A stretch of 63,143 bases of DNA, counting the filler, from Atractiella rhizophila (Eukaryota): the NCBI GenBank assembly GCA_021432655.1. It is 3 parts of 3 records of this genome, joined end to end, with 100 filler letters (N's around TTAATTAATTAA, not from the genome) between each part and the next. Parts side by side here need not be neighbours in the genome. Positions count along the whole stretch, not along the records: positions 24,513 to 35,736 come from MU271252.1; 2 more parts are not named here. The stretch is one strand, 5' to 3'. Shown here one piece after another: positions 1 through 63,143 of the stretch. Within the stretch, counting starts at the first letter, position 1. Each line of letters starts with the position of its first letter. The notes beneath the pieces were generated by a model. That model did no database searches, had not been told where the DNA came from, and was given only the letters and a program-made list of their open reading frames with translations. Made by a program: the position numbers and the translations under genes.

Positions 1-9
1 AAACGCGTA

Positions 10-2292
10 ATGGTTTCGCCAATAGTTTACGGTGGCGGTTAGTTCTCCATTTCCATATTCTCCTTCATTCGATGCTAAATGTATGGGGGGATCATCAAAA
101 GACGAAGTATCCGCCCTCGTCCTCGACATCGGCACCCTCACCACACGCGCCGGATACGCAGGCACGGATTCACCCTCGCTCGTGCTCCCCACCGCCTACT
201 CTCTCAACCCCTCCAGCAGCGACGAATCCAGCACCCTCACCTCGAGCACCATGACCGGCTACTCCAGTCCGCTCGTCTATCGCAGCCCGCTCCAAACCGT
301 CCATTCCCCAGTCCAAGACGGTTGTATCGTCGATTGGCCCGCGGCTGAACGCTTGGTCGAACATGTGTTTAGGAAGGGGATGCATTTGGCTTCGCCTGCG
401 AATTCGGCTCCTGCTTCTGCTAACAATATCTCTAATGCCAACGCGTCAAAAGATGAGGATGGAGCTGCCACTGGTGGTGGTGGTGGTGGATTGTTGGAGG
501 ATTTCCCGGTGCTTGTGACTGAGAGCTGTTGGACACCGAAGGACGGAAGAGAGAGGTTGTGCGAGATCATCATGGAAGGTCAAGGCGCGGCGGGGTATTA
601 TGCCGCTGATAAAGCCACTTTGAGCGCGTGAGTTTCTCCTCGACATGACTGGGGATGGGCGAAGCGATGTGTGAAACATTCTATGTCGGTACATCAGCTG
701 TCAATTTAGGAGCTAGGCTAGCTCTTGCGTTCGAAAAATCAAAACTTTTGTTCCAGAATAGAAACCCTCCTTTAGCATAGTAAAGGAAGAAGAGGTGGAG
801 CTTCCTCGCTTAATTGTCTACGATACCTTATTTAGATAAAAGACAGATTGTACTACAGCGTCGCGCTTTGTGCAAGTCTCCCTGCATCGCTCTCCTTGTT
901 GCTTCAATAGCGGCAAAGACGTGTTCGTTCCCTATAGCGATCGTTCTTAAGCCTACCGGATGTCACGCTAGGAGCACCGTTCTTAGGGGTTGCGCATATA
1001 AATTGATTATGAGGAGCTTCAGTTGACATGTCCATTAGTTCACAGGAAAACACTCTCTGATGGATTTGCTGACTTCTGACTTGTAGATTTGCTGCAGGGC
1101 GTGGAACGGCGCTTATAGTAGATGTAGGGGAAGATGCGACGTCTATCATTCCGGTCTACGATGGCTTTGTCATTCGAAAAGGTACCTGAGCTCTCTTGTC
1201 TTGAATCCGTATCTCAACGACCTTGTAGCCATACAGAAACAACCAATAGCGGGATCGATGCTTTCTTCCATGCTCCTATCCTATCTACGAGCAAGTCGAC
1301 AACCTCCCATAACGATCGTCCCTCAATACCTCGTCCAATCTAAAGTCCCAGTGGAACCGGATCAGCCTGCGAAAGCTGTCTTGAGGTATCGCCTCATTCA
1401 TTGGTTTCACTTCACGGAACTAATGATGCATCGACATACAGAAAGGACAGATTACCGTTTCCACTCGCAGATCCTCCACTGGCATCGGAATCCTTTGCGC
1501 GATACCATGAGAAGAAGCTGATGCAAGATTTCAAGGAAAGCGTCTGCGCAGTGGTCGAAGTGCCCTGGGATCAAGCGTACGTCTTTATCGCTATCACTTC
1601 CACATCTATTTCAACTGATAAGCAATACTAGTGGGGCGGACCAGAGACCGTTAAAACATTTCGAGTTCCCAGACGGCTTCAACACTTCATTTGACCATCG
1701 TCGTTTTGTCATCCCAGAGGCTCTCTTCGATCCACGCCGTTTCTTGCCAAAAGAAGTGCGCCGTTTCGGACCATTGACCATTGGTGTTTGCTCACAAGAC
1801 TACAGTTTCATAACGTGCCATTGACGCCATCTCCAGCAACAATTACGTCTCGACCTTACACTCAATGCGTTGGTATACCAGAAATGATCACTGAGTACGA
1901 CCTCACCTTTTTCAAGCTGATCTGACCGCATCTGCAGGTCGTTGGGTCTTTGTGACCCTGACACTCAGATGCTCCTCGTTCAAAACATTGTCCTGACAGG
2001 GGGAACTACGCTGCTCCCTGGTTTTGCTGATCGAGTGCAAAATGAAATGAATGTGCGGATATCCGGTGTATGTCTCATTTCGCTTCTCCTCCACAAGCCG
2101 ATATATTAACTGTCTGTTATGATGCAGACAAAGCCCAAAATTCATGCACCTAGTTCTGCTTTAGAAAGGAAGTATGCTCCTTGGCTCGGAGGGAGTATTT
2201 TGGCGAGTTTGGGAACGTTTCATCAGCTTTGGATTGGTCGTGAAGAGTACATGGAAATGGGGAGAAGTGTTGTGCATCGTCGTTCAAAGTGA
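10..2292 (+). CDS. ARP4: Actin-related protein 4 (NuA4/SWR1/INO80 subunit), multi-exon
   Basis: Spliced N-terminus [20 protein letters not shown] (intron 38-101). Actin-fold motifs [39 protein letters not shown]-terminus [29 protein letters not shown]. Second intron (~628-1086) is long. Confidence 0.92.
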
Positions 2293-3107
2293 CCTTGGAT
2301 GAATTGGTCGAGTGAGTATTCGTGATTCTGTTGTGATCAAAAGTTTCAATACACTGTGAAATAATTTAGTTTTGGGGAAACTATTGCATGTTCCAGCCTG
2401 ATCCTTCAAATGTTCCTCCTCACTTTGTTTCGCTCCGCGCAACGTGAACTCATTTGGTGGCCTATCGCTCTGGTGACTTGCCTTTTCACTTCCTTCCTAA
2501 CTATGAAAATACTAATCAGTCGTTATGGCAGACATTATCCCTGCAGTTCGATGGCAAGTTGAACCTCAGGCTGCCTTTCTTTCTGAGGACGGGCCCAGCT
2601 CCAGGGTACCACGGTTCTCCAGTGGAGCCACACCTCTGAGCATACAATCCTTTCGGGCCAAGCCCTCCTTTCTGTACTGTCAGTTCCCGCCATTACAGGC
2701 GTCCATGGGCAGGACTTCCCTTGTTACCGCTCGGTGTAACGAGTTCCGATGACACTCTCCAGACGCCTTGCGAGGCTCGTTAAGCTTCGTACAGTGCTCG
2801 CCGACGCGTTGTCGTATGGTAGCAGAGACCACCGGCTTGTCAAGGTATGTGACATGGGTCAAATTGCGAATGAAATCGCGTCCAATTCAAGCTGGCCAGT
2901 TACTTCACTCCGTCGCTACATTGGTGGAGTTGTGTGACATCTAAAGATGGAGCTTGGCGAGGGTCGCACCGATGTCAATGCTCCAGATCTCCACCCAAAC
3001 CTGTCTGCTGCCAGTTGAGGAAAGACAGCAGTTCAGGCAATCTCTTATAAGACCCGGTTCGACGTTGCCTTACTCTAACCTTTCCCCAACGTTCGCAGAC
3101 GACCCTC

Positions 3108-4331
3108 ATGAGTAAGAAAGCTCCGCTCGAAATTCTCTTTGGAGGCGGTCGGTCCTAGCAACTATTAAATTTACCAAAGCTGACACAGCTCATAGGTAGC
3201 ATCGGAAAGACGGGATGGATCAACACCCTCCCGGTTCTAGACGAGGTCTTGTCGCTTTCAGCGGAAAAGGGATGTAAAACGATCGATTGTGCTTTCATTT
3301 ACAGCCCTGGAGCTCCAACTACTTCTGAATCGCTCATTGGAGAATGGAAAGCTCAGGAGAAGCGGTGGGTTATTGACACAAAGGCGAACTCCTACTTTAA
3401 AGGCGCTCATACGCTTGAGAACCTGAGGCGAAGTCTGGAGAGTAGTCTGGAGAGGTTTATTGTGCTTCCTGACGAAGAGATGAAAGAGCTGAAAATTGCG
3501 ATAGGTTGAAAGTCAAGAAGGTCCGAATATTCTACCTGCACGTACCTGATAGATCTGTCCCACTGCTTGAGACGCTGGAAGCGGTGAATACTCTATACGA
3601 GGAAGGAAAATTCGAAAAGGTGAGTATCTTCCTGTTTGCCAGCGATGACTGACGAGTTCTAGTTCGGTGTGTCCAACTTCAGCGCAGAAGAGGTGGAAGA
3701 ACTTGTGCAACTTGCTCAGCAGCGAAATCTCGTGAAATTGTCGGTTTATCAAGGCCAATACAATGGCTTAGCAAGGCATGTTTACAGATTTATAAGTACC
3801 ACCCCTGTCGTCTAACTTGACTGCAGGAACATCGAGAGTCAACTCCTGCCTCTGTTGCGAAAGCATGGCATTGCTTTCTTTGCTTACTCTCCGACCGCTG
3901 GTGGCTTTTTTCAAGAGAAACATATTCTGGAAGAAGAGGCAGAAGGCAGGTTCGTAATTTGCTCTTCACCGTGACATTTTCTTTGACAGCCACGCCAAAA
4001 CAGATTTTCGGGAAGTGGATATCTCGCAACAGCTTATAAAGCAATGTACCAGAAACCTGCCTACTTCCGAGCGCTGAAGGAGTTCCACGCGACTCTCAGA
4101 TCTCACTCCAGCGCCACTTCCTCCACTGAAATAGCGACAAGGTGGATCGTGTTTCATTCAGCTCTCAAAGGCGAACTCGGGGACGGGGTGATTCTTGGCA
4201 CTAATAAAAAGAGTCACCTCGTGGAAGGGATGGCATGGGTAGAGAAAGGCCCATTGGAAACTTGGGCGGTTGAAATAATGGAGAAGCTTTGGAGCGAAGT
4301 CCAGGAGGTGGCTCCGCATTACTCTGCGTAA
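3108..4331 (+). CDS. Aldo-keto reductase, aflatoxin-aldehyde-reductase (AKR7)-like, multi-exon
   Basis: MSKKAPLEILFGG..IDCAFIY..DTKAN..LYLHVPD..FGVSNFSAEEV..VYQGQYN..AYSPTAGGFF..HSALKGELGDGVILG; catalytic D/Y/K/H positions present. Confidence 0.88.
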
Positions 4332-4516
4332 GAGCTTCTGAGCGCGTGGGAGTAAAGTTTTTATGTGAACATCGATGAAATGGACCACGTTTTCAATGTA
4401 ATATTGGCCAAACTTTGGCTGAACCCTGTTATAAGGAGGCAGTCGTTACATTATGAGTCCTGAAAAGTTGAGGATTCTATTCAAGTGGACTCTGAATATG
4501 ACTACGATTAAATACG

Positions 4517-7500
4517 TTATGATGTGTTCTGTTTCGTCATGGTGAGGAGAGAGTCATACTGCCCACTCCTTCTGCAAAGCTCTGAAAACGCCGACGATTC
4601 GTTTTCCAACAGCTTTCTCGGGGTATCAAACTCAATGAGTCTTCCTTTTGACATGACCAGAACTTTATCATCTGGATACATCATTAGCAACAATTTTGGA
4701 TGAGAATGAGGACAGGTACAATCAATTATGGTCTTGAGCCGGTGAGCTATTGTCAAAATGGTGGCGCTTCCCATTTCTTCGCGAATGGTGTGCTGAATTC
4801 GTTCGTCCGTGATATGATCTAGTGAAGCTGTAGATTCGTCGAGAATCACGATCGAGGAAGATGATAGTTTAAGAAGACCTCTTGCGAGGGCGAGCAGCTG
4901 CCGTTGGCCTGCACACTCACAGCTTCAACGACGTTAGTAGATGGGGAAGCAGATGGATTTACCAGCGGAAAAGTTCTTCCCTCCTTCCTCAACCTTCATT
5001 TCCAGACTCTTTACCACATATCGGTCGTTGTCAACTCTATCCACAACTTGCGCAGCTTTCTTTGCCCTGCCCAGATCTACGTAACTTTCTGTCCTGCTGA
5101 CATTACTGCTAGGATTCGACAATCCTACACGGTGAAGAGCGTCCCAGAGTTCGGCATCGTCGCATGTAGAGAAAGGACTAGAGTGTTCAGTCAGATTGTT
5201 CAAAATTGAAACGGCGACTCACTCAAGATTGAACCTCACTGTTCCTTTGAACAGGCAAGCATCTTGAGGAATAATCGTGAGTCGCTCTCTGAGCGCCCGA
5301 AGCGCAACCTTCGAGATATCAAGATCGTCAATGACAATCCGTCCTTGATCTGCCTCGATGAACCGGAAGAGGGAGAGTGCAAGCGTGCTCTTTCCACTTC
5401 CAGTTCTCCCGACGATTCCTGCGACCAGCATCAGCTATTCTTGCAGGAACAACTCTGGGTTCACGAACCAATCTTCTCTCCAGGTTTGACAGTAAAAGAA
5501 ACGCCTTTCAGGACGGGGGAAAGCTCCTTCGCATAACGACATGAAAGGTCTTCAATGAATAAGCCTCCTGTCCGAGCTGGCCAACCAGCAGGCGGCGAAA
5601 TTCCTTTTACAGGTTCTTGCTATTGCAAAAGTAAGTTCCACTAACGACAGAACAGGTGGACGAACCGATAGGCGAGTGTACTCTTGTATTCTCTCGACAG
5701 AAGTAAAACCAATCTCCACCAGCATCCAGTCATTGACAGCACATAGCATCCTATTGCTGAAAGAGATAGTATAAGAAAGAATGAAACCAGCGAGTGCTGA
5801 GTCCATCCCCGGACTGAAGAGGACGATGATGGCAGCTATGAAGGTTGCCACGGCTCCGGCACCTTCGATCCTGAAGGAAAGCCTGATACGCGATAACGTG
5901 AGGCCATAAATTGTCACTAACAAGACGGCGTACCAGCGACTCAAATACGTCAGCAGGGCGTAGGGTTCATTGGCTGCGTCCAGTAATCTCGTCAGCTGGG
6001 AGATGAAGCGACCACTATCGCCATAAGCACGGATAGTAGTGACTCCGTGAAGGGTTTCCGAAAAGAGTGAAAAGACCGGAGACCTAGATATCGACTCCAT
6101 GCGCTTCACCTCTCGACATGAAGTGATATATAGGAATCCGATTGTGGCGTAAACTATTGTCATAGCTGCTCCGACTAGGAGGAAGACGGGCATGACCTTA
6201 ATATCTTGCTTCTGTAAGCATCTCTGAAAGATAGCGGATGACAAACCACTGTCACTGCGCCGATTATGCCCAAGACAGCTGGAGCGATCTTCGTCAGGGT
6301 GGAGGAAGCATGAATTTAAAAGCGAAATGAAGCTTACCAACTGCGTGAATGAGCGAAAAGAGCAACCATGGTGGCACGTCTTGATCGATAGTTGCAATGT
6401 CCTGTGTTTACCCTCAGTTCGTGCAGATTCTTTGTTGCGATTCACGCACCTTCCCTAGCCTGTTCAAAACCCTTCCCTGGGGAGTTGAGTCGAAAAATCT
6501 CATCGAACTGCCAAGGATGCTGGTGATAAGCGCGTTGTACAGTTTCTTTGAAGCCTCTAAGCCAAGAAATAGAAAGGCGGCCATCCTTATCCCGTAGAAG
6601 AGGAGAGTAACTCCTGTCCAAAAAACGAAGCGAAGCATCCAATAGGTCGCCTGGTCTGACAACCCCAAGGTGACATCGAAGGAGCCGGCCCACGATTTGA
6701 GTGCCTACTCGTTGGATTTCAGATGCTGATGAATGAAGTCTTGGAGAACTTACGAGGTTGGAGGCAATTTCCGCTGCTTCCGTGATGCCGAAAACAAGCA
6801 GTAAAAGGAGAACGACAACGGGTCCACCAAGGTACTTAAAATATTCCCTGTTAGACAGCATTATTACGGGCTTAACGGGTAAGGGAACCTCACATATAGA
6901 CTTCGAATTTAACGGCTCCCTCTTCTTTATTCTCCTCCTTCACAAGCTTCAGCTCCTCTCTGATCTTGTCCTCTTTCTTCTTCTCTAATAGGTGCTCAGG
7001 TTCACCAGCAAGGATCTCTTCCACAAGTGGTTCTTCCTCCGTGGTACCGGTTGCTGTCTCGGAGATCGACTTTGACGATCCAAGCTCATCCAAAATAGGA
7101 GGACCAGCGCAAACCACCTTTCCCTCTTCCAAGTGCAAAAAAAAATCCGCCTTGGGCAACACCAACTCAGTGGCATGAGTGACAAGAATGGTTGTTCTAC
7201 CCTTCGTCAACTGACCAGTCAAGGCAAAGGTCATTAAGTGTTGGCGGGTATGAGCATCTACTGCGCTCAGGACGTCATCGAGCAAGAGAATGCTGGCATT
7301 CGAATAAAGGGCCCTCGCAAGGCAAATTCTAGCCTTCTGGCCACCAGACAGAACCGTCCCTTTCTCTCCGACCTCCGTCATATCCCCTCCCGTGCTCGCC
7401 AATGCTTCGAAATCTGGCTCTAGAGCACATCCATGGACGACGCGACGGTATCGGGAGGGATGGAAAGGTAACCCAAAGAGGATGTTGGATCGAATGAATG

Positions 7501-10069
7501 CGTTCTGGAGCCACGGCGACTGCGAACAATAGGCCGTACCAGGGGTTAAAATCCATTCGTCGTCGTGTATCGTGATCGGTGAGCGGGAGAAAGGGCGAGG
7601 ACAGAGCGGCCGCCCTTGAAGCAAATGCGTTTCCCTCAGAAGGGAGAGCAAGAGGGAAGACTTCCCGCTACCCACTGGACCAGTAATGGCGGACAGTTTG
7701 CCTGGAGGAAAGAGCACATTGAGATCTTGCAGCACAAATTTGTTGCTTTCAGCGGCCGCTGAAGAGGAAAAGGAGGAAGACCAGGCGCATGAAGCGTTTT
7801 CGAAGCCCACTTCCGTTGTGTCCTCCCCGCTTCCATCGCTCTCAAACTTCTGAGTTTCCTCCTCTTGAAGGACTTCACTGTGCTCAAGCTGTCAGTTACC
7901 AATGCCCCAATTGCACAAGAAAGCAAAATAGGAGGCAACCTACTCAATTCTCTTCAATGAGACCCAAGCCTGCAATATGTTCCTCAAACTCAGACCAAGC
8001 ACCGTCAGCGGGGTCCTGATGATTACAAAGAGGGTAAGACTAGTGAAAGCCGTTGGAGGGTCCAAAGGTTCATGAAAGACTTTAGTCTTGAGCACAAAAG
8101 AGACCAAAGCCACTATGGCGGGTGCGCCGAACTATTCATCGTATGAGTCTCTTTGGCCTTCGGTACTAAAAAGATGTGAGACGAACCAAGATCATTCCGC
8201 TACTGGCATAAGCCCACACGCTCCATCTCAACGCGTTAAGCTCTGTCCGACGAAATCTGGCCATTAGCTCTATAAACGTATCCTCCCACGCCATGAATTT
8301 CACGCCTTTCACATTCCCCAACGCCTCGCTCGCCAAGTCCAATCGCGCATCAGCAGCTTTTAATATGATGCGATCTAGGTGGAAGAATAGTTTCGATATG
8401 GCAGCATTGAAGGGAATGAGGAGGAGGAAGATGAATACTCCGCCGAGGGAAGAGGGGCCGAGGAGGTGGAGAAGGTAGAAGAGCGAGAAGATGAGTGTGA
8501 GGAGACAGTCGGGGAATAGTTCGCTTGATTCAACACTTGTCAGACAAGGCACTAACTTATGGTGGTGGAAGGTACGGCGTCGACTTACTGTAATTTAGAG
8601 AATGCCTCTGCCACTGCAAATGTGTCTGCAGAGACGAGATTGACGATTTTTCCTACACCTGCCTTCTCCTTCTGTTCCCCATCTTCGAGGTCGGAAGTAG
8701 AAAAGTCGGCGCGACGCAGAACCTTGGCGTATATCTCGCCAACGATGATAGCTCGCACGCGGACGAGGATCTTCTTTCCAGTCTGTTTTACCCACCGTTT
8801 CCATTAGATTTCCTTACACGAGGAAAAGACAAAGTGGTTAGACTAACTATAAATGTTTGTCCAGCCGCAATGTTCGTCCCGACCTGCCATACATTGGTTT
8901 ATTTCAACCTTCTCCTGAAAAATCAAAGTAAGGCAAGAGATTGAGAGACGAACTTGGGACCCGAGCAAACAAACACAGAAGAAAATCGCCTCTTTTCTGC
9001 CTTCCTCCTCTTTCGCTGTTCCATCCGCAATCGCTTGTAAAATACGTTGTAGGAAAAAAGGAGAAGCGAGGGACAGCAACACTTTGAGGGTTGCCCATGT
9101 CTATCCAGTTCCCCGACCTCAAAATGAGCTCTGTCGACTCTAAAGCAAGAGAGGTATGACGGAGGGAAGACATACCATTTGTTTGACCATCAAACCGCTC
9201 AAAAACCACCCAATCCTCCTTCCCATTCCCCACCCAGCATTCCTTCCTCTGTTCAAATCGTAGCGTCTGAATTCGAGGAGTACCCTGGCGCTTCCCTCCT
9301 CCACTGGAAGAGATGGCATGTCCTCTTTCCGGAAAGGAACCCTGGAATGGCGCATCACGAAGGGAGTGATGTATCCAAAGGTTGCGAGGGAGAAGAGGGA
9401 GGCAGACTGTTCGAAGGTGCCTGTAGTAGAGGTCGGTGCAGGTGGCGGGGAGAAAAGGTGGATGGCGAGAGCGAGGAGGGAGAGGAGGAGAGGGGGAAGG
9501 TGTGGAGATGTTGAAGCTGACGAATGTTGGATGAGGGAGATTGCGGATGACAAGACGGAGCAGAGGAGGAGAAAGACCATCGTGCCCCTCCTTCTCCCCG
9601 TCCAGAAAGTCCAGAACGCCACGCCAACAATCCATAGGTATGGTAGCACTACTACGACGCGGTGGTCTGTCACAGCTTGGAGGAAGCAGAAGAGCATCGT
9701 GCTTGTGCAGAGAAGGACGAAGAGATCCCTCTTGCTCCTCCTCCAAATCAACATTCCTTTCTCCTTTGCAGCAACATTGCTCTTCGAAAGTAAAGGGGAG
9801 GTCTCGTCCTGTCCGCTCTCATGCGGCCCAAGGTGTGCCTCTTGGCTGAGGCTCGAAGGAGGAGTAGGTATGGCGTTTTGAAGAAATCGCAGCTCAGCTT
9901 GCTCCATCATCCTGCTACTACCCCCTCCTTCTCCAGCTCCATCCGCCTCAGGTTTGGTAGCGGTGCGACGCGCGTTTGAAGAGTAGAGAGACCAGATTGC
10001 ACGCGAGGACAGGTAGACGAGAGATAGGCCAGCTGCGACTCCTAGCACTGGCAGGTCAGGGTGCTGCAT
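4517..10069 (-). CDS. ABCC/MRP-type full ABC transporter (YBT1/BPT1-like), multi-exon
   Basis: NBD1: [36 protein letters not shown]2: [36 protein letters not shown]2: [28 protein letters not shown]. Confidence 0.93.
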
Positions 10070-10475
10070 CCCAGCGAATGAAGGCGGTCAATAGCACTGA
10101 GCGAGAATCAAAGTGTTCAAGTTGAAATGGAATGCCTCTGCACTGTCGCGACATTTTTGTTGTTTTCTATCTCTCTTTCAGGACTGAATCCAAGTCACGC
10201 ATGCCATCGTGATACTCGCTTGTTTTGACGGGATGCGGAGCGTAACGGACTCTTGAGCCGGAAGCCGGACCATGAACAGACTCCCATTGTCTCAGCAATA
10301 CAGCATCATAATTGGACAGAGCTAGATCCTATCCTGGCTGGACACAAATGGTTGAGAGTTGCAACAACACCGAATCAACAAGCTATAAACAGACGGGGAT
10401 CGTTCATCGGACCATTCGACAAACAAGCACCACCACCACTCCCTCCCAAATCCGCCTCAGACGCTCAGACTCAAG

Positions 10476-12224
10476 CTAATTAGCACCACCCACACTTCCC
10501 ACCTTCAACCCGGGATGTCCAAACGCCATCTCCACCTCCGGCTTCATCCTCTCGAACCTCCTCACGCTCGGATCGACCAACAAGATCGGACTGCCTGGTC
10601 TCCCACCCCCAGCAACGCCCGTCTTCATCCAGGGATAACTCAGCGTGGGACCACCGAGTCGGTTCCATTCCATCCTCCTACTCACACGCGCTATGATATC
10701 CGCATACTCCTCGTTCCCAAGCTCGCCCGTCGTCCCACCACCTACACCTGGACCGCCGCCGTTGAAGAGGTTGGAGAGGTTGATCGCTCCGGTTCCTGTC
10801 GTGATAGCTGCTGTAGTTGCGGAGGTGGATGCGTTTGGAGGGTGGGAGGAGAGAGAGGAAGAGGGAGTGGGGAGGAAAGAAGGGTCGTCGTCCACCTCTC
10901 CCACCCAATTCTCTCTCTCCGAAGGCTCCGTCCGCGCCGCAGGTTTCTTCTTCTTCTTCTCCGCTCTCGGAGCTGGGGCTTTCCTATCGACCAGTCATCC
11001 ATTCGTTAGTTTGTTTACGTGGAGAAGGAGGAGGAAGACAGACTTCTCGACGTAGTTCGGATTATTCTTCCTCTGCCAAGCTGCCAGCAAATCATCGTAT
11101 CTCTCGCTCCTCCCCAACACCGCTCGCTTCGCTCCCATACTGTGAGTCTTACAAGTGAGCGACCTCGCGCAGGGGAGCCCTTTGTCGGTGAGTACTCCGC
11201 ATTGGATGTTGACGTCCACGGGGTGACCCGCTGTTTCCACCGATACACTGTCGTTAGCGAGGTCGTCGGGAGGTGGATGGGAGGGAGAGGAGCATACGTT
11301 TTTGGCGGGGCATTTTTGGAGCGCCTTTTTTTCCTCCTTCCTTTTTCTTCTTCGCTGGCGGAGCGCCTAAATCCAGGTCGGCTGTTCCCACGACTCGTCA
11401 GGTTGCACCGCGATAATTTAGTCTGAAGGGGAAGCATGAGAGCCTTATGCTTTGATTGTAACAACACCCTGTACTGTCATTACAAACACTCTCGCTACTG
11501 TCATTGTGGGAACAATCCCTAACTGTCATTAGGAGAGCACTTTCTATTACCGTTGCAAGAATCTTTCTCCCGCCATTGCGACAACACACACTCCAGTTAT
11601 GTCTTGCAACAGCACCTCTACAGAAGCAATATCTACTAGAATAACCGGAGCATTCTATACTGGTATTGCGAGAATACTCTTCGCTACCTTTGCACGAACT
11701 ACCAGAGTACTCAATAATAAAAGAACTCACCATCAGAAGCACGTCTCTTTACACCCTTCCCACCATACTGTCCCTTCTTCACCACTCCCTCTGCATTCAC
11801 CGCATCCATTGAACCCTCCTTCGCACTATTCTCCACACCACCTCTCCTCCCGCAGCGGCAGAATCTCCGGCGACAGCTGAAGGAGGGACGGAGGACGCGG
11901 AGGCCTTAGCCTCCTCCGCCTTCTTCTTTCCCTTCGCGACCAAGTTCCTCCACTTCCGGCATGCGCTCACGTGTGGCGTCCACGCTTCTTGTGTCACGGT
12001 GCGCAGACATTCGGGACAGGTTATGAGTGTGGATGGGTGGAGAGAGGTGGGTGGGAAGTGTGAGGTTAGGTGTGAGGGTAGGAGGGTGGTTGGATGGGGT
12101 GTTGGCGGTGGAGGTGTGCTGGGTGCTTGGGTTATGTGTTAGAGATGTAATGAGATGTAACGGAAAGGGAGGACGTACTTGAGGCGGATGGGAATTGGCG
12201 GAAGAGAGCGTCCCAGGTGGTCAT
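10476..12224 (-). CDS. SGF73: SAGA deubiquitination-module subunit Sgf73/ataxin-7 homolog
   Basis: SCA7 domain [39 protein letters not shown]-terminal zinc finger CPEC..H...C. Start ATG at 12224 is inferred. Confidence 0.85.
11455..11712. repeat. Degenerate ~24-nt tandem repeat inside SGF73 intron (11382-11730)
   Basis: Successive units actgtcattacaaacactctcgct / actgtcattgtgggaacaatccct / actgtcattaggagagcactttct / ...actggtattgcgagaatactcttc. Confidence 0.55.
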
Positions 12225-12484
12225 TTGTACCAATTCTATATCCTTCTTTCTTGCTTATATTCCTATAATACACCTATAACACTCCTTAAATGCTGCCTAT
12301 GCCCTGATAGCCTGTGACCAATGCTCTTGACTTGCTTGTTGAACTTGTTGAAGTTGTTTCTATCTCATCATCAACAATCATCATCCCCACCCCCAATCAT
12401 CCAATCCAGAACTGACTCCTTCTGCAGATTGCTGCTCTATTTCTAGCTGCAGGTACACGCACTCCCACTCAGACCAGCCAAGCG

Positions 12485-15400
12485 ATGTCAGTCCCTCCCT
12501 CCCCCTCGACCTCCTACCTCTCCCTCCAATCCCGCTACTCCTCCAGCCTCTCCCGCGCCTACGACGACACCCTCGCCCTCCTCTCCTCCCCTCCCTCCTC
12601 ATGGTCCTCCGTACCCGCCCCCGTAGCATCTACCTCCGCCGCTTACAAGGGTAAATCGACCACCGCTGTCCCTAATTGTGTGGGAGAGGGCGTGACCGTC
12701 CATAGGTATAAGGAGACGAAGGGAGGGCCAGCGGTGTTTAGAGCCGGTGTGGAGATTGAGTTGGGTTGCGATGATGGTAATGTCGTTTCTGGTGGGAGTG
12801 GGAGTGCGGAGAGGGAGAGGGAGGCGGGAGAAGGAATGTTGGAGGAGTGGAGAGCTGTTTTGGAACGGGAAGAGTGCAGACTTCATTGTGCGTCTAATAC
12901 ATCTCCTCTCTATTCTATATTCCATTCCATCCGGGTATTATCTCCTTTTAAGAGAGGGTGGTCCAACAAGATGATGCATTTGCTCGTTCTCAAATAGATG
13001 CGTGAGCATTAAACAAGCGTGGATGTTTATTGCGTTTGGGATGACACAGGGGACAAATTGGTCGAACGCACGACCGTGCTCGAGATCCTCGATCCACACA
13101 CGCGCATTGCCAAGACCGACTTTCGTTTAGGATGGCCAGCATCGTATGATTCCCATCTTTCTCCTCTCCCTAAAACTGGCGGCTGACGGCATTCATTCAG
13201 CCCACGGGATGCGATCACCATCACTCGGACCTACATGTCCCCTCTTTCTTCGCCCAATCCCGCCCTCCTAAGCATATCGACTTCCATTCCACCCTCACCT
13301 GAAGGAAGTTCCTCCGACCCTGGCTTCTTGCGGTCCGTATCCTTCTTTCTACCCCAATCCTAGTTTCGATCGATTGAGAGGATATGTAGACCTTCGCCAC
13401 CTTACGTTCGCTCCAACCTCTATCTCATGGCATGGTGTATCCAGCTGGTAGAGGATGAAGCGGGAAGTGTCGAAGGGGAAGGCACACCGAAAGGATCGCG
13501 AAGGGTGCGAGTGACGGTGTTCTGGCAGTGGGATTTGAAGGGAGCGATGTTCTCAACACACCACAAAGAGATCGCCAACCTGCTTTCTTCCCTCATCAAC
13601 TATCTACGGGATCATTCGACACGGATCCCAATCACCACGAGATACGGAAGGCTGCTCTCCCTCTCCTCCTCCCACTTTGATTCCAGCTCGGATACGTTCA
13701 CGACGAACTATTCTATACTGGAGGAATCGGACGTGTTGGAAAGGTTGAGGAGTAAGGCGACGAAGGGATTGGAGGAGGTGAGAGAGGATAGGAGGGAGAG
13801 GAAGGAGGGAATGAGACGCGGCATCGAGTTTTCGTTGGCGTCGAAAGAGGCTTGGGACGTGCGTGTGACCGTCAATGGATTCAAAGGTGGTTCGAAAGGA
13901 GAAGGACAGAACGAAGGAAAAGAGAAAGAAAAGGGGGAGCCGGGATGGATAGCTGTTGCAGAACGAAGGGAGGGGGAGAGAGGAGGGGCGAACCCGAATT
14001 CGAGGTTCGTGATCAGGCTCATACATTCCAAGTTGGAGAATGTGGAAGAGTTTCAACGCGTCAAAGTCGTCATTCAACGGCTCGGTGGTGCGGCTTCCGC
14101 CTTGGTGAGGGTGAATGGAAAAGAATGTGTTGTCTCGCATGCACCGAAGGACGAAAGAGATCCGTCATCCATGTCCTCGTTGTCCATGGTTGAAGGCTCG
14201 ATGGGCGGAGTGGAGGAGAGTGTGATTTGGTTTGGTGGAGAGGATGAGGTGGAGGGGGATGGAAAAGGGAAGGGGAAAGGAAAAGGGAGGAAAGGGGGAG
14301 TGGAGTTGGAGGCGAGCTTTGGGAATTGGCTGAAGGAGAACGCGGCGGTGGATGACGGAGAGAGTAGCCTGGCGACTAATAAGAGTTTGAGCGAGAGTGG
14401 GGGCGAAGGGAGTAGTGGTATTGAGGTGGAAACGAGCAGGAAGGGTTCGCTGGCGGTGAGGGGGAAGACGATTAAGGCCAGAGCTTTGGGTCCGAGAACG
14501 CTGGAGCAGCTGCAGATGCAGATGAAGAAGGAAATCAACGATAAGATTCGGAGGAGTTATATTTATTTTACTAGCCTTCTTCAAGTTTGTCTTGTTTATT
14601 CCCCTTTCACATATGGGCTGATAGGTGTTGGTAGGAACCGGAAGCAAAGTGGCGTCGAGTTTCTGAAGGTCGCGGTGTCACTGTCAGCAAAGTACATTTT
14701 AATAGTCTTCATTCATACCCCTAGTGCTCACCTTTCATAACTTAGCTCGACTCTATTGATCCCACCTTGACGATATTTCGCGCGGAAGCTGTCTTTGTTG
14801 GACTCAATGTTTGGGACGTCTTTTCTACGGTCTCGTCTGCCGGCGCTCGGGTGGTATGGGATAAGACAGTGGAGGATGTCAAACTCTTGGAAGAGGTGAC
14901 GGACTTGACATCTCTATGGAGGATTGGAATGAAAGCTAGTTGGCCCGTAGCGTGAGCTTTCTCCAGTCTAGCTTTCCCTTCACCTCTTTCATGATCTGTG
15001 AGGGTTAACACTCGGTATGATGGATCAGTGCTCGCGACAGCGTCCAGTTGCGGACGTTCTACAAATCTCCCACTTCCATCCATGTCTTTTCGTCCTCGAC
15101 AGACGACCTAGGACTCTTTCCTTCCATTCCTCCTGTCCCTTCTGGCACCATTCGAACGCATACAGATTTGCATGGATGGTCCATCGAAGGTCTCTCCCCG
15201 ACGACAACGCAGATCATCCTCCTCGATCAGTCGGATCCGAAGGGGTGGTCGAGCAAATCCTGGACCCCCAACTACCTCATCAACTCCATTGCTGGTGTTG
15301 GAGAATTCGCGATAAAGAGTGGAGGTCCACCTCTGGTTACTCGATTGCTAGGTGCTTCAACAGAAGTGGAGAAATATGACCACGACAAGAGTTTCTTCAA

Positions 15401-18400
15401 GCTCGAGTATAAAGCGTCAAAGAAACCGCTCTCCATTAGCAGCTGGGAAGACGTCCCTGTCACCGCAGATCCCAACCTTTCACAGGTTCCTGTGGAGACG
15501 ATCGAGTGCGAGATCAGGTGCGACTGTGTGACTTGGGCATCGAGCGTTGATGTAGTCATCGACCCTCCCCCTGCGAGGACCTCCGTGCTTCGACGCCACC
15601 GTCTGTCATTCAGCGGAGGGACCTGGTTGACGATCGAGCATTCCGCTCAAAGCGTTGGGAACGATCGAATCTTTGTACTCATCCGAAAAGGCCAAGCGAA
15701 TAGAGAGAAGGGCTCGGTCTTCATCAATGGGTCGAAGGCGAAAGTGGACACAGAAGATCTGGCGGAGGACGAAGTGAAGAATCGGTCGAAACAGAAGAGA
15801 ATCAAAGTGAATCCGATGCCGCTGGATCAGTACCCGATGATTGGCCCAAGACACACACCTAAAGGTGGCACTCCTGTCTCGGAAACACCGCCGGGATCAG
15901 CGACGAAAGCCTCGATGCCTTTATACAACGACGAGACCGTTAGAGGTCTCCCTGCAGTCCCAAGTTCTCCAAAGACATCAGTCCCCCCGCCTATGATAAG
16001 TGGCAACTTGTTCTCGAGACCTCCTCAACCTCCTCCAACTTACTCACTCGAAGGACTCTCATGGCTTCAACAGTTTTATCTAGAGCAAAGCTCTGATCCG
16101 ACGGTGGCCGGTATTGGTTGGTCTGAAATGTCCAATAAAGGTGGACTGCTGGTTCGCAAGAAGTTGATTCCGCACATCTCTGATAGTCTACCCGTCTATC
16201 ACGCATCGAAGGTCATCGAAGGTGTTACCGCCTCAGATCTGGCGGACGTGCTCAACAACCTGGACTGCAGGAAGGAATGGGATGACCGTGTCGAGACCAA
16301 TGCTGTTTTGGAGAGTTTTGGTTATGGATGCTATACTTCGTGAGTTCTGCCTAAGAACACAACTTCTGAAACTTTGCTCATTACCTGTGTAGATGCCTCA
16401 CTACCAAATCCAGCTTCCCGCTGAAAGGTCGCGTCTTCTGCACGTCGACAACTTCCGGACAATTTCTTCTTCCAGGTTCCTCAAACTCGTCCAGCACTTC
16501 CACAATATTCTTCGTTGCATCCGTCTCCGTGCCCATCGGCCCTACATTCGATCAGAACAAGCTGAATCCTGCCCAACTGCCTCCCGGCCAAGTCCTCTTA
16601 GAAGGCTGGATTCTGGAGCCGATTGATCCTTACACCTCCAACACCTACCAGATCCCATCTGCACGATGCTCCCACTTCTCGTGCGTCGACTACCTAGGCT
16701 CTGTATCATCCGCTATTAGCTCCATGCTCAACACAAACTTTGGACGATTGATGAACTCTCTCGAGAAGTTGACGAAGCGGTTGGGAGCGTTGCCACATGT
16801 GCATACCCCTCCTTCCGCTTTTCAAATCGAGGGACCACTTGCTCCCGAGTCCGGACAGAGCGGAAGCTGGGAGATTACGGACGTGGCGGATCTAGTCGGC
16901 CAGTCCAAGTTGCTTCTCTCACATTTCAACCTCACTGCACGATCCTTTCGCTCCTATACCCTCTCCACTCTTCAAACAACGCCTTCATCCACGCTCAAAG
17001 CCAGCGCAGCCCAACGAGCATCTCGCCTCGCCAACAAAGGGTCCCTAAGAAGAGATTCGTCCCCATCCTCGAGGCATCCTATTCCACATGAATTGAGGCG
17101 AAGACCTAGTTCGACCACCTTAGACGTTCATCGTCGCTCTCGGTCTCTGTCAAACGTGTCGATCGGCAACCCATTTGACCCTGAGGCTCTTGAGACTCTT
17201 TATCTGCAAGAGGTTATCGTAGACCTCAAGCTCTTCCCTGCTGGATATGACCTCAACTGCGCTGCAACCTTTAGAACCTCGTCGGGAGGTGACGAACCAG
17301 CTCCCTTGAATGGAGACGAAGACCTCTTGCCTGCTTTCTCGAAAGTGCCTCTACAAGTCAGTGTCACCGATGTCCCTGTTCCTGCCGTGTTCCTGGAGGC
17401 ATCTGGGTCTGGCGACGCTGCTAAGAGAGTGCAACACCTCGTGCGCATATTCGTGCCCTTGAACGAGGGTGAGAAAGAGCCTCGTCCGAGTTGGTATAAG
17501 AAGTTGAAGAAAGGAGAAAGCCTAGTTCTGGATCTGAGAATCACGCAGAATCCATTGGCTGATGGCTTGAATGAAGAAAGTGAAGTCGGGACTGGAAAGG
17601 TTAAGGTGCGAGTGACCTTTTAACGGAGAACGGGTAGAAGTTGGAGAAGGAAGAGGACTTCTGGGTAGGAGTGAAGATGAAGGATGGATCGAGCGATTGC
17701 CGAAACTGTCAAGGTATGTCTGCAGTTTTCTATGCCTACGAATTTTATGCTGAGGTGACTGCAGGACGAGCCGCCACGAAGAGGAGGGAGAAGTTGAGGT
17801 GTTGCCGAAAAAGTTCGGACGACCGCTTTGTGTTTCCAACAAGCTACTCAAGCCACCGTCATCGCAAGAACCTACGCCGGACGCATCGCCTAATCCTACC
17901 CCTCAGATTCAAACCGCTACAACGTTCGATGCTGCAGCGAAGGCAGCTACGGGTGAGAACGAAAGAGAAGCGGGGTCTGACACTCCTGTTGGACCAGGAA
18001 AACAGAAGCGCTCTTCAATAGCTGCACTCATTCCCAAGGAGCGCTCGGGTTCAAATCCCCTCCTCTCACTTCCAGGAAGTTTACTCTCCCTCACTCGTCA
18101 ACCGTCCCCAGCGCCTGCCCCACTGCCTACTTCAACTTCTCATCAGCAAGGCACCGGTGGATACTCCCTGCGCTTTCTAATCACTATGTGCATAATATGC
18201 TTCCTCTTTGGTTCCTTCCTTCGTGCTCTGCTCGCTCCTATCGATTTTATCTTCATTCCTCCTGACAGCACCGACATGACGCTTGAAGAAAGCTTGATGG
18301 ATGCTTTGGATCCTAACAGGCGGTGGAGGGCCGCGAGGAGAATCACGCAACTGAGGATACCCTTCTTCAGCTGGGATCTCGTTGTTGCGATGGCTCTGAG

Positions 18401-18407
18401 GCGGTAG
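12485..18407 (+). CDS. Large multi-START (SRPBCC) lipid-binding protein with C-terminal transmembrane segment
   Basis: Repeated START-type motifs: WDKLVERTTVLEILD..LGWPASPRD, WDKTVEDVKLLEEV..ASWPV..RD, EWDDRVETNAVLES..FPLKGRVF. Hydrophobic FLITMCIICFLFGSFLRALL near the end. Divergent from SGF73. Confidence 0.82.
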
Positions 18408-18623
18408 TTTTGTTCAATTCTGGATTCGCATGTTGTAGTTTGATTTTCATTCCTTTTCTTACCTCGTTCTTCTCTTCGCAATAGTGTAAATATGCAATAT
18501 TAGCCGTAACGAAGGAAATTACCAAATCACGTGTGGGGGGTTGACCTCTTCAACTGCATCAACCAAACTCCAAAAATTCAAACAATCCGGACTTCTCCAT
18601 AACCTCCTTTCAAGGCTTTCAGC

Positions 18624-20074
18624 ATGAGCCTCCTCCGTTCAACCGTCTCAAAATCGCATCTCTCCCTCCCCGTAACGACGACGTTCAAGCCTTCGGGCGT
18701 TCCCCTCGTCCGAGGTCTCAACCAGACCCTTGCATCACCTCACCACGGAGGTGACGCTGAACATGGACACGAAGAAGTCAGCCTTCTTCCCAGCGAGTTC
18801 GCGGCCAAGAGGGGCTTTGGAAGCAAAATTGCGCTTGGCAGGGGTGGAGTCGCTGCGACAACAATGCTTGCGGGTGAGTAGCCGAATGCCATTCCTGGAG
18901 TATGGGAGATTAGCAGGATACGGCAATGGTTGGGAGCGCCTCTTACTTTAGGACATGCCGTCTTATAGTATCGAGTTGCTCACATAACGGAGCTCTCAAG
19001 CTCGAAGGTGTTGTTGCCGGAGCATTCTGATGTTTCCCTCTGAGGATTCTATACCCAGGAACGACGAATGGGCAGCTCTTCAATCTCATTGCTCCTATTG
19101 ACATTTGCGAACCAAGAGGCGTGAGCCTAGACGTTTGCATTCCTTTGACAACATCAACTTGAGTTTGTCCTCCATCCCGTTTCGGGCAACTATTTTGTGG
19201 GATGTCACAGCCCTCAATCCATTATATGGCCCTGGAATATCGCGACCTTCACCCATTTTGTAGCTTTTGTTCGAGAGCTGACCTTCCTCGTTTCTTCTGC
19301 AGGACGAGTAACTCCTTCCTCTCTGCGTTTCCTTCGACCTTTCTCCACGACTGCCGCCCGTCCAGCGCTCTCTGGTCCCGCCGCTCGAGTCGTTGAAGGT
19401 GACTTCGACAGCACGAAAGTGCCTTCGGACTACCAAGCGCATGCATCCTCCACATCCGAAGACTACGGGCGTGCCGTGTCCTATTTCGCGATTGGCACCA
19501 TGAGTGCACTTACCGTTGCCGGTGCAAAATCCACTGTCGTTGACATCCTTCAAAACATGAGTGCTTCGGCCGACGTTTTGGCCATGGCCAGGGTTGAGGT
19601 GGACTTGAGCACTATTCCGGAGGGGAGGAATGTCATCATTAAGTGGAGGGGAAAACCTGTGTTTGTTAGGCACAGAACGGCGAAGGAAATTGAGGAGGCG
19701 AATGAGGTGGACGTGAGCAGCTTAAGGGATCCGCAGCAGGACAGTGATAGGGTTCAGAAGTACGTTTTCTTTCATCTTTAGGCTTGCAAGGGTGAAATAT
19801 TGACGTTTTTGGAATGGCAGGCCTGAGTGGCTCGTCATGCTTGGTGTCTGCACCCATCTTGGTTGTGTGCCCATCGGAGAAGCTGGCGATTATGGAGGAT
19901 GGTTCTGCCCTTGCCAGTACGCTGTTGCATATCTCTTTCTGCCCTCGTATTAACATTACAAACAGCGGATCGCATTACGACATCTCCGGTCGGATAAGAA
20001 GAGGCCCTGCTCCCCTCAACCTCGAAATTCCTGAGTATGCGTTCAGCGAAGATGGAAAACTAGTCATTGGTTAG
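18624..20074 (+). CDS. RIP1: Ubiquinol-cytochrome c reductase Rieske iron-sulfur subunit
   Basis: [69 protein letters not shown]. Confidence 0.97.
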
Positions 20075-20476
20075 AATGTTATTGTATGGAAGGAGTGGTG
20101 TGAGCCCGTAATTCATGAGCAAAGTCCAGCGATGTTCCGTCCGTCCTCTCGCTCAGTGGCGTCCTCAACTTGTTCTTGCCGTCCAATTTCAAGCAGCTTG
20201 ATGGCAATGGTGTGCTCCATTCTTGCATTCTTCCTAGTTGCTTGAAGAAAGCCCTATTCCAGCTTTGTCTAGCAATCAAGCGAGGATGTGAATGGGACTT
20301 CCGGTTTCCTCTCAAATTCCTCTATTCATTCATATTCCAGCGCTGGTCACCTCCAGCCTGTCGAATACTCAAGCGTTGGTGTCGTGAGAATTTGATTTGT
20401 GACTCTTAAAGAGACAGACGCCGCGCTCCGTATAACAACCGCGTCGAGGCACTCATGCTATGCCCAACTCCAAACA

Positions 20477-23400
20477 ATGATGAAGCTCAAGGGTACACTC
20501 CTTGACTGGCCTCAGGCCCAGCCTGACAAAGCCGCCAAGCGGCGGCATCTCCGTCGACTTGCGTATGGTGGCATTATTGTCCTCGCTGCCTTTGCTGCCA
20601 ATGTTTTCCATCTTCATTCCTTCGCTTCATTGAAGGGGTCTGGGAGAACCGTAAATGCGTCTCCAGAAGACATAGATAAATGTGCAAGCCTCAAACTCGT
20701 TCCTGGGGCACCAGACGACTTTGCGGAAGGACGGGTGAGGAATGAGCGATTTGTTGAAGGAACTGAGGATGTTTACATCTTCAACGCCACCGTCTGGACG
20801 GGGACTGGTTCTACAGTGCGTTCCAATACTGCATTCAATCTTTTTTCTCTGAAGCATACTCGTTATGGTGTAGCTTAGAAATACTTCCGTTCATCTCTCC
20901 CAAGGCGTCATTCGCTCTGTAAACCCGTCTGTCACCCCTTCTGATGCTGTTTCCCTCGATGCAAACGGGGCGTTCATTACACCTGCCCTTTTCGACTTGC
21001 ACAATCATTTCGGGGTGTACAGTCAGCCAGAATCGGATGGAACGTATGTTCCAACTCCTCGTGCGACTCTCTCTTTGACTCTTTGACGGTGCCTTTTTCC
21101 AGGACCGACGGCAACTCGATGGTTGGTCCCATTCGCCATTTCTTAAGGTCGCTTGATGGATTCAACACACATGACGCGGCGCGCCATCGTATTGTTGCTG
21201 GCGGAATTGGGACCTCTCTTGTTCTACCCGGGAGCGCGAACACTATGGGTGGTCAGGCTTTCGTCTTCAAGATGCGGAAAACTAAGGAGAATACTCCAAC
21301 GAGCATGCTTCTAGAACCCCCTTGGACACTACCAAATGTTACGAGAGAAGAGAAATACATCAAGAGTGGGAGAACTCCGTGGAGGCATTTGAAGATGGCT
21401 CAAGGCGAGAATCCAACGAGGATATATCAGCTCACCAGGATGGATACCAACTGGAATATCCGGTATCTAAGTTGTTTGAAATATGTCATTTGTTTATTGA
21501 GCAGTGTGCGAGCAGGGTTGAGTTTCAGAAAGCGAAGGAGCTCAAAGACAAGCAGGACGATTTCTGTGCACGTCTAGAATCAGGGACGCAGAAAGAGATG
21601 GAGCATTTTCCGGAGGACTTGGAGTACGATGCAATAGCAGATCTGCTTCGGTTTGCCTCTTTCCTCCGAGTATCACATTTGGATTAATGATAGATTCTTA
21701 GTGGGAGGGGTAAAGTTGAACATTCATTGGTAGGCGATGTACTTGTTAGCAGTTGTCGCATGCCCAAGCTTGTCATCTAGCTACGAGACCACGGACTTCG
21801 ATAGCATGATCAGGCACTCGAATGAGTTTAAGTTTCCAATTGCAGGTATGTTTTATAAGGCCGCGACCAGTTTCACCAGCTCACGATTTCTCCATTTAGC
21901 TTTCCACCACGCTCATGAAGTCCGTACCACGTTTATTTTCATGATTAACACGTTGAAAGTGTGTGTGATTCAAAGGCGTGGTTGGTTCCCGACCGTTTAC
22001 GGGAGACATACGGAGGAACTCCAGGTGTGCTTCCTCCTCGATGTTGACTATCCTCACGTACTCAACATGCTGCTGTGCCCAAGCCGTCGCCATCTTCTTT
22101 GCGTTTTACCGTTGGAAGCGTGAAGCGTATCGTGGGACCGAATATGCATCGATCATCCTGAACAACAAGAACATCTCTGTGAATATTTTGTCATTCTTTT
22201 TCTCCTTCAGAAATTGAGATGTGAAATAGGTAGTGCATCACTCTGATCATTCCGATTTACTGGATGCACGCTACATGCTTTACGAAGCTGCTCAGGTAAT
22301 TGTCCTCAAAGCGTAACAACCATGTAATTTTGGATGCAGGCGCATCACGTTGGGCTTTCAGCTGAAGTTGCACTGAAGAGTGTCACTACGACTCCTGCAG
22401 AGGCGGCTGGAATGGGACACAGACTTGGGAAGATTAAGCCTGGATATGATGCTGGTGCGTCCCATTCGCTTTCACTCCGGCTGACGGCAGGATTTGACGC
22501 AACTCAGACATCGTGCTTTGGGACAGTCATCCTCTCAGGTTTGCACCTCTGCTCATATACTGACCGCTCATTCAACCTTCCACTGCAGCCTAGGAGCGTC
22601 ACCAAAGCAGGTCTGGATTGACGGGATTGCGCAAATTGAACACTCTTTTCCTACACGAGCGGAGACAGAACCCATGTCAGCTTCAGCACCGAACTCGGCT
22701 TCCTACGAGGTGCCAACGGATCCTTTATCCGGCCCCACGCTCTCATCTACCACACAGGAAGTTCTGCTTTACAATATTTCATCCATTTTTCGGCGCATGC
22801 CAGATGGACGCCTATTGGAGGAGCTGTACAACGGTAGCCAGGATTCACATCACCAATTTGGTCTCATCATTCGAGATGGACGTGTTTCGTTTGCTGGAGT
22901 AATGGATGTTTTGCAAGTTGACGAGTCCCTTCAACGCATCGACTTAAAGGGGGGATCCATTTTGCCGTCTGCTACCTCCTTTGGCCCTCCCATGGGGCTC
23001 ACAGAGATCGAACTTGAGGCGTCTACCAACGACGGCTTCATATACGATCCCCTGTTTTCATCGTCGCGCGCAAGCCCTTTGACTGAAACTCTTGTGTATG
23101 AGTCACCAGTGAAAGCGAAGGACGGGATTAGCTTCGGCGGGAAGGATATGCTGACTGCTGTTTCGGAAGGCGTCACCAAATCTATCACTGCTCCCATGGG
23201 CAAGGGCTTCTTCTCAGGAATCAGCACATATTTTAGGCTTGGAGCACAACATGGTGAAGAGGACTTCTTACATTTATCCGCTATGATGCTGAGAGGATCC
23301 TGTAGGCTTAGAAGTAACAGCTTTCATTCAAGACGAAGTCGCCCTGCATGTATCCATCACTAACGCGGGTGCGGCTTCTGCTTTCAGCTCTGATAATAAT

Positions 23401-24162
23401 TGAAGGGTTAATCAAATAGGTCCCAGTATCTCGACCCTGATTGGCGCCTTACGAGAACTCCTTCTCTCCGGGACTTCGCCGTATTTCAATAAAGCTGCCA
23501 GAGGAGAGATGCCGCTTGTTGTCACTGTCGAGAAAGCGGACCACATGGTTTCTTTGCTTCGTCTCAAAAAGGAAGTAGAGGAAGTAACAGGGAACAAGAT
23601 GAAAATGATATTTTCTGGTGGAACAGAAGCCCATCTTATTGTCGATGGGCTTGTAGAGGCAGATGTCCCAGTGGTCGTTCTTGCACCACGATGCGGTCCG
23701 AACGAATGGAATCGAAGAAGATGGTACTTTTCTTCCCACGAATTGGAGCCAGTCTCATACCTTCAGCAGCCTCGACGGACCGCCCTTGACGGAGACCTCG
23801 CTGCCTGTTTACCTGACACTAAACAATGTAACAGTCGCGTTTGGAACAAAAGGGGCGAACTGTTTCGTTCGTCATAGATGGAACGAGGCAGGATGGGCGT
23901 ACAAAACATCTGCTGGTCGAATATCAAAAGCACAGGCAGTAGCTTGGGCAGCCGGCAACCTGGAGAACATGCTTGGTTTGGAGATCAAAGACACTTTGGA
24001 GGTTGGGGAACTGGCAGATTTTGTTGCTTTTGAGGTCAGTGTTCGTATATGAGTTGTGCTTATGATGCCCACCCTCAGGCAATGAAACAGGGAGACCCAT
24101 TCGAATTTGACGGAAGGCCGCGAGTAGTTGCAGACGGTTCAGGGAAGGTGTTCGTTCTCTGA
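20477..24162 (+). CDS. Two-domain metal-dependent amidohydrolase-family protein with N-terminal membrane anchor, many exons
   Basis: GAFITPALFDLHNHFGVY (HxH motif), GIGTSLVLPGSANTMGGQ, LKMAQGENP, AFHHAHE, RLGKIKPGYDA, ADFVAFEGDPF. Confidence 0.85.
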
Positions 24163-24412
24163 ACCTGATCGCAAGCGTAGTATTGGATCACCCAGCTCCA
24201 ACCCATCAAAATAAGTTATTGAGAAGGTTCAGCTATTACATAGCGATATCACAATACAATGCCCATATCGAGTTCCCCTTTATAGAGCCCTCATGTTCCA
24301 TGCTATATATATCTGATTCTGCAGTTTCTCGAAGAGTGTTGTACAACGATTCATTGTTAATACTACAACAGCACGGACATCTCTAGACCGAATGAGACTG
24401 ATTGACAGTGAT

Positions 24413-24512
24413 NNNNNNNNNNNNNNNNNNNNNNNNNNNNNNNNNNNNNNNNNNNNTTAATTAATTAANNNNNNNNNNNNNNNNNNNNNNNNNNNNNNNN
24501 NNNNNNNNNNNN
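24413..24512. other. Artificial scaffold linker N44-TTAATTAATTAA-N44
   Basis: Exactly 100 nt with a central motif giving stops in all six frames. Identical linker at 35737-35836. Confidence 0.97.
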
Positions 24513-25820
24513 GACGTCATGGCGCACGATGGAGGAGACGGTGGCGGGGTGAGCATCATTGTGCTTTCTTGTTGTGAGTCGATGTGAGGGTGATGTTGGG
24601 GTCTGAGCAGGAGACGAAGGCTTTTAAGGGATATGGATGACATCGTGTGAATAGAATAGTTCGGAGAAGTTCGAATTCCCATCTTTCAAGATATCAGCTC
24701 ATCGATTGACAAAGCGGCCGGAAGCCGTTTGTCCAATTCATCGGTTCAACTCCGGCCGCGGGTACTCTCAGCCGGATGACCTGTCTGAATTGTCAACTGA
24801 CTGCCAGTGCAGTGCCAATGCAGTCAGCGCACTGTCAGCGACTGCCTGTGGATGATGGAGTGTGGATTTAAAGCCGAGTAAGCTCGAGTAAGCTTGCCCA
24901 AAGCAATCAGATGGATCTGCAAAGTAGATGATGCTTGGTTCTGTGAGCGGTTGTAAGCTCAGTTGCTCGTTGATTCATACGCGGCAGAAATCGGAAAGCA
25001 AAAAAGCTGAATTTGTTGGCTTTGGTGATTCACCCGACGCATGGAATGTGTGATCCAAATGGAGCTAGATCCAATATTGCAAGGACAAATTACGACAAAT
25101 TAGGATGCCTAGGTTCATTCCAGCATGCAACAATTGCATTGACACCAATTAACACCTGTTCGTCAGGCTTTCAATGCATTCGTGCCAAGCTGCAACCCCA
25201 ATCCTTTCAGCGTAAACGATCTAACCGGTCAGGATCATGGTTCAGCGCCGAAGAAGAGCCAAAAACCTTCCGTTCCTTTATCCCCCACTGCCGTTTTCTA
25301 TGCAATCCTGGAAAGACGACATACTGTAATTGACAACTCCATCTTTCCTCTTCTCCCTCGACTCCATTGGGCCGGCTGAGATGCAGACGTCATATCGACA
25401 GTCTCCTAGAGCTCCGAGGAAGGCACTCTGGTGATCCCACGGTGATCCGTTGGCTTCCATCTCATCCTTCGTCTCCAAACCAAAATTGTTTGAAAGATGT
25501 CCGAACCACATTCGGAGCCGTTAAGGTCCGCATCGGACAGCACGGAAGCTTGCACAACACGTGATTTTGACAATTCTTCAAGTCTCCTCACGTATAGTCT
25601 GCCTTTTGTACCCTTTTCTTGAGAATTTACTGCTTCGCAAAGCGTGATGCTTGTCTATCTATGAGCAACACTATTCGTTTGGTTTTTTCTGTTGTCGCAG
25701 AGCTCTCCACGTCGAGAACCAGCTGGCGACATAAAGTCGAACTTGGTGAGATTTCTTTTGTGCACTTCTAGCGTGAATTGATCTAATGATGTGGTATATT
25801 AGTGCCATATACGCTGTGAC

Positions 25821-27842
25821 ATGGTATTCTACATTCTCGGTGGTTCGTGACATTCTCTATCAAAGCAATTCTATTCCAACAAGAATATTCACTTTGTGTT
25901 GTGTTATAACAGTTGGTTCTATTGGCTCTCTCCTCGCATACCAACTAAGACGCATTCCGAATCCGCCTGAAGTCCGTCTCCTCTTTCCCCCGTCTTCGAA
26001 CGTCAAAGCCCTCCTCTATCCGTCGGGTCTGCCACCACGGAAACGCGTTTCCGTCACGGTCGAAAAGAACGGGGTGGAGTACACAGAGGAGGAGTATCCC
26101 GTCGCAGTGATGCGGACATGGGAGACGTCTTATACGGTCTTCGATCCGAAGAAACCCAGGAAGAAGTGGAGCGAGGTGTGGTGGACGAAGAGCGTGATGA
26201 AGCGACGGAAGATCGTGGAGGCGAATAAGGCGGATTTCTACTTTGACCGGGGGAGGTGGTGGAATAGAGGCCCACCTAGCGACGTCGCCCGACGGAAGGT
26301 CCTTGGTGCGGTTATAGAGCGGTGGAGGATGTCGACGTCTTGATCTTGACTACGAAGGCGAATGCGAATTTGCAAATGCTCCAGCATCTCAAGGACAAGA
26401 TTTCGGCTAGTAGCACGGTGGTGATTTTACAGAATGGGATGGGACAAGAAGACGTCATCAGCGATGCGTTTTGGCCGGATGAGACCCAACGTCCGAGCTT
26501 TGTAATTGGGACGACGCTCCATGGAGTCCATCGAAAAACAAAAGCCAGCTTTGGGAAGATACACGTCGTACATGCGGCCGAAGGTCCAACCAACTTCGCA
26601 GTCATCCCCAACCAAGCCAGTATCGAGGCTCTCCTGTCTTTCCAGGAGAATTCTGACGATCCCTCCCCGAACCCGATCCTCGACCCTTCCGCCGACACAC
26701 CAGTCGATCCATCCAAACACCTGCCGTCATCCCCTCCTCCCGCTCTAACCTCCCTCCATGCTACTCTCACAGCACTCACAGCGCTCCCATCCACCAACGT
26801 CCTCCCCCTATCCATCCTCCGTACCCTTCAACTCCAGAAACTAACGATAAATTGCGGAATAAACTACCTCACCGCCATCCTGGACTGTTTCAACGGCGAC
26901 CTCCTCCGCGCTCCCCATCTCGCTCGGACAAAAGCCACCTTCCGTTCCCTCGCAGAAGAGGCCTCATCAGCCTTCTTCGCCGAATCCGTACGTGCGGGCG
27001 CGAGCTATCCGGAGGCTCAGAAGTCGTTTCCTCCCAACCATCCACTAGGTGTGGATACGCTGGAGAGGAGGCTGTGGGATGCGACGAGGGCGACGAAGAA
27101 GAACGTGAGCAGCATGCTGCATGATCTGAGGAGGGAAAGGGCGACAGAGACTCGTTATATTGCTGGATACCTACTCGCTTTAGGAGCCAAGAATGGGGTC
27201 TCCATGCCGACCGTTCAAGCCTTGCAGGATGAGATGATGGCGAAATCGAACCTGATATTGGAGGGACGGAGGCTGAGGGAAATGGAGAAGCAGGAGATGT
27301 TTAAGTTACGCAGGGAGAAGGAGGATGAGGAGAGAGTGCAGTGGTTACAGGAAAGGAAGAGTCGGCGACAGAGCGTGGTGACGAAGAGAGAGAACAGGTG
27401 GGGTAACGAAATCGTGAGACAGATGAGCCTTTCCGATCCCAACCACGCTACCGTTCTCTCGCCATACATGGAGAAGAGGAAAGAAATGTTGAAGAGGACG
27501 GCGATGGCGATGGAGCGGTTCGTGATACATTGTGAGAGGACGAAGCGCAAGGCTCAGAAGGGTAGGCGAAAAATGTTGGCGAGGGCGGCTTTCATTATGA
27601 ACCGGCTCGTGGAAGAGACAAAGATGAACTCAGAGGAGAGGGTGAAACGGTGGAAAAGGAAGATATTCCACAGAAATCGGTTCTTGGAGGCTGTGATGGC
27701 GGCGAGAGTGAAAGCGACGAAGAGGGCGAAGCACGAGCAGCGGTTGAAGGCAGACAAAGCTGCACGGGAAGAACGACTGCAGGCCCGCGCGAAAGAGAAG
27801 GAACGCCAGTTTGTTGTGACCACGCTAGCGAAGGATTCCTAG
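25821..27842 (+). CDS. Ketopantoate reductase (PanE/ApbA)-like protein with long basic C-terminal extension; one apparent frameshift near 26320
   Basis: Spliced MVFYILG|VGSIGSLLAYQL (intron 25843-25912). Then DVLILTTKA, VVILQNGMG, QKLTINCGINYLTAILDCFNGDL, SSMLHDL, TETRYIAG. Confidence 0.8.
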
Positions 27843-28276
27843 CAGGGCAACGGGGGACAGTATTGCGAGAGGTTGATAGAGAAGAAGCCTCCGATAGGAG
27901 GTTCTGGGAGGTAAGGTGGAGGAACCTGAAAGGTAGAGCAGGAGGCGAGAAATGGAAGGGGATACAGTCGGCCTCGACAATCCCAGTCGACGTCTTCCAT
28001 TGCGAAGTTCGTGCCAGAGGTGGGAAAGTCTCTGGGGGACATCAAATTGGAAAGGACTCTAATCCTGGAGCCTGGGGAGCGAGGACTAGTGAGCACAGGT
28101 TTCAGGCGGTTCAGTATGTTGCATCTTCGTAGTTCTCATGTGTATACTCAGCACATATCACAAAAGTATCTAAAACAGTAGTGGCTTCATACTTATGCTA
28201 CAACAATATTTTCATCTCCATAGCATCTTGACAAATCGATTGATCGCAACATACCCGCCACGAACCCTTTGCAGTC

Positions 28277-29782
28277 CTAAAATACAGTGCCATCGCTCAG
28301 GATGTTAATTGGGGGTCCCCCTCCCTCTCTCTTCTTCTTCGCAATTTCCCTTCCCTATATACACCACCACCAATGAAAGTGTGCCAGGAAGATCGAAAGA
28401 AGAGAGGTGACATACCGCTTTCCACGTTCCCCCTTCCAACACCTGCGCCAACTGCAACTCCTCCCCCAACCCACTCTTCTCCCTCATCTTCAGCGCTATC
28501 CTATCCAACATTATCACCGTGATCGCTCTCCACTCCACGATTGCAGGATGGCTCGCGGGCAGAGATGGGAGATGTAGGAGGTCGATGGTTTCTTCGGTTT
28601 GTGGGGCGGAGGAAGGTTTGGGAGGAGGAGGGAGGTTTAGGGCTTTGTATAAGGAAGGGAGAGAGGAGGGACGGAGGGAGAGGAGAGAGAAGTCGAGAAG
28701 CAGACCGCCGTTTCTGTACTCTGGGAGGCCGGTGAGGTGCTGCTTGTTGCGGAAGCGGAAGTTGAGGTTTCGTTCGAAGACCTCGATGAGGGAGTAGGTC
28801 ATCCCTTTTGCATTCTTCCGTCAGTGTTGAAATTTTGAGGAACGAGGAGAGACGAACATTGCGATAACTTGTGGAAAGCCACTTCCCCTCCGCTTCCTCC
28901 TCGACTCAGAAAGTCACACCTCCAAACATCACCCATGCTCCTCCCCTCCATACTCAACCCTCCTTCCCGATCCTTAGGCCAGACGTCTAAGCCTTCCAAA
29001 ACGACTTCCCACAGAGCGAGGACGTCGACGGAATACGCCTGGGAAGAGGGCGAGGGGACGGATTGGGTGGAAGGATGGGAGAGGAGGTAGTCGACCATGT
29101 TCCCTGGCCGTGACGTGCCGTTGTGGGAGAAGAATGGAGAAGCGGGGAGGAGAGATCCAAGGCGAATCAGCAGGTTGGAACGTCCGGCAAGACCGACCAT
29201 CGGGTTGGAAGGTGAAACTTGGAAGCCTTCTTCTAGCTTAGAGACTGTGAGAGCCTTCAGCCCCTCCGCTGTTCACCATCAGCCACATTCAGCAACCACT
29301 TAGTAGGTGGAATGACGAGGAGATGAAGTGACGAACAATCAACCTCTTGCTCCCCACGAGAACTGAACATCCCATCCTTAAACATCTGCAAGCTCGCCAA
29401 CGCCAACCCTTCGCTCCTTCCGATCCTCACCTCCTCCCCTCCCGCTCCACCACTGCCGACAGTGTATCTCCATTCGTTCCCCGCTCCAGCATCCACGAGC
29501 ACGGACACGACGACGAGATCCACCAAGCGGCGGGAGATCTCGATGGCGTCGAGGGAGGCGGATTGCCAGGAGGCTATGAGTGCCTGTAAGGGGTCGGGGT
29601 TGCCTGGCATGGGAATGAGGTGGCGCCAGCGACCGTGGGGCGGAATGGATGCATAATCGCCTGCATAATCCCTCTGCCAGTCGAATACAGCAGGTTAGCG
29701 TTCGATCGGGAGTAATGATGTGGAAGAAGAGCTCACTTCGATCAGTGACTGCACGAAATCGACTATGTCTGTCTCTTTGGAT
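28277..29782 (-). CDS. URC4: URC4/URG3 (DUF1688) uracil-catabolism protein; main body (5' end lies in the mirrored block)
   Basis: SKETDIVDFVQSLIE|RDY..SIPPHGRWRH, LVDLVVVSVLVDAGAGNEWRY, GRSEGLALAS, FHKLSQW, LTGLPEYRNGGLL, VEWRA, LAQVLEGGTWKAGR, PPINILSDGTVF*. Confidence 0.9.
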
Positions 29783-30260
29783 GAAGGTGACGAAGTGTCC
29801 ATGGCGAAGAAGAAGAAATGCTTTATGAGCTAACTGTAAGTTTGTCTCGATGCTCATGAAATATAGCTACGCCGCGTGCGACGGAGGTTACAGTATAGGG
29901 GGTGTAAAGAAGTCCTGGAGTGGACAGGCGTAGAGCTTCTTAACGTCAACGTTATGACGATGGAGCTACATAGGTGGTAACATCTAAAATATGCGAAAGT
30001 GCGGAGAGTTCGAGGAAAGCGCCCATCTCTTTTTAAGCTTAAGCGCACCTGCACGATAAAGCCGCTATAGGGTACCTGAGAACTGCTAAAAGTGTGAGTT
30101 AGACTCCCTTCGACTACTTAGCGGACTATTCCTCTGCCTTTACCGGGAAACCCTACTTCCCCCTTCTCTATTGAAGGAGATGCTGCCGTTCGCTAAACGC
30201 TACGAAACCTTGCTTCCCCCAAACCCAATACTTCTAACCGACGTACCATTGACCCTAACT
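29783..30260. CDS. 3' end of an LRR/F-box-like protein, readable only as the complement left-to-right
   Basis: Complement gives LPLLHRYRFFFFTKYSIDIQTELRVLYIDAAHAASNVISPTFLQDLTCPHLEELQLQYCYLDVSTIVDFIRFH... One +1 slip near 30108, then ...YEDWLHGNWD* and an AATAAA downstream. Family call is weak. Confidence 0.55.
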
Positions 30261-30564
30261 CGTCACAAATCGCTACTATAATAACATTATTTTATATGAG
30301 CTCGCAACACACGCTAGTTATCAGAGCAAACTTATCTCGTCTAGACTCAAGAGCTCTCGTCAGCAGAGACACTAGGACAGAGTTACGGCTCTTCGATCAA
30401 CAGTCTTACACACCTAACTACCCCTGTCATGACCGCTACCCTTTTCATAAGTTAGTCGACGAAAGTTGCGCGTTAAGAGCGCAAACAAATACAGCTCTTT
30501 CACGACACGTTATTCTATCTACGTCTTTGCCTGTTTAATTACCACCATACTATTCCACCAGTGA

Positions 30565-33194
30565 GATTAGGAGGAGAAGGAGGAGGAGTAGACATACTGA
30601 TGGCGGTAAAGGTGGCAGATTTCTGAGTTGTTGGTTTAAGCGTAAGCCATGGTAGGGAGGTTGTAGGAAGTTTCGGTTAGGGAAGAGCTGATGGAAAGAG
30701 CCCTTTCAGTACTGGTTGAACTTCCACTTTAGCATGGGGAGGAATTGTCCTCTTCCACTTCCTCTCCCTCTTCCCCGATACAGCTGTGGCAACCGAAGTG
30801 TAAGCTAGGTTCGTATGTGCTACCAGCACCTAAGTAGGAGGAATTTTCAAGACTACTCAGCAGAGGGTAGGCAGTTGAACTGTCGTTGGAAGCGAGGAGG
30901 GCGGGGAGCGGTGAGAAGACCCTGCTCCAATTGACGGCGGGTGAGAGAGGTAGAAACCGCGAAGACAAGGTAGACACGAGAGTCAGCGAGGAAGAGCTAG
31001 GGAAGAACAGACGCGGCAAGGAAGAGAAGGAGAAGAGCGGAGAACCGATCGTGGGAGAGGCATAGGAAAGACTGGCGCGCGAGTATGAGGAGTAGAACGG
31101 CAGCAGCCTCAAGGGCGAGAAGAAGGGAAACGGAGAAGACGTGGGAGTCGGCTGGTTCCTTCCCGCTTTGCGCCCCCTCCTGCCTCAAGACCTACACGTA
31201 CTAATACCTCAACCCGCTACACCATCTTCTCCCTCTCGGACTTTCTGCACTCTTGTAGAAGTACTGTCCCAGATGGCGGCAGGCACACACGCTACTCTCA
31301 CATCATCCTCAACAGGCACCAACCTCGCGTTACTTTCGTTGCCACCCATTTGCTCCATACCGGTTCCAGACCCTTCGGACTTTACGCAGAGCTATAAAAT
31401 ATAGAGGTGGGGTCTGTTCCTACAGTAAGAGCGAATAACAGGCTGCATCTAAGACTAGGCAGTTGTGTCAAGATTCCACCTTCTTCAGTCATACTTCAAC
31501 GCGCTCTTTCCTGTTTCGTGCTTGAACGCCTTGTGAAGTAGTAGAAGTACGAGTCGCGATCTGTCCTGCTGGTAGTTTTAGAAGTTAAGCAAGAAGCGGC
31601 GAACATCACGAAGGCTCATCGGTGTCGCGTTCTTAAGACCGTTGTAGAAGCTCCAGGGAGGGCAGAAGGCGACGTGGTTCGGCGAAGGCGGGAGAGGTTT
31701 GTGAGGTCACGGTCACGGTTGACCGCATCTGAGACCTACGTCCACAGGACAACAGAGGAGTTCCTTGGCTTACATTACGAGTCGGCGACGACGACCCCTA
31801 TTTCACGAAGCACCCCACTCCGACTTCCCTAAAGCGCCCGCGTCTTACGGCTCTATCCCCTTCTCGCTAGCCTCCACCTCCTACGCCCACTACTTCCTCT
31901 CTTCGCTACGTTAATTCCTATAACCCTCGCACTAATCGCCACTTTAGACGCTCTTTTGGACTCCAAGTTTAAAGTCGTTACAACAGGCTGGACACAAGAA
32001 ATTTTAACGCGCTCCTTTAACGTACGATGTCAAGATAGGTGTCAGAGTTTTCGTCGCCGTAAATCAAGACGTCTACATTAGTAGTAGGCGGTGGATAGTT
32101 GTTCATCGGCTACGAACCATCCCGATACTGCTCGACGGTTAGCATACTGTCGGTGAAAGGAAAAGTCAGATCCTAGCTACTCCACGGCGAGGAAAGCTGT
32201 GAGTTCGCGATCAGGTTAGTATCACTCTTACGTGTTTTGGCGTATAAGGATAGGTTATTGGTTGCGGTGTGAATTTCTTTCTACGCTCCATTGTCGTATA
32301 TATCGTCGACAAAGTATAAAGACAATAAGCAGTGCTGCGATCTCGAAGGAGTTACTACTAATTAGGAGACTGCTCAGGTTGAAGACCGTGTTGTAACCGG
32401 TGTAACTTGTATAAGGAGAATCCTTCTTCAGGTTTCATCAAGGTACGTCTGTTACGACCGATGATGGCCTCTTCGTTTCCTAGGTCCCGCTTGTTACCAC
32501 TAACCAACTACTTACTGAACCTGTTCTGTTCGTCGAGCCAGGGTTCTACCTACCTCAGGTGCCCAGTACCGCGGTGAGCGACTACTTTCACCTCGAACCT
32601 ACTGAATCGTGGAAATACACGAGGACCGAGTCAGGTAATCTAATTAGGAAGTACGTTACCTTAGTAAGTAAGCAGGTGAGTGTGATTAGTTTGTACTTCT
32701 CACTTCTCTTCCGTCTCTGCTAGAAGCCATATATGGAGTGGACTTGACAGAGTGCAACCTCTTCGTATATGCTTTCCGGTGGAGAGGAGAGCGAGGTAGG
32801 AGGAGTAGAGGTTGCACTGTGAACAGTGCTCTTTCGCGGTGGTGGCGTTACGTCACGCTGTTCCATCTTACTCTCGACTTGCGTGGAAGAAGTGTCAGAG
32901 GTGGGTTGGAGGTCGCGATAAGTGGGAGCCAGAGGAGAGGTGGTGGAGGCTTAGTAGTTAAAGGTACGAGAGGTAGCGTAGGAAGAGGAAGGTGGAGGGG
33001 AGAAGGGAACGCGAGGGTAATTGTAAGGGCCGTTGTCGCCGCCACTCCCTTAAACCCAGGAGATGGGTGAAAAGGTGACGGGCGACGTCTAGGGTAGGGA
33101 GGGAGAGCTCGTGAACGGCCCGCTCGCAGCCTCCCTCGCTCCACTAAAGAACCATAACCCACTCACGCCTTCTGACCCGCCCCCTCTCACTGTA
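30565..33194. CDS. UBX2/FAF2-like Cdc48 cofactor (UBA-like, membrane hairpin, UAS, coiled coil, UBX), readable only right-to-left without complementing
   Basis: MSLSPAQSSALTQYQEITS..ARQVLEREGWDLQRAVEKW..LITLPISLIASLLSFITRIL..LPEFLRCGYSEALQAAKNELKILMVVL..ILVWGGDI..VAVKLTDGRRLIRTF..LVMTFPRKVV..DEEEEEED*. GT-AG introns at 32885-31959 and 31524-31472. Confidence 0.93.
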
Positions 33195-33456
33195 CAGAGG
33201 AGAAAGTTTCAGCCTACAAGCGCACAAAACTCACGTCAACGACACACACTATAATAGTCGCTCTAATAACATCACATCCTTATTCGCTCACAGCTCAACT
33301 GCACCAACACCAACCCCGCTGTTGAACCACTGTTATTCCAAACAAACCAACGTGTAATTCCAAATATGGGTTTGTTGTCTAGCAAAAGACGTTCGTCAGG
33401 TCGAGGGGGAAACGTGAACTGAAATGCTCGCAGGTTCAGAAAATGTGCATTATTTT

Positions 33457-33907
33457 TACCTCTTGCTAGTTCACTCAAAAAGAAGTTGGGGTGTCTGACA
33501 TAAAAGAAAGTCGTTCTCGATACCAGCTTAAGTGCTGAACGACACGATGTCCCTGTACAACACCTGGAGATGCAGGGGGCGTTTACACGGCGATGGTTGG
33601 CAGAGTAGTGGACGTTCCTGGTGCGTAGGCACGTCGAGTTGAAGCGGCGGCATCTACTCCTCCCGTTCCGATAAGGTCCAGTTATGTAGTGGATGCGTGA
33701 GACACCTCGACACTCCCCCTAGCCTCTCTCGCTGCTGTCGTAATTGTCCGACCGATGCTTCCTACCTGCACTCAAGAAAGAGAAGAGAATGCTCGACAAG
33801 CTACATAGCACAGACCTGCCCAACACCTTACAACTCACGACTAACTTTGAGAAACACCCACCACCCGCTATCACAACTTCCTACACACCTCACGATGAGT
33901 CTTCATC
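33457..33907. CDS. RPS21: 40S ribosomal protein S21 (eS21), readable only as the complement left-to-right
   Basis: MENDQ|[83 protein letters not shown] (88 aa). GT-AG introns at 33472-33551 and 33769-33872. Confidence 0.97.
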
Positions 33908-34175
33908 TCTATGCTGCTAAGACGTAACGTAAACAAGATAATAAGTGGAGTCGGTTACTAACTCGGGAAGGATCGGTGTGGTGACGATTCGTTTTGTGTC
34001 TTCGGTAATCAAAGCAAGGCTGATGCCTTGATGAGGACGGGTTGAGGCTGTGATTCGAGGGCAGGTGAAGCTTGAAGCTTGGGTAACGTCGATCTAACGT
34101 CTGAAGGTCTCTAACGTCTTGTGCATTTCATCACGTTTCTTGTTGTCCTTTCACGGTCTCTAACTAGTTGAGTTC

Positions 34176-34289
34176 TACAGGAGACTTTCTCAGTGTATAG
34201 AAGCGAGGGAAGGGTCGTCAGGCACTCTGTACGAGGTTTCACAAACTTCGTCGCGACTTCCCGCTCTTACTCATGACCCTGCACCTAGA
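34176..34289. CDS. URC4: 5' end of URC4/DUF1688, readable only as the complement
   Basis: MSSERVTYLRSLP(+1 slip)AVRETCSKVFEAALKGENEYWDVDL, continuing in frame into SKETDIVDF at 29782. Confidence 0.88.
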
Positions 34290-34314
34290 NNNNNNNNNNN
34301 NNNNNNNNNNNNNN

Positions 34315-35736
34315 CAAAGATGAACTCGGAGGAGAGGGTGAGGAGGTGGAAAAGGAAGATGTTCCACAGAAATAGGTTCTTGGAGGCTGTGACGGCGGCG
34401 AGAGTGAAAGCGACGAAGAGGGCGAGGCACGAGCAGCGGTTGAAGGCAGACAAAGCTGCACGGGAAGAGCGGCTGCAGGCGCTCGAGAAAGAAAGGAAAG
34501 CCGGTTTGTTGTGACCACGCTAGCGAAGGATTCCTAGCAGGGCAACGGGGGACAGTAGAGCGAGAGGTTGAAGAGAAGAAGCCTCCGATAGGAGGTTCTG
34601 GAAGGTAAGGTGGAGGAACCTGAAGGGTAGAGCAGGAGGCGAGAAATGGAAGGGGATACAGTCGGCCTCGACAATCCGAGTCGACGTCTTCCATTGCGAC
34701 GGTCGCGTCAGAGGTGGGAAAGTCTACAGGGGACATCAAATTGGAAAGGTCTCCAATCCTGGAGCCTGGGGAGCGAGGAGTAGTGAGCACAGGTTTCAGA
34801 GTTTGAGGTGGTTCAGTATGTTGCATCTTCGTAGTTCTCATGTGTATACTCAGCACATATCACAAAAGTATCTAAAACAGTAGTGGATTCATACTTATGC
34901 TACAACAATATTTCTCATTTCCATAGCATCTTGGTAAATTGATCACAACATAGTCGCCACGAACGCTTTGCAGTCCTAAAATACTGTGCCATCGCTCAGG
35001 ATGTTGATTGGAGGTCCCCCTCCCTGTCTCTTCTTCTTCGCAATTTCCCTTCCCTATATCCACCACGACCAATGAAATCAGCGTTCCAGGGATATCGCAA
35101 GAAGAGAGGTGACATACCGCTTTCCACGTTCCCCCTTCCAACACCTGCGCCAACTGCAACTCCTCCCCCAACCCACTCTTCTCTCTCATCTTCAGCGCTA
35201 TCCTATCCAACATAACCACCGTGATCGCTCTCCACTCCACGATTGCAGGGTGACTCGCGGGCAGAGAAGGGAGATTTAGGAGGTCGATGGTTTCTTCGGT
35301 TTGTGGGATGGAAGAAGGTTTGGGAGGAGGAGGGAGGGTTAGGGCTTTGTATAGGGAAGGGAGAGAGGAGGGACGGAGGGAGAGGAGGGAGAAGTCGAGC
35401 AGCAGACCGCCGTTTCTGTATTCTGGGAGGCCGGTGAGGTGCTGTTTGTTGCGGAAGCGGAAGTTGAGGTTTCGTTCGAAGACCTCGATGAGGGAGTAGG
35501 TCATCCCTTTACATCCTTCCATCAGCGTTGAGATTATGAGGAACGAGGAGAGACGAACATTGCGATAATTTGTGGAAGGCCACTTCCCCGCCACTGCCTC
35601 CTCGGCTCAGAAAATCACACTTCCAAACATCACCCATGCTCCTCCCCTCCATACTCAATCCTCCTTCCCGATCCTTAGGCCAGACGTCTAAGCCTTCCAA
35701 AACGACTTCCCACAGAGCGAGGACGTCGACGGAATA
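34315..35736 (+). repeat. Diverged direct copy of 27619-29035 (3' ends of the KPR-like and URC4 genes); probable second haplotype
   Basis: Colinear near-identity with scattered SNPs and indels. Bounded by a 25-N gap and the 100-nt linker. Confidence 0.93.
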
Positions 35737-35836
35737 NNNNNNNNNNNNNNNNNNNNNNNNNNNNNNNNNNNNNNNNNNNNTTAATTAATTAANNNNNNNN
35801 NNNNNNNNNNNNNNNNNNNNNNNNNNNNNNNNNNNN
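35737..35836. other. Artificial scaffold linker N44-TTAATTAATTAA-N44
   Basis: Identical to 24413-24512. Confidence 0.97.
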
Positions 35837-36003
35837 AACAAGGCCGGTTTCGCCTTTAAATACTTCACATTTATCTCGGTCGGCTTCTTGGCTCCCTTCT
35901 GGGTTGCCTACTATCATGTGTAGGTTCTTCTTTTCAAAGCATTTTTCTGCTTGAACGAGGAACTGACGTGATTTTGGGTATGAATAGGAAAAAGTCATCC
36001 TAA
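35837..36003 (+). CDS. COX8: Cytochrome c oxidase subunit VIIc (fungal Cox8), 3' part; 5' end lost in the gap
   Basis: NKAGFAFKYFTFISVGFLAPFWVAYYHV|KKSS* with intron 35920-35987. Too short for the ORF track. Confidence 0.75.
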
Positions 36004-36862
36004 TTGCTCAAATGGGGGTAGAGATGAAATGATATAAAGTGGAATGGAATGCGCTTTGAGACATTAATCAATCGGGAACTTGTGAGTCTCCGATAGATGT
36101 AAATGGGTTTCCGAGTGCTTTTCGGTGTCTATCCTCGAACCACCTCTGCCCTCCTTCAAGGGTAACCCAGACGTTGTAACTTATTTTCAATAACTCCTAT
36201 CAGGGCATGAATACCTGGTTCTGACTTCCGCATCCTTCTGTACTGTCCACCTCCTGTATATGCGAAGGAGAGAGAAGAATGAGGTTGTTGCCTGTGACCA
36301 GGTAATCCCGAGCACGTTCCGATGGCGTGGTTTCGTGTCCTATCCTCCAGCCGCAGAGCATCTCTGGTCTCCTCGACATTTCATAGATGGTTGTAACTCC
36401 TCTTACATTTACATAGGGACATACAAACAAACCGAATATGTCATGTTGAGAGATTGGAGGTGCAATGCAGAACCAAATTAGCCAGTCCGGATTAAAATGA
36501 TGGCGGCTTCTTGTCCATGTTTTCCTCCAAACAGACCTTGTAGGGCAATGGCTCTCGATGTCAGTCTAGGAAGTCCATGAAAAGGGTAACATTGCATATT
36601 GTGCTCTCTCAGAGTTGTATTCGTGGCTCCTCCAGAATGCAATCAATCAGGCAGTTTGGAACGCATAGAAACACCGACCGAAACAACTTCTGTGACGGCT
36701 TTACAGCTAGTCAGATACTTTATGGACCATTGTGTGTTTCTAGGACAGTTTTGCTGGAGTTGGCTGTGGAAGCCCAGCACGTGAGGCATTTCTTTCGCGT
36801 CACGCGCTGCACCTGGAAAAGTAACTTTACAACTCGAAAACGAGGAACACGACCGTTTGAAG

Positions 36863-39800
36863 ATGGATTATCAGTCTCTCCATAATCGGCGCCTAATACA
36901 TTCTCACGGTCTGAGGCACGGCTTATTCGCAGCTCTCCCAACGCCAGCTCCCCCTGCACAACTTCCGCACCTTGAGAAGGTTCCACAGGAAGCACTGCTA
37001 AAACAACTAGAGTCTCTCGTCATCTCCCAAGGTGGCTCAGAATGGTCCCCTCACAGCGGATTACGAGCGAAAATGAAATGGAAAATATATAGTGAGGAGG
37101 GTGAGAAAGTAAAGGAGGCAATGGAGCGCGTTTTTGGTCGAAAATGGCTTCAAGAGGAGGAGGAGGATGATTTTCTACCTCGTACGCATTTCTACACGAG
37201 AGGTGGATGGATAATGAGAGTCGGGTGGTAGCTCTGAGACGGGAGAAGATCTCATTTACGGAGGATGATGACTATATTCTTCCACGCTTTCGAAAACCCA
37301 AAAAACCGCCCCTTGCAGTTCCCCCACCGCCGCCGTTCCAGACTTCCCCTCTGCCCTTTTCACCTCCAGCTTTAGACAAGCCGGCAGACATCTTACGGGA
37401 AATGATGTAAGTCGTCTCTTGTTCTGATGATACAAATCTAAGCCTTTATGTGCTTGGTTCCAGGAAGAAACGCGCGAAGCGCGAGCACATTGCCGCCCTC
37501 AAAGAGGCCATTTCTACCCTCCATCGACCTCCTTCCCCCTCGCCTCCTCCTTCCCCCCTACCTGACATCTCGCTCACTCCGACCTCACTTTTAGACCTCC
37601 AGTGCGAGAAGCCAATCTTCGTGCGACCGTCACTCTCCAAGGTCGAGCGCTTTCGGGAAGCGGCCATTATGACAGCGATAAAGGAGATGAAAAGAAGTAA
37701 ATTGGAGCATAGGGCAGAGAAGGGAGTCTCTATGGAAGCGCTGAACGAGTTTGGTGCGTCGGGTCACTGAAAGAAAGGTGATCTCACGGTGAAAACAGAG
37801 GGTTTGACTCTACTCAAAGAGTGGGAAGGAATGAACATGGAGGAAATATGCGGGAAAGTGGAAGGATGGGAAGATGACACGTTTGAGCTGCCTGAGAAGC
37901 TGATTGACGATGTAGAAAGCTTGTTCGAAGGGTCGGATTGTGGAGCAGGGGGAGAAGGAGTTGTCGGAGAGAGGATAACTATGTGCTCAGACGACGTTAC
38001 GATGGAGGATGCTGCAGATACCGACCGTGCCAAATTGGATTTGAATACTTCGAAATTGACGATGACCGGTACGCCGCTTCACCTATCCCATTTCCCTTTC
38101 AAAATCTTATACGAGTCTCTTGTGATCTGTAATAGGGGACATAGAAGAGGCATCGGAGAGCGGAACGTGCAGGGGGCAGGAGCTGCGGCCAGGTCGGCCA
38201 TTTATTTCACTTTCAAACGGTGAGCATCATACTGACCGAGGTACCTCGGTAGATTTTCACGCAAACGACGACGAAGGGCGGTATAATCTGTGAGCTTGAC
38301 AGATGCTGATGCTACGCTCCAGCGAACTTACCATCCCATAGTGTGCAGACGAACTGGCCACATGCTAGTTTCCCTCATAATCCTAATACTGCATCAACGC
38401 ATTTCTCGACCTCTTCTCCGGCAGAAGTAGAGGAACGTACGAAGTCGAAATCGGCTGATCGGCCGCTCTTCCTTCCTAACTCCACTCCATCCATTCATTC
38501 CAGCCCTACTGGGAGGGAATGCCCCCAACTTTCTGATGAGACAACGTCGAGTGTCCAGCGGAGACCTTTTGTGCACGCTCCATTCCCACCCCCACCGTGC
38601 ATTGAACTAGTCAAATGGAGCGACCGAGTGATCCCATTCGTTATGGAAAAGGAAGATGCTCCTCTGCCGATGGGCAAGGAAGAACTACGCCAGGATGTCG
38701 ATTTAAAAGACTATAGCTTTGATGCGGACGAAGAAGATTTCGATGAGTTGGACGAATTCCCCATAGGTTTGAACTCTGTGCTAGAAGAGGCTGGGCAGAC
38801 GGAGACAGTCATGATATGGCATAATGTGAAGGACGAAGAGGTGGATTGGTTTGGTGTAAAGGAAGAAGAGGAGCTGGATGAGTTGAGCAGCGATATGGAG
38901 GAGGATCCATCAGGTCTGCCCGTTGAATCTCAGTCGATCCGAGCCGAAGGAGAGGAGGGAGAACACCCGCCTGTGCCACAGGTAGATGAAGCATGGTTTT
39001 CTCCCATGTGCCTAGAACCTACCGAGGACCCTTGGCAGCTGGAAGAGGATTTGGGGATGCTTCCTTCGGGCGTGGAGCTCAAGAATGTTCTGCGGAGCGT
39101 GGAGGGAGACGGCCATGATCGTCGGAGTACACCGTCAAAACCAATCATGGAGCTCGAGAATATTATGGATTCGGCAGTTCCAAACACTGTGGCCCAACGT
39201 GTGTCAGAATGTAAAATGTCGAGAAGGACATTGGACGAGCTCATCCCTCGTCAACAGGTAGACAATGGGATCAAGGAGAGGCTTGCCAAGTATGAGTCGA
39301 TGGACGAAGCACGGTCAAACGGATTGGACAGCTTCCTACGTATTCGTGGCCGGACAGTTGCAACGAAGCAGACGCAAGTTGCCGTTCACCCTTTGCCAGA
39401 GCTACCCAATGCTTCGAATGAAGGACGAAGCCCGTCTCCCGAGCCAAGTGGTTCTCTTGACGTTGTTCAAGTCGTCTGCCCTCCTCATCTCCTGCGGGAC
39501 ATACGCCGGAGTATGGTACTGAAGAAGTGGAATTTGGACCTTGTCGAGCGTCATGGTGGGGTTCTCGACTACCTCATCGTCGATGGGACCAGCTGTGTCA
39601 TTTTTTATCCTTTGATTTCGATCGAAGAGGTCGAAAAGGCAGACCTGTTCATGGATCGCCTTTCTGCGTTCAGTCACGCTTTCGACACGATATTGATCGT
39701 CTTCGAAGCCCTCGACTCGAGGAGAAACCGCTCGGACATGTGGGTCGATACACAGTTGAGAGAAAGGCTGGAGAGCGAACTGGGAGAAATGTGTCTCCAG

Positions 39801-40347
39801 CTGGATTTCTCAGCGAGTCTCAAGTATTCGGCTGCGCTGGCGAGAGCATTTGTTGACAGACGTATGGGAGAAGGTCGAAGACGAGGGGATTATATGTGGA
39901 CTTTTGAGAGGAGTTGGTTGAAGGACGAAGCCTCAGAGGTGAGTCTCATTTATCTCTGGAACTTCAATGGATCTTGAGAACTGAATCCGGTCACAGGACG
40001 AAGCCCATTTACTTCAAATTCCATACTTCAATCCCCTTAATGCCGCCTTCATTTGCTCACAGTACTCGATCGACGATATGATCGCAATGAGTGGACGGCA
40101 ACGGAAGGCCCTATGTCCGCCTTCCATATGCTTGCCAAAAGCGGTAGAAGAGATGAACGAGCGGCTGGGGAGAGATGTAGATGATATCCTTCTCGAGAGA
40201 AGCATAGGGAACGAGGTATCTTCATCAAAGGCACGTCTTGATGGATGGAAGCACGAGGGCTGTCGAGAAGACGACGCCGACGAGATTGAGATTGAGACCG
40301 GTTTTGATTATGATTTCACGATACCAGAAGTGTTCGAGGAGTCGTGA
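36863..40347 (+). CDS. Large acidic/disordered protein with C-terminal XPF/ERCC4-like and HhH-like region; Zip2/SHOC1-like meiotic crossover factor candidate
   Basis: Multi-exon with GT-AG introns (e.g. 37182-37231). C-terminal LDLVERH..DYLIVDGTSCVIF..FDTILIVFE..EDEAHLLQIPYFNPLNAAFICSQYSIDDMIAMS. Confidence 0.55.
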
Positions 40348-43300
40348 CATGATGAAGACAGCTGGTCGCCAGGTGCTGGGAAGACGTACTGTTTTGTGTT
40401 GTTGTAAGAGTTTAACCTTCGTATGCTTTGCAGTTCTGGTCATCCAAGCAACACATTTATGACCCTCTTCGAATATTGTTACAACACAAATTTAAGTGAG
40501 TTCTGCTCCTGCGACAGCAAGAAGATCGTTCTGGCACCCACCAAGATGTTAAACATGATACATGACGAAAGTCAGAAGTGTGGGCAATTCTAATTTTTGT
40601 GTGGTGAAAAGGAAGCTCTCATCCATGCACCAAAACAACAAATGGTCAAGCCAACAATAAATGGAGCATTGATATCCAGGACGATCAAACTTACTCCTAA
40701 ATATAATATTTGAGCGCGTTCAGAACTGATCTTGAACGACCTTGGGGCTTCAGACAGAACCCAAAACAAGGCTGCACACAATCCTGTTCGCTTCACGCGA
40801 CGCTTTTGAGAGAAGAAACAGAGATCACAGACACATTCTATTGAAACCAATCACCAGAATATGAAGTACGACTAACACACCTTGTTAGAACAACAACAGG
40901 TTGCTTCTTGAAATTGTAACAAGAAAAACTGAAACCAAAGATCAAAAACCAAGAAAGAGATTGAAACCAAGAAACGAATTCACCAGAGAAATACGAAGGA
41001 AACAATACAGCGACCGTAAACAAAGATATAAACAGAAACTAATCTTCGTCAAAAGAAATCGAAACGCCGAATCGAAAACTCGTCACACCACAAGGTACGA
41101 GGGTTTGGATAATCTTCACGGTGGTGCGGTCCACTCCTTCGATGGACACGTCGAGGCCTGAAGCTTCCGCCGTCAGGATCTTCAGGTTTTGCAGGGGTAA
41201 CGCGGATCGTCTTAATATGCTCGAGAACTTCTTGACGAAACGAAAGACCGGCTTCTCAGTCTTGAATATCTCGAACGTAGCTAACCGTCGTCCCCTCAAA
41301 AGGAGGGTGAGGGAGACGGTCCACATCTCTCGTGCTTCTTCAAATCGCTCGGAGCAAGCTTCCACCAAAACAAGGAATGGGAACGTTTGCTCGTACAGCG
41401 CCATCAACAGGGGTAGTACCCTGTTGGACAGATTTCTGAGAACAGGGTAAACATTCGTAAACCAGCTCTTTAAAAACCCTTTGGTAGCCATCATGCCCTC
41501 CTCTAACCGTGCCAGGATCAGCTTAAGCTCAAATCCCAACACTGTCTGAGGAAGGCTTCTGCAAGATCGCAGGGCCACAACAACAATCTCAAAAAGGGTG
41601 GAGTTAACCCATAGAAGGTCCGCCAACTCTTTCCAGAGTTGGACGTCCACTTCTTCTCCGTTATTGGAGGCGGCCTCGCAATTGAGGACCTTAGAGGGTA
41701 CTGCGACGCATCGCTGCTCCGAAACGAGGCAAGACTGGGACTGGATCGACGAGACATTGAGAGGAAGAGGATCGACAATCAACTCAGTCTTCGAAACGGA
41801 AGGAGGATTCGAGGTTATGGGACGAGGAGAGGGAGAGAACAGCGACGAGATCGTCTTGACCGTCGCGGAGAACTTGGAGGCAATACGATCTCGCGAACAT
41901 CTTAAGGCAGGAGTGGGAGAGGTCAATATAGGAGCAGCGTTCTTCACAGAAGAACGCATCAGTCACTGCAAGGAGAAGAGAAGTTACATTGCAAGACGAA
42001 CCACGCTGTTGCTCGCTGGAGCAGCGCGGCATCGATTGTGGAGGATGATGACTTCGGGTTGTTCATTCTCGCGTGGGATGAAAGGGATAGGGTCGAAGCC
42101 CTCGTTTTGGATGGAATCGACAACGCTTGTTGCAACGCAAGTTCGAGCGGGGGAGAGGAGCCTTGCAGCGGGAGAGGAGAAGCGCGACGATTTGGTGGCC
42201 ATCTTGAGCGTTAAAATTGAGAGCTGTGGATGTGAGGAGAGGGAGACGGCGATGAATACGTGTTTTGAGAGGAGTAGACGTCCAAAAAAGCGAATAATAT
42301 GCTAGTGCTAATTGCGAAACGAAATGCTCTGCTTGCTTTTGCCCGAAATGCTGAAAATGAGAACAGCTATTCGTCGTCGTAGTTTTTTGATTGTGGTCGT
42401 AATTGGAGGAATTGTAAGCAGTCGTTAGCCCCTTTTTGTGCCCTTCCCTGCGCTCCCGCTGCTGGAACCCAGTATGGGAAAATTCCCATCATCCCGCCTG
42501 CTTACTCCGCCGTCATCCTACATCACCTCCATTCCTGCCAGAATCTCTCATGAGCACCACCCGTCTGAGGAGTCATATTTGGTGGATATTATGTATTTTA
42601 TGGTCATGTAGAATCGACAAGGGATTCGGTGAAGGATGGCAACTTGAAGCAATTGCGGTGTAGAAGTTTTCGTGAGAAATTGCACTGCGGTGCCAGATTT
42701 GTGGCTTGATACGGGTAACAATTAGCAGTCGGTAGCTGCTGCCATCGATTATTCGTGTATCTGCATGATTTGGCGAAGAAGCTGAGAAAAACAAAGTCCC
42801 AACAATGCATGACGGGAGCGTGGATTAGGTGCTGAAGTTAGAGATCCTCGGGGAACAGAGAAGAGGCCAACTCTTCTACGCGACGTATGTTCTCCTTCGT
42901 CGATATATGACGTCTCCAGTACCATCACCCTTTCCGTCCTTGCTTATGACTCCGTAAACCCGTAGTTGCAAAAGTACGGCTAACTCGCTTAACCTTAGTG
43001 AACTTCCCGCTGACCCATCTGAAGATTAAATTGGCTGAGAACTGAGTGTGCTGGAGAGTTCGATATGGATACAGATATGGATAGTTGTTGTGGCGAGTTA
43101 GCGCCAATACTGGTCAGTTCTGTTTAATGGAGCTTCAATTTCAACAGTCCCTTCAAGGTAACATAGGTCGTCATATGTGTACTACTTTGAGAATCGTCGA
43201 GCGCATCAGGACGCCATTACATCTGTCACAGGTCGTTGTGCTTCTGCTGCAATGCTGGTTCTTGGCGCACAATGGATGGCTCGTTCACGAACTTCATCCA

Positions 43301-43540
43301 ACATGACTTGTGTTTCCTCCAACATCGTCTTCAGGAGTTGCAGTTTGATGAAGGCCGCGTTTCTGATCAGAAAACGAGTCGGTCTAAGAACACGGACGAA
43401 TTCAGCCCTTTTGTTTCTGGAAGATGATGGCTACAATCAGGGATCTTACCAGTCATAATATTGATATTGAGGTGTTTGTTGTTTGGCTCAAAGCAGTCGA
43501 GGAGGACGGGTACCTTCCCTGGCTGTCCTTTTCACATCAA
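40170..43540 (-). repeat. Copy A of ~3.4-kb duplicated unit (inverted relative to 57159-60790)
   Basis: Reverse-complement colinearity throughout. The encoded ORFs are nearly identical. Confidence 0.93.
41039..42202 (-). CDS. Orphan ~367-aa two-exon protein, copy A
   Basis: MATKSSRFSSPAARLLSPART..SNSV|NAAPILTSP..ISFDED*. Frame and intron (gttcgt..ctgat..aag) are conserved in copy B. No recognisable domain. Confidence 0.6.
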
Positions 43541-43544
43541 AAAG

Positions 43545-43775
43545 AGAAAAGCGAATAATATGCGAGTGCTAATTGCGAAACGAAATGCTCTGCTTGCTTT
43601 ACTCGAAATGATGACAGTGAGAACAGCTATTCGTCGTCGTAGTTTTTTGATGGTGGTCGTAATTGGAGGGATCGTAAGCAGTTGTTAGCCCCTTTTTGTG
43701 CCCTTCCCTGCTCCCGCTGCTGGAACCCAGTATGGGAAAATTCCCATCTACCCGCCTGGTGACTCCGCCGTCATC
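43545..43775. repeat. ~230-bp direct repeat of 42286-42515 (upstream region of the orphan gene)
   Basis: aaaagcgaataatatgc..gttagccccctttttgtgcccttccctg..gggaaaattcccatc occurs twice here, and inverted near 58420-58640 and 62580-62810. Confidence 0.85.
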
Positions 43776-44567
43776 CAGCCACGCCTCTCTTCTCAGTACG
43801 TTCAATCCGCTTGTTCTTCCATACAGCGCTTTTCGACAGGCTTTTAAGCAATAGACAGAGATATCAGCCATATTACGCGCGTTTCCTGGAATGAAGTCGT
43901 TGCCCGTAGTGCTGCGGAAGGTTGATGGGAAAGAAGTGCAGAGCTGCGGGATAAAAGTACTCTAACCATCACCTGGCCGCCTCATGTATTACAATCGATG
44001 AAGAATAATCGATATAATCACCTATGTTTGTATCAAAGTCATAACTGGTACGTGAGGCGATGAAATGTCAATGCGCACGCTGAACAAAGTGTGTAATCAT
44101 CCCCTCATCTAACCCTCGTCTTTCTTCCCCGTGAGGATTCCAGAGCATTTTGGTCCTCTCTATCCATTTCATTATTCTTGTGCCCTGGCCTGAACACGTA
44201 GTCGCGAAACTACGGCTGAATTGCTACCCCGCTCACGTGACCATTTCAACACGTTGTAGCTGTGGGAGAGAGGAGCAAGGGGGGTGATGCTTTAGGAGGG
44301 CGCAAGTTGAAACGGTTTACTGTGAGCTTTACACTCTATTTCCATTTTTGAAGGGAATGAGAGGATGCAGCGTGTCAGCTGAAGTTTCGGATACGCGTCC
44401 AGCGTATATCTGAATGGCTGACTGTCGTGTATTTGAAGTTCTTATTAGTTGGTGCAGCACATTTTTATTGTGTGCACATTTCTTTGAAAAATCTCCTTTC
44501 GATGACTGGATTTATTCATGTAAGGAAGTTTCTGCATTTGGTTCCAGCTCCTGGAAATGTTGACAAG

Positions 44568-45726
44568 TTACCCCTCATTTTTCTCCAATCTTTTTTAGCA
44601 TACTCTGCATAACCGTCTCCTTTTCATCCAAAGTCTTCTTTATCGGCTCAATGCTCATGATCTTTGCGTGCCACTTCTCGACGTTGGGGTATGTGCCTGG
44701 CTTAATTTCTGGGAACTGGAATCCCGGCACACCTGTGTATCCAGGCCCATTGAACGGCTGTAGACAATCATTCGTTAAGAGGAAAGAAGCGAGAGCAAAA
44801 GACGAGACGGACGATTATGTTCCAATGCAAAAAGGCGAGGTCAGCAATTGTGAACCTGCCTCCTACGAGCCAACCTTCTTTCGACTTGGATAGGATGTCT
44901 TCTAGCACACCGAGTACTCTGTGGATCTCGGCAATGTACCTCTCAATCGCAGAAGGGATCTGCTCCGAATGCCATTTTCCAAAGTGCACCCACTGACCGA
45001 AGCTTTATCACTGAGTTATTAGCCCAGCTGAGGCAAGCAATAGACAGTACATACTAAGGTCCTTGACCGCTTGCTGTGACCTTCATCAATATTTCTCATG
45101 GAAGTTCTCGAAAGCTTACCCTGGAAAAAGAGATACTGCAACTGGAGTATTTTCTCCTCTTCCGTTTTAGCCGATATCTTTCTATCAGTGTCATATCTGA
45201 AAGGGATGTCAGAGCAGTGTCCCGATGACCCAGAACGTTCCTGCCTACCTGTCAACGAGATAGAGCAAGATGGCGTTAGATTCCCAGAGCGTAAAATTGT
45301 TGTTCTTGTGGTCCACAATAGCCCTAGAACCCTCATCACGTTATTACGTTGTCTTTGGTTTAGGACAACTGATGCAGCTTACGGTACGCGACCATTTGGA
45401 TTAAGCTTAGCAGGACAAGTCGTCAGCTTGCTAAATGAGATTCCAATACCCTTGATTCACCTTTGTGTATTCTGGCTGCTTCTGCTCCCCTGTTTGAAGA
45501 GTCAACAACTGACGAGAAGTCTCGGTAGGATAGACGAAGGAGATGTGCATACCTGCTAGGGTATTTAACATTTTGTGCTCATATTTTACGCCCAACAACT
45601 CCAGCGCAGCCGCTACCTTCCAAGGCTGGGATGGGGCTGCTGTCAATCATCTCGCTCATTCAGAAAGAAAAGACTACTGACATTTACGGAAATGGAGCCG
45701 TAGAGAGTGATATCGGGTTGAGACAT
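44568..45726 (-). CDS. Glutathione S-transferase, Ure2p-like (copy A), many small exons
   Basis: MSQPDITLYG..PWKVAAALELLG..LNPNGRVP..LWESNAILLYL..ASGQGP..FGQWVHF..RYIAEIHRVLGVLE..FTIADLAFLHWN. Confidence 0.92.
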
Positions 45727-45825
45727 TGTCGCTTTGAGGTTTGAAACTTGAAAAATGTGGCGCACTCTTGTTTTCTCAGTCTTCTTAGCCTTCTTGTTGA
45801 GAGCTAGGGAGTTAGACCACTGCTC

Positions 45826-45832
45826 TTTTATA
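45826..45832 (-). promoter_or_regulatory. TATA-like box of GST copy A
   Basis: TATAAAA ~100 nt upstream of the ATG; equivalent position to the TATAAA of GST copy B. Confidence 0.45.
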
Positions 45833-46485
45833 GCTACCACATCAAAGCTTCTGAACGGCTGTCATTGCGTGCCCTTCTGTCGATATTGTACCTGGCATAG
45901 CTGTCTCTGTATGCGCAACGGAGAGATGGAACTTAGACCCCCTGTTCGTCACAAGTATGAGTAGTAAGTTTGTAAGCGATGTATTGGGATTGTCATGTTA
46001 CGATGTCAGCTTCCGAAATCTGGTAGGGAGTGGGCTCAACGGTGTCACGGGTACGAGTAAATAGTTTGTAAGCCCTATCCTGGTATGACGGTCAGCTTGT
46101 GGCATGTGTCAGGAGTAGACTCTCCAATGTAGGTGCCACGACAGAAAGCGTACTGACACTGAGGGTCCGAAGCTGAGAGAGCCCCGTCATCGTCGCCGTC
46201 AACCCCTTGACGCCCGTGTCATGCCGGTCAGGAGGGAATCAGAATCAAATCATCCTCTGCACTCATTCCCCCCAGGTTAGAGTTGTTCATGCAGCACATT
46301 GAGCTCTCACGGTGAATCAAGAAACATCAAATAATATTCTTGGATCAACATTGCCTATATGATACGTTAAAAACATAACTACCGTCCCACCCTCTTCGTG
46401 CACAGTTGACAACATGGCACTGACTGCAAGCGTGTACTAATGCAATACAACAGAAACCGAAATCCGAAATTAGTTAATCTGCACC

Positions 46486-49400
46486 TCAACGTCCTCGTCC
46501 TCTGCCACGCCAACCTGGCGGCCGGTAGCCTGAATGGAACCCAGAAGGACCTCGTGGTACTCCTAACCCTCATAGATCAATAACTAATAACTGTCACAAA
46601 AAAACGCATGCGTACCATCGAAACGGCCCCTATAATCCGTATCTCTATCTCTATCTCTCTCTCGGTCCTCTCGAGGGCCCGTGGGTACACCAGCAGGTAG
46701 TCTTGATGTTCCAGGTGGTGGTGAGACTTGCTCTCGAAGGGCTCGAGGAGCTCGAGGGAGGTCTGGATCCCATCCCCTAGGTCCAGAAGGTGGGGCAGCA
46801 CCTCTCCCAAACCTCCCTTGATTTGGAGAGCCGTAGTTTCTTGGTCCCTTGGGCAGATTCTCCATATCCTGACTGAGAGACCTGGGAGGGTTGAATGAAG
46901 GCGAGTTGGGGAGAGAGCCTGCGTTTATATTAGGGGAAGCAAAAGGAAGAGATCTCCTTGAAAAGCTTGAATCTCCAGGCTTTTGAGATAATGGATTGTT
47001 GAAGGATGGACGACTCGAGATGGCTGACCGTGGACTATTCCGGTTGGGGTCTTCGATTAACCGCCGAGGTTCGGTCGGAGGAGCAGAACCTAGCGGTGTA
47101 TCGATTTTGTGTGGTGATCCGGAAACACTCCCCGGTTCTAAGAGAGAAGGTAACAGGGCTTTCTGAGAAGGGGGTGAGAGAGGACCCGAAGCGAGTGATG
47201 TTCCCGTAAGCTCGTCGTACGCAGTCATTTTGCGACTTGGTGACATCCTGGCGGAAGGCAAATGAATTGATGATGGGGCAACCCTAAGTGGTTCTTTGAC
47301 CGGTTCGGGGGGTATCTCTCCAGGCTCAATGTTTGACTTCTCCTTCAATCGATCGCGATATGCTGCAAAGCTCATTTTCTTTCTCGGCGGTTCCTGAGTC
47401 GGAGGAGCCGCTGGTTCCACCTTTTCGCTCAACGTTGGCGCAGGTACAGAAGGCATTGCAGCGGTTGGAGTCGGCCCTGGAGTGATTTGTTGCCCAGGAA
47501 TAGTTTGTAGAAGCGGCGGAAGAGGACTTTGCCTATTTGGAGCCTCCATACTGGAAAGTATCTGCCCGCTGGTGCTGAGTAGCGGTGCAGACGGCGACAG
47601 TTGGGTGATGCTTTGATCTCTCGCAATCCATCGATCTCCCGCATCAGGCGGAGCAGTAAGGCTTGGACCCGCACCGTCTTCGCTCCCGCTCGGCTTGCTA
47701 CCAAGCGGCATAGGATCGATGCCTACGCTACTGTCTGACTGAGCCGGTTGTGGACGTGGGACGAGGTTGAAGAGTGAAGAAAGCGGATCGGGCTGAGATT
47801 TTGACGGCTGAAAGGATGAGGGCATAACGGCAGCGACATCACCAGACGATAGAAGAAGGCTGTCAACAACCAACTCCTTACGTTGCCTAGGTTGTTCTGT
47901 GGATGGTGTAGGCATGACTTCTGCGGCGGCTGATTTATCGAGAATGTCAACATCCATAGAGGTTCCTGCGTCCAGAGCTGTTTCGGCAACTCGAGGTAGT
48001 AATGGTTCTGGTGGAAAAGAGAGTCCTGCAGCTGAGGCACAGGGTTGTTGCGATGCTACAGGATTTGCTGGCACATCAGGAGTCACAAGGCTAACCGTCG
48101 AGGTATCCAAGGCTTTCCTCTTCGAGTACTCCTTCATCGACAACATCTTCTTCCCCTTCTTCTCTGCAGGTACCTTCTCCTCATCCACCTCCATCGCTAG
48201 TACTTCCCGTCGCCTTGGCTCCGGCTCCAGCTTCTGTTCTGGCTGAAGAATGGGCGGCGGTTCCCCCTGCGGTTCGATCTGCACATTTACATCCACGGGC
48301 GGGACAGAAACTTCACTCTTCTCCACTGGCACCTGGATGCGGGCAAGGTCCTTCTCCTTCTCTCTGTCTTTTTCCACACTTCCACTTCTATTCACATCCA
48401 CATTCGATAATTCCTTCTTCGCCTTCTTCTTTGCCGGGACAACGATCTCCATCTCTTCCTGTTCTTGATCGGCGGTGTGAGCCGGTGGGGAGGGAGGTTC
48501 GTCAGTCGGAATGTCGGACAGCTCTGATTCAGTTTCGACTTCTTCCTCCACTTCAACTCGACTTTCCGCTGGAGGAGGTTTCGGAGAGCCGTGGCTGGAG
48601 ACGGGGCGGGAGGGAGGACTTAGCTGCGTCGGTAAAATAGGTGGCTTGGATACAGCTGGCAGTGGGGTATGTCGATCGACAGACGGGGACGGTGCTGGCC
48701 CAGATGGAGGCGGCTCCTTGGCAGTCAGTGGTTCCAAAGCTCGCACAGGTGAAGTGGCTGCTGGAGGTACTGTAAGGGGAGTTGCGGGGTGGATAGGTGC
48801 CGGTGACGAGTGAGGCGGAAGGGACGGAGCTTTGACGACAGGTGACTGAAGGGGCTGTGATAACCTGTTTAAGGCAGACGCAGCTATCTGCTGCTGCAGA
48901 ATTCTGATAACCAATTATCAGTCTTTATTGTCTCACTGCAAACGAGGCAGAAAAGGACGTACGAGTCTCCCTCTTCCATCTCCGCGTCGCTCTCCTGCTC
49001 CTGCTCCCATCCCTCTCTTGGTTTACAAACCACCCTCCTCCTATCCAGGAGCATGCCCAAGCCGGCAACCAACCCATTGGAAGAGCCCACAGCAGCCACA
49101 CCAGTTGCTGCTTTCGCAGTCTTCTTCTTCCCACCCCCGTTGCCCCACTCCAACAAACTGTCCACCAACTCCACCAACTCCCTATCGTCCCTCTCCTTTC
49201 CCCCGTTCTTTCCATCGTAGATCTCCCAACATCGTCCGAACCAATCCATCCACGCCACAGCACAGCTCCTCTTGTCAGCACATGCACATCCTCCACCCGC
49301 ACCACCAAGGTGTGAGGCCACTTTGGACATCTTGCGGAGCATGACGGTGAGCGAGGGAAGCGGTAGGTTACGGATAGGGGTTAGTGTCGGCTGTGGTTGC

Positions 49401-50796
49401 GAGGAGGAAGGGGGATGAATTGACGATGAAGGGGGTAGATTGGAGAGCGGGATGCGGTTCGAGGGATGGAGGATGTAAGGTAGGACGTGGATGACATGGG
49501 CGTCGTCCCAATCCCAAGGTAGGACGATCTCTTCTCCGCTCTTGATATCCCTCAAAGCAACAATGGCAGGTGTCGGTTCGCCTTCCTGCTGGACCAGCAA
49601 TTTGACCACGGCATTAGGATGGCAACCTCTCCTCGCGAACCTCCCTTCGCTGCCCTTCATCCTCGAATCCACCACCAAGCTCTCCACGACGGGGATCGGT
49701 TTCCCCTTCTTCTTCCCCACCCCCTGAAGGACCACCAGCCGCGCCGCACCTTTGAGACACCCCATGCCCTCATACTGATTCGCTGGATTCCCAATATATT
49801 CCTTCCACTCCATCATCTCTCCCGGATGCTCGATCACCACTGCCTCCCGCCCAATGTCCCTGGTGGCGAAGAGCCCATGAGCCTTGGGAGTCGATAGTTC
49901 CAGACGTGAGACGGCGATGGGTAAGTGGCCGTAGAAGGCGGCGAGGGAGGGAGGTGGCAGGGAGAGGATTTCGACATTGTCTGTTGGCGTAGAGGGCAGA
50001 GGAGGGGAAAGGATGAGCGTGGGGGAGAATGGGTCCTCTGCCCCTCCCGTCCCGATTGAAGAGGGACGGGATCGTGCCAAGCGAGCTTCCCGTGAGAGCA
50101 AGTAGTAGACGAAAGGCTTCTCGCTCGCCGTCCGTGAGAAGTAAGGTACCTTCCAGCTGGATTTGGAGACGTGTGTGTACTCCACTCGCCACGACTGCTC
50201 GTCCTCCTCCCGCATCGGCTTCAGCATGGCACCAGCAGATGTAGGTACCGGCGTGCCATTCGCGCTGCTATTGTTGTTGGTAGCTGGACGCCTTCTCTTC
50301 GGCTTTGGAGCCTGCTGGGCCTGTTGCTGTTCCTCGACCTCCGTACTCTCTCTCCGTCGCTTGTTTCCCGCACCTCCACTTCCCATCCCAACCACACCGT
50401 TCGCTCCAACCCCGTGTCCCTGGAACTGTTGCTGCTCCAACGCCTTCTTCTTCATCTCTACCCATCCCACAACGTCCACCATTCATCATAAGGATGAGGA
50501 AGAAGTAAGCGAAGAGAAAGAGAAGACGGACCTCCCCACTCGCGCATCCTCCTGTCAGCCTCTTCCCTGCTCACCCAACCCCTCTCCAACCTGGGATCGC
50601 AGACGAAACACTCAAACCGCATGCTGGCCATGACCTCACTGGGCGTGGTGAGGGGGATGCCGGCGCAGAGGTAGTGCATCCACAACCCACACGAGTCGCA
50701 GGCTATCATCTCCTGCTCCTGTTCGACCTCGTGGTAGTATGCCGAACAGAGACACCGCGTCGTGTTGGATTCGAGAATCGTTTGGAGCGATGACAT
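46486..50796 (-). CDS. PHD + SET domain chromatin protein, Set3/Set4 (MLL5)-like, with long Pro-rich tail
   Basis: PHD: RCLC..MIACDSCGLWMHYLC..FECFVC. SET: GLFATRDI..VVDSRMKGSEGRFARRGCHPNA..ALRDIKSGEEIVLPWDWD, with the degenerate NHS motif typical of Set3. Last exon ends GWRGRGRGR*. Confidence 0.85.
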
Positions 50797-51054
50797 GGCA
50801 TTAGGTAGGTATAGATAGTTGTACGCGTGGAAGAAGATGGTCGTTTCGATTTTGCTCAGTCCTCAGATTTGCGAATGATGAGTCATCTGGAGACACAACC
50901 AACAACAGTTGGTAATGTTCACTCTGGAGGAACAAGATGATTGGTATGCAGGAGTGAATACAGTTTCAAGGGATGATTTCCTTTCTTTCTTTCAAATTTC
51001 ATGCATGATGTACACGTCTCCTTCCGAACCCAACCCAGGATTGAACACGAGAAT

Positions 51055-51728
51055 CTACACTAACCTCCGATCGGTGATGACCCTGCAAATGCACCCAGTG
51101 CCGGCGACGTCCACCAGCTCCTTATGCCAGCTCAGCAGAAGGGCAGGGTTGATCTCTTCGGGGTAAGCGAAGCCTGTCCATTCAACACCAGTTGTCAGTA
51201 TGTGCCTGACGAGGAAGATGTTTGCGTTTGCGCACCTTTGTAAATGTATTTCATGAGATTGTCCTGTGCTTGTCGAGGAAGCGCTTGGAGGAGTTGGGCG
51301 GCGGGTTTGGTGGATGAGAGGACTTGGACGACGGAGTTGAGGTTCAGCATCTGTCGTCCCTTTCACTCTCACTCTCACTCTCACGTTCTAAGAGATAGAG
51401 CGCACCTTGGCTTCATCTACTCCCTCTCCGTATGGTGGAGAATCCAATACAGTCGCAAGAGCGCCAGCAAAGTCGCCTCTGCGCTCCCAAACAAAACACA
51501 AATCAGCTCTCACATCAACAAACCAACCAAGCGCACTACATAGACCTTGCCAGGACTGTATGGCAGAACATACCTGGTTATGAGTCCCCGGACATCTCCC
51601 GCCTTCTGTCTCGAGAGGGCAAGCACCTCCTCTGGAGCACGAGGATCGGGTTCGTACAGCTCCGAGGGGAGCACGCGATCTTCGTCGAAGGCGTCGATGT
51701 CGATTTTTCGGAATGAGCCGTCTGCCAT
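51055..51728 (-). CDS. ARC15: Arp2/3 complex subunit 5 (p16-Arc)
   Basis: MADGSFRKIDIDAFDED..LMKYIYK..LLLSWHKELVDVAGTGCICRVITDRRLV*. Confidence 0.93.
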
Positions 51729-52102
51729 CGTTCTTGTGATGCTCTGTGATGCTCTTGGATGTGGATTGGTATTGCTGCTGATTCGCTGTCTGTAGTTGTA
51801 ACTGGCGAGATGAGTGCTGATCAGAAGGAAACTACGGATGGAAGGAGTAAAGTGAACGACCAAGCCAAACCTCGCTACTTCTACCTACTAGTCACAGCCA
51901 CAGAGGAGCATCAGCTTTGCTGCGAGCACTAGTCATACTCTCACAGGCAGCAGCTATAGTTTATTGCTCTGTTTATCATTGGGCGAAGCAGCGACAATCC
52001 ACTAGCAAGAACGTCCAACGCGTCACGTCACACGAGGTTTAACGAATTCTTTTCTGAGGAAGGCCAGCATCCAAGTTTGAGGACAGAGAGAACTTGAGCA
52101 AG

Positions 52103-54536
52103 ATGGACAATAAGCACCTGCACAAGGCGTTGAATCGCAACTCGATGTACGAATTCGCCTCTCCAGACCTCGCTTCGTCGTCAGGTTCCCCAACTGGAAG
52201 CGTGGCGGCTGGAGGAATGATAGGGACGACGAAAACGCACTCGAGACTCTCATCCCTGTCCAAACTCGCCTCTCCCCTCTCGCTCAAGTCTTCCGCCTCC
52301 GCCGTGTTATCCACCTCGACCGCGAATCCAAATTCGACCCAGGAGCCAGCATCAGCGGCTGACAGTCAAGTGACCACCCCTACCAACGCGGCTGGAGCCA
52401 GGGATGAACCCCCCACACCTCCAGCCAAGCCGTCACCTCCTACCCGATCGAGCACTTACGGCACCGTGACCTCCTCATCGTCTGCGTCCTCGAGTACGAC
52501 CGTCACTCCTCCTGCATCCAACAGCCGTCCTATGCCACCCTCACACCGCAACTCGATCTCTACTCCCCCTCCGCCGTCATACGCCTCCACCTCCTCCCTC
52601 GACTTCGATTCTGACTCGGACGACTTCCCTTCCATGTCCCGCACTTCCTCTGTCAGCGGAGCTGGTGGCCCGCCAAGGGGAAGGGGAGCAAGCATCGGTT
52701 TGGGACTCAGCATACCTGGTTTCGCGGTCGCTAGTTCGAAGAGGAATATGGACTTTCATGCGCTCTTCAAGGGCCATGGAGGTGTACCAGAGGACGATTA
52801 CTTGATTGAAGACTATGGCTGTGCGCTTCAACGAGAGATCTTGTTGCAGGGACGACTGTACATTTCTGAACATCACCTTTGCTTCTACGCTAATATCTTT
52901 GGTTGGGTAACAACTGTTCGTTTTTCTCTTCCTCCGTTTCAGTTAATATTCTGCTTGATCGACATTCTTCATTGATATTCTTCTGGTTGCCTCTCTCGCT
53001 GATGACTGGATGATGGGTTCAGTTGGTGATACCCTTGGAAGACGTTACCCAGATCGACAAGAAGATGACCGCCTTCGTGATCCCGAACGCGATCCAAATA
53101 ACGACCCAATCGAAACGAGAGACCTTTGCCTCCTTCCTCTCCCGCGACACCACCTTCGACCTCATCTCCTCGCTCTGGCGCGCCATCCATCCCCACGGCG
53201 TGCCCTCCACCTCCGCCCTCCCGACTGGAACCGGCAACCTCTCGTCCGCAGATGAGGCAGATCAGAAACGCCTTGGACACGAAAAGGACGTCACTGAGAT
53301 CACCGCTACGGGAGAGGGAAGACATCCACCCACCAAGTGTGCGTGTAAAGAGCATTTTAAGAATACTGTCCTGGAAACTTCCTTCGTTGGGAGCCCTGAG
53401 AAGATTTATAATCTGCTTTATACGAGCGAGGCTTTCTTCAGGGGTTTCTTAGAAGACGATCAGAAGTGTACTGGTCCGTTGCACACCGTCTCTCTGCTAT
53501 TTTGAAAGCGGTGCTGAGTTAATACCATAGAGGTAAATATTGGCGAATGGAATCCCAAGAAAGAAGGGTCCCACCTCCTCTCACGGGAAGTAACGTACAT
53601 CCGACCTTTGACGGGTCCCGTGGGACCTAAACAGACGAAGGTAAGTCTCGCACCCAGTCCTTCTCCCTCTATCATTGCTAAATGGACGAGGGAACAGTGC
53701 GAGATCTCCGAATCCAATGAGCACGTCGACTTTGAAGAATATACCTCCCTCGTCTCTCTCACGCGCACACCGGATGTCCCCTCCGGAAATGCTTTCGTAG
53801 TCAAGACCAGGCTTTGCCTCAGTTGGTCAAACGGGGGCGGGACGAAAATGGTGGTCACTTGCGAGCTAGAATGGAGCAAGAGCTCGTTCCTTAAAGGTAC
53901 GTCGTATCCTTCCTTGATGGAGTTGAAAATATTGATTCTGGCGTTTGTGAAACAGGTATAATCGAGAGATCGGCGGTGCAGGGCCAAAAATCCTATCACG
54001 CAGACCTGGCGAAGGCCATGCGTGCCTACATCTCAGCTCATCGCTCCGAATTCGCAGAAGAAGGAGCAGACGACCTTGCCGTGGAAGAAGAGGAGCCTAC
54101 TGCCACCGTGACGACAGAGGCTGCTGTTGCGGCCCCTTCGATATCGATGGAATTCACACCACGGACCATCGTCGCTCTGCTCCTGATCACCTTCCTTCTC
54201 CTCTCCAATCTTTACACCCTCACCTCGTCCCAACAGCAGAAGAATCCTGTTGCGTATTCGATCACTGGGGGGCCTTTGGGACTGTCATATCAAGGGACCG
54301 CTAAGAGTAGAGAGGAGGTTGCAGGTGCTGTTAGGTCGGTGTTACAGGAGTGGTTGCAGACCAATGCGGGTCTTTACCACAAGATTATATAAAAGGGAAA
54401 CGGAAACGGAAAGCGGAAAGAGGAGGATGTACCCTGGGATGTGGAGGTGGACGACGTCGCGAGGAAGTTGGATGAGCTGGAGGGGAGGATTGTGAGACTG
54501 CGAAAGAGCGTCAAGGAGCTTAAGGGGAAGGAGTGA
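52103..54536 (+). CDS. GRAM + VASt domain sterol-transfer protein (Lam/Ysp2/Aster family); in-frame TAA at 54390
   Basis: GRAM: RNMDFHALF..VPEDDYLIEDYGCALQREILLQGRLYISEHHLCFYANIFGW..KKMTAFVIPNAIQI. VASt: TRTPDVPSGNAFVVKT. Then a TM segment and a terminal coiled coil. Confidence 0.9.
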
Positions 54537-55044
54537 ACGTTTGCGAGGAGGGAGCAAGATCTTCACACAATTTCCCCCATGTTCGTCCATTGTTTCTATT
54601 CAGGATAAATTCATGTGTCTATCAGAGTCCTTTGCATGTATGCATCGCAACATTCGAATTCCATTGAGCCTGACCTCCATTCTCCTAACTTGAATAACGC
54701 GATCATCAGAGTCCGTCAAAGCTGAGCTGGAGCCGGATTATGCAAGGATGGATGGTAACTTTGAATGCACGTAGGCGCTTTAACGCTGGTGGCCGGCTTA
54801 CACTATCCTCCTTCGGGCAATGAGAGCGAATGCACCAGTTGTAACATGGCCGATTGCGAGGCGCTATGCGCGCACGGCTGACCTCTCACCTTGGTGGGAA
54901 CCAAGGCTCTGCTCCCCGTCAGTTCTCGGTTCGGTGAGTTCGAATGGGCATCCTGTGGTTGTTGGCGGCTGACAAGTCAAGGAACGGTTGACAGCAGATA
55001 CAGAAGAAGAGTTATATTGCGTATACTTTTATTGGCTGGAAGGG

Positions 55045-55050
55045 TATAAA
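55045..55050 (+). promoter_or_regulatory. TATA-like box of GST copy B
   Basis: TATAAA ~90 nt upstream of ATG 55137. Confidence 0.45.
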
Positions 55051-55136
55051 GATGCAGACTTCCCTATTCCTCCCTTCTAAGTTATCTCGCATCAGAAAAG
55101 CAGATATTAGAAAATCCTCACACTCAAGTCACCAGA

Positions 55137-56258
55137 ATGTCGAAAGCAGATATCTCTCTCTATTCCGGATTTGGGCTCAACGTACGTTTCCAATAGACCC
55201 AGTCCAACAGCTTACTGAGTCTGAGGGCAGCCATGGAAGGTAGCCATTGTCCTTGAGTGTTTAGGACTAAACTATGAACACGTCAATGTTGACATTTTGA
55301 CTGGTAAGCGCAAACTGTTCGCAGAACGTCGTTGACCTTAGACAGGCGAGCACAAACGGCCTGCTTACACCAAAGTAAGACACTTTCTCTAAGAGCCGTA
55401 ACAATACTAACTCTCTTCTTTTCAGCTCAATCCCAACGGCAGGATCCCGTACGCTCTCTTCCTTCCGTAGAACAGAATCACAACCCAGCTATACTGCTTC
55501 AGAGCCCTCGTCGATCATAAAAACAAGGACATGGTGGTATGGGAGTCCAATGCCATCTTGCAATACCTTGTCGACAGGTAAATGAAACCTACCTGGGGTC
55601 AGAAGTTCTGAAGCCTCGGTTTCTACAGGTACGATACCGAGAGGAAATTCTCAGCAGCTACCAATGAGGAAAAGGTTATACAGGCACAGTATCTCTTCTT
55701 CCAAGGTACAACTTCTATTCGCACCATAATGAGCAAGAACTGAAGAAATCGAGTGTCAGCTAGTGGCCAAGGACCATAGTGCGTGCTCGTTATTTCCTTC
55801 TCGAGGAATTGTCTCACATTCCATCTAGCTATGGTCAATACGCCTGGTTTGCAGGTGGATATCACGGAGAACAGCTTCCCACAGTTACCTCACGTTACGA
55901 AGCCGAGATCAACCGAGTTCTAAGCGTCCTTGAAGCCATTCTGTCTAAGCAAGAGTGGCTCGTGGGTTCCAAGTGCACTATCGCCGACCTTTCTTTCCTC
56001 ATGTACAACCTCATCGTATGTCCTGCTCTAGACTAATTTGTCTGATCTGATGAAATTCGACTCTGGCTGTGAACTCAGCCATTAGGACCGTATACTGGTG
56101 CTCCTGGTTTGAAGTTTACCCCATCCGGGGAATACCCCAACGTGACGGCGTGGCACGAGAGAATGGTGAAGATGGAACCGGTCAAGAAAGTCTTGGATCA
56201 GAGAGAAGCCATTGTTCAAGAGTTCATGAAGAAGAAGTTTGGAGGCAGTGAAGCTTGA
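55137..56258 (+). CDS. Glutathione S-transferase, Ure2p-like (copy B), many small exons
   Basis: MSKADISLYSG..PWKVAIVLECLG..LNPNGRIP..VWESNAILQYLVDRYD..ASGQGP.YGQYAWF..CTIADLSFLMYN. Confidence 0.92.
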
Positions 56259-57897
56259 ATGTTGTCGTCCTTTGTGGAGAATTATCTATCAATTTTTACA
56301 GCCCAGCCCCAGCTGAATCCCCCGGCAATTAACTGTCACGTAGCGTGCCAGCAGCTCGAGGCTCTGTTTCAAGGGAAAAAGTGTTCCGACGAACAGCAAT
56401 TACGTATCTCAGGAAGCGAGATAGGAGTGGGTTTTGCAGTGGAGACTGATAAAGCGGCGAAAAGAACGTCTCACCTTGGATTCAAGTGTGGACATGAACC
56501 AAACGTGCTGCATGATCCATGACGTTCTATTTCACATCACGACCCTATCGATTCTATTATTATTGTTCCCCGTTCGCGCTGAGGTGCCTGCGGGAAGTAG
56601 GAAGGAAGGAGGCTTTAAGTCACAGCGTAAAATGGCATGACCAATTTCGGCTTGGTAGGATCTACTGTATCAATTCTGTCTGTCCTGTCATTCCTCTTTC
56701 ACTCCTGATCTTCGCTACTATCATCTAGCCGGAAGTCCGTCGAGAAGGTCTGCGAAAACCCTTACTCATCCAGGATCCTGCAGGACATCCACCACGATCA
56801 TGGTGTGCTCAAATAGTCTGACAGTCATTTGAAATATTTGCTCGTCACAACGTGCCATCGTTCGTCCTTCATAGACGAATTCCTCAATACAGTAAATTCG
56901 CAGAACGCCTCAGTCTATAAATATGTGTTAATTAACCCCTATTTCCGAACCGCGAACAGACGAGGGCTTTTCTGCCAAAACGGGGAGTGGGTTGAGGGGT
57001 ACTAGCTACTGCATGCTGGCTATAAAGCTGCAACCCTCCTTCCTTCAGTACCCATTCGTCAGACGGTCAAACGAAATTTGAACATCCCCACCAAGAATGT
57101 GCAGAGCAGACGTCAGGCTCACTGTGGGTTTCCAAGAAGCTGCAACCAAACGGATATTGATGTGAAAAGGACAGCCAGGGAACGTGCCCATCCTCCTCGA
57201 CTGTTTAGAGCCAAGCAACAAACACCTCAATATCAATATTATGACGGGTAAGACCCTTGCTTGTACTCATCTTCTTTCAGAAACAAAAGGGCTGAATTCG
57301 TCCGTGTTCTTAGACCGACTCGTTTTCTGATCAGAAACTTGGCCTTCATCAAACTGCAACTCCTGAAGACGATGTTGGAGGAAACACAAGTCATGTTGGA
57401 TGAAGTTCGTGAACGAGTCCATCCATTGTGCGCCAAGAAGCAGCATTGCAGCAGAAGCACAACGACCTGTGACACATGTAATGGCGTCCTGATGCGCTCG
57501 ACGATTCTCAAAGTACTAGTTCACATATGACGACCTATGTTACCTTGAACGCACTGTTGAAATTGAAGCTCCATTAAAGAGAGCTGACCAGTCTTGGCGC
57601 TAACTCGCCATAATAACTATCCATATCTGTATCCATATCGAACTCTCCAGCACACTCAGTTCTCAGCCAATTTAATCTCCAGATGGTTCAGTCATGAGTA
57701 ACGGGAAGTTCACTAAGGTTCAACGAGTTAGCCGTAGTTTTGCAACTACGGGTTTACGGAGTCATCTTGGAAGGCAAGCAAGGACGGAAAGGGTGATGGT
57801 ACTGGAGACGTCATATATCGACGAAGGAGAACATACGTCGCGTAGAAGAGTTGGCCCCTTCTCTGTTCCCCGAGGATCTCTAACTTCAGCACCTAAT

Positions 57898-58103
57898 TGT
57901 TGGAAATCGACGGGCTGAGGAGCGGAGCTAAGTACGACTTGGTTACGTTTGGCTGAGCTCTTGCAAACGCATGAGCACCAGGAAATGGAATTCTATGTGT
58001 TTATATAGCTTACAGCAGTGGCAACTAGAAAATAGTAGAACATTCCAGAAAACTAAAGAACTTTGCCACTGAGTGGCACGAAACTAGACTGCAAAATCCA
58101 ACA
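57898..58103 (-). mobile_element. 206-bp solo LTR (TG...CA), probably Ty1/copia type
   Basis: Termini TGTTGGA...TCCAACA. 5-bp TSD CTAAT (57893-57897 and 58104-58108). Absent at the homologous site in copy A (~42825) and copy C (~62270). TATATAA on the minus strand. Confidence 0.88.
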
Positions 58104-58738
58104 CTAATCCACGCTCCCGTCATGCATTGTTGGGACTTTGTTTTTCTCAGCTTCTTCGCCAAATCATGCAGATACACGAACAATCGACGGCAGCAGCTAC
58201 CGACTGCTAACTGTTACCCGTATCAAGTCACAAATCTGGCACCGCAGTGCAATTTCCCACGAAAACTTCTACACTGCCGTTGCTTCAAGTTGCCATCCTT
58301 CACCGAATCACTTGTCGGTTCTACATGACTATAAATATATAATATCCACCAAATCTGTCTCCTCGGATGGGTGGTGCTCATGAGAGATTCTGGCAGGAAT
58401 GGAGGTGATGTAGGATGACGGCGGAGTAAGCAGGCGGGATGATGGGAATTTTCCCATACTGGGCTCCAGTAGCGGGAGCGCAGGGAAGGGCACAAAAAGG
58501 GGCTAACGACTGCTTACGATTCCTCCAATTACGACCACCATCAAAAAACTAGGACGACGAATAGCTGTTCTCACTGTCATCATTTCGAGTAAAGCAAGCA
58601 GAGCATTTCGTTTCGCAATTAGCACTCGCATATTATTCGCTTTTCTCCAGTTTTTTGGACGTCTGTTCCTCTCAAAACACGTATTCGTCGTCGCCTCCCT
58701 CTCCTCATATCCACAAGCCTCCAATTTTAACGCTCAAG

Positions 58739-59902
58739 ATGAACAACAAATCGTCGCGCTTCTCCTCTCCGGCTGCAAGGCTCCTCTCCTCCGCTCGAAC
58801 CTGCGTAGCAACAAGCGTTGTCGACTCCATCCAAAGCGAGGGCTTCGGCCCCATCCCTCTCATCCCACGCGAGAATGAACAACGCGAAGTCATCATCCTC
58901 CACAATCGATGCCGCGCTGCTCAGAAGAGCAATAGCGTGGTTCGTCTTGCAATGTAACTTCTCTTCTCCTTGCAGCGACTGATGTGTTCTTCTGTGAAGA
59001 ACCCTTCTCCTATCTTGACCTCTCCCGCTCCTGCCTTAAGATGTTCGCGAGATCGTATTGCCTCCAAGTTCTCCGCGACGGTCAAGACGATCTCGTCGCT
59101 GTTCTCTCCCTCTCCTCGTCCCATAACCTCGAATCCTCCTCCCGCTTCGAAGACTGAGTTGATTGTCGATCCTCTTCCTCTCAATGTCTCGTCGATCCAG
59201 TCCCAGTCTTGCCTCGTTTCAGAGCAGCGATGCGTCGCAGTACCCTCTAAAGTCCTCAATTGCGACGCCGCCTCCAATAACGGAGAAGAAGTGGACGTCC
59301 AACTCTGGAAAGAGTTGGCGGACCTTCTATGGGTTAACTCCACCCTTTTCGAGATTGTTGTTGTGGCCCTGCGATCTTGCAGAAGCCTTCCTCAGACAGT
59401 GTTGGGATTCGAGCTTAAGCTGATCCTGGCACGGTTAGAGGAGGGCATGATGGCTACCAAAGGGTTTTTAAAGAGCTGGTTAACGAATGTTTACCCTGTT
59501 CTCAGAAATCTGTCCAACAGGGTAATACCCCTGTTGATGGCGCTGTACGAGCAAACGTTCCCATTCCTTGTTTTGGTGGAAGCTTGCTCGGAGCGACTTG
59601 AAGAAGCACGAGAGATGTGGACCGTCTCCCTCACCCTCCTTTTGAGGGGACGACGGTTAGTTACGTTCGAGATATTCAAGACTGAGAAGCCGGTCTTTCG
59701 TTTCGTCAAGAAGGTCTCGAGCATATTAAGACGATCCGCGTTACCCCTGCAAAACCTGAAGATCCTGACGGCAGAAGCTTCAGGCCTAGACGTGTCCATC
59801 GAAGGAGTGGACCGCACCACCTTGAAGATTATCCAAACCCTCGTACCTTGCGGTGTGACGAGTTTTCGGTTCGGCGTTTCGATTTCTTTCGACGAAGATT
59901 AG
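58739..59902 (+). CDS. Orphan 367-aa two-exon protein, copy B
   Basis: Exon 1 58739-58939, intron 58940-58999, exon 2 59000-59902. Frame intact in both copies despite substitutions. Confidence 0.6.
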
Positions 59903-61151
59903 TTTCTGTCTGTGTGTTTGTCTACGGTCGCTGTATTGTTTCCTTCGTATTTCTCTGGTGAATTCGTCTCTTGATTTCAATCTCTTTCTTGGTTTCCGGT
60001 TTCTGGTTTCAGTTTTTTCTTGTTTCAATTTCAAGAAGCAACCTGTTGTTGTAGCAAGGTGTGTTAGTCGTATTTCATATTCTGGGTATCAGTTTCAAAT
60101 AGAATGTGTCTGTGATATCTGTTTCTTCTCTCAAAAGCGTCGCGTGAAGCGAACAGGATCGCGTGCACCCAAGTTCATTTGCATTGTTTTGGGTTCTGTC
60201 TGAGCCCCAAGGTTGTTCAAGATCAGTTCTGAACGCGCTCAAATATTATATTTTAGGAGTAAGTTTGATCGTCCTTGATATCACTGCTCCATTTATTGTC
60301 GGCTTGACCGTTTGTTGTTTTGGTGCATGGATGAGAGCTTCCTTTTCACCACACAAAATTAGGATGGCCCACACTTCTGACTTTCGTCAGGTATTAAACA
60401 TATCGACTGGTGACAGACGAATTTCTTGTTTACGCAGGGGCAGAACTCGCTTAAATTTGTGTTGATATAATATTCGAGTCATTTACTTGGACGACCGGAA
60501 CTGCAAAGCATATCCTAGTTAAACTATTACAACACAACAAAACAGTAGGTCTTCCCAGCGCAGAGAGACCAGGTTATGGGAGACCAAATCGCCCCTCTCT
60601 TCATCATGTCACGGCTCCTCGAACACTTCTGGTACCGTGAAATCATGATCAAAACCGCCTCCATCCCAATCTCGTCGGCGTCCTCTTCTCGACAATCCTC
60701 GTGCTTCCATCCATCAAGACGTGCCTTTGATAAAGATACCACCTTCCTTATGCTTCCCTCGAGATGGATATCGTCTACATCTCTACATCTCTCCGTATAT
60801 ACATGAAGTAGAGGGGAAAGGCGTGCGAATCACGTGTAAATATGACGGACGAACCTACTCCACACGCAGCGCGACTTGAAATGTCCAGTTGTGACAAAGT
60901 TTTGCAAGGCAGACCATCAGAGAAAGCTCAACTTCCTCAACTGGGTTGCACAACGCACGGGTGGACGTTGCCCCTGCCAAGTAGCGGAAGAATGACAGAA
61001 CAATCGAATACATGGACAAGTCAACATGCTCTAGCCTCATGGTTTCAGGAGTAAGCCTTGCCTACTAGCAGAGCAAAACACATGATCTCCCTTGATCTTA
61101 TATACCCTTTCCTTTCATCGATCCAATCAGCCTGTTCCTACTCACGAAGAA

Positions 61152-61801
61152 ATGAAGACTCTGTTTTCTGTCCTTACCATTGCTGCATTGGCAGCTGCCA
61201 ACACCCCACAATCTCTCGATCTACACTCGAAAGTGAGGGTGTTTATCGTTTTGTGCTGGCGTCGCGCCCGAAATGGTGGTTTTGGCATACCCTCTGTTGG
61301 TTCGTCTCCCCTGTATCCCTCCTTGCAATTGACAGAGTTACGCAGGTCTCTGCCCATCCCGCACGGCTCCCTGTTACCCCGAACCCCGCTGTGAACCATA
61401 CGACTGGTGAACAGAACCCAGGAGCAGGTCTGTGCGCGTGGCCAAAACGCAAATTGTGGTTGCTTATACCCATCAGAGAGTGGAGAGCGTAAGGTTCTTG
61501 CTTCATCTGCAAGTGAAACCCAATTGACAAATACACTAGGAAATGTGAAGGGAAGGGCGTTTCCACATTATTATATCGCGCATCAGTGCAGCAGCACGGA
61601 GGTGCGAGGCAGGGTTTTGGGTCCTTTGTCTTTATGTCTTGCGACAAATGGAGCTGATAAGAACATGCTGTCAAGGTGTACTACCCCAAGGACGGCCATA
61701 CGGGTACAGGTCACAGACATGACTGGTCTGCTTTTGTTACCATGCGGACGCTGCTCTACTAACTGGAATGATTCATGGGCAGGGAGTACTACCTTGTTCG
61801 T
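61152..61801 (+). CDS. Secreted Nep1-like protein (NPP1 family, type-3-like); several single-base frameshifts, truncated by the gap
   Basis: Signal peptide MKTLFSVLTIAALAAA. Motifs RPKWWFG, PCYPEPAV, LCAWP.NANCGCLYP, FPHYYIAHQCSSTEVR, YYPKDGHTGTGHRHDWS (61709-61726 = GHRHDW). Confidence 0.7.
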
Positions 61802-61826
61802 NNNNNNNNNNNNNNNNNNNNNNNNN

Positions 61827-63143
61827 GCATTGCAGCAGAAGCACAACGACCTGTGACACATGTAATGGCGTCCTGATGCGCTCGACGATTCTCAAAGTAC
61901 TAGTTCACATATGACGACCTATGTTACCTTGAACGCACTGTTGAAATTGAAGCTCCATTAAAGAGAACTGACCAGTGTTGGCGCCAACTCGCCACAACAA
62001 CTATCCATACCGAACTCTCCGAGCACACGGCAGCCAGCCTCAGTCTCAATTCCCAGCCAATTTTCTCTCAGATAGGTCCGTCATGAGTAACGAAAGTTCA
62101 CTAAGGTTCACAGCGTCAGCCGTAGTGCAGCAACTACGGGTTCATGAAGTTGGCAAGAAGCGTAGACGGTGACGGCTTCATATATCGACGAAGAAGAACA
62201 TACGTCGCCTGGAGAAGTTCGCAAGTTCGCCCCTCCGTCTATCCGCAAGGATCTGTAACTTCAGCACCAAATCCACGTTCGCGTCATGATTTGTTTGGGC
62301 CCTGTTGGGGCTTTATTCTTCCCAACTTCTTCGCCAAATCAAGCAGATACAAGAATAATCGATAGCAGCTGCTACCGATTGTAGACTGTTACCGTATCGT
62401 GTGTGGTCAAGTCACAAATCTGACACCGCAGAGCAGTTTCCCACATCGCCGTTTCGTGGTATCCTTCAGCAAATCCCTTATCGATTTTACATGACTGTTA
62501 AATACAAAATATCCATCAAATCTGTCTCCTCGAACGAGTAGTGCTCATAGGAGACTCTGGCAGCAAGGGAGGTGATGTAGGATGACGGCGGAGTAAGCAG
62601 GCGGGAAGATGGGAAATTTTCCCATGCTGGGTTCCAGCAGCGGGAGCGCAGGGAAGGCACAAAAAGGGGCTAACAACTGCTCACGATTACTCCAATTACG
62701 ACCACCATCAAAAAATTACGACGACGTATAGCTGTTCTCACTGTCATCATTTCGAGCAAAAGCAAGCAGAGCATTACTTTTCGCAATTAGCACTCGCATA
62801 TATTCGCTCTTCTCCAGTTTTTTGGACGTCTATTCCTCTCAAAACACGTATTCGTCACGGTCTCCCTCTCCTCACATCCACAGCTCCCAATTTTAACGCT
62901 CAAGATGACCGCCAAATCGTCGCGCTTCTCCTCTCCAGCTGCAAGGCTCCTCTCCCCCGCTCGAACCTGCGTAGCAACAAGCGTTGTCGACTCCATCCAA
63001 AGCGAGGGCTTCGACTCTATCCCTTTCATCCCACGCGAGAATGAACATCCCGAAGTCATCATCCTCCACAATCGATGCCGCGCTGCTCCAGCGAGCAACA
63101 GCGTGGTTCGTCTTGCAATGTAACTTCTCTTCTCCTTGCAGTG
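61827..63143 (+). repeat. Copy C (partial) of duplicated unit, direct relative to copy B, lacking the solo LTR; includes orphan exon 1 from 62905
   Basis: Matches 57444 onward. Begins immediately after a 25-N gap and runs off the window. Confidence 0.9.

Follow-up and report, generated by a model that had tools for sequence, protein, structure and literature searches.

Analysis of a 63,143-nucleotide stretch of DNA from Atractiella rhizophila (hereafter the window) revealed that positions 29783-34289 are real fungal sequence written in reversed order without complementing, and not a biological feature. A mirror block at precisely this location had been proposed in an earlier note made from the sequence, and its limits proved exact, being fixed by contig ends, a codon junction and a run of N. 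The same note attributed the mirror copy to software and not to biology. We reach the same conclusion, because contigs of the public runs X1-X3 cross position 29782 in un-mirrored order, a deposited protein of the species (P0001) requires that order, and homology to ribosomal protein eS21 (RPS21) appears only after mirroring. The block is therefore a sequence-handling artefact, and the step that produced it was probably the extension of a contig end into a scaffold gap, emitted reversed. The plain reverse of the block and its left-to-right complement are the two strands of one true duplex.

Layout of the Window

The block lies within the following arrangement of gaps, spacers and a repeated piece.

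29783..34289, no strand assigned: mirror block, 4,507 bases in reversed order, not complemented
34290..34314, no strand assigned: gap of 25 N, immediately right of the mirror block
34315..35736, plus strand: redundant piece right of the gap, repeating 27619-29035 at 93.0% identity (self-BLAST)
24413..24512, no strand assigned: spacer of 100 bases (44 N, TTAATTAATTAA, 44 N), repeated at 35737-35836
61802..61826: second gap, of exactly 25 N

The spacers mark joins of separate pieces, so that 24513-35736 constitutes a scaffold of its own, 11,224 bases in length. Within it the block spans the interval from a former contig end (29782) to a residual gap of fixed size (25 N, from 34290). The left edge, 29782|29783, was set by the loose contig ends of runs X1, X2 and X3 and also by the deposited URC4 protein, one codon of which bridges the restored junction. 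The right edge, 34289, is the final base ahead of the 25-N run and the true next letter after 29782; the true order thus passes from 29782 to 34289, and 29783 adjoins the gap. The piece to the right of the gap, which spans the end of an ApbA-like gene and the 3' half of URC4 (Pfam PF07958) and matches residues 244-457 of P0001 as well, is probably an allelic or redundant contig.

Contigs Crossing the Left Edge

Contigs were available from public sequencing runs, X1 and X2 representing one sample and X3 another; these may be, but need not be, the data from which the assembly was built. In all three runs the match to the window stops at 29782, and the contigs extend beyond it by 132, 132 and 175 letters (medians), respectively. 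When 30 letters per run were compared with the block read leftwards from 34289, agreement was 30/30, 30/30 and 29/30. No fit was obtained when the same loose ends were compared with the block as deposited, with its complement or with its reverse complement. The un-mirrored order is accordingly carried across the breakpoint by independent data of two samples. As a side observation, depth was zero in 11 bins covering 30138-34262 in all four runs, with the flanks covered; these are contig data, in which the uncovered part carries no weight.

The Restored Start of URC4

One gene is divided by the left edge of the block.

34176..34289, no strand assigned: start of URC4/DUF1688, from codon 1 to the second letter of codon 38 (tblastn of P0001)
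28280..29782, minus strand: URC4/DUF1688 remainder, third letter of codon 38 to the stop, in normal orientation

P0001 is a deposited DUF1688/URC4 protein of 457 aa, named Atractiella rhizophila at NCBI and annotated on a contig of 121,294 bases. Outside the block the window encodes its residues 39-457 exactly, apart from two codons that are split by introns; its residues 1-38 were found only once the block had been un-mirrored, in a tblastn comparison with both versions of the window. The start reads left to right on the complement and continues at 29782 on the minus strand, with codon 38 split CT|A at the restored junction. Exact 6-mer matches to P0001 cover 417 of its 457 residues in the window as deposited versus 455 of 457 in the un-mirrored version. 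The proposal that the block contains the N-terminus of URC4 is borne out by these results, since the first 37 codons of P0001 map only after un-mirroring and codon 38 bridges the junction.

The remainder of the gene, interrupted by introns at 29674-29736, 29269-29336 and 28804-28856, belongs to Pfam PF07958 (E 5e-33 and 6e-32), and its spliced joints are present in contigs of X3 and X4. The normally oriented exon begins at position 47 of the 420 positions of the PF07958 profile, indicating that the N-terminus is absent as deposited; un-mirroring makes profile positions 1-46, the N-terminal portion of the domain, continuous with the rest. Relative to P0001 the block carries one extra base, located within or adjacent to the three-letter run 34212-34214, which produces a frameshift at URC4 codons 12-14. 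This is the single confirmed instance of the homopolymer slips that had been suspected in the block. As P0001 starts with the correct N-terminus and is free of the extra base, some record of the species must read correctly here.

A Complete eS21 Gene

33457..33907, no strand assigned (complement, left to right): eS21 (RPS21) gene (gene model and blastp)

The complement of the block harbors a three-exon eS21 gene of 88 codons (exons 33457-33471, 33552-33768 and 33873-33907), whose introns of 80 and 104 bases are canonical, with ends GTGAGT...AG. The spliced 88-aa model is 75.9% identical over 87 aa to the ORF L039 (blastp, E 4.6e-48), which scores 131 bits on PF01249. Among metagenome eS21 ORFs, 81 of 87 match the mirrored block, with E values down to 5e-37, versus none of the 87 for the deposited block; all five of those scanned were assigned to Pfam PF01249 (S21e). 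A spliced RPS21 on the plain complement, as reported from the first reading of the sequence, is thus fully supported.

Candidate Further Genes

Script translations of the un-mirrored block suggest two additional coding regions, corresponding to the UBX and LRR-like readings of the earlier note.

30565..33194, no strand assigned (plain reverse, right to left): candidate UBX-type gene
29783..30112, no strand assigned (complement, left to right): open 3' end of a candidate gene, 110 codons

The candidate UBX-type gene has a putative ATG at 33194, at least one canonical small intron and a last exon with a 323-codon open frame (31536-30568) followed by a stop at 30567-30565; about 700 bases (roughly 32040-32750) are without a clear exon. 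Motifs in the translations suggest that the product may be a UBX-domain protein (Pfam PF00789). When the mirrored block with eS21 masked was compared with 87 metagenome eS21 loci by tblastx, no match was found. The second candidate is leucine-rich in appearance, and the 5' part of its gene would lie beyond the gap.

Composition and Open Frames

The reversal is also evident in the composition of the block. All six XY/YX dinucleotide ratios fall on the opposite side of 1 in the block versus the rest of the window (for example, TA/AT is 1.65 in the block and 0.64 outside). A cross-validated 4-mer log-odds test, in which each k-mer is compared with its own plain reversal, was applied to tiles of 1 kb and 250 bases. 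The 57 1-kb tiles outside the block gave a mean score of 51.7 (sd 20.3, minimum 0.9), whereas the four tiles entirely within it scored -85.2, -56.9, -86.8 and -36.4, placing them 4 to 7 sd under the outer mean. Negative scores were obtained for 17 of the 18 250-base tiles in the block versus 18 of 234 outside, where the lowest (-15.6, -14.9 and -9.8) were each isolated. With the 250-base tiles, no other mirrored patch of at least ~500 bases was detected in the window, and the second 25-N gap at 61802-61826 was found to lack a mirrored flank.

The longest stop-free frame in the block is 151 aa as deposited versus 323 aa after mirroring; among other chunks of 4507 bases, the forward reading has the longer stop-free frame in 11 of 12. 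None of the nine stop-free frames of 94-151 aa in the deposited block matches a Pfam family, in agreement with the earlier description of these frames as junk. The accompanying statement that 31405-32737 is entirely devoid of ORFs was slightly too strong, as a stop-free frame of 95 aa is present at 31545-31832. A BLAST search of the window with its own mirrored version found no match, so that no proper copy of the block exists in the window, and tblastx returned nothing when either the mirrored or the deposited block was compared with the remaining window sequence.

Origin of the Mirror Block

We infer that the reversal arose during gap-filler extension. The left contig would have ended at 29782, inside exon 1 of URC4, and a gap filler would have lengthened it by 4.5 kb. 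The extension may then have met no overlap with the right-hand piece, since that piece is merely redundant, duplicating upstream sequence at 93% identity; a fixed 25-N placeholder would have been left, and the extension string written out reversed. Un-mirroring the block restores the URC4/DUF1688 start and the complete three-exon eS21, together with the candidate UBX-type gene and the 3' end of a fourth candidate gene. A gap-filling bug of this kind fits the anatomy of the locus, namely the contig end, the fixed 25-N gap, the one indel and the redundant 93% copy. Given that the other 25-N gap is without a mirrored flank, the bug, if there is one, was not active at every gap.

The same reversal could instead have entered after assembly, through editing, format conversion, submission or downstream processing, including a deliberately altered control. 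The correct N-terminus of P0001 and its lack of the extra base imply that a correct version of the locus exists, and the window itself, being concatenated from pieces with 44N-TTAATTAATTAA-44N spacers, has already been processed, both of which are compatible with late entry. We nevertheless consider it unlikely, because the block starts precisely at a contig end and stops precisely at a gap and because it has its own indel relative to P0001, features that a separately generated patch explains better than a later string operation.

Biological explanations fare far worse. It is extremely improbable that the sequenced strain physically carries the mirror copy in its DNA, as contigs of two samples cross 29782 in un-mirrored order, and the intact essential eS21 with its perfect splice sites and the URC4 start, both of which appear on un-mirroring, could not have persisted in an unreadable mirrored state; it is established that replication, recombination and transposition give reverse complements and never plain reversals. 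An ordinary inversion (reverse complement) or an insertion of foreign or junk sequence is next to impossible. The lack of recognisable ORFs in the deposited block could hint at junk, and nothing else speaks for either. Junk is excluded by the intact genes that emerge after mirroring. The block does share with an inversion or a mis-oriented contig its flipped order and sharp breakpoints. However, an inversion preserves six-frame homology, leaving the genes on the other strand, whereas neither strand of the deposited block contains a readable gene or is matched by any of the 87 eS21 homologues or by any of residues 1-38 of P0001. The loose contig ends also differ from the reverse complement of the block and, together with the absent six-frame homology, refute a biological inversion. 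Moreover, the k-mer asymmetry of the block is inverted, which a true inversion cannot show in a strand-symmetric test.

Gap-filler extension, the origin we favor, has a counterpart in long-read gap fillers such as PBJelly. The PBJelly paper (PMC3504050) describes flank extension, treats runs of 25 N or longer as gaps and attributes "overfilled" gaps to scaffolding errors, and a default minimum gap of 25 is given for PBJelly in the horse genome paper. The course of events proposed here is similar to what PMC3504050 presents, with a contig end extended into a gap, no overlap on the far side, a faulty scaffold join and 25 N remaining. The extensions described there are correctly oriented, whereas the block is reversed, and PBJelly serves here as an example of such fillers.

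Significance

Reversed, uncomplemented sequence is familiar from homology searches, where it serves as decoy or null sequence, as set out in the Dfam paper (PMC3531169). The operation described there is the same as that seen here, retaining length, base composition and simple repeats while true homology is lost and k-mers are changed, and the block displays both decoy-like effects, namely loss of homology and altered k-mer composition. The decoy of the Dfam paper is made deliberately and kept separate from the data, whereas the block is embedded in an assembly as genomic sequence.

Biologically, the block demands no new mechanism, and its relevance is to assembly quality. Because a reverse-only patch alters neither length nor GC content nor repeats, it passes ordinary checks. 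In the present case the essential eS21 is lost, URC4 is cut short and at least one further candidate gene would be invisible to every six-frame and gene-prediction tool, so that an assembly with such a patch would be scored as lacking these genes. No description of reverse-only blocks in assemblies was found in the full text of open-access papers and preprints. It is possible, if doubtful, that the block is one case of a recurrent and undescribed failure of contig-end extension that leaves reverse-only patches beside fixed 25-N gaps in this and other public assemblies; were this so, genes would be silently deleted from annotation and from completeness scores. Finding such a fault takes little effort: within the block, the ratio of each k-mer to its plain reversal changes sign, so that a whole-assembly scan for this signal, or BLASTX of reversed sequence, would find others.

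Continuity across the block junction

Together with gene homology, contigs of independent sequencing runs show that the true sequence after position 29782 is written in reverse order, without complementing, up to a gap of 25 N, so that 34289 truly follows 29782. Four public runs, all kept as contigs, cover parts of 24600-34289 (sampled-word shares 0.31, 0.29, 0.20 and 0.05), and their contigs were aligned to the scaffold 24513-35736. The match of contigs from X1 and X2 (two runs of one sample) and from X3 (a run of another) stops exactly at 29782, and the overhangs beyond it (median 132, 132 and 175 letters, respectively) match nothing in the scaffold. Read leftwards from 34289, the block agrees with the 30 displayed letters of each overhang at 30/30 (X1), 30/30 (X2) and 29/30 (X3) places; the deposited block start, its complement and its reverse complement do not equal them. 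The sole X3 mismatch is synonymous when read as URC4. Contigs of X3 and of the fourth run, X4, carry joints of 53-70 bases with ends GT..AG or CT..AC and thus look like transcript assemblies, the run kind being listed as unknown.

Features of the block and the window
24413-24512: spacer of 100 bases (44 N, TTAATTAATTAA, 44 N) with stops in all six frames
35737-35836: spacer of 100 bases, identical to the first (44 N, TTAATTAATTAA, 44 N)
34290-34314: gap of exactly 25 N, the only internal gap of the scaffold 24513-35736
61802-61826: second gap of exactly 25 N, k-mer orientation normal on both flanks
Left of the block, minus strand: DUF1688/URC4 gene (Pfam PF07958)
34176-34289, complement read left to right: URC4 residues 1-37, from mapping of the deposited protein P0001 after un-mirroring
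33457-33471, 33552-33768 and 33873-33907, complement read left to right: eS21 exons, 88 codons
Putative ATG at 33194, plain reverse: candidate UBX-type gene, from translation
29783-30112, complement read left to right: 110-codon open frame running into the gap

Genes readable after un-mirroring

In the URC4 exon at 29338-29673 the PF07958 match begins at profile position 47 of 420, and the URC4 N-terminus is therefore absent as deposited. A search with this exon returned P0001, a 457-aa protein under the NCBI name Atractiella rhizophila, at 100% identity over the exon. Residues 39-457 of P0001 are encoded exactly outside the block, except for two intron-split codons, and residues 1-37 map to the complement of 34176-34289; the earlier note had placed the hidden N-terminus on the plain complement of the block. 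Reversing the block in place raises the exact 6-mer cover of P0001 from 417/457 to 455/457 residues. Codon 38 (CT|A) has its first two letters at the 34289 end and its third at 29782, which fixes both block ends and shows that the reversal occurred in place. At the three-letter run 34212-34214, or next to it, the block has a single base more than P0001 requires, shifting the frame at codons 12-14; of the homopolymer slips previously proposed, this is the one confirmed. Given this extra base and the exact URC4 coding outside, the base quality of the mirrored patch seems to be below that of the flanks.

The spliced RPS21 gene claimed for the plain complement is recovered as a three-exon eS21 model, the introns of which (80 and 104 bases) each start with GTGAGT and end with AG. 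A degenerate pattern of a short conserved eS21 motif yielded 87 reference loci in metagenome contigs; nine residues are common to references and block by pattern design, and the alignments reach far beyond them. The mirrored block is matched by 81 of the 87 open frames around the motif (E down to 5e-37; 54-78% identity over 67-101 aa for the best 25 of the 81), whereas the deposited block matches 0/87. Pfam PF01249 was found in all five motif frames examined (121-131 bits), and an end-to-end alignment of the spliced model to the best of these frames gives 75.9% identity over 87 aa (E 4.6e-48).

As deposited, the block holds only junk open frames, as the earlier note had it: none of its nine stop-free frames of 94-151 aa matched Pfam. 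The longest stop-free frame grows from 151 aa deposited to 323 aa mirrored; among control chunks of block size, 11/12 have the longer frame in the forward reading. The 323-codon frame (31536 down to 30568) is the last exon of the candidate UBX-type gene; frames upstream of it are connected by one or more canonical small introns, and about 700 middle bases (~32040-32750) are without a clear exon. By its motifs, the product predicted from the putative ATG at 33194 looks like a UBA-hairpin-UAS-coiled-coil-UBX protein. The 110-codon frame looks leucine-rich in its predicted translation. Neither reading has a paralogue in the window or a syntenic copy in the 87 eS21-pattern loci.

Composition of the block

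Real DNA has strand symmetry and lacks mirror symmetry, such that a k-mer and its plain reversal differ in frequency. For all six dinucleotide pairs the XY/YX ratio lies on the opposite side of 1 in the block from that in the rest of the window (TA/AT 1.65 vs 0.64, CA/AC 0.78 vs 1.19, TG/GT 0.77 vs 1.21). The 5-mer log-odds of forward vs mirrored reading, trained on sequence outside 29001-35000, are negative in 8/8 500-base tiles of 30001-34000. With 4-mers and leave-one-out training, the outer 1-kb tiles (n=57) have a mean of 51.7 (sd 20.3, minimum 0.9), against -85.2, -56.9, -86.8 and -36.4 for the four inside the block. Negative 250-base tiles number 17/18 inside the block and 18/234 outside, and no further run of them occurs in the window, including beside the gap 61802-61826. 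The k-mer asymmetry is thus inverted at 29783-34289, and the URC4 start and eS21 are readable there only once mirrored, which upholds the proposed mirror-image block. Normal k-mer flanks at 61802-61826 indicate that the mirror fault is absent from some 25-N gaps.

Origin of the reversal

The block is not a real biological feature. Two observations contradict a physical mirror copy in the DNA: the contigs from two samples, and genes that are intact and spliceable yet unreadable by any cell in mirrored form. Those contigs, URC4 and eS21 all follow the un-mirrored order, in support of the artefact previously suspected. A true inversion is refuted, as the overhangs are unlike the reverse complement and the deposited block has no match to the URC4 start or eS21.

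The reversal probably arose at an assembly-finishing step. A contig-end extension would have lengthened the left contig by 4.5 kb and met no overlap with the redundant right-hand piece (34315-35736); a fixed gap would have been left after the failed overlap, and the extension string put out backwards. The PBJelly paper (PMC3504050) describes flank extension, defines a gap as at least 25 N and traces overfilled gaps to scaffolding errors; such gap filling fits the block anatomy, a likeness that is not proof of the program used. Since P0001 has the correct start and no extra base, the locus exists somewhere in correct form, and the reversal could have entered later, in handling of the record or of the window, which we consider unlikely beside a finishing-step origin.

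Reversed, uncomplemented sequence is a standard homology-search decoy that keeps composition and repeats and removes true homology, and the Dfam paper (PMC3531169) notes that the k-mer content of reversed sequence departs from that of real sequence. Reports of reverse-only blocks within deposited assemblies were not found in the full text of open-access papers and preprints. The value of the finding is as an assembly quality flag: annotation of this assembly misses eS21, the URC4 start and one or more further genes, and other cases would show up in a k-mer mirror test or in BLASTX searches with reversed sequence.

Layout and repeats of the window

The two identical spacers divide the window into three separate pieces, the block lying on a scaffold of 11,224 bases (24513-35736); as the pieces are joined end to end, adjacency across spacers is uninformative about the genome. 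Domains in the window are those of ordinary fungal genes (ABC transporter, START, SET, GRAM, ApbA-like). Beyond the block's gap, 34315-35736 is a direct repeat of 27619-29035 (93.0% identity over 1,429 bases), enclosed between the gap and a spacer, and the scaffold join is therefore itself faulty or allelic. Some X3 and X4 contigs pass from one copy to the other, suggesting that the copies are allelic and not a genuine tandem duplication.

A separate repeat family of 80-95% identity occurs in both orientations at 40171-43776, 57157-60784 and 61827-63143 (for example 40171-42828 vs 60784-58104, 91.4%). Its open frames at 41039-41962, 41550-42305 and 58958-59902 matched no Pfam family; the repeats could represent a mobile element or a gene family. 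The gene-poor stretch 54085-56000 (longest stop-free frame 102 aa, forward-vs-mirror k-mer score about 0) is weakly asymmetric and not mirrored.
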